Position numbers and translations under genes: made by a program | Part shown: positions 1 to 64,000 of the stretch, piece by piece | Numbering within the stretch: the first letter of the stretch is position 1 | How the letters are laid out: each line of letters starts with the position of its first letter | From: Rhizophagus irregularis | Taxonomy: Eukaryota | NCBI RefSeq assembly: GCF_026210795.1 | Contig: NC_089430.1 | Coordinates: 6,014,001 to 6,078,000, forward strand | Direction of reading: 5' to 3' | Length of the DNA: 64,000 bases | Notes under the pieces: generated by a model | Told to the model about the DNA's origin: nothing | The model's input: the letters and a program-made list of their open reading frames with translations, nothing else | Databases searched by the model: none

Positions 1-59
1 TTAAATTTTATTCTTTTAAATTTAACAAGAAAATTAATTTAATATTCTAATGGTAATAG

Positions 60-2579
60 ATTCCTTTACCAAAATTTCCGCCTATCGCCGTCGCATTAAT
101 ACCAAATAAAGGAAATGATAATTCAAAAACCATTAGTCAATTGCATAAGAAGCTTATTCAAGAAATTGCTTTTCAGCTTGAAATCCATATATTATCCATT
201 GGTTCTGATGGTGCTATTACTGAATTTCAAGCACAACAATCAATAATAGATATTCAAACTTCCCAAAGACTTTTTATTCGTGAACCAACATTAAATATTA
301 ATTTTTCCTGCCCCATTTTTGATAAGATTGGTCCAGTAGTTCGGGTTCAAGACCCAAAACACGCAAAAAAAACTGCAAGAAACGCGATAATATCTGGAGC
401 TCGGCTTTTAACTTTTGGAATATCTTCAGTCCGATATGATCATCTTCTTACTTTAATTAAACAGCACGATTCAATTATGTACAAAAATGATGTAATCAAA
501 TTAGATAAGCAAGACGATGCTGCTGCTTATCGAACTTTTTGTTCTGCAAATTTTAAGCAATGTCTTACACATGATTTTCAAGTAAAAGTAGGAATGGAAG
601 GAACTATAATATATTTATTTATCATGGGTACGTAATATTAAACAAATTAAATTAAAATTGATAATTAATATTATTTAAATTAATTTTTATTTTAAATTAA
701 TTAATTTTTTAACTTTTCATAATTAGGAGAAATTGTAGATTGCTATTTAAATCGTACTATTTCACCAATTGAAAGAGTACGTATGGCAATGACAGGTTAC
801 TTTTTTCTTCATTTATGGCGCTTTCACATTACAACTCTACACCAAAAATATCCAGACTTTGTATCTATTAAACAAAATTTCCTGGCCGACCAAAGTTTTG
901 CTATTTTTTCTTCTCTCTGTGAATCAATGGTATTACTTGTAAAAGCTCATCGAGACTATTATCCTCAAGTACCTTTTCTTCCTTGGTTGCATGGATCAGA
1001 GTCATGCGAGCATTTCTTTTTTGGTGTAGCAAGGCAGATAAATCCGGACTTTGATTTTGCTGAACTTATTCAAATGTTGCCTAAGATTTCACAATACACA
1101 AAAGCTCTACGGAATGGAAAGTTAAATTTTGATAAGGAAAGATCAGTACGTGAGGGTATATATATTTAACTATAATTAGTATTATAATTCTAATTATTAA
1201 TAATAATAACTGAAAAAAAAATTTTTAGGCTACCTTTTTGACTATACTTCTGAATTGGATAAGCTATCTTTAGAAAAACTTCGCTTATGGCCTAATGACA
1301 AGCAAATATCAGATACTATTCATCATTCATATCGTCTCGCTCAAGATCTTGCAGAATATGTTGGCATGATTCAACCATTTGATATCTCTGTTGATATTGA
1401 TACCCCACAGATCCTTATTGAATCACATGAAATTGATATTTCAAGTTCTGATGTTGACAAGCAATCCCATGATAATAATGATGATGAATACGATTTATCA
1501 ACTGCTATTGGTGAGGCTTCTTTAGAAATGAAACAAATTGCTGAAACTAGTGATGATAATGGGTGTGAATTCAATGATGATTTTACTGAAGGCCGTTCAC
1601 AGTTGGATGGAATTGCTAAGCCTCCTGAAAATTTGTATATTTTAAATGATGGGGATAGTGGTAAGCTTTATATTAACAATGAATATAAAAATTATATTTA
1701 TATTACATTTAATATTAATATTACCATATTTACTACAGTTGATTTATCATGTCGGTATTTATCCTTCAATAAATTGGATTTTGAATTCTTGTATAATCAG
1801 CGAAAATTCCATGAATCATATAGTTCAAGACCTCTTGAACGAAAATTTAAAATTGTTGGAGCAAATTCAAGAATAATAACAGAAGATCCAAATTCAATTC
1901 AACCAAATATGGCCAGTCATTTTGTTGCATATTTCACTAAAAATGAAAATCCAGAACAAAGATTCATAACTCAAAGGGAAAAACGATGGAAGGATAATCG
2001 AAAAAATATTGCTACAACATTAGCACAGTTACACGATCAAGAATTAGCCAAATCTAAAAATGGAAAGAAATTAAATAAAAAAAATGTCCAAGAAAGTTTA
2101 ATTAAAAGTAAGTTTTTTATATTAGTTTATTAAAGAAATTTATGTTTAAACTATTAACATACATTTTAAAAATAGTTCCAAATATTGAAACTGCAAATAT
2201 AACTGAAGATTTTCCATTAATAAAGGGAGATTATTTATTTGTTCGATATGGTTCTCAGATGTGCATCGGACGAGTAGAAGCTTTATATTTTGAGGCTTAT
2301 AATCACCATTGTTATACTGATATGCCTATTAAGGATTTGAACGATATTTCATATATTTCATTACATGTATTTGTTCCTTTACATTTAGAATTATTTACCG
2401 ATATGGTTAAAGAGGGTTGTTATATACTCACACATCATATTCCTTCAAACATTATATATCATATTAAACAGAATAGAGTAGTAATTGAAGGAAATTTTCT
2501 AAGATTAGTTGGAGATGGAAAACAATATTATTTTGATTATTTTGGCAGAAAAGATATTATTGAAAAAATGGTAAAATAG
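60..2579 (+). CDS. P-element/THAP9-like DDE transposase, 3' part (5' exons outside window), about 5 exons, apparently intact
   Basis: Motifs SDG, VQDPKHAKKTARN (D-x2-H) and GSESCEHFF.GVARQ (catalytic E). GT-AG introns at ~628-726, 1157-1229, 1661-1738 and 2108-2174 join the ORFs in frame (IMG|EIVD, REG|YLFD, DS|VDL, IK|IPN). Confidence 0.75.
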
Positions 2580-2745
2580 GTTGTTTTTGTAAATGATAAA
2601 ATTCGTAATACAATAAATCATGTGATCTTGAGGTCTGAAATTTTATTTGCGTATTTTTGCAGGATTTTCAATATCAGGTGTCAATTTTGCGTACCGTTCA
2701 TATAAAAAACCCTTGCGTACAGCTCATAGTAAATTTTTTTTTCGC

Positions 2746-2778
2746 CACCTGACCCCTATATGTATATTTCTGGGTCCT
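2746..2778. mobile_element. Right TIR of the P-like element carrying the 60..2579 transposase
   Basis: Reverse complement AGGACCCAGAAATATACATATAGGGGTCAGGTG closely matches the TIRs of the MITE at 52976-53188. It truncates the minus-strand transposase exactly here. Confidence 0.8.
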
Positions 2779-5637
2779 TTCCTTCTGATATATTTTTAAG
2801 TTCTTTAATAGTTGCTAGTGCATCTTCAACTTCTTTTGATAATGTATGCTCAGCAAGATCAACACGCATCTTACTCCATGAAGTAAGCCATATATGTCGT
2901 TTTGTAAGTTTGGTAGCTTTAGCAGTTGCATGTTTATTTGTATATTCATATACACCTTTTATATGTTTCCAACTAATTTCCTTTTTATTAAACATTATTT
3001 CTCTTGCATTTTTTTCACCTGTATGACTTTTTGATATGTTGTTTCTAAGTTTTTTAAAAACATGTGTTGGATCACTAATAAAAAACCACTCTTCTCCTGT
3101 AATAGGATTGATTGTTTTATAATTTAATAAAATTTCTTGATTATTATAAACAGGTCTAAGAAACTTACTAATATGATAACTAAAAACTTTCCATCCCTTT
3201 TTTGCATATATTCCTTCTATAATTTCTACAGATAATGTTGTTTCAACTGGATCAAACTCAATAATTTTTCCTAAGTACCATTTATTATCATCTGGATTTC
3301 TAAATTCGCATATTTCATTGACATTCCATTTCAATTTTGAAGGCATTGGTGGACGAATAAAATTTCGTTCAATTTCAATATTTTTAGGATTATTACAATC
3401 AAGTTGACATACAGTAAATTTTGTTTTTTCAAAATTACTATTTATAATTTTTGCTGCATAAAAAGATGTTTTATCTTTATTAAAATTAACTTCTACAATA
3501 TCACCACAAGTCCATTTTGATGCATACCAATCAAAACTTTTAATATGAATTCTATTTTCTCCTGCTCCATCACAAATTGATCCACATGTATATATACCTA
3601 TACACTCTAATTTTGCTGCAAGATTAAAAAGTAATGTATTTAAACTATGTACTGATATATTATTAATACCATAATAAGATATGGGAAATGCAAAATTATG
3701 TGTTATTGAATGCCAAACAATTTGATGAACTTGGGTTGCAAGTCCAAATTTTTGTTTATTACTTGATGTAGAATTATCTTCTATTGATATTGATTCTATT
3801 TCTTGTTTACATTGCATAGCAAACATCTCATACTCTTGCATTTCATTTTCAAAATCCAAATAACCAACATAACAATTTTTACGTCATCCAAAGAAGACCT
3901 ATTTTTAGATGTTTTACAATCAAATTAAATAATTAAATATAAATTATTGAAAAAATTTAAAAATAATAATAATTTTTACCTTTTTGAATTTTAAAAGAAT
4001 CATGAGAAAAAAATCCCACTCTTCCATATCCCCAAATTTTATTTATTGTCAAATTAGTTAATATTTGATTAGCAATTTTATCTTGCCAGCCTGATTTTTG
4101 TTCACTTTCGTTAATATAACTTTTAAGTGTTGAAATTGATGGTAAACGCATAATTGTTTTCATTGCATTATAAGCTGCATGACCTGATCTACTATATACA
4201 GATATAGCCCAACGTAAAAACCTAAAAAATTAAAAATATAAGATATTTTTCATATTTAATATCATCTTAATTAACCTTACATTGGATGATATCTTGTTCC
4301 ATTTGGTTTTTCAGTTTGAATACGAATAAGTTCTTGAAAAATAGGATGAAAAGCAGAAATATCTATATCTTTGTTAATAATACCTTTAGTAACAGTATGA
4401 ACAATATTTGCAATTTCACCTGATGCTTCTTCTTCTTCCCTTTCAATTTTTTCTTTTAAATGATCTTTTAAATCAATAATTATATTATTTTGTTCTTTAA
4501 TAATCTTTCTCTGTTGGCTAACCTTTTTTATAAGAGTTTCTTTTGATGCATGTGTTACTTTTATTGAGTTTGTTCCAGACAAAATTCTTTGTTGAATTCT
4601 TTGTAAAGTTTTTCGTAATTTTGCACAATTTTTGCATATATTTTTTTCTGTTATTACAAGTATACAATCTATTCTTCTATATACCTCATCAGGTTGACCA
4701 ATCCGTTCCATTAAAGCAAAAGGAGTATGATCTTTATTATTGCTAACTAGTTAAGTACCCCGAATATGTGTTACTTGTTCAAAACCTTTGAATAAAAATT
4801 ATCAAATAAAATTTACGTATATAAATAAATAAAAAATAAAAAATAATAATTAATTACCAGCAGTACTTTGTCCATAACAAATACTAACAGAAAAAACATA
4901 TCTAATAAAATTAATTATTTCATCAAGAGTTCTTTTCATTTCTTTGGTTGGAAAAGGAAGATATTTTTCTTTTACTATTTGATCAAATATATAAACTTCA
5001 TATCTATATAAACCACTCTTAGTTAGAATCAATAGCTTTTTTTCTGATTTTTCTTCTTTGAAAAAATGAAGTTCAAGACCTTCACTAATTTTTCGTATTG
5101 CAGTTCCAGAAAACTCTCCTCCTGGTTTAACTTTTTCTTGAATTGATGAAAGAATATCTGTGGTGTTTATTAACAATGATGTTTTCCAATATAATGAATT
5201 TGATGTAGATAAAATAGATGCAATTGACGGACTTGTAGGATTTGCTTCCAAAAAAATGGTTGCTGTAGCAGACCTACGTCCTTTAAAATATCCTCGGTTT
5301 CCCAAATAATCTATCCATTTGGAAAATGTGTCAAATTTGCGATTATCTTTGACGCTATATACATATGCTTTCTTATCCTTTACTTCATACATAAGCACAC
5401 CTTCAAAATATTTATCTAATGTTGGAAAAAAATATACCATTTTTCCTTTAAGGTTAGGCTTAGTACGTACAAGTTCTTGTAATGCTTCTGCTTTTTTTTG
5501 CTGCTTTGGTATTGGCAAATCAATACTATTCTCGTTTATATTAATTGCGCGTTTTTTTTGAAACTTTTTAATAAAAAATGTTAATATTATTTAAAAAATA
5601 TAAAAGTTGTGCTTTTCTAACCTTTAATGCCTACCAT
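2779..5637 (-). pseudogene. Second P-element-like transposase with two Tudor-like inserts; 3'-truncated by the first P-like element
   Basis: LPSISTL, FFSHDSFKIQKG, ICDGAGENR, FFISDPTHVFKKLRNNI and KLTKRHIWLTSWSKMRVDLAEHTLS are P/THAP9-type motifs. Multi-exon, probable ATG at 5637, frameshift near 3880. Confidence 0.8.
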
Positions 5638-5869
5638 TTTCAAGTTGTAGCGAAATTTTCTATGTATTTTAGATGTATTAAACCGCCGATCAAGTTTTTT
5701 AAAGTAAATAAACACGAAACTTTGACAAAAAATTATATTTTCAGATAGTTTTGCGTTTCTTTATTACCGATCAATTATTTTTTTTTCATGGATTATAATG
5801 ATTATCAATTGATTTTTCATCTTAAACATGGGGTACGATCATATTTTAATAAGGTTACTTATAAAATTA

Positions 5870-5917
5870 CATATGGCGACAGTTCTGGTTATTATTGATC
5901 AGTCTGTATAACCTATG
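5870..5917 (-). mobile_element. Probable 5' terminus of the second P-like element
   Basis: Minus strand reads CATAGGTTATACAGAC...GTCGCCATATG, a CA-starting end as in P elements, ~280 bp upstream of the ATG. Partner end is outside the window. Confidence 0.35.
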
Positions 5918-6074
5918 AGTTGGCCCCCCCGTTTATTTATCTAACCCCTAGATTTTATCTTTATTATCGTATTTTTATAAAATCACGTGATATACAAAAT
6001 GTACATTTAAATCTGAATTTTTTGAAATAATGAGGAGGGGTTAATGTTAAACGAGACTATTTGTTGAAACGGCC
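5918..6074. mobile_element. Right-end remnant of a PIF/Harbinger-like element that truncates the CACTA transposase
   Basis: Ends ...TTGTTGAAACGGCC followed by TAA, the same GGCC|TAA junction as the MITE at 60896-61209. The transposase frame (..IVNELEL) stops here. Confidence 0.4.
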
Positions 6075-7489
6075 TAACTCTAATTCATTGACAATAGGCG
6101 CAATATAATGATTAATCTTGTACAAGCTTACTTCGTTCAGTCCTGGTAGTAGACCGAGAACCAGCAAATTTTCGCGCTTGAACTGAATGTCACGGGGTAA
6201 ATTACAGATAGCCGTGTAAATTACCCAATACTATAAAATGTACCATCGTAGGGCTGGAACTAATCAAGGTTTATCATTAGTCCTAGATGTGAATCGGCTA
6301 CTTCTGGTCATAAAAATTTTGCTGAATTTTCATCGTCAGTTTCTCTTAATGTTTTCCAGATTTGACCATCATATATATCGGTCAGTATGTTATCGAATTG
6401 TTGACGATTTGACCAATATCGAAGTAACCGTTCAAAGTGAGGCTGACGATATAGAGTTTCCAATTGTTGATGAATCGGTATAAATGGATATATTAATTCT
6501 GGCTTTTTAACCTCTCTCTCAGCCAAGACCGTTTGACACGATTTCGTCCTTTGAGACGCAAAATTTGGAAATTCGACGTGACTGCATCTTATGATACCGA
6601 TACTGTCATTTTTTTGAATTTTGTCCATGTCTGTCTTATTATATAATTTATGACATTTCGGACATGGCACGAAACTATGGAAATGATCTTTCAGGCCAAG
6701 TTGAATTCTTGCCAGATATAGAGAGTCAGGAAAGCTATCGTAAATGTTTCCACCGATTTCTTTTAACACTATTTTCATGAATTTTAGTTGAGATTCATTC
6801 ACTGTTTCAGGGAGATTGAACTTTTTTCGAAAGGTCATTATCCACAATAAAATCCATGAAAATTTATCATCGATTGTCATTTTTTCTTCCTCTTGATATG
6901 ATTTAAAATCTGGCGGTGAATAATTTTCAAAAGTATCGGCAAAAGTTTCATCATCTGACTCATTGCCATCAGAAGAAGAAGTATCAGTATGTTGTTCATA
7001 ATCAGAATTGCTCAAATCTTCTGTTCCTGAATGTTCAAGTATAATTTGTGGGCAATTTGCGTAGCTTCTTATACATCTTCGAGGTAAAAAAATATATTTG
7101 TTTTCATTGTATTCTGAAGTTGTCGAATTATCTTTTTCATTTAATGGAATTGTTGTCGAATCTTCTTCTAAAGGAGTTATTACTGAAATCTCTTCATTTG
7201 GAGGTACCAAAATATCTTCATTTATCGGATTTTCTTCTAATGAAGTTATTGTCGAATCCTCTTCTTGATTAATTAGTAACAATGAAGCCAAACCACTATT
7301 AAGATTTGAGTCAGTTGTGTTTTTTGCCACTTCGTGAAGCATTTTGGTTCGTGTTATAACCAGTTTTCCATTACATTTGTCACAATAACAAGGGACTTTG
7401 GTTCTTTTTTTGCTAAACCTTCTAGAAGATAGTCAGTTTGCTATCCTTTCTGAACCCATTATTTGATTAATCGATCTTCTTCTCGTCAT
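6075..7489 (-). pseudogene. CACTA/CMC (EnSpm/Plavaka-like) transposase, frameshifted and truncated
   Basis: CPKCHKLY, CSHVEFPN, YPFIPIHQQL, DIYDGQIWK, then after a frameshift LD*FQPY..ICNLPR..LGLLPG..INHY; homologous to the 21962 transposase. Confidence 0.85.
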
Positions 7490-7597
7490 GTTTTATAAAA
7501 TTTGATAAAGAATCGGTTATAATTAATATATACTTTAAAATTTAACGAAACTTTGACAAATGAAGTCAATTTTTCTCTTGAAAATTAAAATTTTATG

Positions 7598-8100
7598 AAA
7601 TTTTTTTTTTAATTTGAAAATTTCGGTTAAATTTGATCCGTTAGTAATTGATTTAATAAAAGTTTAATTTTGAGATTTCGATTAATTAAATTTTCAATCA
7701 TGAGAATTTTTTTTAATTTGAAAATTTTGGTTAAATTTGATCCATTAGTAATTGATTTAATAAAAGTTTAATTTCAAGATTTCGATTAATTAAATTTTCA
7801 ATCATGAGAATTTTTTTTAATTTGAAAATTTCGGTTAAATTTAACCCGTTAGTAATTGATTTAATAAAAGTTTAATTTCGAAATTTCGATTAATTAAATT
7901 TTCAATTATGAGAATTTTTTTTAATTTGAAAATTTCGGTTAAATTTGATCTGTTAGTAATTGATTTAATAAAAGTTTATTTTTGAGATTTCGATTAATTA
8001 AATTTTCAATCATGAGAATTTTTTTAATTTGAAAATTTCGGTTAAATTTAATCCGTTAGTAATTGATTTGATAAAAGTAATAAAAGTCTAATTTCGATTA
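7598..8100. repeat. Tandem repeat, ~108-bp unit, ~4.5 copies, between the divergent genes
   Basis: Unit TTTAATTTGAAAATTTCGGTTAAATTTGATCCGTTAGTAATTG...TTTTCAATCATGAGAA. Confidence 0.9.
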
Positions 8101-8424
8101 AACTTTTTTAACGATTAATTAACTTTTAAATCAAATTTCGGTTTTATTTTTATCAAATAGACTTTTTCCCAGGAAAGCTTATTTTGAATTTTGAATTTAT
8201 AAAGCTCCATCAATCGAATTTTTTCGCAAAAATAATTTTATTTTTTCGATAAACAATTCTTGTAATTTTTATAAAATTTTTATAAAATCTGCAATACATT
8301 TTTATATTGATCGTCAAACATAACTTTTATATAAATCGAACAATATTTTTCGTCATTTTGAAAGAAAGTTCTACTTTATTTACTAATTTTACTATTCTTC
8401 TGTTTATTAAAATCTCTATAAAGA

Positions 8425-10989
8425 ATGAAACGATCTGGACAAAAAAGTGTCAAAAAAAGTCGTCAAGAGTCTCACAAACAAACTTTTTCACAGGAATTTG
8501 TAAGTTCTGATTCTCCCAAACAAACGTCGATATCGAAATAACAATCCGCAGCTTCCAGTTCTGGTACTATCAAAATTCAAAAACAAGCGTCAAAACAGGA
8601 ATCTGCAGCTTCCGGTTCTGGTTCTACCAAAACTCAAAAACAAATATCGAAACAGGAATCCACAGCTTCCAGTTCTGGTTCTACCAAAACTCAAAAACAA
8701 ACGTTGATACCAGAAGCTTCAGAAGATAATGGGCCATTTCGCTTAGTGGTATTATCCAGCTTGTACTCGCAACAAAGCAAGATGGTACCACCAATTCGTA
8801 ATGTAACCATACATAGGGAATTAATGCCCATTACACGCACAGCCAAACCGTATAGGAGCAATGTACTTAGGGAATTAACGCTTATTACACGCACCACCGA
8901 ACCATATAGGAGCAATATACATAGAGAATTAATGCCAATTACACGCATCATTGAACCGTATAGGAGCAATGTACGCATCGCCAAACCGTATAGGAGCAAT
9001 GTACGCACCACTGAACCATATAGGAGAGAATTAACGCCAATTATACGTGAACCTTATAGTAGTAATTGGACTAGAGATGTAAATGGTGAGCTACAATTGA
9101 CTTTTGTATTCATTTTAGAGTTCTGGTCGACTTTAACGTTTTTTTAGAAACGTATAATCTCTGAGAAGAAAATGCCTACTTACAGGAAAGAATCGATGAA
9201 TTAAATCGGCAACTCGATAATGCAAATGGCAAGTTGCGTGACCTACGGCTAGACGTTGGCCAATTACAATCGTATAACAATATACTTAGTCAGGAAAATG
9301 ATGGCTTGCATCACCGACATTCATCTGACCTTCAAGATATCGAATTTGAAGAGGATCAATGACTAACAAAGCGTAGGAAAGGAAAAAATCTTGTGCGCGA
9401 TTCTGAAGATGAAATAGAAGTAGATGAAGAAGAAGCTAGGGTTCGTCCAAAAATCCTCTTTCAATGTATGCTTTTAACGCTTGCTAAACCGATATTTTGT
9501 ACAATTTAGGCTGAGATAAAGACGATTCTAAAACTTTTCCGATTGAACTAGAATTAAAATATGATGAAAAGTTTACCAGTGAGTCGAATGATGAAATTCT
9601 TCAACAGGTTATATCTCGACTAATTGAAGCAATGAAGCCAAGGTATACTCTACGATACAGGCAAGTCAAGTCTTGGCTTTCTGCTTTACATAAACATTGC
9701 AGAGTGCGCTTGTTATATAAACAACGCAGCACTTTAGACAAAGATAATCACCGTCTACATCGAAACAATCGGTTAAATGAGGTAAATAATTTCTTTATTA
9801 TTTCAAAAAAAAAAAATCTCATCATTCGTCGAAACTTTAAATATAGAAAAAGGCACGTTGTGACATGCCGCCCATAGGATATTAAAATAAAATATCGTAT
9901 GTTGCCACCGACGTGTTGAGTTCGAATAATATCTATGCTTGGTTTAAGAATAAAAATTAGTTACAAAACATTAATAAACCATTAATTAAAATAATTAATG
10001 TGGCACTTTTTGCTCATAAGAAAAAGGCTAAAAGATTGTGTTAGTTTATTATTAAGGACGAACTAAAATTTTTTATTTTCCAAAAATTGAACTCCTGAAT
10101 TTCCTATCGAAATCCACTTGTATTTATACATTTTTAAGAAAAATATTTCTAATATTTCTAATATTTCTAATAAAATTTGAAGATCTATTATCATATGACT
10201 ATCTCGTTACACTAAACTAAACTATAAATATAATTTTATTGGTTAATTATTTATCCATCAGTTAATTATTTATCCTTATTCTATTTTATTGTATTTTTCG
10301 GTTATTACAACGTCAAGTTAAAGGCGCAAAATCGCTTTTTGACAAAAATGACGAAAAACTGGAGAATTATGATCGAAAAGAACTTTTGAATGTTTTAAGT
10401 AACAACTGATATCACTCTCCAGAGTATTCTGAATCGGATGAGGAACAACCAGACGGTAAAAGACATATCAATGTTTATAATCCGTCTTGGAGATCTGAAG
10501 AGGTTCAATAACTTATTTGTCGCATTTTTTATTTTTTATTTTTTATTTGTTTTATTTTTTTCGTAATAGGATTGATTTTTTTTCTAATAATAGTTAATAG
10601 ATTTATTACGAAATGTCTTGGACCAACACGCTTTCTCTTTTCAATCTGCACAATTGATACAAACGCAAAATTATGATGATAAGATATATAATATCATCTC
10701 TCGTTATTTACGAGGTGCTCCAAATTGGACCTATGTGGAGCAGAATATGCTGGCCAATATTGACTTTTCTGAGCCGGAGATGCCAATTCAAATGATGGAG
10801 AGTCTAATAATGGCGGAAGATGCGGAAGTGTCAGCGGAGATGGACAAAATAGTAGTAATAGAAGATTCGGAATCAACGGGAATGGAAGAATCAGAACCAA
10901 CGGAAATAGAAGAATCAGAACCAATGGGAGTGGAAGAATCGCCAGAAACAGAAGATGAAACAGACAAATGGTATAAATTTGTACTTTAA
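8425..10989 (+). pseudogene. CACTA accessory (partner) gene with internal peptide repeats, interrupted by a solo-LTR-like insert
   Basis: 20-aa repeats (KQESAASGSGSTKTQKQ) and RTxEPYRSN repeats. C-terminal YHSPEYSESD..PSWRS..APNW is shared with the gene at 20341-21482. In-frame stops present. Confidence 0.65.
9859..10309. mobile_element. 451-bp solo-LTR-like insertion (TG...CA), 4-bp TSD ACGT
   Basis: ACGT|TGTGACAT...GTTATTACA|ACGT. Removal restores KKARQVKGAK in the host gene. Confidence 0.7.
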
Positions 10990-11104
10990 TTTTTGTTTGA
11001 GTTTTTATTATACTAACTTTTTTTCGAATTTTAGATTGTGAATTCGTCAGTTTTTTTTGGATTTTTTTTGAAAATTATGGGATTTTTTGTGAAATTGTGG
11101 ATTG

Positions 11105-11635
11105 AATTTTTTTATTTTTGTAGGAAATTTTTATTAATTTAGTATTATTTCGTGTTATTTTCGTATTGTTTATGTATTATTTATGTATTATTTTTGTATT
11201 ATTGTTGTAGGAAATTTTTATTATTTTCGTATTATTTTAGTATTATTTTCGTAGAAAATTTTTATTATTTTAGTATTATTTTCATAGGAAATTTTTATTA
11301 TTTTAGTATTATTTTCGTATTATTTTCGTATTATTTTTGTAGGAAATTTTTATTATTTTAGTATTATTTTCGTATTATTTTAGTATTATTTTCATATTAT
11401 TTTTGTATTATTGTTGTAGGAAATTTTTATTATTTTCATATTATTTTAGTATTATTTTCGTATTATTTTCGTAGGAAATTTTTATTATTTTAGTATTATT
11501 TTCGTATTATTTTAGTATTATTGTTGTAGGAAATTTTTATTATTTTAGTATTATTGTTGTAGGAAATTTTTATTATTTTCGTATTATTTTAGTATTATTT
11601 TCATAGGAAATTTTTACTATTTTTGTAGGAAACTT
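11105..11635. repeat. AT-rich minisatellite (TATTATTTTCG/TAG and GTAGGAAATTT modules)
   Basis: Directly visible iterated 11-22-bp units. Confidence 0.9.
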
Positions 11636-12707
11636 TTGCGATTTAATTGATTTAATTAAAATAATTGGTAAATCAATCGAAATAAAATCGGTTTTAAAAC
11701 TTAAATTTGCTAAATTTCGTCAAAATTATTATGGTCGATTTTATTTATTTTTGCAAATCAGCAAATTAAATCAATATCGATTTTTAAACGAATAGTCGAT
11801 TGTTTATGACGAATTTCATTTGCATGGCAGGTTCGAATTTTATTGATATGTACAGCCGACTTTTTTAACTAATTCTGAAACTTTGCCAATTTCTAATTGC
11901 AAGTAGCAGGCGTTACAGTGCAAATCATCCATAAAATTAGTTGCCAATTTTTTTGGTACTGATCGGCTAATGTCAGACCAAATTTTGTCCAACATTCGGC
12001 AATTTAAAATTTTGCTGAAATGGACTATTCTGACCAGTGTTTTACTTTGTAGGTATCAGATTCACTCTGGACACGTAAATTTTGAAGAAGTTTGCAAAAC
12101 TTCTTAATTTTTTTTGAAATTTAACTTTATTTTTTCTTTTATTTTATAGATGTCGGCTTTGGCTCTTGCACGGCATGTTAGATAGGCAGGTTTTGAAGTT
12201 TCATTATGAAACTTCTTTATTTTTTTTAAAAAATTTAATTAATTTTTTTTTCTTTTATTTGTAGATGTTGGCTTTGATTCTTGGATGTTGGATAGGTCGG
12301 TTCTGAAGTTTTATTTCGAAACTTCTTTTCAAAATTTTTTTTAAATTTAATTAACTTTTTTTTCTTTTATTTGTAGATACTGCTTCGATTCTTTAACTTT
12401 GAATAGGTGGGTTTCAAGGTTTCATTGCGAAACTTCTTTATTTATTTTAAAAATTTATTTAATTTTGTTTTCTTTTATTTGTAGATGTCGACTTCGATTC
12501 TTGTATGTTGAATAGATGGATTTCGAAGTTTTGTTTCAAAATTAATTTCTTTTTAAATTTTATTTAACATTTTTCTTTTATTTATAGATATCGGTTTTAG
12601 ATTATTAGATGTTGGATGGGTGAGTTTTGAAGTTTCGTTTTAAAACTTTTTTTCAAAATTTTTTTTAAATTTAATTAACACTTTTTTCTTTTATTTGTAG
12701 ATGTCAG

Positions 12708-12951
12708 TAAGATTGCTTGTCTAAACCTCTTCAAAATCCTATGATTAGTTTCATCAAAATTTTACTATAGATTTATTATAGTTTTGGCAGAGTTTTGGCA
12801 GTTTCAGCATTTATAATAAGTTTCGGCAGTTTCGCCTTTCTCCAAAGTTTTGCCAGTTTTTTAATATAACTTTAATATAGTTTCAGCAGAATTTCGCTTT
12901 TCGGCGAAATGCCATCTTGCCTAAACCCCTAGGTTTCGGCAAGCAACCTTA
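12708..12951 (+). mobile_element. hAT-type MITE, 244 bp, copy 1
   Basis: TIR TAAG(G/A)TTGCTTG...CAAGCAACCTTA; 8-bp TSD GATGTCAG. Confidence 0.9.
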
Positions 12952-13272
12952 GATGTCAGCTTTGATTCTTTAACTTTGGGTAGGTGAGTTTTGAAGTTTC
13001 ATTTCGAAACTTTATTTTTTTTAAATCTTTATTTTTTTAAAATTTTTTTTCTTTTAATTGTAGATATCGACTTTGATTCCAGGGTATCAGATATGTAAGT
13101 TTCGAAGTTTTACGAAACTTTAATTTTTTTAAAAATTAATTTAACATTTTTTTTTTATTTGTAGATATCGGTTTTGATTCTTTGGCTTTGGATAGGTGGG
13201 TTTCAAAGTTTCATTTTGAAACTTTAATTTTTGAAAAATTTAATTGATTTTTTTTTCTGTTATTTGTAGATA

Positions 13273-14234
13273 CAGTCAACTCCCTCTATAGTCACTCCCG
13301 TTATAGTCACATTCTACTATATAGTCACACCAGTTGAATGTTCAAAACACTTTATTATTAAAATCTATCCTATATAGTCACAATCTATCTATAGTCACTA
13401 TCACACCTATCCTCAAAAATCTTATATTAAAAAGAACCGTTTATAATCACAGTTATATAAAGAATATATTAAATAACTTGGCATCTAATAATCGTACAAA
13501 GATGTATCATAGCTTGTTAGAATCGTCTTACTGAGACGAATCGAATGGTGGTAGTTTTATCCTTTTCCGATCACTGGCTGACGGGTTATTCAACAAAATG
13601 TTAAGCATCGGCATTATAATATTTCTTGATTTACATTTACTGCGCCATTTAACATTTTGCTAGATTTCTCGGTACCTAGTGATTGTAAAAAGACGATTTT
13701 TAGCTCGTTTGAATCGCCTCATCGAGACGAATCGAATGGTGGTAAGCTCATCTCTCTGTGATCAATATTGACGGAGTTATTACTTAAAAACCATTTAATA
13801 TTTTTTTAATTTCGGAAATTGATCTAGTGATTGGATTTCGATGTATCATATACCATTAGATTCGTCGCATCAAGACGAATCGAATGGTAGTAAGATCGTC
13901 TTTCTAGGATCAATATTGACAGAGTTATTACACAAAAACCATTAATATTTTTTTAATTTCGGAAATTAATCTAGTGATTGGATTTCGACGTATTTTATAC
14001 CATTAGAACCGTCTCATCAAGACGAATCGAATGGCGGTAAGATCATCTCTCTACGATTAATATTGGCGAAGTTACGATACAATAAAGTTTTAAGTATAAT
14101 TCTGGCTAAAATTATGTTAATTTTTGGCCGGAATTATGATATACAAATATAAGAAATTTTTTATATAGTCACATCTCTTTATAATCACCAAATATGGACT
14201 GTCCCAAATGTGTGACTATAAAGAGAGTTGACTG
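13273..14234 (+). mobile_element. Tc1/mariner(pogo)-type non-autonomous element, 962 bp, copy 1
   Basis: TIR CAGTCAACTC(C/T)CT(C/T)TATAGTCAC; TA TSD; near-identical inverted copy at 18457-20061. Confidence 0.9.
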
Positions 14235-14817
14235 TATCAGCTTCATTGGATAGGATGAATTTTAAAACTTTAAAAAACATTAATTCTAGGCGTGATAAAC
14301 ATGAAATTTTGGTGAGTTTTTAATAGATCTATTATTTAATGAAAATTTACTTACATTTCTTTTTTTTTTCATTTTTTTAGGTAACTAGTTTTCGGACCTT
14401 TGGATGTGTAAATTTCTTTTGTAGATATAATAGATAAATATTAGATAGGATATTAGATAAGATATTAGATAGGATATTAGATAGAATATTGCAATAATTA
14501 TAATAAATACAATTTATACAAATTTCGGAATAAAATCATAGACCTATCAGTATACAATACATATAATGATCATACAAGTATCATACAGGTATTATTGAAG
14601 TATATAGATACCGATATGAGTATGATATCTATACAATATTTTCATGATATTTATAAACCGATATGTAACTTATATGTAATTTATATGTAACTATCTCTTC
14701 CATTAATCGGTGCCATATCGGGATTACTAATCCGGAGATATCAGAATACGATATATGGATTATCAGGTGATTATCAGGTGACTGATATATTACCGATATT
14801 CCATCATTTGACCAGTG

Positions 14818-16439
14818 ATTCGTATAGGATATTTTTGATAAATAGAGATTTTTTTTTGAGATTTCTAAGTGTTCGTATGGGAAGAGTTCATATGGAATAT
14901 TTTGATAAAGATTTTCTAAGAGTTCGTATGGAAAGAGTTTATATAGGATATTTTAATAGAGATTTTTTTTGTGAAATTTTTTAGGGTTCGTATAAGATAT
15001 ATCTTTGATTGATAGAGATTTCTTTTTTGTAAAATTTTTTAGGGTTCGTATAGATAATGTTTTTGATAGAAAATTTTTTTTTTGAGATTTTCTAAGATTT
15101 GTATAGAAAATAGATTTTTTTTTTGAAATTTTCTAAGAATTTGTATGAGATATTTTTAATAGAGAATTTTTTTAGAATTTGAACATTAAATAAAAAATAA
15201 TATACTTTTTATTAAATTTATATTAAATAAATTAATATTATTAAACAATTTTAAAAAAATTTAGGTCTCTGAAAGTCAAAATAAAATTTAATACAAATTT
15301 AAAAGGTCACTATATATAAGGTAAAATTATGAGACGAGTAAATTTGAAATTTTCAGTTTCTGGAGATGCGATATTTATCTATTATATCTATTATTAACTA
15401 ATTAAAATTCGGTCTGATCTTTATGCACGTGACCTGATCTTAACATGCATATAAATTACCAAACTCGAGTTTGTTTATTTTTCAAAAAATATACATGCTC
15501 TTTCTTTTCTGTTTTTTCTTACTCACTTTACATTTTACAGATATATTAATTATTGTATTTTTGTCATTAAATTTATTGTACTGGCTATATTTTATTTTAT
15601 AATATTAACTTTATCACTTTTTAATATTACTAATGTAACGTTATATTTCTTTTATTTTATATTACTAATGTTATTCTTTTTTTTTATATTTTACTAACAT
15701 CATCACGTATTTTTCTTTTTTTTTATCAAACTCTTCATAATACTAACTTTGTATTTGTACTTTACTATGATTACTAACTTTTATATTTACACTTTACTAT
15801 TTATTAAATATTACTAACTTTATCAGTTATATTCTAACATCTGTTTTCAAATATTACATCATTTTGTAGTATAAAGTATTTAAAAAAAGATTATGAATGG
15901 TTTTTATTTAAATAAAAACACCATGTATTTTATTGTTTGTAGAGTTTATAATTTTAATAAATATTATAATGTGCTGTAATAAATTTTATTATTAGTTATG
16001 TGATTACTACCATAAATTAACCCATAAATTGACCATAAATTGACCATCGATTGACCATAAATTGACCATTAATTGACCATAAGTTAACCATCGATTGACC
16101 ATAAGTTGACCATCAATTGACCACAAATTGACCATCAATTGACCATAAATTGACCGCCAATCAGTCACCAATCGGTCACCAATCAGTCACCAATCCGTCA
16201 CCAACCGGTCACCAATCTGACACCAATCTGACACCAATCGGTCACCAATTTGATACCAATCGGTATATCAATCCATTATCAATCGGACTACCCAGTTGGT
16301 GTCAGATTTTGGCAGAAATCAGATGCCAATCGGGCAGCCCGATTGGTATCTGATTGAGGCAATCAGTTACCAATCAGGCACAAATCAGATACCCGATTGA
16401 TGACTGATTGATAACTGATTTGACACTTTTTGACCTGTG
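14818..16439. mobile_element. CACTA-like element C (right part), host of element B
   Basis: Ends ...CTTTTTGACCTGTG (rc CACAGGTCAAAA). Dense 10-11-bp subterminal repeats (ATTGACCATA, CACCAATC) at 16010-16420; ~40-bp repeats at 14820-15180. Confidence 0.6.
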
Positions 16440-16524
16440 TGAAAAGGAAGCTCTAGTACTTGGTGTCGACTACATAACAGAAGAGGAGGCAAAGAACTGG
16501 ATCAGTCCAAATGCACGTAAATCC
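16440..16524 (+). pseudogene. 5' piece of the substrate ORF that continues at 32514
   Basis: EKEALVLGVDYITEEEAKNWISPNARKS joins in frame across TSD TCC to R*RIKTWGARLQKHWKELDLG. Confidence 0.7.
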
Positions 16525-16987
16525 CACTAGTTAAATGAAGAGCTACCGGGTAAATTTCATATACCTGATAGCCCTATTATTTATTTTCGATTTTAATCTG
16601 AATGGGAGCTGATCAGTCCACCTGATTTGTGACCAGTTCTCGGCACAGATCAGGTATAAGTCATGTGACTTTTGGGTCAAGCAGCATTGGGTAAGTGTAA
16701 TATGAATATCGAAAGAATTTTAGCAATCTGATATCTCTCTTAATCCTTACCGAACTGTCTATAATATCAGTTGCATATTTGCTACATCGAAACCTGATTT
16801 CTTATTATTCTTATTATTTATTTATTTTATATACATTATTTATTTATTTATTTATTTATTTAAACGTATATTTTTTATTTCATTATTATACATAAATTAC
16901 ATTTATTTATCCTATTTTATCTATCTACATTATGTTGTTAATGGTTTGGAACATTGTTCCAGTTAGTTCGATTCCAGAAAATAACTA

Positions 16988-17418
16988 CAGTCAAACTTCG
17001 ATATACTGATACTGTCGGGACAGGAAAAAAGTATCGGTACATTGAAACATCGGTACATATATATTATCTGTAAATTATAATGCGGGCCAAAATCTAATTT
17101 TAGCTCGCACTATGCTTAATTCCGAAAAACCAAAAAAATATGATTTTGCCAGACGCTCGAATTATAAGTTTACAATTTTTTTAACTCGAGCCAAACCAGC
17201 CCAAATTAAAACCAGTGTAACCTAAATTATTGGTACATCTTTATTATACGTTACTATAAAGGGACAAAGAAAGAGTATCGTTACATGTTACATCGCGAAA
17301 CTATATATAATATCGGTACAACAAGGTTTTTTTATTAATTATGAAATGGGATAATTGAAATTTATCGGTATAGACCATTTATCGGTATATAGAATATCGG
17401 TACATCGAGGTTTGACTG
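16988..17418. mobile_element. Tc1/mariner-type MITE, 431 bp
   Basis: TA|CAGTCAAACTTCGATATACTGATA...TATCGGTACATCGAGGTTTGACTG|TA. Confidence 0.85.
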
Positions 17419-17419
17419 T

Positions 17420-18202
17420 ATTCAATTCTTTCGAAATGGTGTCCAGAATCTACAAAAGAAATAAAGTTTCGTTATAGAGAAATAAAGAAAAAAAGAAAAA
17501 CTCAATCTTGAAGCTTTACCTTCGAACTTTCACTTTTTAGGTCCCAGGTTTCCATATAGAAAAGAAAAATAAACTTTAGCAAACGTTTGTTAAAAACAAA
17601 ATAAAAAAAATGACATTTTGAATTGTCACTTTCGAAATGTTTGAAAGGAAACTGGGACCTAAAAAATAAAATAAATAAATGTTAGTATAACATTTGTTAG
17701 AAGAAAGTAAAAAAAATTTGAAGTATTACCTTCGAAATTCTGCGTTCAGAAAGTTGAAAACCTACAAAAAGAGAAAACAAAATGTTGAAACATTAGTCAA
17801 CATTTCGTTTAAATAAATATAAAAAAAAACAATAGTCTTCGAAGTTTTACCTTAATGGCGGTTGGGTTCCTACAAAAAGAATAAAAATGAAACATTAGTA
17901 CGTTTCATTAATAAAATATAAAAAAAATAAATCTTTTTGAAATTTCAACTTTGAAATGGGAACGCTTCGACTTCCTGATCCTAAAAAAAGACACGAAACA
18001 TTAGTACCTTTTCGCTAAAACAAAAATAAAAAACAAAAAAATAAAATGATAAAGAATAACTTCGAAATTCCATCCAATAGAGTTTCAGAGAGCTGAATAC
18101 CTACAAAAGAAAAACTGAAACGTTAGTAACATTTTGCTGAAATAAATCAAAAAGATAAAATAAAATAAAAAATAAAATAAAAAATCAATGTTACCTTCGA
18201 AA
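17420..18202 (-). repeat. Micro-exon/intron-like array of element D, downstream half
   Basis: Minus strand: ...TTTCGAAG|GTAA...ACTAAC...TTTTGTAG| repeated about 7-8 times with diverged exons. Confidence 0.75.
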
Positions 18203-18998
18203 TAGCACTGGTCAAAATTGATGCTATCGGGTACATATCGGGTACCTATATATCAGTGACTAATCAGATACATATCGGACATTTATTACATATCGGGTAC
18301 CCGATATGTAACATATCAAATATGCCTAAAAATCGGATTTCCGATATCTAAACGATTAGTCACCGATATGTAACACTGAATCAATCTTACACATATCGGG
18401 TACCGATATGCAAAATATTTATTTATTGTATTTGTATTATATAATTCAAAGAGGTACAGTCAACTCTCTTTATAGTCACACATTTGGGACAGTCCATATT
18501 TGGTGATTATAAAGAGATATGACTATATAAAAAATTTCTTATATTAGTATATCATAATTCTGGCCAAAAATTAACATAATTTTAGCCAAAATTATACTCA
18601 AAACTTTATTGTATCGTAACTCTGCCAATATTCCAATATTAATTGTAGAGAGATGATCTTACCGCCATTCGATTTGTCTTGATGAGACGGTTCTAATGGT
18701 ATAAAATACGTCGAAATCCAATCACTAGATTAATTTCCAAAATTAAAAAATATTAAATGGTTTTTAAGTAGTAACTCCGTCAATATTGATCACAGAGAGA
18801 TGAGCTTACCACCATTCGATTCGTCTTGATGAGGAGATTCCAACGAGCTATTAATCGTCTTTTTACAATCACTAGGTACTGAGAAATTTAGCAAAATGTT
18901 AAATGGCGCAGTAAACGTAAATCAAGAAATATAATAATGCCGATGTTTAACATTTTGTTGAATAACTCGTCAGCCAGTGATCGGAAAAGGATAAAACT

Positions 18999-19765
18999 TT
19001 TGGCTGTGTCAGAATGTTCTTTTCCATGCTTGGGAGGAGTCGCAGGGTATCTCGGCTGCTTCCAAATTATGTAGCCCATCTACTAATTCTTTCCCTAATA
19101 CTACTTCTCCACAACAACACAACTCTTCTTTGGCGTCAGTTTCTCAGGATTCCTGGATTTCTTGGATATCCTCTTCTATAATTCGGGGTGGATCTTGGAT
19201 CTCGCACTTGGATTTTCTGCGCCGCTTAACAGTTCAACCTCTTAGGATTTCTTTCTGGTAACGGACTGGATTTTTGGATGTTGGATAGTTGACTCACACT
19301 GGCCTTCGGGTAAAGTTGGGGTATGCGTAAGGTTGCTTGCCGAAACCTAGGGGTTTAGGCAAGATGGCGTTTTGCCGAAAAGCGAAATTCTGCTGAAACT
19401 ATATTAAAGTTATATTAAAAAACTGGCGAAACTTTGGAGAAAGGCGAAACTGCCAAAACTTATTATAAATGCCGAAACTGCCGAAACTCTGCCAAAACTA
19501 TAATAAATCTATAGTAAAATTTTGACGAAACTAATCGTAGGATTTTGAGGAGGTTTAGACAAGCAACCTTAGGTATGCGATTCTGTAATAGTTCAGTTTT
19601 TCTTTGCTTTAAATTTTTTTAGTTTAGATTTCTTTACTTGTATGAGTCGTGAAGCTACTCTTTTTATTTTTTATTAGTTTATTTTCTTATTTTTGTAATA
19701 TTGTTCGATTACTTTTCGAAGTCTAAAGTATAAATAAAAGATAAAGTCATAAGACTGTTTGCACA
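18999..19765 (+). mobile_element. 5'-truncated non-LTR retrotransposon 3' end
   Basis: 16-bp TSD GGAAAAGGATAAAACT (18983-18998 and 19766-19781; single in copy 1). Frame WLCQNVLFHAWEESQGISAASK...ISFW* (19001-19261) resembles fungal LINE ORF2 C-termini. Confidence 0.75.
19328..19571 (-). mobile_element. hAT-type MITE, 244 bp, copy 2
   Basis: Same TIRs; 8-bp TSD GGTATGCG. Confidence 0.9.
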
Positions 19766-20340
19766 GGAAAAGGATAAAACTACCACCATTCGATTCGTCT
19801 CAGTGAGACGATTCTAACAAGCTATGATACATCTTTGTACGATTATTAGATGCCAAGTTATTTAATATATTTTTTATATAACTGTAATTATAAACAGTTC
19901 TTTTTAATATAAGATTTTTGAGGATAGGTGTGATAGTGACTATAGATAGATTGTGACTATATAGGATAGTTTTTAATAATAAAGTGTTTTGAACATTCAA
20001 CTGGTGTGACTATATAGTAGAATGTGACTATAACGGGAGTGACTATAGAGGGAGTTGACTGTATATTAAAATTATTACTAAAAAAAGTATTTTAATATTA
20101 AAGATAATCGTTTATTCATATAAAACCCCTTATTTTCAATTTTTTTTTATTTTTTCTGATATCACGAATAACTGACGAAAATATTAAAAATATACATATT
20201 TTATTTTAAAATTAATTGGATTGAATGTTCAAATTAATCTTACATACAACTTTATTTTAATCAATTCGTATAAATGCCAATTGATAAGAATAACCTAATA
20301 AAAGTATTTAATCATAATATTTAATTATTTTTATGTTTTT

Positions 20341-21482
20341 TTACCCCCCTTTTTTTGCTTTTTTTGTTTTTTTTATTTTTATTTTTTTATTTTCATATTC
20401 ATCGTTATGATATTCGTCACTTTCTTCATCTTGATCAGTATTATAATCATATGTTGGAATTTCATTTGTTGAATGATTAAATCTTTTAAGAGCCTCGTCA
20501 GTCAGACACCAATTTGGTGTATCCACTGGAGGCATACTTGTTGTTGTTTTACATCTTTGAACTCTTTTAATTTTTAGAATTCGAGGTTTTTTCCTCAGTT
20601 TTTCAACGGTCAGATCAATCCGATCATGTAATAAACGCTGAAGCTTTAATAAATAATTACTATTGATAAATAAAATAAAAAAAATAATCATAAATATATA
20701 GTACATACTGCAGAAGAACGCCACCATGTTTTATATATATGAATTGACATTGTCTTTTCTTTAACAGCAGATTCTTCACCAATTATATCATTTTCTTCAT
20801 CAGAATCAGTTTCCTCCCACTCCTCTGAATGATAACCAGATTCCTTAAGAATTCGTACAAGCTCCTTCTCCGGGTATCTACGAATGTATTTATCATTATT
20901 TTCTATTAAATAGTTTGCCGCTTGAGCTCTTCTTTTTTTTTCTATAATAATAAATAATTATAAAATTAAATAAAATTAACTAAATTCCCACTTCATATTA
21001 ATAAAATGGTTACTAACGTCCATAGTTCTTGAATTCTTCTTTAATCTCCTCCTATCCATTTTCACTTTGTCGTCTCCTTGCTTCTTTATATTGCTTACAT
21101 GATGGCGTGAACGCCAACGTCCATGTAACATCTTTAAGATGTCACTATTCGAAACATTATACTTTTTGTTGACTAACTTATAAAGCGGTGGAAGTAATTT
21201 TGTAATTATATTTTCTTTTTGTTCAAGCCACGTACGATCACTATCGATCTCATATATATCCTTAAATTCAGAATCTATCCAGATAAAGACTTCTTTCTAT
21301 AAATAATAAATAAACGTAAATATTTGGGAAAATTCAATGACAGATAATAAAAAAATACTTACTTTAATTGTTCGATACATATTTTGATTCAAATGAATAG
21401 CATTGTCTGACAAGGACGAAGATGAATAGGTAGAAGATGATGAGGAAGATGAGGAGGTAGATTCTTGATCACTATCCATCAT
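20341..21482 (-). CDS. CACTA accessory (partner) protein, multi-exon
   Basis: Spliced frame includes KKRRAQAA..SGYHSEEWEETDSD..TWWRSSA|LQRLLHDRID..PPVDTPNWCL; homologous to 8425-10989. The 5' end is uncertain. Confidence 0.6.
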
Positions 21483-21961
21483 TGCCTACTTTGATTGCTT
21501 TGATTAAGAAGAGGAATTTGTGAAAAAAGATTTGTGAGCAAATTTATAGATTTCGAAGTTGTTGAGATTTGACTACGCGAATGAGTAATGCGAGATACAC
21601 GAATGAGTGACGTGAGATATGCGAACTTGATTTTGAAGAACTGCATGCGAATTTGATCTAAAAGAATAATTAAACGTTTATTTTATCTTACCAAAAACGC
21701 GAAACTGATTTTGAAATAGGAATTAAACGCGAAACTAATCTTAATCTTAAGGAAAAATTGAACGTGTATCTGATCCTAAAAGAAAGGTTGAACACGAAAT
21801 TGAAGAATTGAACGCGAACTTGTTCTTGATCCTAAAAAAGTGATTGAAGAACCTGATTTTGGAAAAATTGAATTGATAATTTTTTTGAAAATTTTTTAAT
21901 AAGCGTACTTCATTTAAGTAATTGTAACCTTAACTTTCTTAGCTATTTCATAAAATACAAA

Positions 21962-24900
21962 ATGAATAATAAAAAAAGTAAAATTGAAACCTTTAACTCC
22001 GTGTCTGATTTAGTAAAACACAAAAAAAGTAAAATTGAAACCTCTACCTCTGTTTCTGATTTAGTAAAACCCAGGAAAAGTAAAATTGAAACTTCTGCCT
22101 CCGTGTCTGATTTAATAAAATCCAAAAAAACTAAAATTGAAATCTCTACCTCTGTATCTGATTTAATAAAATCTAAAACGGCCAATTCAATAAAATTAAA
22201 AAAACCAAAAATGGCCGATTTAATAAAACCCAGAAAAAGGTATTTGTATCCATACCATTGTATTCGTTGTGACGGCACAGAGGTTGATTTTCGCACTCAA
22301 GAAAATCATACAAATGATGAAAGTTTGTGGAACTCAGAGGATACTAGGAAAAATCAGGAAGATACTATTACAGCGAGAAAACAAAAAAGATTAATCATTA
22401 TTCAAGATGTAAACCTTACAAAAAAGCGAAAAAGGGCATCAAGTTCTAATCTTGATTCTTCCCAACATAATAGTGGCTTTAATCGTTTCAATGAAGATAC
22501 TGATTCATTCCAACCAAATAATAATGAAAACATACATACATTATTTTCATCATCACCATTATTGCCAAATCCTTCTTATTTTCATGTTCCAGCACCTGAT
22601 GAAAATAAGAATAACGATGAATATATATATTACAATGAAGAAGAAGAAAATGATGATAATGAGGATGATGGTGATGAGGATGACAGTGATGAGGATGACG
22701 GCGATGAGGATGATGGCGATGAGAATAATGGTGCTGAAAATAATGGTGGTGAAGATGAAGGTGATTATAATGAAGAAGAAGATGATGATGATGATGGAGA
22801 TGATGAGGAGGAGGAGGAGGATATAGAAGAATTTTTTTCATCTCCTGAAATTGGTAATGATGAAGTATTTGTGATGGAAAGTTTAAATGATTCTATAGAA
22901 ACCAAAATTATTCTATGGGTATTCAAATTTCAACAAAGATTTAGACTTCCAGATATAGCACTTGAAGTATTAATAAAATTCTTACATATTGTACTTACTC
23001 GTTTAGATAAATCACAATTTAAAAATTTTCCAGCATCCTTATATCTTGCAAAAAAAATGTTAAATATCTTTCAACCAAAAATGCAGTTAGCTGTATGCAA
23101 CAATTGTCATAAATTGTATAATGTTAGAAATATTGTTGAATACAAAGAAGAAGGAAAAGCTGCTATTGCAAATTGCCTACATGAAGAATTCCCAGATAAT
23201 CCAGTACCTAGTCGTCGTAATAAATGCAACAATCCACTTTCTATTCTTAAAAAAAGAAAGGGTAAAATAATTGCTGTACCTCGTATGATTTACCCTAAAC
23301 CAAGTATTCGTCAGCAATTAAGTATGTTATACCAACGACCTGGGTTTGAAGATATGCTGGAATTATCAGGAATTCAAAGAGGAGGGGTTAATACCTATTC
23401 AGATATTTATGATGGTAAGGTATGGAAAACTTTCCCATTTAATGGTGATACCTTCTTTACACCAGAAACTGCGACAACACACCTGGGCCTTCTCTTTAAT
23501 CTTGATTGGTTTCAACCTTTCACCTATACTCAACACAGTGCTGGTGCTATTTACGCGTCTATCTGTAATCTTCCGAGAACAGAAAGGAATAAACCCGAAA
23601 ATATTATTTACTTAGGTTTTTTGCCAGGACTGAAAGAAGTAGGGTTGGAACGTATTAACCATTATTTAGCCCCTATTGTGGATGAGCTTTTAGAACTCTG
23701 GAAGGGCTGGAGAGTTCCAAAGACCTACCAATATACTGAAGGTTTAGACATAAAAGTTGCATTAATTATTGGATCATCAGATACACCAGCAACACGAAAG
23801 TTATTTGGGCATGGCTCAGCAGTAATGAAATGTCATAGGTGTGAAAAGCGTAGTACTTATAGTGAAGTTTATAAAAAAACTCATTATGGAGGAATGCAAG
23901 AATATGATAAATGGATAACAAATCCCATAAATCCTTCATTACATAGGCAATATGCTCATGAATGGTTGCAATGCAATTCGAAGTCCTCCAGAGATACACA
24001 TTTTAAAGAACATGGTGTAAGGTGGAGCGAGTTGCTTCGCTTACCATATATGGATCCCATAAGATTTGCCGTGGTGGATCCAATGCATTGTTTTTTTCTA
24101 GGTATAGCAAAATGGATAATCAAATCCATTTTCATTAATCAAAATAAGTTAAGCATGGAGCAACTTCGAATTGCACAAAAGAGACTGGATTATATTGAAT
24201 TACCTTCTGATATCGGTAGAATCCCCCAAAGATTGCAATTGGAAATGAAGGTTTTTCAAATTTAACTGCTGATCAATGAAAAACCTTTATTATGATTTAT
24301 TCCACGCCTATACTATGGGACATGCTAGATAATAATGATAGAAAAATCTTAGGACATTTTGTTCGAGCATGTAATCTTTTAGTAGCAAGATTTATTACAG
24401 AAGATGATCTGAGAGAAGCGCAAGAGAGGTTGAAGGACATGGCTCACCTTATAGAAAGAACATATGAGCCAGAATTTATAACAAGCAACATATACCTTGC
24501 ACTTTATATTTCCGACTGTTACCGTGACTATGGTTTCATATATAGTTTTTGGCTTTTTCCATATGAGAGACTTAATGGATATATTGGTAAGATGTTTGTT
24601 GTTATGTTAATATTTTTTAAAAATAAAGAATACAAATAAATCTATTATTATTATCCAGGATCATACCCTAATAGTAATCGACAAATAGAGCCTGAACTTA
24701 TGCGAATCGTTCTTAAGAATACTTTAATAGATTATCATTTATCTTATAAATGGTCATCTGGTCTTCTAAAAAAATCTCTTAGTCTTATTATGCCAAAACA
24801 AGCTGTGGGTAGTTTGGCATTTACGGCAGAAAAGGATGAGTTACAACACTTTTTGTCCATGAGACATAATACATCTACGTTTTCCAAAATATATGGTACT

Positions 24901-25476
24901 GAGAAATTACCGGGTCAAATGCTTAATCCTTCGTGTTTCAAAGTTATGATACCTTTAGAATTGCGTAGATTTCTATGTGAATGGTATTCTATATTATATG
25001 AAAAAGAACAAAATAAAGTATTAGGATTTATGGACCTGGTAATTGATCAACACGTAAGATTACAAATTGGTGCTGAAATATTTGGATCTATGATTTCGGG
25101 TCATCAAGAAAAAAATGTAACTATTCTTGCAAAATGGAAAGCGTCTAATGATGATTCAGTTGATATATACCCAGGAGATGTTCAATATTATTTTGAACAT
25201 ACACTTAGATTACCTGAAGGACCAAGAAAACATCTTTTAGCATATGTTAAGTGGTATAAAAGTGCACCTTCCTCTGATATCCGGTTTAAACATAGATTCA
25301 TAGAACCAGAGATATCAAATACCGAACTATGGCAAGCTGAATACTTTCAGGAAGGTTGTGATTCAATAATAGCTGTTCATAGAATACTATGTAGAGCTAC
25401 AAAATTCAAAAGTGTGTGCGTAGGAAAAAGGAAATATTTGTCAATAATACCATTAAATAGAAAATTTAATTTATAG
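21962..25476 (+). pseudogene. CACTA/CMC transposase (Transposase_21-like core) with a frameshift and a premature stop
   Basis: CNNCHKLY, DIYDGKVWK, NLDWFQPF, SDTPATRK, DPMHCFFLG, FWLFPYERLNG. Frameshift ~24230, TGG>TGA ~24277, intron ~24588-24658. N-terminal 16-aa repeats (KKSKIETSTSVSDLVK) and an acidic tract. Confidence 0.9.
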
Positions 25477-26328
25477 ATTTCTTTAAAAATTAACATTTCA
25501 TTGTATTACATTCGATAATAAAGGTAATACGGTCATACAGAATACAATAATAAAATTTCCTTTTATAATAATTAAAATTGATCATCACACCAAAATCATA
25601 AATTGCTAAATTTGTTAAGTGACAATATTAAATTTTGCTCGTAGACAAAGTCAAAATTAACCTTATATAGAATAAAGATCTACCGATGATTAATTCGCGA
25701 TTAATATTTAATTATGCAAACGCAAATTTTTACAATTACTTTACAATTAAAATTGATTGTATGCAAATCATGTACGAAATACATTAACATTATTAAATAA
25801 CAATCATTGGTATCATACCACACCGATAATCGGTCGGTGTCGGTCATAATTGTATTTGTAAAAAAATAAAATTTAAACAAAGACTGATTTAATAAATTTA
25901 TAAATTTTTTTCTCGTGACGTTCACTCAACTTGCAAGGAGAATATTTAATTTATTTACGCTGGATATATTATAGTTCTTAAAATTGTTTTCTGTATAATG
26001 AATTTAATGATATAATACTTGTATCATTTAATTGTGTAATACCTGTATCAATCAAACATATCAATTTAATTGATTACTTTAAAACTGATTTTTTTAAGAG
26101 TATACAAAATTATTTCTCTGATTCGTAATACAGAAATAATAGAAATAATCACAATTAAGATCAAATTATATTATGATTATGCGCAGAAAAGTGGTATATT
26201 TTTTTACATAAATAAGGCAATTATCGAATTTTTTTTATTTATCTTTTTAACCCAATTTTTCATCATAATAAATCAATCTTTTTAACCCAATTTTTTATCA
26301 CAATAAATCAATTTTTTATTTATAATAA

Positions 26329-27075
26329 ATGGCCAACCTTAATATTTTAAACGTCAACATAAATAACGTACTTTCCAACTGGCCGTTCGATGCCACCAGG
26401 GCATTAATTAGGTAAATTTGTATAACTGATAAATCTTACAATAAAAAAAAATGGAAAGTTAAAATGGTAACTTTATTTATACTAATTAGATACTGGCGCT
26501 TGTACCATAATGTTTTCAAGGATCGTTCGATCCGAGATCATTCAATAATATGGGCAAAAATAGCTAGGAGAATAAGCAACAATTATAACTTTATTGTCAC
26601 CCAAAATCAATGCCGCAATAAATGGAGGGCATTGAAGAGAGGTGAATCTTTTACCATTTGTAATTAATTTGTGAATATTAGTAAATACTTTATTAATATA
26701 TTTAATTAATAATAGGTTTCGAAAATTTGACTAGGATTAATAATGGTTTGTATATTTGAGGTTAACGTTAAATTTCTTAACCAATTCACATAAAACCAAT
26801 TTTATTTATTTTAGGGAATCCTGATGGTCACCCGATCCACTCTCCCAACAATTACGATATTCGCTTTTTTAATGAATTAAGCGATGAATTCTGGCTGCAA
26901 ACTAGTAATTGATTCGATTTTAATTATGATACTTTGTATATATTACTGATTCATTAAATTTATATTTACATTTTTTTCTTTTTATTTTAGACAGGTTACG
27001 CAGGGCGTACCTGCAGCAGAGAGTAGATCGATGGACCTATAGGTATAGGGAACGATGTCGGCGTCATTCCTGAAG
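26329..27075 (+). CDS. Small multi-exon Myb/SANT-like (trihelix-type) DNA-binding protein inside CACTA element E
   Basis: Spliced frame NWPFDATRALIR..WAKIARRISNNYNFIVTQNQCRNKWRALKRGFENL; tryptophan spacing typical of Myb/SANT-like domains. Confidence 0.7.
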
Positions 27076-27079
27076 CCGT

Positions 27080-27110
<31 letters not shown>

Positions 27111-27507
27111 GCAGTAGCAGCGATCGGAGGAGGAGAAGAAGAAATAGAAGAAGAAGAAATAGAAGAAGAAGAAATAGGAATTAAGGTAAATACTAATTAA
27201 TCATGAATTTATAATTAGATGGATATATATCACTAATGCGTAAAACTATAATCTTATTCCATGAATTTTGTGAAAAATAGACCCTCCCTTCCTTTTGTTT
27301 TCCCTTCCCTTCCTTTCCCCTTCCCCTTCCCCTTCACTTTCGTTTCCCCTTTACCTTTCGTTCTCCCCTTTCCCTTCCCCTTCCCTTTCGTTTTCCCCTT
27401 TACCTTTCGTTCTCCCCTTCCCCTTCCCCTTCCCTTCCCTTTCGTTTTCCCCTTCCCCTTCCCTTACCTTTCGTTTCCCCTTTCCCTTCCCCTTTTTCTT
27501 CCCTCCT
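27075..27507. repeat. (AGC)n and (AGA)n microsatellites plus a ~225-bp (CCCTTC)n polypyrimidine tract
   Basis: Directly visible; explains the spurious Pro/Phe-rich ORFs. Confidence 0.9.
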
Positions 27508-29074
27508 GAAATCGTCATTTTTAATCTTTTATTTTAGTTTATTATTTTTATTATATTTTTTATTATAATAATAAACAATATTCTTATATCAAATTTTCTT
27601 ATTTTTTAATATAATATTGTTAATTGGTTTTTGATTTTTGAACTTATAAAAAACAACTGATAAATATAAAAGCTATGCGGGTAAACAAAAATGATAATTC
27701 TTAATCTTCATTATTATGCCATCTAGAATCTATATAATTAAAACATTTAGTCTGTATAAATAAATTATAATTGCGACCATCGCCCGTGATCTATTATAAG
27801 CTTATTAATCAATTAATACCCGATGCAAAGCAGCGGCTAAATTTATTCATATTGGATATTGGATGTATATCACGTATGATTATTCAATCAGATTATTTTG
27901 AAATATAAATTTATCAACGTAATTTTATTTATGTCACGTCGATGTTGTTTAAGATAATAAAAAAATTAATTCTGTAATATTTAAAAATATTAAAAATGAT
28001 ATAAAATTATATACATAAATAAAAAAAATTCTCAATAATCATTAATAAGTTCGTCCAATAAATAATTACATCAATAATATTATAAATCAACTTAATTCTC
28101 CAATAACAGATAATCATCATTGTTATTGATATATTAACCAATTAGGATCATTATGATTACATGCATGTGATATCTAAAAATAGATAAAATCGTGTGATTG
28201 TTTTTTTGTTTATTTTCAATTCTTTTCTTATTAAAACTTACAAAAATGTACCATTCAAAAGAAAAGAATAAAAGAAAGGAAATAATATGCCCACCTACCC
28301 ACATACAAAAAAGAGAAAAGCTGATTTAAAATAAATAGTGAAGCTGTTAAGCAAGGTATGAAAATAGGATATACACGTATTTTTCATATCTTTCTTTACA
28401 ATATGTTGTGGTTTGAGTCCTTCTTTGTGGTATAAATGTGAATATATTTTTCAACGGCCATGTATCTATTGCTTGTTAAATATATTTGCAATTTCTTGTC
28501 TTTCTTTGTTAGACTGTGGTATTACAATATGAAGTGTGAATATATTTTTCAACGGCCATGTATCTATTGCTTGTTAAATATATTTGCAATTTCTTTTGTA
28601 ATATTTGCTTTAGCCTGGAGGAAAATGTTATGAAATAGGGCTGGATATTTTATGACATTTTCTGCCTTCCAATTACTTTGTCCGGGGTAGCCTGACAATT
28701 TGTCGTTGTCCGTCAGTTGTAGCAACCAGCATTTTTTTACAATATTATGATTTTAAGAAACAAAACTTTTTCAAAAATTTAATAAAGAAAGAACTAACTT
28801 AAAAATATTATTTTATTATTCTTTACAAAATGCTGGCGCTGGAGTTATTTTTTCTCTCACTTATCAAATCCCAACATGTCCAAAGACTAATCATGTAGTA
28901 CGCTGTGGTCTGGAACACCCGAGGTTTTTGACTACCTAGGGATGAAGTTGTAGGGTACTCCTGCCCGATAGGCTAGCCTCCTCTGACTTAGGGTCTCATT
29001 AATCGGGAGAAGAGGTGGTTCCTAAGTACCTTCCACATCAAGAGCGGACATTTTTTGATACTGTACATCAAGGC

Positions 29075-29318
29075 TAAGGTTGCTTGTCTAAACCTCTTCA
29101 AAATCCTACAATTAGTTTTGTCAAAATTTTACTATAGATTTATTATAGTTTAGGCAGAGTTTCGGCAGTTTCGGCATTTATAATAAGTTTCGGCAGTTTC
29201 ACCTTTCTCTAAAGTTTCGCCAGTTTTTTAATATAACTTTAATATAGTTTCGGCAGAATTTCGCTTTTCGGCGAAACACCATCTTGCCTAAACCCCTAGG
29301 TTTCGGCAAGCAACCTTA
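29075..29318 (+). mobile_element. hAT-type MITE, 244 bp, copy 3
   Basis: Same TIRs; 8-bp TSD ATCAAGGC. Confidence 0.9.
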
Positions 29319-30462
29319 ATCAAGGCGGTAATCCTATATCTGCGAATTCAAGAAAAAAAAATCTAAATCAAAAGAATTTGGAACCAACACATGTCAAGGT
29401 AATTTAAGCATTCTTTTTAAAAAAATTTAATCAAAGATTAATTTGGTTTATATACAGTAAACCCAAGGAAAAAGAAGATATAATGTATTTTCAGAAGAAT
29501 ATGATAGTAACGCATATCAAGGTAACTTAAATATTTATTTTTTATTTTATTAAAAAAATATAATAACAAGATCTATTTTCTCTTTAAATAGCAAACTTCG
29601 AAAAAAAGAGGTGGAATAAAACTGGAATAAATATAAAGGTATATTTTTTACTAATTTTTATTTATATTATTAATATTTTTTTTAACACTCTTTCTTTTTT
29701 CTAATCTAACGTTTGTTTCTACTAATACTACTAAACATACTAACATTTTCTATCCATTTTATTTTTCTTTTTTTTTATTAACATTTTCTAATACCATTCC
29801 TTTTCTTTAACAATTTCGTTTAACATTATTCATACTAATATCTTTATTACTAAAATACTTTACTATTTCTATTTCTTTCTTTTAAATATTAAACAGATAA
29901 AAATATGCAGCAAATAAGTGAACACATTATTTTACACATAATTCTAATTTTTTATACAGCTAGAATAATTTTTATGATTTTTTGTAATTTTATTTATTTG
30001 TAATTAATTAACAATTAAATAAATAAATTAATATTATAATTGAATTTAAATTATAAATTTATTAGCATTCATATTATTGCATTAAATAAATATTATTTTT
30101 GATATGCGTTCAATAATAAAATCAGTAAATTATAGCTATTAGCCTATTAAGCCTATTAGGTATACTTCGGACATGTATATCGGCACTATCTGATAAATGT
30201 ACGATATCTATCCGATATTTTACTATAATATATCGGGTATCTGATAAATCTATGATATGTGATTGATATTTGACTACCCGATATGTATAAGATATGTACA
30301 TGATGTTTACAATATATGTCACCGATTTTCTACATTTTTACTATACTTATCAGGCACCCGATATATGTAGTATTGTTAAATATCATACACATATATCACA
30401 TATATTGCACACATATCGGGTACCCGATATGTACCCGATAACCTTGATTTTGACCAGTGTAG

Positions 30463-31770
30463 GTCTAGGATCAGCTCCTTTAGTATTCTGGACCTACAAA
30501 AAATAAGAACGAACGTTAACTAACGTTTGTTAAATAACATTAATAAAAAAAAGACTTTTGAAGGAAATACCTTCAAAATGGAGTCCAGCAGCGTCCTAAC
30601 TTACAAAAAATAAAAGAAAAACGAATATTAGTATAACGTCCGTTAAAAAATAAAAAAAATCATTTCAAAATTTTACCTTCGAAATGGAATCCGGTGACAT
30701 CTTAGATCTACAAAAAATCAAAACAAATATTAGTTAATGTTCGTTAAATAAAAATAAAATAAAGTTTTTCAAAGTTTTACCTTCAAAATGCCGTCTGGGA
30801 AGCCATGAACTTACAAAAAGAGAAAATCGAAACGTTAGTCAACATTTCGTTTAAATAAAAAACAAAGAAATAAATTAATAAGCCAAAGTTACCTTCAAAA
30901 TGCGCATCTTCGGTATTCCAGAATAACAAAAAATAAGAACGAACGGGATCTGGAATCTATAAATAAAAGAAAATAGAAGGTTAGTACATATCTACACGCC
31001 TTCTATTTAAATTAAAGTTTTTTTATAACTTACCAGTTATAAATGGTATCCAAAATCTATAAAAAATATTATATTGGTATTTCTTATACACGTATGTGTA
31101 ATTCCTGACCATCTACAAAAGAAAAAATGAAATGTTAGTAGCCATTTCATTAAAAGAAATTAAATAAATTAAGGAAAAAAAATATATTACGTTTACCGTA
31201 TCAAAATCTGCACCTAAAAAGAGCCATTCTTCTCTTTATTGCTAGAAAGCTAAAAAAAAGGAAGAAAACGAACTGTTAGTAAAGTTCGGCAAGTTAAAGA
31301 CCATTAAAAAACATTTTTACTTACCGAGATCCCAAGTCTAAACTCCAAGAAGACCAAAAAAACTGCCTAAAAAAAAGAAAAAAAGAACTGTTAGTAACAG
31401 TTCATTTTAAAAGTAAAAATTAAGGAAAAAAAATTATTACTGAAATCAAAAATATGAAAGAACCGTTCGCTATCAGGACCTAAAGGAGGGAAAAAGTCAT
31501 AAATTAGTATAAATACAAAACAAAAGAAAAATATACAATACACGAAAAATAAACTTACCGATTCTTTAAAATTTTACCCGAAATCTAAAATAAAAAAAAA
31601 ACGTAAGCTTTTAAAATTGAAACAAAAAAGCAAAAGGAAAAAACTCTTTGACTTACCTATTCTTGTAAATTGCCGGTAAGGTTGAAACTACTCTAGAATT
31701 CCGATTCTAAAATAAAATGAAAAATTAACTTTTTTTAAAAAAGCTTATTTCAACCTGTTTGGAACTTATC
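30463..31770 (-). repeat. Micro-exon/intron-like array of element D, upstream half
   Basis: About 12 units on the minus strand with GTAAGT/GTAAAA/GTAATA donors, ACTAAC branch points and YAG acceptors. Confidence 0.75.
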
Positions 31771-32513
31771 CAGGACTCTGAAATTAAAGTTTATAGTCTT
31801 GAAAATAGTTCAAAAATATACTTAGGGCTCTAAAATCCAAGTCTTCAGAGCCAGTTTAAAAAAACGCTAAAGAAGCATTTTTTAAAGGAGTCTCAATTGC
31901 CCGCTTTAAAAATGAAAATAAAAGGTGATGATAACCTTTATTTGGTTAGAGGGCATTCATAACCATAATTTTATTATTGTTGGAACTGAAACTGCAGGAC
32001 ATATATTAGAGATGATTTATAATGTCCCAAACATTAATATTTCCAAAATTCGTTTCGAAATTCAACTTCGAAACTTTACCATAAAGAAGAAGAAAAAAAA
32101 AAATTCCAAAACTTACTTTATTTAAGCTATTAATAAAGTCTAAATTCGGCTAGTAGAAAATAGACAGGATCAGTGATCTCCCAAAAATATATCGTTAACT
32201 AAACTTTAAAATAAGAATTTTTCTTAAAATCATGTGATGCTTAATTTCGACAAAGTATTTTTTTAAACGTGAAAACATAAATAATGGGGATTTATCAGGT
32301 GATCTTATAAAAACTCAGAATTTACCTGATTATTATTCTTTGTAGGTATCAGGTACTGTAAGTTAAATACCATATGATATATAAACAATAATCAATTATA
32401 TGATAATAACCTGATATAACTTATCAAGTTTCAGGCAAATATCGATTCCTAATTTATCCTGATACTTGTTCTGAAACTTGATAACCTGAAATTTCTTTAT
32501 TCGACTAGTGTCC

Positions 32514-33203
32514 AGATAGCGAATTAAAACATGGGGAGCAAGATTGCAAAAACATTGGAAAGAATTAGATCTAGGTGTTGAGCCATTTGAAGCTAATGAT
32601 CTAGATGGATGCCTAACACTTTTCCATGATCTTGAACTAAATGATCCAGAGGCAGTTCGCCTACCAACATTAAAAGAGTTAGAGAAATATAAAAAGATAT
32701 CAGAGCCTAAAGCTGGCCCTAAACTTAGAACACAAGCTCATAGGAATGATAAATCTAAGAATTTGATTAATAAAGAATTTGAGTGCTTAGGAGAAATTAC
32801 TGATGAACAAGAAAGAGACCTAGAATTTAGGGAGCAAGAAGAATTAGGCACGGCACTCAAAAGAAGAGCTATAGCAGTACATCGTGCAAAAGTTCACCAA
32901 TCTTATCCTAATAATAGAAGTGATATATGAAAATTTTTAGAAAGCTGAAGAAAGCAATTCAGAGAATTACTTGAGAAAGAATTTGATAAGCGTAGGCAAT
33001 TTAAGTTTGCTTTATGCTTACTAGCTAAATTTCTCCTAGATGATAAGCCTGGAAATGAAAACAAAAAAAGTTTGAGAAGTGATTGGTTATGAAATAAACA
33101 AATTATAGTTTACAATTGAGCTGAAATTGATGATTATTTAAGTGATGCTTTCAAACAAATAATATATCTGGTAGAAGAAAGAGGAGGTAAGTCTAATGCT
33201 TAA
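32514..33203 (+). pseudogene. Substrate ORF resembling Polinton/adintovirus-associated proteins (similar to the region N-terminal of pPolB)
   Basis: ..RELLEKEFDKRRQFKFALCLLAKF..NKQIIVYN*AEIDDYLSDAFKQI..EERGG; several stops; tail-to-tail with the integrase. Confidence 0.45.
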
Positions 33204-33510
33204 GTATCCATTGAGGAGGTAATTGTGCATCCTTTACAATTTGGAGTTCTTCTTTTACAAATGAGCATCTAGGAATATTGTAAAGCTTATAGAGAATAGG
33301 TTGATTTTCTTTTATCAAATAAGAATCAATTGTAAAAACTTCGGGAGACCAATTGCAATCGGTTGTCCTTCTTCTACCACCTTCTAATTCACTGGGTTCT
33401 AATAGATGCCGAACTTCAGTATAGCTAAGTAAAAGTGGTTTATTATAACCAACTGGTCTCCTATGTTCAACAGAAGGTCTAGCTATTATTTTTTTACCTT
33501 TTAATGCCTT
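33193..33510 (-). pseudogene. Polinton/Maverick-type integrase, C-terminal piece
   Basis: KALKGKKIIARPSVEHRRPVG..VRHLLEPSELEGGRRRTTDCNWSPEVF..PRCSFVKEELQIV..*; joins in frame to 45182 (KAVK|KALKG). Confidence 0.8.
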
Positions 33511-33597
33511 CCCAGTAAAAAGTCATTGTATAAAAATCGTGCAGTTTTTGTTTTATTTTTGTAATAATTATCTAGTTTTTGTTTAGTATTTATATAA

Positions 33598-34002
33598 TAA
33601 AATTGCTATGAATCGCCGGAGGCGATCATCGCCGGCATCACGTGATTTTTAATAATGTATAATTTGTCACCCCGCATCACACCCTCCTTGTTTCCGTTTT
33701 TACTATGTATTCTAGGTACTTAAAATTTTTTTAGTATGAAAAATCCTATTTGTCACCCTTATTTGTCACATCCTATAATTTCAGCTAAATTTTATAATTC
33801 CGGCCAAAATTGCCTTTTTGGAAACTTGAGTAATGTTACACAATCCAAAAAAAGGCAATTTTGTTTCTCATAAAAATCGAGAAAATGGGTTACACAAGAT
33901 TCCAACAAAGGCAATTTCTATGTAGATCATTTAATTCCGGCCAAAATTAAAAAATCACGTGACGCTGGCGATGATCGCCGCTGGCGATAAATAGCAAACT
34001 CC
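33598..34002. mobile_element. Mutator-like MITE, ~405 bp
   Basis: ~55-bp TIR (TTGCTAT..ATCGCC..GGCGATCATCGCC..TCACGTGATTTTTAAT); 9-bp TSD TTTATATAA. Confidence 0.75.
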
Positions 34003-34698
34003 TTTATATAATTGAATAAAATCGCATTTTTTCATAAAATTTAATCATATGATTATTGTAGGCTTTTTGTAACATTATTAATATTCTGACATTTAATATT
34101 AAATTAAATTTTATTTCGTAAACTTAAATGTGTGATTATTGTAGATTTTTTATAAAGTTATTAAATTCTAAATAGAAATTGTACAATTATTTTAATATGG
34201 ATTTTTGAAATTTGTTTGAAATTTGTACTATTTATTTAATTCATGCAATTACTAATTACTTTCACCATTTGAAATTTTGAATCTATATCACTCTCACATC
34301 AACAAATTGCTCAACTAGCGTATTTTTGCAATATCTTTGTTATATGGTGAAAATTAATTAATGGAATATCATATTCTATATGTAAAAAATACACAAATTT
34401 AAAAATTAGAAAAATATGCTAAAATATTATATCAATATATATATATATAGTTTAAGAATCATAAACTTCGTATGTAGCCACGCTCAATTAAGGCAATGTA
34501 TTAATAGACCTACACTAAAGATGACTTTAGCAAGGCTTTCTTTGAGAATTAAAGAAATTTCATATAATTTGCCAGCTGGTGGGATAGCTTATAACCTCTA
34601 ACCTCAAGTCTGTTTATACTAATAAACCAGAATATTTGCATACTAATAAAAAGTATAGTTAAGGTACTTCAAAGAATGCCTAAAAAGAAAAAAACAAA

Positions 34699-37587
34699 CA
34701 CTCGTCGAACGATGTCAAATCGGGAATCAATCAGGTGACCGAATTCCACCTGATTGGTCCCTATTTTTTTAAAAAATTTTATCAATCGGTAAACCCGATT
34801 GCTGTCAAAAGATGGCGCAAAAGGAGGATACTCGGGTACCAATCAGGATATTCAATAGAGTATAATCGGGTATTAATAGTTACCAATAGGATATTTACTG
34901 GATATTTACTATTTGACATATCAGTATACCGATTGATAACTTTTTGATAAATTTATAACAATAAGAAATCTGCCGATTGCATACATTTTTATTTAAATTT
35001 ATTTGATATTTTACAATAATTACATTTAATAATTTAAATTTATTAATTATTAAAAATACAAAATCAGAAATACTACTAATACTGAAATTTTATCTGGAAT
35101 CCGGTATACAGGTTGGAGCAAATTCCCTACAAAAGAAATAAAAAAACATTAAAAAAAGTTTTTTAAAAAAAGTTTCAAAAGTTAAAACTTACTTATGGGA
35201 TTCCGGTATATACATCTATCAGAGCCAATTCCCTATAATAGAATAATAAAAAAACGTTTATTACCGTTTTTTTAATAGTTTCAAAAAAAAATTTCTGAAA
35301 CTTATTACTTATGGGATTCTATGGGATTCGTTATACCAATTCCCTATAATAGAACATTTAAAAAAAAAACGTTAAAAACGTTTTTTTAATAGTTTCGAAA
35401 AAATATTTTTCGAAACTTACCTATGGGATTCGTTATACCGATTCCCTATAAAAGAATTAAAAAAAAACGTTAACGTTTTTTTAATAGTTTTGAAAAAATA
35501 TTTTTCGAAACTTACCCATGGGATTCGTTATACCGATTCCCTATAAAAGAATTAAAAAAAAACATTAACGTTTTTTTAATAGTTTCAAAAAAATATTTTT
35601 CGAAACTTATCTATGGGATTCGTTATACTGATTCCCTATAAAAGAATTAAAAAAAAATGTTAACGTTTTTTTAATAGTTTCGAAAAAATATTTTTCAAAA
35701 CTTACCTATGGGATTCGTTATACCGATTCCCTATAATAGAATTAAAAAAAAACGTTAGTTAACATTTTTTTAAAAGTTTCGAAAAATATTTTCGAACTTA
35801 TCTATAGGATTCATTATAACCGATTCCCTATAATAGAATAATAAAAAAGTATTAGTTAACATTTTTTTAAAAGTTTCGAAAAATAATTTTTGAAACTTAT
35901 CTATGGAATTCGTTATAACCGATTCCCTATAATAGAATAATAAAAAAACGTTAGTTAACATTTTTTTAATAGTTTTGAAAAATAATTTTTCGAAACTTAC
36001 CTATGGGATTCGTTATACCGATTCCCTATAATAGAATTAAAAAAAAACGTTAGTTAACGTTTTTTTAAAAGTTTCAAAAAATATTTTTCGAAACTTATCT
36101 ATGGGATTCGTTATAACCAATTCCCTATAATAGAATAATAAAAAAACGTTAGTTAACGTTTTTTTAATAGTTTCGAAAAATAATTTTCGAAACTTACCTA
36201 TGGGATTCGTTATAACCGATTCCCTATAATAGTGTATTAGAAAAAAAACGTTAAAAACATTTTTTAATAGTTTTGAAAAATTATTTTTCGAAACTTACCT
36301 ATGGGATTCGTTCCTATAATTGAATATTAAAAAAATGTTTTAAAAAAACGTTAAAACATTTTTTAATAGTTTCAAAAAATTATTTTTCAAAACTAATCTA
36401 TAGGATTCGTTATAACCAATTCCCTATAATTGTATATTAAAAAAAAAAGTTTCAAAATTTTTTTTCGAAACTCACCTATGGGATTCGTTATAACCAATTC
36501 CCTATAATTGAATATTAAAAAAAAACGTTTTAAAAAAATGTTAAAACATTTTTTAATAGATTCAAAAAATTATTTTTCGAAACTAACCTATAGGATTCGT
36601 TGTAACCGATTCCTTATATTTGAATAATAAAAAAAAACGTTAAAAACGTTTTTTAATAGTTTCGAAAAATTATTTTTCGAAACTAATCTATAGGATTCGT
36701 TATAACCGATTCCCTATAATTGTATATTAAAAAAAAGAGTTTCGAAAAATTATTTTTCAAAACTCACCTATGAAATTCGTTGTAACTGATTCCCTATAAT
36801 AGTGTATTAGAAAAAAAACGTTAAAAACGTTTTTTAATAGTTTTGAAAAATTATTTTTCGAAACTAACCTATGGGATTCGTCCCTATAATTGAATATTAA
36901 AAAAAAACGTTTTAAAAAAATGTTAAAACGTTTTTTAATAGTTTCAAAAAATTATTTTTCGAAACTCACCTATGGGATTCGTTATAACCGATTCCCTATA
37001 ATTAAATATTAAAAAAAAAGTGAGTTTCAAAAAATTATTTTTCAAAACTCACTTATGGGATTCATTATAACCGATTCCCTACAATAAAATGTTAAAAAAA
37101 TGTTAAAAATCGTTTATTAATATCTTCAAATAAATGGTTTTTTCAGTTTAATAAAGTTTTGAAAGTAAATGTTTGAAACTTTTGTGGGATTCCGGTATCC
37201 AAATCGGAACCAATTTCCTAAAAAAAAAAATTTTTTTAAAAGTTTCAAAAGTAAATGTTTGAAAAAAATGTTAAAGATAGTATGAAATAGTTTAAACTTT
37301 TTTTTAAGTTTTAAAAGTAAATGTTCGAAAAAAATGTTAGTGTAAATTTCAATAGTATAAAATAGTTTAATTTTAGTTAAAGAAAAATAGTTTATCAATA
37401 GTCTAATTGAAACAATAGAAATCAATCAGTAAATTTAAACTGAACAATAGTTATCAATCGGGTATTAACCTGATTGATACCCGATTGAAGTGTACACCAA
37501 TTTCTAACTATTGAATAAATCAGGTGACCGATCAAAAAAAAAGTTACCAATCGGGTAGGTACCCGATTGGTCAGCGTTTTACCTGTG
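34699..37587. mobile_element. Non-autonomous CACTA-like element F
   Basis: AAA|CACTCGTCGAACG ... CGTTTTACCTGTG|AAA; CCCGATTG/CAATCGGG subterminal repeats at both ends. Confidence 0.65.
35085..37225 (-). repeat. Homogeneous tandem array (~22 units of 80-110 bp), each a 25-26-nt exon-like segment plus an intron-like spacer
   Basis: Minus strand: ACTAACG..TTCTATTATAG|GGAATCGG(T)TATAACGAATCCCATAG|GTAAGTTTCGAAAAATATTTTTCGAAAC. Confidence 0.9.
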
Positions 37588-38138
37588 AAATAAATGAACA
37601 TTAGAAAACATTCATCAAAATTAAAAAAAAAGATAAATAAATACAGATGATTCCAGAAAAATTACAGCTGAATATAAGGGATATGATCAATATACTAACC
37701 AAATTTTATGTGTCATCTAGATCCATCTAAAGGAAACCTTTGGCATTTTAGGCAATTACAAGAGACTTTTAATCCTTTATTTGTTACTTCTATTTTTTCT
37801 TTTTTTTGACAATTTTTTGTAATCATTTTTTTTTAGTTTGTTATTTTGATAATTAAAATTTTGATAATATTTTTAATGATTATAAATGATATGATTTAGT
37901 TTAAATAATAAAAATTCTAAGCACTGTATAGAAATAATAATGTCACCATAAATAGTCTAATTATGAAAGAAATAAGGCAAATGATGCAATATTAGCTAGG
38001 AAATTATGTAATGTTTCAAAACAATCAACGTTTGTTAAAATTTCCAGCTGTGCCACATTCTTTAATGATAAGAAAATCAACAATGGGCTATATATTAATA
38101 ATAGGATAGGCGTAAATACTGCGCCACCAAAATTGATA

Positions 38139-38858
38139 TGGTGCATATCACCTAAACTCATCAATAGTCCGAATTTTTATTTTATGATGATCATTACTAA
38201 ATTAGGATTTATTACTTCTAAATAAGGCAATAGTCTAACTTTATTTAGTAATTAAAATTTTGATCACAATTTATTATAACAAATAAATCAATATAATTGG
38301 TTATAATCAATATCACATGATAGAATAATTCCGAAATTTTCTCATTTATATATAAGTTAATATAGAGATATATAAAAATATGCTAACTTTTTTTTTTTTT
38401 TGCAAGGTAGTGCAATTTGTGAGTTTATTAATTATATATAAGAATACAAAAGCATCTGTTATATAACTAATTTATTAAAACTCCAAACCAGTTCCCCATC
38501 CATAAGATTGCTCCTGTGCCCTACCATCACCTTATAAAATTCACCTATATCCTTCTATAGTTACTATTGAATTATATAGGATCACCATATTATAAGATTT
38601 CAGTATATGCTTCCACTACCCTCTAAACAAAGAAAAAAAAAAGGGTTATGTTATATTTATATATAAAATATGCTAACTTTAAACTTTAATAACTTTTGAA
38701 ATATGTTAGATAAAGGAAAAGTAATCCGATAATTTGAAAGAGAAGAACTCAAAGTGTAATTTTATCGGTTTACATTTTTAATTATCATATAATTTTAACA
38801 AGTAGTTAGCTTTTTAAAATCACTAATTTTATTTGATGAGTTTAGGTGATATGCACCA
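38139..38858. mobile_element. Tc1/mariner-type non-autonomous element, 720 bp
   Basis: TA|TGGTGCATATCACCTAAACTCATCAA...TTGATGAGTTTAGGTGATATGCACCA|TA. Confidence 0.8.
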
Positions 38859-38997
38859 TATATAGTTTAAGCATAATTTCGTGATTATAATGATTACAAC
38901 TTTTATCTTTTCTTCCAAAGCAAGAAAAAAAAAATAATTTCATATAAGTTTATATTATCAAGTTATTTAATATTCACTATTTACTATATTATCTAAA

Positions 38998-41900
38998 ATG
39001 GAATATAATGATAGTGAAACAACTGAAACATCCAACTCTGAGAGTAGCTCTTTTAACAGTAAATATGAAGAAAATGAAACATCCAAAAAAATTGCTGAAC
39101 TTAAACAAGAAATTGCAAAACTAGAAAATACTAATAAAATAAAACAGAAAAAAACAAAAAAATTATTAATATTAAATCAACCAAAAATATCAGAAGCCAA
39201 ATCATCTGATAGTAAATTATAAAAAAAGGATCGTTAAATTGAAAAAATAATACAACAAAAATGAAAAAAAGATTATAAATCAAAAAAGTGATACTGCTAA
39301 ATTCTCTAGCAATAAGTCTGAACAGGTAAAATTAACTAAAACATTACATATTTACATACATATTTTTTGGGTTTATTACTTATTATTACTGTATTTATTT
39401 TTATTGCACGTCATATAGCCAATTTCAAAAGGAAAATATAAACACCAAAACATTTCTTCTTATCTTCATATACCAAAAGAATTTGGCATGGTTATATGGT
39501 ATTATAATGTTTATAATTGTATTTTTTTTTAAAAAAAATTGTTCTCTAAAAATTGCAGGAGTTTATGAGACTTTTAGTAGCTGAAAAGCTCTATCCTTTA
39601 TGCCCTACTACTGAATATCATGATATGCCTCTTAGTGAAATTAATAAATGTATTGATAGGGTAAATAATTGGCATGAATTTATTAGTTTGATTTTTTTTA
39701 ACTTAATGTTTATTTTTTATTTGTTTAATTTCGAAAAAAATCCATCTTTTCCAGAACTGTAAGTGATTGGAAAGAACGTGAGATGATCTGTCAGCATGTT
39801 AATTATAAGCGTAAGTCATATGTTTAATTTTTAAATCGATCAGCAGAATTGTTTAACAATACTCTTTTTTTAAACATATAGGATCAACTCTTAGTGATAA
39901 AACTCAAAAGACACTTAAATCTCATAAACTAAATGGAAATAGCAAAAGATTTAATTTGTAATTCATCGATCATGTATAGCACGTGCATATAAGCCACGTA
40001 ATTGATTTTTGGGTTAATAACTTATAATTTTTTCATATTCTTCGTGAATCTCAAGAAACCCATAGTGATTCTGTGTTTGTTAAGGCTAGTTTCGTTATAG
40101 TTAACAATTTTACATATTAAATAATAATCATATAAATATACAAATAGTTATTGTTTAAAAAATTGTGTAAATATTATCGTACTTATGATAAAACGACGCG
40201 AACTAGCAGTTACGTTAGTTTCTTGTAGAATAATTGAACCCCGCTTACATTATGGACCATTTTCACGAAACTGGTAGTTTATTCCAACAATAAAAAGTAG
40301 TAATGATATAGAAATGATGTATCCTATTCGGATTGGTATGAGAACACAAGTAGAAATAAATGGAAAAAAATTTACTATGCGTATTTTAGAAGGAAACAAA
40401 TTTGATTTGAACCAACCTGGTTATACTTGTCAATGTGATTCTGATTCCAGTGAAATTGAAGATAATCCAACTAATGCAATTACTTCTTTATATAGACAAA
40501 TTTTCAAAACTCAAACAAAAATTTTGGGTTCAATGGTTATGGGTTTTGATAAGGATTCAATATTTACCGAATTATTACAAGATATAGAATTCTGCCCTTA
40601 TTCTATTAGTATAGCAGATAAACTGACTATTATGGTTTTCAGTTTAGGTGCTTCTAAAAAAGAAAGTTGGTTGGGTGCTGGAGAAGGATATATGGCTTCT
40701 TTTATTCATATTTTTAGAAAAGAACGTTGTATTTTTGTTCAAAAATTTATAAAAAACAAGTCCATAGTAGAAGTATGGAATAATAGCACTAAAATTTCAC
40801 ATTATGAAGGTAGTTCACCTGTAGAAGTTTGGCAAAAAATTGGAATTTTGGGAAAATTCCAAGGTACACAATTATTTGGGCTTGAGCATGCATATACGTG
40901 ATCTGCGTTACGATGATTATATATTCCAAAGTGTCAACCATCTCAATGGAGTAATGAAAAACTAATGAATAGTTTATACGAATATCACCTCAAAAGACGA
41001 ACTATTGTTGGAATAAATTGGTTACATTTATTTAAACAGTGAGAGTCTGGTGGAAATATTATTGAAATAAATACAATCCTTACAAATTTATATCCAAAAA
41101 ATTACCAATTTAGTGATCGTGAAATGCAAGCTTGGAGCTCTATGCTTAAAGCTGCTGGTTGTACAGATATAACACCTTTTAATAGTGAAGTATCTCCAGT
41201 AATTGTATTTTATAATTGATTTATCTCGTCTTACATTAGGAATTATCAAAATTCATATAAAAAACAGCATAAATTTTGGTCACGATCTTTAGATCCTACG
41301 GATGATAAAAATACTTTGAAGAATCTCTTTCAACTAGGCTTTTTAAATCCATATCCATCAAGTATTCAAAATCCGTCACAAATATTTTGGGATTGTTTTG
41401 CAAAAAGTTTAACACAAAATCCAAAAGGTCCTGATGGGATATGACGAATTTTATCCATTATTGCACATCAATTTTCTTATCAGGAATTACAAAATAGACT
41501 TGGAGTAAATATAATATGAACTATATTCTTGTATATCTTCGTGAAATATTCTAAATAAATTTGATGATATTAATTTAGGTTTCACCTACAACTATTAATG
41601 CGGCAAGAAAATATGCTACACTCAATGGTTCAGGATGCCGACAAATAAAAAAACCTATAATTATACGTAGCCCACCTTTTACTAAAGAAATAGAAGACCA
41701 ATTTGAAGCTTTTTTTTCAGACAAAGCAAATGTTAGTATGAGTTCGTATAAGGTTAATCCAAGAACTAATCATCCGATTCTTTACCTGCTTGATCAAAAA
41801 GAATCATTATGGAAAAGATTTTCAGAAATTTATCCTAATGATATGAAAAGAACGGTATTTATGGGACGGATTGAAGATGGTCCATATAGGTATCGTGAAG

Positions 41901-43817
41901 ACTTGGGAGGGTTGTGTTCAATTTGTGCAGAATACGGATATGAAGTATTTGATGATTTAGCTAAAATTATAAGATTGCATGTTGAAAATCTTTCAGTTCA
42001 AGTATGTAATTTACATAATTTCCGTACTTTATTCATAAATTATTTTTTACATTTTTTTTTTTTTTTTTTAAAAAAAATATAGAATAAATTATTACAAGAT
42101 GTAGAACTAATTAAACGTCATATGAAAAGAGAATATGTACGTGAAATTAGCGTTAAAAGTAATGGTCATGCTGAACATGATGAATGTATTGATCACTGCT
42201 TACCTTATGCATTTGGTGAATGTAATAAGATGCATAGTATAAGGTGTTCGCATTGTCCAAAACTTTATTCATTTTTTGATAAATTGGAATCAATTCTCCC
42301 AGCTGAAGAAATACAACTTATAGACGATAAAAAAGAAAAATTACTTCATTATTTGGCACATCAAACGCGAAAAGTATATCTTAATGCACAGGTTCAAGCA
42401 AATTTATTAGAATTAGATAATGATGGGGCTATACTTATTGTTGACTATAAGATGTGTATCTTACCAAAATCAGCACAAGAATCCAAGTCTGAATTTTTTG
42501 GAAAAAAGGGTTGGACTTTACATTCTATATTGATATATACCAAATCGGAAAATGAAAAACTAAATGTGGCCGCATTTGACCACTGGTCAGCAGATACAAG
42601 ACAGGACGCATGGTTTACTGCTTCTTCACTTCACGCAGTATTTGAAGTTATGGACAATAAGCCAAAATGGGTTACATTAATCTCAGATAATGGACCTCAT
42701 TACCACAACAGTGAAATGATGATTATAATGGCATATTGGAAGGATTGGTACGATATTGAAGTAAAGAGTTGGATTTTTTTGGAGGCTGGAGAGGCAAAAA
42801 CGGCTATAGATTCTCACCACGCACAGGTCAGATCTAATAAATACATAACAATCATTATTTTTTTAGAGTACTAAAAATGGTTCACATAGATTGCGCATGC
42901 CATTAAAAGATATATTAGAATTGAATTTGAAATTAGAGAAGGCAGTGATATAGAAAATTCAATCAAAGATCTATGTGGTACATCAGTAGGGGAAATAAAT
43001 CCTAATCGTGAAAAAACTGATAAAAAGATAAAATCATTGGTTGGGATATCTAATATGAATGAATGGAAATGGCCAATCAATGGGCCATTTGCAGGGTCTA
43101 TACAAGCACGTACCTTGCCAAATATAGGTAGTTTTACCAATTATTCTCCTATACAAACACGAAATTCATCAAAAATTGAAATAACGAAACCAAATCCAAT
43201 GATTTCTACACCTTCTGTGCCAAAATCTTTGTGGACTATACCAGTGCCGAATTCTGGTGATTTTTTTCTAATTTGTTACTCTATAAACCCAATAATTGCT
43301 AAATTATTCAATTTTTAGATATCTCTTCTAAGCGTCTACGAATAAATACACCTAATAAAAATTTAGTGCAAATTAACAATGGAATTGTAGATACAGAAAA
43401 TAATTTCAAGTAAGAAAACCAACCTTATTTTATATTACTTGTTTTTAAACTGAGTTATAAAATAATTAGATTGACTTCTGCTTATATTATAGTGTTAATG
43501 CAGAATTTCAACTTGCATCTGGATGGGCGTTAAAAGCAAATCAAAAGTTTGGAAAAAGAAGTAGAGCAAGAATATCAAAAAAGGTTATTGCATTATTGCA
43601 AGGTTTTTTTCATGCATGTAATGCTGATAAAAGTGATCGATACTCAGCTAATGATATGTTATCAGAACTTATCCATATGGCAAATAGTAAAGAGTTGGAT
43701 CCTGAAATAATACCAAAAATAGAAACAATTGAAAATTGGATTAGTAGATATTCTGCAGCTTGTAAACGTGAAATGGCGGCTATAGCTTTAGAGCGTCAAG
43801 TGCAAAATCAGCCATAG
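38998..43817 (+). pseudogene. Large multi-exon DDE transposase, Sola3-like core, with FYR-like N-terminal repeats; multiple stops
   Basis: VDYKMCILP..FFGKKGWTLH..ISDNGPHYHN..EAGEAKTAIDSHHA; Cys-rich CIDHC..C..CSHC; C-terminal GWALK..GFFH..IENWISRY. Stops at ~40900, 41040, 41441. Confidence 0.7.
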
Positions 43818-44204
43818 TACTTACGTTAATAATACATAAGTTTTGAATAAAACAATATTTCAAAAATACAAATTTATATACAAAAAAATGGTTATAAACT
43901 TATAAATTATAAATAGAAGTTAAGTAAATTAATTTTCAGTTTATTCAGAGCGAAATTGTTAAAATATTATATATAGCGTCATTGCTGGAATCCACAGGTA
44001 CCCCAAATAAAAACTTAAAAATGAACATATAAACAAAAAATATTTTTTTCGTCTAAAAATGATACACATTTCACAAACAACACATGTGATTTTTAGTACA
44101 ATTGGATTATTCTAGAAAAATTTTTAATAGTATGGTATTTCTTGTATTTGACAATCATTTGCATCTATAAATAGTAAAATCCCCCGAAAATTAATTATAA
44201 AAAT

Positions 44205-44940
44205 ACTACACGTGATTGCCGAATTACGAATTAAGAGAAAAGTGGTTAAATCTAACGATGAAATCAATGAAGAAGAACAACAAACAAGCGGATCAACTTT
44301 ATCAACAAAAAATTGTGGTAATTTTTAAATATTATATGAATTTTTTTTTGTAAATTAATCAATGAATTATATAATATTTTGAAATTATAGCATTATTACT
44401 GTAGAATGCCATTATTGGAATTTAACAGCTCAAATATAAAAAGTTTGGAAGAACTTAATAATGAACCTTCACAAAGTAAGTATAAATTATAATGCATTTT
44501 ATAGATTCTTAACAAATAATTAACTAATAATTATATTATATATTGAAAGCAGTTGATAGAGTAATACAACAAAAAAGTGATGTAGAACAAGAAACTGATC
44601 AAGAAGTTTCACAAGTTAAAGATCATGGTAACAAGCATAAAGCAACACATAATAATGAAAAACAAAAAGAAACTTCTCAAGTAATACGTTCTAGTTGCAA
44701 GTGTAACGTAATACAACAAAAAAGTGATAAAGAATGAGAAACTGATGAACATAAAGATGATCAAGAGGCTCCTCAAGTAAAACATTGTGGTCGCAAGCGT
44801 AAAACAACACAAAAATTACATAATATAAAAAGCAAGAAGAAATCCTTCAAGTAAGACGTTCTAATCGTAAATGTAATATAACACAACAAAAAAATGATGA
44901 TAATAAACAAGAATATAATAAGAAGCAATGTAAAAAATAG
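44205..44940 (+). pseudogene. Small spliced low-complexity gene with QVxRSxRKRNVIQQKSD-like repeats
   Basis: Short exons with GT-AG introns and ~75-bp internal repeats; stops present. Confidence 0.4.
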
Positions 44941-45181
44941 TTTTATTAATTATTTTTAGTATAGTACTATATTTTATAGCAAAATTAATACATATTTAAT
45001 ATATTATTCTTACAAAAATCTAATAAATAATATACAAATTTATTTCAAATGCTAAATAAAAATTCTACATATTTATTACAAATTTCGTATAAATGGATGC
45101 TCATAATTGTATTAAATTCATTATACTAACATATTTTACATTTTTTATACAAAAACATGATAGAAACTTTTTACTGGGCTT

Positions 45182-46733
45182 TTTTACAGCCTTGTTAGGA
45201 GTAGAGCTCCGCAACCTGACCCGACAGATCGGGTGACCTGATGGGTTGACCCGAAATATTCAGGTCAGGTCATCAAATTCATGACCTGACACAAGTCGGG
45301 TCAGTGCTGGTCGGTACCCGACCCGACTCGTTGACCTGACATATATTTGGGTCAAATAAATTAAATAACGCCGAAACTTATAATAATTCTGGCATTTTTA
45401 CATGTACAATCGAAAAAAAATGCCGTAACTATCAGTTTCGGCGTTTTTACATGTAAAATCAAAAAGAAGAACGCCGAAACTAATTATTCCGGCATTTTTA
45501 CATGTAAAATCAAAAAGAAAAATGCCAGAACAAATTATTCTGGCGCTTTTACATGTAAAATTGAAAAAAAACGCTGAAACTATCAGTTTCGGCGTTTTTA
45601 CATGCAAAATCAAAAAGAAAAATGCCGGAACTAATTATTCTGGCATTTTTACATGTAAAGTCGAAAAAAAAATGCTAAAACTATCAGTTTCAGCGTTTTT
45701 ACATGTAAAATCAAAAGGAAAAACACTGAAATAAATAGTTTCGGCATTTCATATATAAAAACAAAAGTAAAAAACGTTACAAAATGTTTTTTTACAATAT
45801 TTAATAATAAAACTTCGGGCAACCTGAGTTACCCAAAGTGACCTGAATACTTTCGGGTCAAATGGGTCAGATCGGGTCAGAACGGTTTACCCGACCCGAC
45901 CTGACCTGAAAAAAAATTTCAGTTCGGGTTAACCAAGTAACCCGACCCGACCCGACCCGTGCGGAGCTCTAGTTAGGAGATATACCTATTAACCGAGTAG
46001 GAGTATTATTGTAAATATCATCATTTATACGAAGTCCTTTAATCTATACTCTGGATCTATCAGTTAAAGGCAAATGAAAATCTTCAGTATCTTGCCAAAA
46101 ATAAGCATGTTTTTCAAATTCTTGATGGTCACGTTCAGCAATAGCTATATCACGTTTAGAGTTAGCATACTGAATTCTTACATTATAACTGGGTAATAAA
46201 TCTCTACATTCGCCCATATATTCGGTACCTCTATCTACAATAAAAGTATTTGGATAGCTAAGAGGATTATTAGGATCATCATAGATTTTCTGAATTGCTC
46301 TGGCCATCTGTGTAGCTGTTTTATCAGTCAATGCAAAACTGCAACGATACCTAATTGCAATATCTTTGATAACGCCCCTATACTTATAAATCTGATTACT
46401 TACTTTATCATGAGGCATAGGAGTAGTATCACTCTGGTGTACTTCATTCAATGTTCGTATATTATTGAAAGAAGCGTATTGAATAAATTTTGGCCGAGGC
46501 TTGTGAATCTGATGTAAAGCCTGTTTGTTAAGCCAATTTTTTATAACAGCCAAAATAAACCCATATCTGGCTTTCTTACAAGCCATTTGCATTTTTTCAG
46601 CAGTCCGATAATATCCCTCAGGTCTGTAATAAAGTTTCTGTAAAGCAAGATCCCAATCTAAGTCTCAAGCTTTTTGAGGATCAATATAAATAACCAGGAA
46701 ATCAAAGACTTTAAGCTTCATTTCCTCTCCCAT
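45182..46733 (-). pseudogene. Polinton/Maverick-type (rve family) integrase, N-terminal and catalytic part, interrupted by a hAT MITE
   Basis: LQKLYYRPEGYY..WLNKQALHQIHKPRP..HQSDTT..KDIA.RY..IVDRGTEY..AIAER..YNNTPTRLIG.SPN; D-D-E triad visible; two in-frame stops. Confidence 0.85.
45202..45971. mobile_element. hAT-type non-autonomous element, 770 bp, with internal ~42-bp tandem repeats
   Basis: TIR TAGAGCTCCGCA; 8-bp TSD GTTAGGAG; ACCCG/ACCTG subterminal repeats; internal TTTTACATGTAAAA palindromes. Confidence 0.92.
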
Positions 46734-49362
46734 TCCAATTTTTTATAATTATGAAAAAAAGTTAGTATTAATGAAGTCAGATTCTATTCATCAGCTGAGA
46801 CACTTTTTTTCTTACATCTCTGCCTAGTCTCTTTAAGGTTTGTCACATGACTTCATATCACATCATGATTCTTAACATTTTTGATTAGCAAAATTTTGCT
46901 TATTTAATATATTTGTATAATATCTCCTTCTGCAGATTTAGTGGAATGTCAAACCTTGCAAGGGGATTATCTTCAGATGCAAAAGTATTGGACTTGATCC
47001 TCTAGATAATATAGATAATGAGTATGATATAACCTCCGATGTTGTATAGTATAGTGTCACATCGATAAGTATAGTAAGTATAATACTAACTATACTTGGT
47101 ATAGATAAACCGCATGTTATACTTCGGACTTTTTAATGGTGGATATAAAAAATTTTTTTTATCGTATAGCTGATAGTAGGGCAAATTTAAATTTAAATTT
47201 TTACCATTTTAACTTGTAATAAACCGAAATCTGCCATTTCTCAATACTTAATTTACTCATTATAAATAAAAAAAACATTTACTTATTTATTTTATTTATG
47301 AAAAGCTTTCTTTTATTTTAAGATTTAAAAGTTATTTATTACAAAGGTGGAAGTTTATCTTTTGACCATCAGAAACATAATTAGATTTGTGATTTATTAG
47401 TGTTTTAAAGCAAAGTTTACATTGAATATATTAGTAAAACTTCTTTTTATCTTTCGAATATCTAATTTAGTGAAAATTCTGATGGATCTTTTTTTTGTAG
47501 TATGCCTTCTGGGACTTCTCAAAGGATTAAGAAATGAAATTAGCCTTTTATATTTATTTGTTTGTTTGTTTTTCATTATGGAATGTTTGTAAATTTATTT
47601 TAACTTTATTTCTTGCGATAGTGCTTTCAGAAAAATCTGAAAAAATGAACATCAATCATATGACAGATAACGTTCTAAATGGATCCCATAACAATAAAAT
47701 CACAATATAGGTCATGATTTCAAACTTAAATCTGTTTTCTTTAACTCCTAAATATCTATTTTGTAGCCCGACCGACTCACTTTACTCCAAACTGATAATA
47801 TCTCAAGAGTCAGAAGATATATTTTTTAATAATAAACGAATTTATAATAACATAATAAGGTATCTATTAACGATTTTTATTAATTTAAATGTACTGTGAG
47901 ATCTGATATAATTACTTTTGAATTAAAGATATAATTGATTATGCATCAAAATTTCAAAATTTTAGATTTAAAAATCGATTTATTAAACTTTTAATAGGGT
48001 AATAATCCAAATATGTTCATTTATTAAATTATGTCTACTGATTAATGCCAGTAATTGCTATCTAATTTATTTATTAATACAATTATTTAATTAAAGTTAA
48101 ATTCGTTAAATTCTCAGATTAAAGAAAAGGAAGATAATGTTTTATTTTGAAATGTGTTTAGTATATATTTATTAAGCAATGTTTGTTAATAAATAGAGAA
48201 ATAAAATTTCCAAAAAGCTTTGTTATTTATTATTTAAATTAAAATTTTGCATCAGATATCACATCAGAAACTATCCTTTTTGGAAGAAGTAAAACAAAGG
48301 AAAAGAAAACTATATGAATCCACCCATATATTGTAATGTTAAAAGAAATTAATAATGTCATTAAATCTATACACTGCTATGAAAAATATATGATTATAAC
48401 ATACGGGCTTAATAGTATTTTTTAATTCAGGTTAAATTCCAATAATACCATCTGATTAGATTGATTAATTTTAATATATATGCAATATAAAATTCCAGAT
48501 GAAAATACTGTAACTGTATAAATAAATTGAATTTGTATAAATGGCGTAATATTTATTAAATTTTACCCCTTTCATTTATCGAAAATCTCAAGATCTTTGA
48601 TAAACATTACCAAATATATATTGTTGATTCCATAAATAAGAACCTGATTTAATTGTGCAACATTAATTTATATAAATCTGACAAAGTTTCAAAATTTATC
48701 TGACTTTTTTCAATTTTTTCTATATTAAAAAAGTTTGAGAAAAAAAGAAAAAAGGGGGAATAGGTATGTAATTATATATGAAAATTCATTATTGCTGTAT
48801 TATTAATTATTGATATTTTTACTGATTAATTCAAATTATTACAGTTAATAAAGTTTCCCTTCAAGTAACTATAGATAGGAGTAATGTAAAATTATACTTC
48901 AGATGGAAGAATTTTTATGTTAATATGATATTTTTGGAAAAATAGATTGAAAAGATTTAGCTACAATCGGTGATTTATGCATAACAAATGAGTTTTATTC
49001 TAAAATTAGGTTCATATTTTTTTTTAAATATGGGTTATTAACAAATTTGATTATGAGTGATGATGATACCCTTTTTAAATCAAATTTACATGCGTAAAAT
49101 GATACTTTATTATTGTAATCGCATCACATAAAATTTATTTTCTTTTCACCTTTTTTTCATACCCTTCAAAATACTTGTAAAAAAAACTTTTCTTTCAATA
49201 AAAAATGGAGGTAATTGAGATTATAGATGAGGAAATATATGATGTAAATAAGGATGCTCAGAATATTCAGGTAAAATTTAAAAAAGTTTTATTAAAATTA
49301 TAGTTTAAACTAATCAAATTTTATTATATAGATGTTACCTACTAATATTGATTCTAGTAGTG

Positions 49363-52267
49363 AAAAAAAAAAACTCTTCCCTGTACCGTTCACGTCCATT
49401 TTTCACATAAGAAATAATACACTTTTTTCTCGTTAATTTACTAGAAAATTAGCACTTCAGTATTAAAACAAAAGTGTTCCTTGTTTCAACCAACACACTT
49501 TTGATTATCACTCTTTTCAGTTTGCAAAGGTTTATAAGGGCTTACTAGTCCTTTGTAGAAAAAAATTTGTGGTTTTCTTGCGAAGTTTTCTTCACAAGAA
49601 AGTGTAAATACAGTGCACCAATTAGATATAGGATGCCGAATAAAAAAATTTTAGTCGGCTATACTTTTTCCATCCAGAAAAAGTGAAACAGTACACGGGG
49701 TGGATACGATCTACTCCACCTGAAAAGGAAAGTCCTACATTCTTTTACATGTGGATTCGTTACAGAAAGAGAAAGATACATTGATGATTATTACCAATAA
49801 TAGACAGATAGTAAAGAAATATGATAAGCCGTTTAAGATTAGTTCTGATAGGGCTATTATGAATACTAAATACAGGATTTCAAAATACTTGACAAGTGTA
49901 TTTTGTGGGTTGCCTATTGATTTAAATGCTAGAAATAAGTATTTTTGTAGAATACGTCAATTATTATTAGATAAACTTGTAGCGATAGAAAATAGATTAA
50001 AGAAACAAGAAAAGAATAGACAGACTACAACTTATATTAAATTTAGTTATAGTAAATGAATATGGTATTTGGGGTTCTATATTTCATATTCATTTTGTAG
50101 TAATGTCTGTGCTTATGTAATGTCAAACAATAGGAAAGTATGTCAAAATTGTCGTTCAAAGGTGATAGTAACACCTACACCTTCCATGCCAAATACGTTT
50201 AAAAATTATTGTCAAAGTAAACAAATAGTAAGTAAACACATAGGCGTTGCTTATACAAAAAAGGTTTCAATAGATAGTGGTACAGGTAACTATTTAATTA
50301 CATACTTGAATTTAGGTATTAACAAACAATTCAAAATGATAAAAGAACAAGAGAAGTATAAAAAGAGGTTTACGAATAGCCTCAAAAATAATAAAAATAA
50401 ATGGAATTACATCACACATCAAATGACCAAAAACAGGCAAAAAAAATGGCTAGAATTGCATAAACTATTCGCAAATTTATATAAACTATTTACAAATAGT
50501 ATAGGTTAATTCGCAAATAGCCAAAAACAGCCAAGAATAACCAAGAATAACCAAGAATAGCCACTGCTTTTTGCGCCATTTTTTTTTGCCGATTTTTAGC
50601 ATTTCGACCTGTACACTAATAATGGATTTGAGTCAAAGCCAATAGTTTCCAAATATCGATTGAAACGAAGATGTGATATTCTTAAGAAACATTATATATC
50701 AAACAAGGAATTAGAGTTTCTGTTAGACCAAGTTACAAGTAGATCAGGATACAACATGTTGAAAGAAGATAATTTGAGAAAATATTCACTGTTGAAGGAA
50801 TGGTTAATAAAAATAAGAAAGAAAAAAGAAGCTGCTTTTGAACGCAAAGGTATTAAGGTGGCAGAACAGTCGACCAGTGCTGGTAAGAATACTATGGTCG
50901 ACAATATTACCACAAATTTTCAAGAGCTAGATATTAAAGAACAGGATAACATGCTTTCCTGGCAAGAAATATATACTACATAGAGAAACACCGATTACAA
51001 GGCCTGAATTTCATAGGGAGTTGAATAGTGTCAGAGATCTTAAAACTCTGTCGATATATCATAATGGAGTTAGAAACAAAAGACTTGTTTATAACTTGTC
51101 TTATAAGTATGTTATTGATCAGTGTAAAATAAGGGCTCGTAAGATAAAGAGCGCCTCGTGGTGTTAAGAAGGTATAAATAAGTAATTAGTTATTCTTGTT
51201 TTGTTTTTCTATTTTCTTTTGTGGGATGGCTAATTACAAAGAAACAAATTATCAAATGAGAAAAAATGAATAATTATTTTTGGATTTTAAATCATTCCTT
51301 ATCTGATAATATTTACATAAGGCTATTAAGTTAGAAAGAAAAATATATAGACAGATTGTCTATTGAATTTATTTTGTAGTTTCACACCATTCCATATTTG
51401 ATTATATTTACATATGGCAAATTTTATTTGAAAGAAAAATATATAGACTTCTTTTAGTAGTTTTAATGAATTAATTATATACTCGCTTCATCATTCTGTA
51501 TTAGATAGTATGTACATACAGCTTTTTTAATAAAGAAAGAATCATTACATATATGCACGTTATTTATAACGTGTAGCGATTAAAAATTTTTTTAGCTAAA
51601 ATTATACAGGAGTATTCAAGAGATGATATAGATACACAAGAATTAAAAATTAAAATTAATGAGCTTGGTATATGGGATATTGGATGTTTATATGATTTTA
51701 CATTTTTAATGAAGAATCAAGTCAGTTGTCAGTTAATAGAATTATTAAAGTGCTATAAAATAATTGAAGAAAAATTGTTGTATAAGGTACTGAAACAAAT
51801 AACTGGAAGAGTTTTATTAGAATTCAAAGTGCTTATTTGGGAACTAAGGAACGAGTTACAAATAAAGGAAGAAAAGCGGTGCGGTATTAGCGGTAAAGAT
51901 AAAAAAGCTAAGTCACATAGTAAACGCACTGAAATGGGTGTTAAAGATGTTGGCTGTAAGATGTTAGAAAGTAATTGGAATAAATGGAATGATTTAGCAT
52001 TCCATCAAGGCGGTTATTGGGCAAATTTTTAGGTAGATCATGACAGTTACCTTTGAATTTGAGGTTGCATCATGGTTTTTAACAATGATGTGATCGTTTA
52101 GGTAACAGGTCGACTTGTTCTTTATGAAAAGTAGTCTTGTTTCATAATGCTTAATTCTTATATGTATTTGTTTATCTTATATTTTGTAAGTTTATATATG
52201 TAAGTAAGCGTGATTATAATAGGACATGATTATATATATAATAAAGTTTTTAAAAAAAAAAAAAAAA
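49363..52267 (+). mobile_element. Internally deleted non-LTR retroelement with poly(A) tail
   Basis: 16-bp TSD ATTGATTCTAGTAGTG (49347-49362 and 52268-52283); 3' A-run. Decayed basic ORF at 49751-50983 and LINE ORF2-like tail LIWELRNELQIKEEKRCGISGKDKK; no RT motif seen. Confidence 0.8.
50413..50613. mobile_element. Possible miniature CACTA-like insert
   Basis: CACACATCAAATGACCAAAA ... TTTTAGCATTTCGACCTGTA with 10-bp internal repeats; TSD imperfect (CAT/CAC). Confidence 0.4.
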
Positions 52268-52975
52268 ATTGATTCTAGTAGTGATAATGAAAGTATAAAA
52301 GAGGCAGAAATGGCATATTTTACGAAAAATCTTGGTGTATTAACCATTATTTATTCAACTATACCTATAGAATATCCTGCAATGGTGTTGCAACAGTTTT
52401 TAGTATACAAGGATGGAAAAATCATATGGATGCATTTAATGACGTAAGTTAATACTTAAAACAGCTTATTTCTTTTTATTAATTAATTAATTAAAATGAT
52501 TTTTACTTTTAGATACAGTATTCTATTGGTAGCGGTAGTGGCTCTCCTATTCAGAAGTGTCCTTTTTTTGGTAACATTTCTGTTACAAAATATGTAAGAG
52601 AATGCCAAGGAATCAAACATTGTTCTTTTGCTGATTTTGATCTTATAAATGCTAAACATTGTGAAGTAGACTTTGAATCTGATATTTTCAAACAAATTAA
52701 TAAAAACAATAAAGAAAATAATAAAGAAAATTATACATATATGTAAGTAATTTTTAATTTAATTTTTAATTAATTAAACATAATTAATTAATAATTTCTT
52801 ATTTAATTATAGTATATTTCTTGCTACTCAAGATTTACAATGTAAATTTAAGCAAAATGGTATCACTTGTTCTGGACAACCTAAACTTATACGATTATTG
52901 GAAAAAGAATCTTACAAATATCGTTGGATTATTGGATGTACTAACTATAAGCCTCAAGAGAAATGGCACAGATAT

Positions 52976-53188
52976 AGGACCCCGAAATATATATGTAGAG
53001 GTCAGGTCCAGAAGTGGTCCAAAATACGCATTCTTTCAGGGCCGGAATTACGATAATTTCAGCCATTATCTAAATTAGGAAATATTATTTTGGCTGGGAT
53101 TATCCATAAAAGGAATGATCTACATGATTTTTTTGACTCATTATACGCAAACTCTGACCTGACCCTTTTATGTATATTTCGGGGTCCT
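52976..53188. mobile_element. P-like MITE, 213 bp
   Basis: 33-bp imperfect TIR AGGACCCCGAAATATA..GGTCAGGTC; 8-bp TSD ACAGATAT. Removal restores KWHRYIEID. Confidence 0.9.
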
Positions 53189-55700
53189 ACAGATATATAG
53201 AGATTGATACTCAAAAAATTGATATTGATTTATTACGCAAATTATTCAATGGAGAGGCTATTGTAAGTATATATTATTGAATTTAATTTTTATCGTTATT
53301 ATTTAATTAATTTTTTTATTTTTATTTAAAGACGGAAAGAAATGCAAACCAATGTTCTACTATTATTTCAAAAAGTTCTAGAACTAAAAAATGTGGTATG
53401 TTATTTGGTTAATTATATATTAATAATTAATTAATTAATACATATTATTTATTGTACCAATTCATATTTAAAGCTTATATTCACCATTGTGATGGTAGTG
53501 TTATGCAAGGTAAAATTGTAAATAAGCCATGTAACGTTAAAATGTACAAATTTATTCCTAATGATCTACAAGAATGTCTATTTGTTGCGCTTATATGTGT
53601 TGGTGTACATAATCACCCACCACCACCTCGCTCCTGAAAGAACTCTGGATAATATCAAAGATAATTTGCAAATGATGATTAAAGAAGCAATTGAAAAAGA
53701 TGATGTAGTAACATCTGGATCAATAATTCAAGGTATTATTAAAATAATGAATTATAATTAAATTACTTGTTTTTAATATATAATCGCAAATAATTAATCA
53801 AAAATTGTAATTATTTTTAGGAAATATGCTAAAAGCATATTTCAATAAAGAAACTCTTCAAGAGATCCATATGTCATTAAATAATATTGATAAATTACGT
53901 TATTTAGTTGCAAAAACTTACAAGAATCTTTATCCTTTTGGACAACATATCTTAGGAGTCTTTTAAAGCGTATATAGTAAACAATTTGACCTTCACAATT
54001 ATTGTTCATAAAATTGGTAAGCTTTTGATTTATTTGATTTAATTATCTTAGTTGTTATAATAGTTTAATTTAATAATTGATTTTCTTTAAATTTTTTTGG
54101 GAATGGACTTGTTCTTATTGTATGTATGCTTGAAAGACAAGCACAATTATTACAACATCTTGAATGTTTTCAGATTGATTTGTCCTTTAAACGTATTAAA
54201 GGGAATATTAATGAGTTTGAAATAAATTCATATGACGATTATCACAATCTAAGTAAGTAAACATCAAATATTTATTTTTTTTTAACAAAAAAAAAATAAT
54301 AAAATTTATTAATATTATGTATTTCTATTTAGTTTTGTCTTATTGTCATATATATACAAATGTGAATTCCTCAGATAGATATTGCCGCTTATTTATAACT
54401 TTGTTTGATATTATCAAACAATTAACTGGAAAGCCCGTTTAAGTTAAGCATATTCATGGTAATGGATGGAGTTGTATTTTAGGAGATCTTGATATGGGGC
54501 AGATGAAAGGTTTGGGATTGGCACTACATAGTTTAGATACAACACGCGAATGGGAAGTTTACATTATGAATATCTTTAAGTCATGTCATGTACATTTTCA
54601 AAGGTAAAAATTTCAAAAATAATAATTATTATATTATTTATTTGTTTTTATTTAATTTTTGATTTTTTTTTGATTTTAGAAATGTGAATAATAAACGTTT
54701 TAGTGATCCGATTAAAAAAAGATGATTTCGTTACTAAAAGCAGAAAGCAAAGTGGAATTAAATCAAATTTTTTCAGATATTGAAAAATCTGATGAAGATG
54801 GCGTGAAAGGTATACTACTAAATATTTTTTTTAAAAAAAAATCTAATTTTTAATTTATTGTTTTTTAAAATTAGATTGGATTGACTATTATCAAAGACCT
54901 CACATTTTAGCAACAATTAATTCTTCAGCATCATTAATGGATGTTGAAATATGGAATCGGTATGGAAATAATACCAACACAGCAGAAGCTGCGCACTCTC
55001 TAGTTAATAGAACTGGAAAACAGCTAAAACTTTTATCAGCTATTTTACGGTTTGTATTTAAAATATATTTTATATAGAGGTAAAAATTAAATTTAATTAT
55101 TAAATATTTTTTAAAATTTAGAGGTCAAAAATTAGATGAACGTCATTTAAAAATAATCGAAATTCAAGACTTTTCAGCTGTCCCTTATACAAAACAAGAT
55201 AAAAGCCAAGTTAAAAGGCAACTGCTTGCAATAAATCGAAAAGGTAAACTTTTAGTTTGTAATTTAACATGTAAAGTTAAATAACTAATATAATTTAATT
55301 TACAGAAAAACGAAATCAAAAGAATAAAGAAGATAAAAATTCATTAAAAAGGAAATATGGCCAATCCAAAATCCAATCTATTGATGAAAATAATTATAAA
55401 TTTGAAAGTGATAATTCATGATCAAAAAAGGTTGATATTGAAGAAAGACGGTTGCGTTTAGAGCTTGAAATAGAAGAACGAAAAATGAGTTTAAAAGAAC
55501 GTGATATAGCTTTGCAAAAATCAGTGGCTGAAGTAGAGACTATTGAAATTGCTAATGAAAAAGCAAAATTAGCCTTAAAAAACAATTAGATTTATGTATC
55601 GATAATGAAATAAATAAACCAGTTTATAATTAGTAAATATTTTGATTTAATTAAATAATTTTTATTTAATTAAATAATTTTTATTTAATCCATTAAATAA

Positions 55701-55780
55701 TAGTTATTGGTTAGGGGGGGTAAAATATCGTTCACCCCAAAGGGGTGATACAATATTTTATCCACTATAACCAATAACTA
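55701..55780. repeat. 80-bp imperfect hairpin
   Basis: TAGTTATTGGTTA..TAAAATATCG.TCACCCC-AAA-GGGGTGA..CAATATTTTA..TAACCAATAACTA. Confidence 0.8.
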
Positions 55781-55974
55781 GATTATTGCCACCCCATTCA
55801 ACCGATCAACAAAGGTTCTAACCTTACATTTCATGTCTCAAGTGTCTAGGTTATATCCTTCGTGGTCTGCCCATGGTTTTAACCCATGTCCGTGATATAC
55901 TTTGACTTGTCATGCTGTGTCATAGAAACAAATCATGCTAATTAATTTAATATTATTATACTCACTTATAGTCA

Positions 55975-57290
55975 TATACGGACATTAATGTTCATGATAT
56001 TTGTTGATGATGCTCCTTGTCAGATATGGCTGTGATATTTGTTGTCAATTGCTCATGATGATACTCCTTGTCAGGTACAGACATTTATGTCTGTGATATT
56101 TGTTGATGACGCTCCTTGTCAGATACGACCATGATATTTGTTGTCAATTGCTCATAATGATGCTCCTTATCAGGTACTGACATTTATGTCCGTGATATTT
56201 GTTGATGATGCTCCTTGTCAGATATGGTCATGATATTTGTTGTCAATTACTCATGATAATACCCTTGTCAGGTACAGATATTTATGTCCGTGATATTTGT
56301 TGATAATGCTTCTTGTCATATACGACCATGATATTTGTTGTCAATTGCTCATGATGATACTACTTGTCAGGTACGGACATTTATGTCCGTGATTTTTGTT
56401 GATGATGCTCCTTGTCAGATATAACCATGATATTTGTTGTCAATTGCTTATAATGATACTTCTTGTCAGGTACGGACATTATGTCCGTGATATTTGTTAA
56501 TGATGCTCCTTGTCATATACGACCATGATATTTGTTGTCAATTGCTCATGATGATACTACTTGTCAGATACGGACATTTATGTCCGTAATATTTGTTGAT
56601 GATGCTCCTTGTCATATACGACCATGATATTTGTTGTCAATTGCTTATAATGATACTCCTTGTCATTTATGTCCGTAATATTTGTTAATGATGCTCCTTG
56701 TCATATACGACCATGATATTTGTTGTCAATTGCTCATGATGATACTACTTGTCAGGTATAGACATTTATGTCCGTGATATTTATAATAACCTTTGTCAAG
56801 CACAGACATTTATGTCCGTGATATTTATGATAACCTTTGTCAAGCACAGACATTTATGTCCATGATATTTATGATAACCTTTGTCAAGCACAGACATTTA
56901 TGTCCATGATATTTGTGATAACCTTTTTCAAGCACAGATATTTATGTCCATGATATTTGTGATAGCCTTTGTCAAGTACAGACATTTATGTCTGTGATAT
57001 TTGTGATAACCTTTATCAAGCACAGTCCATGATTTTTGTTATACTTATGATAATCTTTGTTAAACACAGACATTTATGTTCATAATATTTATTATACTTA
57101 TCTTTTGTCTTATGATAACCTTTATCAAGCACAGACATTTATATCCGTGATTTTTGTTATACTTATAATAATCTTTGTAAAGCACAGACATTTATGTCTG
57201 TGATATCTATTATGCTTATCCTTTGTCTTATGGTAGATAACCTTTGTCAAGCACAAACATTATTTATGTCCATGATTTTTGATTTTTTGC
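55975..57290 (+). repeat. Tandem arrays in the left foldback arm (~94-bp then ~40-bp units)
   Basis: GGACATTTATGTCCGTGATATTTGTTGATGATGCTCCTTGTCA... about 8 copies, then GACATTTATGTCC.TGATATTT.TGATAACCTTTGTCAAGCACA repeats. Confidence 0.9.
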
Positions 57291-59741
57291 ACCCATCCAT
57301 TCAGTAATTTAATTATAAATAAGACAATTTTATAATTTTTGACTGCATATTCATTTACTAACTTTATTAATTAATATTTTATATCACTTTATAACTATAA
57401 AAAAGGCAATTTTTTTTTCAAGATTAATTTGGCCAGGTTTAAAATAATTTTGCACAGCAAAATTTGTCAGAATTATTTGGCCAGAATTATAAAATGGACA
57501 TAAATGTCTGGTTTGCAAATTTGACCAGAATTATAAAAATGAACAGTTTTTGTAAATTTGGCCGGCATTATGAATATAGATATTTTAATTCTTATAGAAA
57601 GTTTTTGTGTTAAATTTATACCAAATGGACTCAGTTTAAAATTAGCTCAAATTTATGCAAAAAAATAATCCAAATTTAGTTTATAAGGTAACTTATCATA
57701 ATCCAATGATCATAGAAAAATAAATTATAGCTTGTTAGCTTTGTTTCATCAAGATAAGTTAAATTGTTAAATAGTGGTTTCTATCATTAATAGATGGGAA
57801 GTTATTGAATGCATTTAGAATTATTTAAGAATACAAAAAAATTCTTTCAAAAAAATGTTAATATCTTATTATTTATTATTAATCCTAAAGGTATAAATCC
57901 ACCATTTAATACATCTCAATACAATCCAATAAGCTGTATACTATCTTTTTACAATCACTTAATGGCAAGTTAATGCAATTTAACTTTTAGCAATTTGGTA
58001 TATTTAACCAAAAATAAATTATTTTTATTGTATCTAGATAATCAATAAAAATTAGATATATAAAAAGATATTTATATTGTTTTTATTATTTATTTGACAT
58101 ATGAAAGTATATATGTGATATCATGTTTTATAAATATTATATGAAAATTTTGTAAAAATTTATAATTGATATGATAATTTACCAATTACTATAATTTTAT
58201 TATTAAGTTTACTTTAATATAACATATTTATATTACATTATAAATTTATAGTAAAGAAAATGTATAACAAACTTTACCAATTATTATAATTTATTATTTT
58301 AATTGCTATAAAGTTTATTTATATTATTATATAAGTTAGTATATCTATGAAAGTTATATAAACATATTTGTTTAATGCAATTTAACATTTAAAAATAATT
58401 TGTTTTTATTTATTAATATTAAATACAAATTACTTAAAAATTGCCAGAATATTAGATCTTTTAATTATTTTTTAAAAATTATCTATTAAATAAAATATTG
58501 ATTTTTTTTTGTTTTTTATTTACTCTTTTTATTAGATCTAAAAATTGTCAAAATATTTAATTATTAATACATTATATATGCATAAAAGTTATATAAACCT
58601 ATTTATGTAATTTAACAATTAATATTGATTTTATTTTGATATTATTTATTTTTTTATTTAATTCAAATTATTTTAAAAATTGTTAAAAAATTAAATGACT
58701 TGGCTCTTTTAATTATTAATATATTATATGTCTATTAGAAGTTAAATAAACATACCTATCTAATGTAATTAGTATTTATAAATTATCTTATCAATATAAA
58801 ACTTTATTTATTTATTTGTTATTAAACACAATTTATTTTAAATATTGTTAGAAGAATTTTTTTATCATCAGGGTGATTACTAGTGACTGAAATTATGATG
58901 ATTGAAGTTAGAAATTGGATCAACAAAATTATTTATTAAAAAAAAAATTTGGGATTTGCGAAAAAATGTACTAATAACATTTCTGTAATAATTACTGCAA
59001 TATTCGCAAATCTAATTTTAATAATTTTGTTGATCCAATTTCTAACAATATTTAAAATAATTTGTATCTAATAATAAATAAATAAATAAAAACAGAACAA
59101 AAATTAAGTTTTATATTAATAAGATAATTTTTAAATACTAAATTACATTAAATAGGTATGTTTATCTAACTTCCATAAATATTTAATATACAAATAATTA
59201 AAAAAAATCAAATCATTTAATTTTCTAATAATTTTTAAAATAAATTATAGTATCTAATTAGAAAAAAAATAAAATCAAAAAAAAATCAATGGCCTATTGA
59301 TAAATAATTTTTTAATTGCTAAATTACATTAAATAGGTATGTTTATATAACTTCTATGCATATGTAATGTACTAATAATTAAAGAATCTAATTTTTTAAC
59401 AATTTTAGAATAATTTGCATCTAATAAAAGAGGGAGATAAAATGAAAAAATTAATATTTTATTTAATAAATAATTTTAAATACTAAATTACATTAAATAC
59501 TAATATGTTTATGTAACTTCTATATATATTTTAATTTACTATTTAATTGAATTAAATATTAGATATATTTATGTAATTACTACATATATTTAATATACTA
59601 ATGACTAATCATTAAAAGATCCAATTTTCTGACAATTTTTAAATAATTGGCATCTAATAGTAAAAAAAATAAAAAATTAAAAAATCAATATTTTTTTCAA
59701 TAAACCAATTTTTAAATTCTAAATTCAAAACAAATAGTATA

Positions 59742-60263
59742 CATCAGGAAATTTGTTTAGGCGTAATTTAGTGTAATATTTCGAAGGTGGTGTAAAATTT
59801 CGAAATATTACACTAAAAACGTAATATTACAAAAGTTTATGCTCTTAAATTTGAATAATTATAGTAATTTAAGAATATCTCGCTATCTACTGATCCAATT
59901 AAGAAGATCTATAGCTCATTGGAATCAGCTCATCAAGACGAATCGAATGGTAGTAAAATCGTATCTTTACGTTTGATAGATGACTTTCTATTAATTTAAA
60001 ACTTTACTGCATACTATAGAGCGTTCTATCAACTGTAGAAATGCGATTTTACTACCATTCGATCTGTCTTGATGAGCTGATTCCAATGAGCTATAGATCG
60101 TCTTGATTGGATTAGCAGATAGCGAGATATTCTTAAATTACTATAATTATTCAAATTTAAGAGCGTAAACTTTTGTAATATTACGTTTTTAGTGTAATAT
60201 TTCGAAATTTTACACCACCTTCGAAATATTACACTAAATTACGCCTAAACAAATTTCCTGATG
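59742..60263. mobile_element. Near-perfect palindromic MITE, 522 bp, TA TSD
   Basis: TA|CATCAGGAAATTTGTTTAGGCG...CGCCTAAACAAATTTCCTGATG|TA; arms ~240 bp. Confidence 0.9.
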
Positions 60264-60895
60264 TATCTATACTATAACTTATATAATAGTATATGTAATG
60301 AATTGAATAATTAATTGTTGAATTATATTAAAAAATCTTTATAGTAATTGAAATAATAAATTATAATAATTGATATAATATAATTTATAAGTTTATTTAT
60401 ATATCTTCCTTATAAATTCTTAATGTGATATATATATGTTAACTTCCATAAATATGTAATGGATTATTTTATAACAATTAAAAATGAATTATAGTAATTG
60501 GTAATATTATATCAATTATAAATTTTGTAAATTTTCTTTACAAAATTTACATAATATTTATAAAACACAATGTTTATATATCTTTATATTTCAAATAAAT
60601 AATAAAATAATATCTAGTATATCTTTTTTATTGAATATATTGAATATCAAAATACAATAAAAAAAAATGTCTATTATTTGGTTAAATACACTAAAATGCT
60701 AAAAGTTAACTTGGCATTAAGTAATTACAGAAAGATAAAATATAGCTTGTTGGATTATTTTTTGAGATATCTTAAATGGTGGTAGTTTCATACCTTTAGA
60801 ATTAATAAATAATAAGATATTAACATTATTTATTGAAAGAATTTTTTATATTCTTAAATATTTATAAATGCTAATAACTTTTTATTTAATGATAA

Positions 60896-61209
60896 GGCCA
60901 CACAAATTCAAATTTTCAGTTCACTTCACTCAGCTGGGTCACTTTTTCAAATTTCAATAAAAAAAAGTTAATATATAAAAAATTTATCACGTGATCAGGA
61001 TGTAATTTTATTGGCGGGTAAGTTTATCATGCGGCTGAGAACTTCTAGAGTGAAAATAAATTCCTCCCTTCTAAAAGTCAACCAATCAAATGTCACGATT
61101 ATATATATAAACTTTTTTTACTAATAAACAATAAACCTGGGTCAGTGGGTCCCCAGATCGATTTTAAATTTCAATGTTATGTGAACTGAAAAATTGAATT
61201 TGTGTGGCC
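60896..61209. mobile_element. PIF/Harbinger (Tourist-like) MITE, 314 bp
   Basis: TAA|GGCCACACAAATTCA..TTTCAGTTCAC ... GTGAACTGAAA..TGAATTTGTGTGGCC|TAA; absent from the mirror arm near 57780. Confidence 0.88.
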
Positions 61210-61629
61210 TAATAGAAATATGAAATTGCCACATTACCACCATTTAATATATCTTAATAAGATAAAGCTAACAAGCTATAATTTATTTATTTATGATCAC
61301 TGGATGATTAGTTAAAATATTTACATTCATAATGCTGGCCAAATTTACAAAATGGACATAAATGTCCGTTTTTATAATTCTGGTCAAATTTGCAAACCAG
61401 ACTTTATGTCCATTTTATAATTCTGGCCAAATAATTTTGGCCAAATTTTGCTGTGCAAAATTATTTTAAACCTAGTCAAATTAATGTGTAAACTTGAAAA
61501 AAAATTGCCTTTTTTATAGTTATAAGGTGATATAAAATATTTATTAATGAAGTTGGTAAATGAATATGCAGTCAAAAATTATAAAATTGCCTTATTTATA
61601 ATTAAAATACTGGATGGTGGGTGCAAAAA

Positions 61630-62312
61630 ATCAAAAATCATGGACATAAATAATGTCTGTGCTTGACAAAGGTTATTATAAGACAAAGGATAAGCATAAT
61701 AAATATTACAGACATAAATGTCTGTGCTTTACAAAGATTATCATAAATATAATAAAAATCACAGACATAAATGTCTGTGCTTGACAAAGGTTATTACAAA
61801 TATCATGGACATAAATGTCTGTAATTGACAAAGGTTATCACAAATATCACGGACATAAATGTTTGTGCTTGACAAAGGTTATTATAAATATCACGGACAT
61901 AAATGTCCATACCTGACAAGTAGTATCATCATGAGCAATTGACAACAAATATCATGGTCGTATATGACAAGGAGCATCATTAACAAATATCACAGACATA
62001 AATGTCCGTACCTGACAAGTAGTATCATCATGAGCAATTGACAACAAATATCATGGTCATATATGACAAGGAGCATCATTAACAAATATCACGGACATAA
62101 ATGTCCGTACCTGACAAGGAGTATCATTATAAGCAATTGACAACAAATATCATGGTCGTATCTGACAAGGAGCATCATCAACAAATATCACAGACATAAA
62201 TGTCCGTACCTGACAAGGAGTATTATCATGAGCAATTGACAACAAATATCACAGCTATATCTGACAAGGAGCATTATCAACAAATATCATGGACATAAAT
62301 GTCCGTATATGA
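61630..62312 (-). repeat. Tandem arrays in the right foldback arm (fewer copies than the left)
   Basis: Reverse complement of the 55975-57290 units. Confidence 0.9.
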
Positions 62313-63716
62313 CTATAAGTGAGTATAATCATATATTGTTGGATTAAATTAATTAGCATGATTTGTTTCTATGACACAGCATGACAAGTCAAAGTATATC
62401 ACGGACATGGGTTAAAACCATGGGCAGACCATGAAGGATATAACCTAGACACTTGAGACATGAAATGTAAGGTTAGAACCTTTGTTGATCGGTTGAATGG
62501 GTGATTATTGCGTCAGTCACGCAAGATCATGCTATTATTATAGTAAGAGTATATAAAAAGTATAATTAAACTGCAAATAAAAGAAAAATATCAATTATTT
62601 AGCCATCAACAAAAAATATCAGTCCGTCAAAATCTGCATGATCCTATTAGACTGACCAATAAAAGTTATTAACAGTAAGTAATTTTCGATAAATATTTAT
62701 TTATCGAAAGTTTTACGATCAAAATTAATTATCATAATTATCATTTTTTTTATATTAAAAAAGGAGCCTTGTCACTTTTTTTATTAAAAAATTCTGTATT
62801 CTAAATAAATATAAAGCGTTGCAACATCATTCTTAATAATTTTATTAAATTAATTGTTCGATATTTTGGAAGTTTAAATATATATTTTTTCTTTTAAATA
62901 TACTTTTTTTATCGAAGTACACTATTAACTTTGATAGAAACATTAACTAATAATGTTTCCCTTTCTTCCAGGATTACTAGATGGTAAAATTCGAAATTAA
63001 TTTAAAAATTCTTTAACACCAACGTATCTATTTTTTCTACTTTTATAGGTAATAAATCGTTAAATTTTAATATTTATACTTTTTTTTTGATATCGAAATT
63101 TTTTTATACGTATAAATAAATAATAGAAAAATTTTATTGGATAATGGATATACAGTCTATCGAGTAGTCTAATGGTAATTTTATAGGATCATGTGTCCCG
63201 AATCTATAAAGTATAACAGTATAGCCGATAGTATAGTTAATTTGCAACTATACTGTATAGATAATAAATTATACTGTATAGATTTTCGTCAACTATACTA
63301 TACAACATCGGAGGTATATATCATACTCAATATCGTTTGACCGGATCCTCTAAGTGGTTTCTTAACCCATTTGCCGATCCTATTTAAAAACAGTTGAAGT
63401 TTAACCTGCATATGAATCAAGAACGATACTTTTGCTCCTCAGATTTGATCATCTTTACATCATCTTTACATCATCGGCACGTGTTGATAATCATACATTA
63501 TTTATTCCTTTATGATTACTAAACTTTTTTTTTGTTTGCCTTATTATTTGTTACCTCTAAGACTGACTGAATATGTTGCGTAAAATATTGCCAAAAATAG
63601 AAATAAAAGTTCCCAGAAAGAGAAAAACTTTAGGTAGGCTTTTATTGTGTTTAGAAATATACTGCATTTCGGAATGTTAACATGCCAACCTATTTATAGG
63701 TGCTAAAGATGTCAAA

Positions 63717-64000
63717 ATGTCGAACAGCCCATCTGAAACTAATGCTGTTTCTGGTTTGTAATTTCGTATATGGCTATTTGTACTCTTTATTGTATTCTAA
63801 TTTCTTGTATACGTCTGAAGAGCCTGCTCTTAAGAACCACTCATCTGATGAGAAACAAAACACAGCTTCAGCGGAATTCACTTCAAAACCGGCAAAAAAT
63901 AATGAATTTGTCGAAGGTGACCTCGAAGAGTTTGCAGAGAGACTGGGAATCAAAGAATTTACAGAAAATAAAGTCAAGTGGAAAAAATTTTACAGTACGT
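63717..64000 (+). CDS. Possible start of an unknown gene running off the window
   Basis: MSNSPSETNAVS, an intron-like gap with a non-canonical acceptor, then open frame SEEPALKNHSSDEK..LEEFAERLGIKEF.. Confidence 0.3.

What the first reader, a model, noticed from the sequence alone, without database searches (positions are those of the whole stretch)
3130..3530. P-like transposase with tandem Tudor/Agenet-like domains inside its catalytic core
Seen: between the second catalytic Asp motif (CDGAGENR) and the D-x2-H motif (ISDPTHVFK) lie ~130 extra residues with two repeats, WTCGDIVEVNF..FYAAKII..FTV and WNVNEICEFRNPDDNKWYLGKIIEF..LSVE. Established: in P/THAP9 transposases this linker is much shorter, and W..G..V(E)..W/FY.A/GKI is the Tudor/Agenet pattern of methyl-lysine readers. 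Inference: chromatin-guided targeting, which could help explain the extreme nesting.
Basis: partly seen in the sequence, partly recalled or inferred. Interest (0 to 1): 0.7.

Follow-up and report, generated by a model that had tools for sequence, protein, structure and literature searches.

The report
Tudor barrels inside a transposase core
A family of P-element-type cut-and-paste transposons of mycorrhizal fungi carries one or two predicted Tudor/Agenet barrels inserted in the catalytic domain of its transposase, likely as a tether to target chromatin, but the barrels lack most of the pocket that such domains use to read methylated histones.

Summary
The window holds a broken copy of a ~5.5-kb P-superfamily DNA transposon of Glomeromycota (99% identical to a Rhizophagus irregularis protein). 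Between the second catalytic Asp and D-x2-H lie 166 residues, against 39-48 in 104 of 120 insert-free P-like transposases. The extra ~130 residues are predicted to fold as two Tudor/Agenet barrels (best matches: plant ADCP1/AGDP3 tandem Agenet), while the rest matches Drosophila P transposase (Z 34). The insert is in frame in genomic DNA, present in a spliced contig, found across eight named species in six genera (one-barrel and two-barrel forms) and under weaker purifying selection (dN/dS ~0.45-0.50 versus 0.11-0.14). Insertion flanks show a Galileo-like 7-base motif, and 5 of 10 lie near a CACGTG box. Most likely a cage-independent accessory tether (0.45); a structural passenger (0.25) and a methyl-lysine reader (0.12) are rivals. 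I found no description in print.

The parts
5878..5951 (-). Left terminal inverted repeat of the element (starts CTAGGGG at 5951)
   Evidence: Homology to six loci (L001, L002, L004, L008, L031, L037) begins at or within 30 bases of 5951; the same sequence is the inverted right end of L002, L005, L008; loose ends at 5951 in DNA runs
5635..5637 (-). Start codon at the end of exon 1 (transcribed leader reaches at least 5751)
   Evidence: GT-AG intron 5564-5634, spliced in contigs of X18 and X20
4858..5563 (-). Exon 2: N-terminal beta-rich domain of unknown family in place of THAP, then a second alpha/beta domain
   Evidence: intron 4786-4857 is GT-AG and is removed in X18/X19 contigs
4281..4785 (-). 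Exon 3: CxxC motif, coiled coil; premature TAA at 4753-4751 in this copy
   Evidence: single stop in exons 1-4; X8, X11 and X17-X20 contigs read G at 4753, X1 and X2 agree with the window
3980..4221 (-). Exon 4: helix-turn-helix region and first catalytic Asp (HDSF, 4001-3999)
2780..3898 (-). Exon 5: RNase H N-part, Tudor insert, D-x2-H, start of GTP-binding insertion domain. The window is 2 bases short near 3885 relative to all four DNA runs laid (likely an assembly error)
3569..3571 (-). Second catalytic Asp (CDGAGENR)
   Evidence: aligns with the conserved D of 81 insert-free P-like transposases (80 D)
3344..3523 (-). Tudor/Agenet barrel 1 (aa 121-180), present also in one-barrel members
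3143..3334 (-). Tudor/Agenet barrel 2 (aa 184-247), without a canonical aromatic cage; conserved W231
3062..3073 (-). D-x2-H motif (DPTH)
2748..2779 (+). Right terminal repeat of a different, high-copy element that interrupts the transposase gene
   Evidence: Same terminus at both ends of a MITE at 52976-53188 with 8-base duplication ACAGATAT; homology to relatives stops at 2779/2780; an X2 contig spans 2749-3035 without differences
5984..5989 (.). CACGTG box 33 bases outside the left terminus

Best explanation
This is a Glomeromycota family of P-superfamily DDE transposases that carries one or two predicted Tudor/Agenet barrels in a loop of the RNase H core, which likely act as a cage-independent tether that helps the transpososome hold target chromatin. 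Shown: the insert, its reading frame, splicing, spread, purifying selection and loss of the cage residues. Predicted: the fold, and a core that still superimposes on P transposase. Inferred: the barrels came from a cellular multi-Tudor protein early in the family's history; they loop out between the helix after D2 and strand 5; and they contact a nucleosome surface, an unmodified tail, DNA or a host protein rather than a methyl-lysine. Exact site choice likely still comes from the core (7-base Galileo-like motif). The few flanks seen point to E-box-bearing sites, including the ends of other elements. The window's own copy is dead (stop codon, interrupted).
For: Fold: ADCP1 Agenet 3-4, E 4e-7; NtAGDP3 AGD1-2, Z 10.5, rmsd 3.5, 122 aligned. 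Sequence: a profile of the insert retrieves 92 proteins; of the 37 scanned, 12 are family members and the other 25 all carry Tudor/Agenet-type Pfam hits. Core: full model of relative P0004 vs 6P5A Z 34.0, rmsd 3.4, 424 aligned, model 310-930; D1, D2, D-x2-H and E columns match insert-free P-like proteins. Retention: 17 of 39 loci allowed both motifs to be read in one frame; 15 give 161-169 and 2 give 107. dN/dS 0.50 and 0.44 for the barrels versus 0.14 and 0.11 for the core (11 sequences, non-independent pairs). Structural Tudor/Agenet residues are kept (W124, V-E-V, R-P, W186, C-E-F, W202). X18 contig is spliced across three introns into the insert as far as 3186. Flanks: 5 of 10 termini have CACGTG within 45 bases versus 0.5% of window 45-mers (0.9% GC-matched).
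Against: No binding partner was tested. The insert is about four times less constrained than the core, and one-barrel members exist, so barrel 2 is dispensable in some lineages. Net charge of the insert is near zero (-3 to +2 in 13 sequences), which points to neither DNA nor histone tails. Two gene models have short linkers (P0020 58, P0021 86 residues); they look like mis-spliced models of broken copies, but I did not see their DNA. The flank sample is small, was noticed post hoc, and two flanks belong to one repeat family. P elements without Tudor also favour promoters (PMC7776569). The position of the loop next to target DNA was not computed.
Confidence: 0.45

Rival explanations
1. Structural passenger: a captured Tudor pair, perhaps once a reader, now kept only because it must fold for the core to fold.
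For: Cage positions lost or variable; dN/dS four times that of the core; one-barrel forms; the most conserved residues are mainly those of the barrel core.
Against: A 60-130 residue insert is kept in every genomic locus where the spacing could be measured (17 of 17), across six genera, although a 42-residue linker works in insert-free relatives. W231, which lies outside the canonical cage columns, is aromatic in 38 of 41.
Confidence: 0.25
2. One reading: a methyl-lysine reader that steers insertion to heterochromatin, as chromodomains do for chromoviruses.
For: Best fold matches are H3K9me2-binding tandem Agenet domains, with a Pro-rich linker as in ADCP1 (PMC6318295). Barrel 1 of the window's subfamily has two of three aromatics (F134, Y142); barrel 2 keeps Y/H203 and W231.
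Against: ADCP1 needs Y301/W306/F323 in barrel 2, and double mutants do not bind (PMC6318295). The family has S/N and I at two of the three cage columns. Barrel 1: 32 of 63, 20 of 60, 3 of 55 aromatic. Sgf29 (H3K4me), FMRP, UHRF1 and SMN score close behind, so the fold does not name a mark. Flanks are richer in GC and CpG than the window average.
Confidence: 0.12
3. The barrels bind nucleic acid: transposon ends or flanking DNA, compensating for the missing THAP domain.
For: No THAP match in 12 of 12 family proteins scanned. Tudor/SH3-like barrels bound to DNA appear among the fold matches (5xfr, 6kco).
Against: The insert is not basic, and a conserved folded N-terminal domain occupies the THAP position.
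Confidence: 0.1
4. The barrels bind a host silencing protein (for example methyl-arginine on Argonaute-type proteins) and help the element evade RNA silencing.
For: The closest non-family sequences are multi-repeat SMN-type Tudor proteins. R. irregularis has about 40 AGO-like genes (PMC11075540).
Against: Methyl-arginine binding uses the same cage, which is missing.
Confidence: 0.05

Closest known systems
Drosophila P element transposase (PDB 6P5A/6PE2) and THAP9-type P-like transposases of animals
   Same: HTH, split RNase H with D-D-E, D-x2-H, helical GTP-binding insertion domain (Z 34); terminal inverted repeats
   Different: No THAP domain; a second, beta-barrel insertion before strand 5, apart from the known insertion between beta5 and alpha4 (PMC7776569); transposase of about 1,350 aa; target duplication not demonstrated
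Galileo (P superfamily)
   Same: 7-base target consensus GTATTAC/GTANTAC (PMC4168063); 11 termini here match GTAWTAC at 4.45 of 7 positions versus 2.45 in background
   Different: Short terminal repeats (about 30-80 bases), no THAP, Tudor insert
Plant ADCP1/AGDP1/AGDP3 tandem Agenet domains
   Same: Two predicted barrels joined by a Pro-rich linker; best structural match
   Different: The Y/W/F cage of barrel 2 is not kept; no net negative charge; sits inside an enzyme core
Gypsy-10_Ec32 of Ectocarpus (Tudor-bearing LTR retrotransposon) and chromodomain/PHD-TE fusions
   Same: A Royal-family domain carried by a mobile element (PMC12477816, which calls Gypsy-10 the first reported TE with a Tudor domain; bioRxiv 10.1101/2021.11.30.470311)
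   Different: Gypsy-10's Tudor is C-terminal and in a retroelement; here the barrels are tandem, internal to the catalytic fold, and in a cut-and-paste element

Membership tests
P superfamily DNA transposon | RNase H-type D-D-E triad with D-x2-H motif | tested here: met
   D1, D2, D-x2-H, E columns shared with 81 insert-free P-like proteins; the window copy ends before E
P superfamily DNA transposon | Helical GTP-binding insertion domain and P-type overall fold | tested here: met
   PF21788 E 2e-11; 6P5A Z 34.0, rmsd 3.4, 424 aligned. GTP binding itself not tested
P superfamily DNA transposon | Terminal inverted repeats | tested here: met
   Whole elements L002 73-5627 and L018 706-6240
P superfamily DNA transposon | 7-8 base target-site duplication | tested here: inconclusive
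   No matching duplication in 2 of 2 distinct whole-element contigs (possibly collapsed or decayed); flanks fit a 7-base Galileo-like motif
P superfamily DNA transposon | N-terminal THAP domain (typical of animal members) | tested here: not met
   No THAP match in 12 of 12 family proteins; a different folded domain is there
Tudor/Agenet (Royal family) domain | SH3-like twisted beta-barrel of about 60 residues | tested here: met
   Two models; fold searches
Tudor/Agenet (Royal family) domain | Sequence homology to Tudor/Agenet | tested here: met
   Weak Agenet hits in 7 of 13 members, none for the window's own insert; profile retrieves Tudor proteins down to E 4e-39 through repeats
Methyl-lysine/arginine reader of ADCP1 or SMN type | Three-residue aromatic cage | tested here: not met
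   Barrel 2: 0 of 50, 28 of 44, 0 of 41; barrel 1: 32 of 63, 20 of 60, 3 of 55 aromatic; control Tudors 66 of 69, 66 of 69, 23 of 24 and 12 of 15, 11 of 15, 10 of 14. Judged by alignment columns, not by model coordinates
Methyl-lysine/arginine reader of ADCP1 or SMN type | Binding of a methylated peptide | not testable with these tools
   Needs peptide array or ITC

The most novel reading that the evidence does not exclude
A cut-and-paste transposase with a built-in targeting module grafted into its catalytic fold: the cage-less Tudor pair binds a chromatin feature or a host factor at E-box (TCACGTGA) sites and places insertions 20-35 bases from them, a natural modular targeting device in a DDE enzyme.
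Probability: 0.25. Interest if true: 0.85.

Novelty: new variant of a known kind. Interest (0 to 1): 0.62.

Why it matters
How DNA transposons choose their targets is largely open, and the Tudor-bearing element described in print is a retrotransposon with a C-terminal Tudor. This family shows that the P-type RNase H core tolerates a 60-130 residue folded module just after the second catalytic Asp. That is a natural site for grafting targeting domains, and the one-barrel, two-barrel and insert-free elements of the same genomes give a ready comparison of insertion profiles. It also adds a P-superfamily family in a fungal group where P elements were counted as rare (PMC5751038).

Tried and rejected
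Artefact (retained intron or a nested gene): rejected; the insert is one open frame in genomic loci and lies in a spliced contig. Single-copy oddity: rejected. Insert in animal-type P-like transposases: none of 120 matched the insert profile (best E 0.78); these 120 are the best of 471 hits around one query and do not stand for all P elements. Single-sequence Pfam and PDB sequence searches of the window's frame gave no Tudor hit; the profile gave only E 0.25-0.5 hits to TDRD1, SPF30 and Qin. A profile of whole proteins found no P transposase in PDB by sequence. A tree of 39 cores with the insert left out (8 further rows dropped as the motif pattern missed them) separates the Glomeromycota family from the animal-type rows (100/100) but leaves its base unresolved, so one barrel versus two cannot be ordered. 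The N-terminal domain found no family in Pfam, PDB sequences or the Atlas, and was not folded alone; its likeness to SAND/RAMA-type domains is recalled, not tested. The Atlas gave no usable hit for the insert. No whole genome was held, so copy number and genome-wide insertion bias were not measured. The terminal-repeat pattern found nothing in viral contigs. No listed run is on record as RNA; the expression evidence rests on spliced joints. Earlier findings: none by words or sequence. No complex was predicted, as no suitable partner was at hand.

Full report
Observation. Pfam places the P-type RNase H N-terminal domain at aa 35-115 and the GTP-binding insertion domain at 274-364, with nothing between. 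The second Asp and D-x2-H are 166 residues apart. In 104 of 120 insert-free P-like transposases (those with names are animal) the distance is 39-48; 16 were not measured. The excess is about 125 residues at 3134-3532.

Organism and family. All 35 hits of the first protein search are from Glomeromycota: Rhizophagus irregularis (99% identical), R. clarus, Glomus cerebriforme, Diversispora epigaea, D. eburnea, Entrophospora, Gigaspora rosea and Dentiscutata erythropus. UniRef names three of them 'Agenet domain-containing'. A search with the region after the insert gave 46 hits, 45 from Glomeromycota and one THAP-bearing P-like protein at E 2e-4. Of 36 proteins, 19 could be measured: twelve at 159-169, three at 133-152, two at 111, and two short ones (58, 86) that look like mis-spliced gene models (inference). 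Of 39 metagenome loci, 17 gave both motifs in one frame: fifteen at 161-169 (two barrels) and two at 107 (barrel 1 only, as in Entrophospora).

The element. Homology to relatives starts at about 5951 with a terminal inverted repeat; whole elements are about 5.5 kb (L002 73-5627, L018 706-6240). No target duplication was seen in those two contigs. The 7 bases outside 11 termini match GTAWTAC at 4.45 positions versus 2.45 in background (0 of 100,000 draws), close to Galileo's GTATTAC/GTANTAC (PMC4168063, passages). The window holds five exons with GT-AG introns. Contigs of runs guessed to be RNA are spliced: X18 across introns 2-4 into the insert as far as 3186; X19 across introns 2 and 4; X18 and X20 across intron 1 (two studies). 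They read G at 4753, so they come from an allele or copy without the stop. The window's copy has a stop at 4753-4751 (shared by X1 and X2), is 2 bases short near 3885 compared with all four DNA runs (likely an assembly error), and is cut at 2779/2780 by the right end of another element.

Fold. AlphaFold2 on 27 sequences is confident mainly for aa 121-250: two barrels. Foldseek ranks ADCP1/AGDP1 Agenet 3-4 first (E 4e-7), then AGDP3, FMRP, Sgf29, FXR and UHRF1. VIA-align gives NtAGDP3 AGD1-2 Z 10.5 (rmsd 3.5, 122 aligned), with TDRD3, UHRF1, FXR1 and SMN at 9.2-9.7. A profile of the insert finds 92 proteins among 1.84 billion; of the 37 scanned, 12 are family members and 25 carry Tudor/Agenet-type hits. 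A full model of R. clarus P0004 (124 sequences, pLDDT 75.7) superimposes on Drosophila P transposase (Z 34.0, rmsd 3.4, 424 of 442) and separately on tandem Agenet at 549-684. So the predicted core is intact and the barrels loop out before strand 5, apart from the known beta5-alpha4 insertion (PMC7776569, passages). Catalytic columns are conserved.

Selection. In 11 stop-free sequences (5 dropped for stops), median dN/dS is 0.50 and 0.44 for the barrels and 0.14 and 0.11 for the flanking core; pairs are not independent.

The cage. ADCP1 binds H3K9me2 with Y301, W306 and F323 of the second barrel, and double mutants lose binding (PMC6318295, passages; likewise PMC6208443, passages). Aligning 18 Tudor-containing proteins to the insert profile marks the equivalent columns, aromatic in 66 of 69, 66 of 69 and 23 of 24 domains for barrel 2. 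The SPF30 alignment agrees. In the family these columns are aromatic in 0 of 50, 28 of 44 (16 more His) and 0 of 41; in barrel 1, 32 of 63, 20 of 60 and 3 of 55. A tryptophan outside these columns (W231) is aromatic in 38 of 41. Net charge is near zero.

Targeting clues. Five of 10 termini with enough flank have CACGTG within 45 bases, against 0.5% of window 45-mers (binomial 8e-10; 1e-8 GC-matched). L008 was dropped as a duplicate of L002, and three ends had too little flank. The pattern was noticed after the fact, and two flanks resemble one repeat at window 33,662-33,809. TCACGTGATC is a top motif of accessible-chromatin footprints in Aspergillus (bioRxiv 10.1101/857284, passages). This hints at open, E-box-bearing sites, including ends of other elements, rather than plain heterochromatin; it does not implicate the barrels.

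Mechanism. Most likely (0.45) the barrels are an accessory, cage-independent tether to target chromatin or a host factor, with the core choosing the 7-base site. Rivals: fold-constrained passenger (0.25), methyl-lysine reader (0.12), DNA binding in place of THAP (0.10), binding of silencing proteins (0.05).

Literature. Searches listed no paper describing this family or a Tudor insert in a DNA transposase; most listed papers were seen as listings only. PMC11075540, PMC8647823 and PMC11952901 (AMF transposons) and PMC5751038 contain neither 'Tudor' nor 'Agenet' in their main text (term counts and passages; supplements not read). PMC12477816 (2025, passages) calls a Gypsy element the first reported TE with a Tudor domain. 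bioRxiv 10.1101/2021.11.30.470311 (passages) lists 823 chromatin-TE fusions, mostly PHD and Chromo; its supplementary table could not be seen and may bear on novelty. Subscription papers and Repbase were not searched.

Verdict. Real, old and apparently undescribed beyond automatic labels: a new variant of a known kind. Interest 0.62.

Noticed in passing
window 60-2779 (+): A second, likely P-like transposase gene (SDG, QDPKH 48 residues later, SESCEHF motifs; no Pfam hit) without a Tudor insert. Its right terminus (2748-2779) interrupts the Tudor-bearing gene; very high contig depth over 2624-2871 in all four DNA runs.
   Followed up: partly
window 52976-53188: 213-base MITE with the same terminal repeat as the interrupting element and a perfect 8-base duplication ACAGATAT, inserted in another gene.
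   Followed up: partly
window 5204-5518 (-): Conserved, confidently predicted beta-rich N-terminal domain where animal P transposases have THAP; no family found; resemblance to SAND/RAMA-type domains is recalled only.
   Followed up: partly
window 5952-5996; L002 27-72 and 5628-5672; L031 225-269; L037 46-90: CACGTG box about 20-35 bases outside five of ten element termini.
   Followed up: partly
window 4222-4383 (-): Alternative in-frame splice (162 bases, GT-AG) in an X18 contig removes part of exon 3.
   Followed up: no
window 6308-7432 (-) and 21872-25476 (+): Two related transposase-like genes with DIYDG motifs (CACTA/Plavaka-like by recalled motif; not tested).
   Followed up: no
window 35120-37140, 55950-57280, 61310-62500, 58470-60270: Long tandem arrays of roughly 90-110 base units and large inverted repeats; other arrays at 7580-8150, 12070-14240, 45360-45780.
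   Followed up: no
window 33603-33997: Small inverted-repeat element with CACGTG in both arms; relatives of it flank two Tudor-P termini (L031, L018).
   Followed up: partly
window 40278-43318 (+), 46044-46664 (-): Further transposase- and integrase-like frames (one with cysteine clusters and a D-N-G-P-H-Y motif).
   Followed up: no
window 2780-5951: CpG observed/expected is 0.61 in the element (0.49 in the insert) versus 0.97 for the window, consistent with past methylation.
   Followed up: no

What the first reader, a model, noticed from the sequence alone, without database searches (positions are those of the whole stretch)
16930..31770. Diverged micro-exon ladder with conserved splice signals inside non-autonomous CACTA element D
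Seen: once element E is removed, 31770->30463 and 18202->17420 form one minus-strand series of ~20 units. Each has a 25-50-nt exon-like segment (many ending TTTCGAAG), a GTAA(G/A/T) donor, an ACTAAC/GCTAA branch point and a pyrimidine tract with TAG, spaced ~70-90 nt. Exon and spacer interiors have diverged strongly while the three splice signals persist, and by eye the joined exons give no long ORF. Inference: selection for splicing itself in a transposon-borne, probably non-coding transcript, e.g. intron density that licenses the RNA as self and evades silencing, a spliceosome sink, or a source of intronic RNAs. I know of no description of this as a CACTA module.
Basis: partly seen in the sequence, partly recalled or inferred. 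Interest (0 to 1): 0.85.

Follow-up and report, generated by a model that had tools for sequence, protein, structure and literature searches.

The report
Intron ladders inside fungal CACTA transposons
A non-coding jumping element in what is likely a root-symbiotic (Rhizophagus-type) fungus is filled with about 18 tiny exon-like pieces separated by textbook-looking introns, a layout repeated in three related elements, and it likely makes a heavily spliced non-coding RNA that would help the element pass as a normal gene, although no spliced read was found.

Summary
D spans 16525-32510 (CACTAGT ends, 3-bp duplication); E (18206-30459) splits one exon. With E removed there are 18 exon-like pieces (19-79 nt) and 17 intron-like spacers (70-94 nt): GT 17/17, AG 16/17, RCTAA 14/17. 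Strict units: 11 versus 0.25 in shuffles. No reading frame exceeds chance. The 3' eleven units are tandem duplicates (60% identical). The same ladder type fills CACTA element F (34699-37587), lies next to a third CACTA-type end (12040-14420), and occurs in a metagenome relative, so it is a recurring module. Selection for splicing is only partly supported. Core splice columns are conserved (0.88) against exon interiors (0.47), but two non-splice blocks are equally conserved (0.85, 0.88), and in the young F array the donor G survives in only 13/20 units. RNA laid on the 3' half gave no junction at 7 predicted introns and almost no reads of this copy; polyA reads from relatives carry unspliced introns. 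The 5' half was not tested with RNA. Best reading (0.4): a spliced non-coding element transcript, with this copy dead. Rivals: a neutral tandem array, or a DNA-binding array. Ten literature terms sets run (9 searches) found no description. Interest 0.55.

The parts
16525..32510 (-). Element D, non-autonomous CACTA-type transposon; about 3295 nt once E and the small insertion are removed; no ORF over 80 aa
   Evidence: TIR CACTAGT, 13 of 16 matching; duplication TCC; subterminal ATCGG/CCGAT-type repeats; core length and frames
30463..31780 (-). Ladder, 5' part: 7 weakly related units with near-consensus signals, then 3 whole duplicated units and the first part of the exon split by E
17428..18202 (-). 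Ladder, 3' part: rest of the split exon and 7 further duplicated units; more decayed signals (weak donors at 18060, 17949, 17629; broken acceptor near 17553; broken donor 17428)
18206..30459 (+). Element E, a transposase-bearing CACTA element inserted into one ladder exon
   Evidence: TIR CACTGGTCAAAA, 14 of 16 matching; duplication TAG
21962..24606 (+). Transposase of E (PF02992), broken into several frames
   Evidence: Pfam 3e-11; best hits 87-89% identical, named Rhizophagus irregularis; tblastn pieces
16988..17418 (.). Small TA-flanked inverted-repeat insertion ending the ladder; mariner/pogo-like is a recalled label
   Evidence: ends read; many related contigs in run X9
16800..16986 (-). 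Likely terminal exon: a motif abundant in DNA and polyA RNA of relatives (16918-16976), followed by an AATAAA-rich tract
   Evidence: sequence; depth and loose ends; terminal-exon role inferred
34699..37587 (-). Element F, a second non-autonomous CACTA-type element filled with a young ladder of about 20 units (35100-37200)
   Evidence: ends CACTC/CACAG, flanks AAA; alignment
12040..14817 (+). Ladder C (8 aligned units, about 105 nt, two small insertions) running toward a CACTGG-type end at 14817; its other end was not found

Best explanation
D is a non-autonomous CACTA transposon whose interior is a tandemly duplicated exon-plus-intron unit, and the ladder is likely the body of a spliced non-coding element transcript whose splice signals were likely kept because efficient splicing would let the RNA be handled as an ordinary mRNA rather than feed RNA silencing. 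Shown: element ends and duplications, the ladder, its origin by duplication (3' eleven units), lack of coding capacity, and recurrence in related elements in the same orientation. Inferred: transcription from the 32510 end toward the AATAAA tract near 16850; splicing; selection acting on mobile lineages rather than on each copy; and the benefit (less silencing, so more mobilisation by autonomous partners such as E's family). This copy is likely dead, being split by E and by a small insertion.
For: Core splice columns conserved at 0.88 versus exon interiors 0.47 (p 8e-6) and other intron columns 0.68 (p 0.001) across 11 paralogous units; columns are not independent, so the p values are rough. 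The seven 5' units have little mutual similarity yet keep GTAA donors 7/7, AG 6/6 and ACTAA 5/6 at 72-84 nt spacing. RCTAA in 14/17 ladder introns versus 0/6 hand-picked ordinary introns in the window, only 2 of which were confirmed by an open frame. Metagenome contigs L006/L030 share D's end (78% over 207 nt) and carry a ladder in the same direction, matching D only in short unit-sized pieces. Related ladder sequence is in polyA RNA: depth about 27 at 17857-17915 in X15 with depth 0 at the element end, the reverse of the DNA run's profile. In Cryptococcus, poorly spliced transposon RNAs are routed to RNAi (PMC5851062, passages), and R. irregularis has 40 AGO-like genes (PMC11075540, passage).
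Against: No junction read at any of the 7 predicted introns in 16500-18260 in three RNA-labelled runs; reads at 99% or better were 0 of 179, 2 of 227 and 2 of 252 laid. Two stretches overlapping the first introns were skipped as repeats, and these strains may lack D. The relatives' reads that were seen are unspliced at these sites (17 and 12 reads run through an acceptor at 17874), in libraries that look unstranded. ATTTCG (0.85) and AACGAA (0.88) are as conserved as the core (p 0.88). In F the donor G is kept in 13/20 units, ranking 15th lowest of 94 columns. Several L006 units lack a branch motif or acceptor. The 5' units were defined by their signals, which is partly circular.
Confidence: 0.4

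Rival explanations
1. Neutral cargo: an ancestral element picked up or contained one ordinary exon-plus-intron piece, which expanded as a satellite-like array. Signals look preserved because of shared ancestry, A/T mutation bias and repeated re-expansion; any splicing is incidental.
For: 3' units are paralogous (60% identity). The young F array shows no donor protection (13/20). CpG-decay forms of the motifs are common, e.g. AACGTT 5 versus AATGTT 9 and AACATT 6 in D. CACTA elements with internal tandem arrays are known (PMC8978399, passages). No spliced reads.
Against: G and C splice columns outlast exon-interior columns about two-fold. The barely related 5' units keep all three signals at intron-like spacing. 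The layout persists between elements whose ends are 78% identical.
Confidence: 0.28
2. DNA-level array: the repeated CpG-centred words (TTCGAA, AACGAA, AACGTT) are binding sites for an element-encoded protein that keeps the element unmethylated or aids transposition, as VANC motifs do; the splice signals ride along in the duplicated unit.
For: Non-splice blocks are as conserved as the splice core. TTCGAA-type words recur in D, F, C and L006. VANC target motifs accumulate by tandem repeat formation in non-coding parts of VANDAL elements (PMC5735166, passages). E carries a second, intron-containing gene of unknown function.
Against: Does not explain why the seven 5' units, which lack the ATTTCG tail, keep donor, branch and acceptor. 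No binding data and no VANC-like protein was looked for.
Confidence: 0.14
3. The ladder is spliced poorly on purpose or by decay and acts as a small-RNA trigger or spliceosome decoy that restrains the family.
For: Relatives' polyA reads retain introns. In 5 of 12 duplicated units the donor sits in the loop of a predicted hairpin of -4.3 to -9.7 kcal/mol formed by the exon tail and the intron start (no shuffle control). SCANR precedent (PMC5851062).
Against: Branch motifs are closer to consensus than in ordinary introns nearby, which favours efficient splicing. A selfish element gains little from triggering its own silencing.
Confidence: 0.1
4. A micro-exon protein-coding gene making short variable peptides by exon skipping.
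For: Exons are GC-richer than introns (0.38 versus 0.21). One metagenome ORF (P0121, 62 aa) resembles a ladder frame.
Against: Only 5 of 18 exon lengths are multiples of 3. The best stop-free path with free exon skipping is 403 of 689 nt versus shuffled median 353, 95th percentile 460. P0121 reads through an intron, is a singleton 'hypothetical protein', and has no longer relatives or Pfam match.
Confidence: 0.05

Closest known systems
Non-autonomous CACTA (CMC-EnSpm) elements of Rhizophagus irregularis
   Same: CACT-type ends, 3-bp duplication, subterminal repeats; the superfamily is reported as present and expressed (PMC8647823, PMC11075540; passages).
   Different: Neither main text contains the words 'intron' or 'splic'; the interior ladder is not described there. 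Their repeat libraries were not visible to me.
Tgm-Express1 and other gene-capturing CACTA elements
   Same: A CACTA element carrying exon/intron pieces that are spliced (PMC1947982, abstract).
   Different: Tgm-Express1 holds five unrelated host gene fragments; here one unit is duplicated, has no coding trace, and no exon matches elsewhere in the window above chance.
CACTA elements with internal satellite arrays (Chenopodium Jozin)
   Same: Tandem array inside the element, near one end (PMC8978399, passages).
   Different: No splice signals were mentioned in the passages read; here every monomer is one exon plus one intron and the monomers have diverged to about 60%.
VANC target arrays in Arabidopsis VANDAL elements
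   Same: Short motifs amplified by tandem repeat formation in non-coding element DNA (PMC5735166, passages).
   Different: Different superfamily; acts through DNA binding; no protein partner is shown here.
Cryptococcus SCANR pathway
   Same: Links splicing efficiency of transposon RNA to RNAi (PMC5851062, passages).
   Different: A host defence, not an element module; the ladder would be the counter-move. Not shown in Glomeromycota.
Micro-exon genes of flatworms (recalled, no paper read)
   Same: Runs of very short exons.
   Different: Those are coding with in-frame exon lengths; here 5 of 18 lengths are in frame and there is no ORF.

Membership tests
CACTA/CMC-EnSpm, non-autonomous (element D) | Terminal inverted repeats beginning CACT | tested here: met
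   CACTAGT at both ends, 13 of 16 matching
CACTA/CMC-EnSpm, non-autonomous (element D) | 3-bp target site duplication | tested here: met
   TCC on both sides; flanking frames continue in register with one stop
CACTA/CMC-EnSpm, non-autonomous (element D) | Subterminal short direct and inverted repeats | tested here: met
   Seen at both ends by eye; motif count passed the threshold at the 16525 end only
CACTA/CMC-EnSpm, non-autonomous (element D) | No transposase of its own | tested here: met
   Longest stop-free frame in the core 80 aa
CACTA/CMC-EnSpm, non-autonomous (element D) | Several copies at different sites and an autonomous partner with matching ends | tested here: inconclusive
   14 of 24 listed runs hold part of the 5' half; a relative with a 78% similar end; no genome was available to count copies
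Spliced long non-coding RNA | Junction reads at predicted GT-AG sites | tested here: inconclusive
Spliced long non-coding RNA | No coding capacity | tested here: met
Gene-capturing (Pack-type) CACTA | Internal fragments traceable to host genes | tested here: inconclusive
   No exon matches the rest of the window above shuffles; whole genome not searchable
Micro-exon protein-coding gene | In-frame exon lengths and a continuous ORF | tested here: not met
   5 of 18 lengths divisible by 3; ORFs within chance
VANC-like anti-silencing target array | Motif bound by an element-encoded protein with local loss of methylation | not testable with these tools
   Only motif conservation was seen

The most novel reading that the evidence does not exclude
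Glomeromycete CACTA transposons have evolved a dedicated 'intron ladder': a non-coding cassette, re-expanded again and again by tandem duplication, whose only product is the act of being spliced many times, which marks the element's RNA as self and keeps the copy out of the fungus's enlarged RNAi system. The donor-in-a-hairpin-loop geometry would tune it.
Probability: 0.2. Interest if true: 0.85.

Novelty: new variant of a known kind. Interest (0 to 1): 0.55.

Why it matters
About a quarter of the R. irregularis genome is unclassified repeat (24%, PMC8647823). A CACTA cargo made of exon-intron monomers names part of it and would likely mislead gene finders into calling spurious orphan genes. 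If the splice signals are under selection, these elements are a natural experiment on whether splicing alone protects a transposon RNA from silencing: many copies, young and old arrays, intact and broken donors, in a fungus with public long-read RNA, small-RNA and methylome data.

Tried and rejected
No whole genome was available, so copies could not be counted or aligned. Run search with the 5' half: no RNA holder listed, which is no evidence either way. Metagenome motif scan: 42 loci, 2 true ladders (L006, L030, 99% identical to each other, so one family), 40 dropped as chance hits with no ladder units nearby. Viral contigs: 3 hits to a unit pattern, each with a single unit, dropped as chance; end motif 0 hits in viral and in prokaryote genome contigs. 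Rfam on 30400-37700: 0. Protein searches with a ladder frame: 1 unspliced singleton, no longer relatives, no usable Atlas hit (shows neither novelty nor absence). Exons as captured snippets (CRISPR-like spacers): longest matches in the window equal shuffles; 3' exon interiors are only marginally alike (49 of 1000 shuffles reached the score). L006 versus L030 has too few differences (10 mismatches in 1600 nt) for a selection test. The ordinary-intron comparison is weak: 4 of 6 introns were not confirmed by an open frame. Earlier scan findings: three answered look-ups, nothing shown. The flanking frame has no Pfam match, so I do not name it.
Full report
Setting. The window is A/T-rich and packed with transposon pieces. 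The transposase of element E belongs to PF02992 and its two best relatives, at 89% and 87% identity, are named Rhizophagus irregularis, so the source is likely Rhizophagus or a close glomeromycete. No whole genome was available.

The elements. A scan for paired CAC-type ends with a 3-bp duplication returned four pairs; two have CACT(A/G) ends with subterminal repeats: D, 16525-32510 (13 of 16 matching, TCC), and E, 18206-30459 (14 of 16, TAG). The other two pairs were weak and not pursued. D interrupts a decayed reading frame that continues in register across it with one stop. E sits inside one ladder exon. A TA-flanked insertion at about 16988-17418 ends the ladder. Without these two, D is 3295 nt with no stop-free frame over 80 aa, and the ladder is about 2.1 kb of it.

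The ladder is real. Strict donor-branch-tract-acceptor units number 11 on the minus strand, 0 on the plus strand and 0.25 on average in 1000 shuffles. By hand there are 18 exons of 19-79 nt and 17 introns of 70-94 nt, with GT 17/17 (two by a 1-nt shift), AG 16/17 and RCTAA 14/17. It is non-coding: longest frames 73 and 89 aa under two exon definitions against a shuffled 95th percentile of 94, 5 of 18 exon lengths divisible by three, and no gain from exon skipping (403 nt versus shuffled median 353). A search of 1.84 billion representative proteins with a ladder frame gave one hit, a 62-aa singleton that reads through an intron.

Origin. The last eleven units are tandem duplicates, 60% identical on average; the first seven are only weakly alike. 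In the eleven, conservation is blocky: splice core 0.88, exon tail ATTTCG 0.85, AACGAA before the branch point 0.88, other intron columns 0.68, exon interior 0.47. The exon tail can pair with the start of the intron, leaving the donor in a loop in 5 of 12 units at -4.3 kcal/mol or better (no control).

It is a module. Element F (34699-37587; CACTC and CACAG ends, AAA flanks) is filled with about 20 young units, 82% identical. Ladder C (12040 onward, plus strand, 75% identical) runs toward a CACTGG-type end at 14817. Two of 42 metagenome loci, 99% identical to each other, share D's end at 78% and carry a ladder in the same direction. That makes four elements, three from one window, so its spread across species is unknown. 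In F, where units were cut without reference to splice signals, the acceptor is intact (AG 19/20) but the donor G is kept in only 13/20, among the less conserved columns; some of those losses may be one change copied several times.

RNA. Only the 3' half (16500-18260) was laid, with two polyA runs, one run of doubtful RNA label and one contig run that may be the window's own source. About a quarter to a third of each raw run was read. Reads at 99% or better were 0 of 179, 2 of 227 and 2 of 252. None of the 10 listed joints has intron-type ends at a predicted site, so 0 of 7 introns were seen spliced; the tool skipped repeats overlapping the first two. What was seen is relatives' polyA RNA lying on ladder introns (depth about 27 at 17857-17915 in X15, 0 at the element end, opposite to the DNA profile), running unspliced through an acceptor in 17 and 12 reads. 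Ladder-type sequence is therefore transcribed somewhere and is at least partly unspliced or antisense; the spliced share is unknown. The 5' half, with the strongest donors, remains untested.

Mechanism. I put most weight (0.4) on a spliced non-coding element transcript whose signals were kept in mobile lineages, with efficient splicing as the likely benefit. The main support is the barely related 5' units keeping all three signals, the persistence of the layout between diverged elements, and branch motifs closer to consensus than in nearby ordinary introns (14/17 versus 0/6, only 2 of the 6 confirmed). The link to silencing is borrowed from Cryptococcus (PMC5851062) and the 40 AGO-like genes of R. 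irregularis (PMC11075540); it is not shown here. A neutral array (0.28) explains F's donor losses and the missing junctions. A DNA-binding array (0.14) explains the conserved CpG words. A silencing trigger (0.1) and a coding gene (0.05) fit less well.

Literature. Nine full-text searches listed no paper whose title or abstract start describes such a ladder. Seen: passages of 10.1101/2022.10.19.511543, PMC8647823, PMC11075540, PMC8978399, PMC5735166 and PMC5851062; abstracts and outlines of PMC1947982 and PMC4938662; one supplement search of PMC11075540 (no 'intron'); the supplement list only of PMC8647823. The curated repeat libraries, Repbase and most subscription journals were not visible and may hold these families as consensus sequences.

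Verdict. A real, recurring and apparently undescribed cargo of fungal CACTA elements: a new variant of a known kind. Its splicing and purpose are not demonstrated. Interest 0.55.

Noticed in passing
window 12032-12039 and 18206-30459: A CACTGG-type element end abuts the start of ladder C just as E sits inside D's ladder: two insertions of this end type into ladders in one window, possibly a target preference.
   Followed up: no
window 16918-16976: A roughly 60-nt motif containing a short hairpin is very abundant in the DNA run (summed depth about 22,000 versus about 100-180 for identical pieces) and is the best-covered spot in all three RNA-labelled runs, with different upstream sequences.
   Followed up: partly
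L006 1450-2290; window 11112-11644: Arrays of short repeats that look like acceptors only (T-tract plus TAG every 11-40 nt) with no donor or branch motif; in L006 they lie directly upstream of the ladder.
   Followed up: no
window 20340-21480, minus: E carries a second, intron-containing gene, divergent from the transposase, with a frameshift; the element near 6100-12039 has a similar arrangement. Candidate partner protein.
   Followed up: partly
window 35100-37200: F units are nearly all palindromic: exon and both intron halves can each form hairpins; unit lengths alternate in a higher-order pattern toward 36400-37100.
   Followed up: partly
window 12708-12951, 19328-19572, 29074-29318; 13262-14236 and its inverted relative in E: Three 94-96% identical copies of a 245-nt insertion and two copies of a roughly 1-kb TA-flanked element: recent small-element activity.
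   Followed up: no
window 55950-62500: Large nested inverted structure with 44- and 99-nt tandem arrays on both arms.
   Followed up: no
L006 about 1510-1590 (minus): A tRNA-like stretch just upstream of the ladder, by eye only.
   Followed up: no
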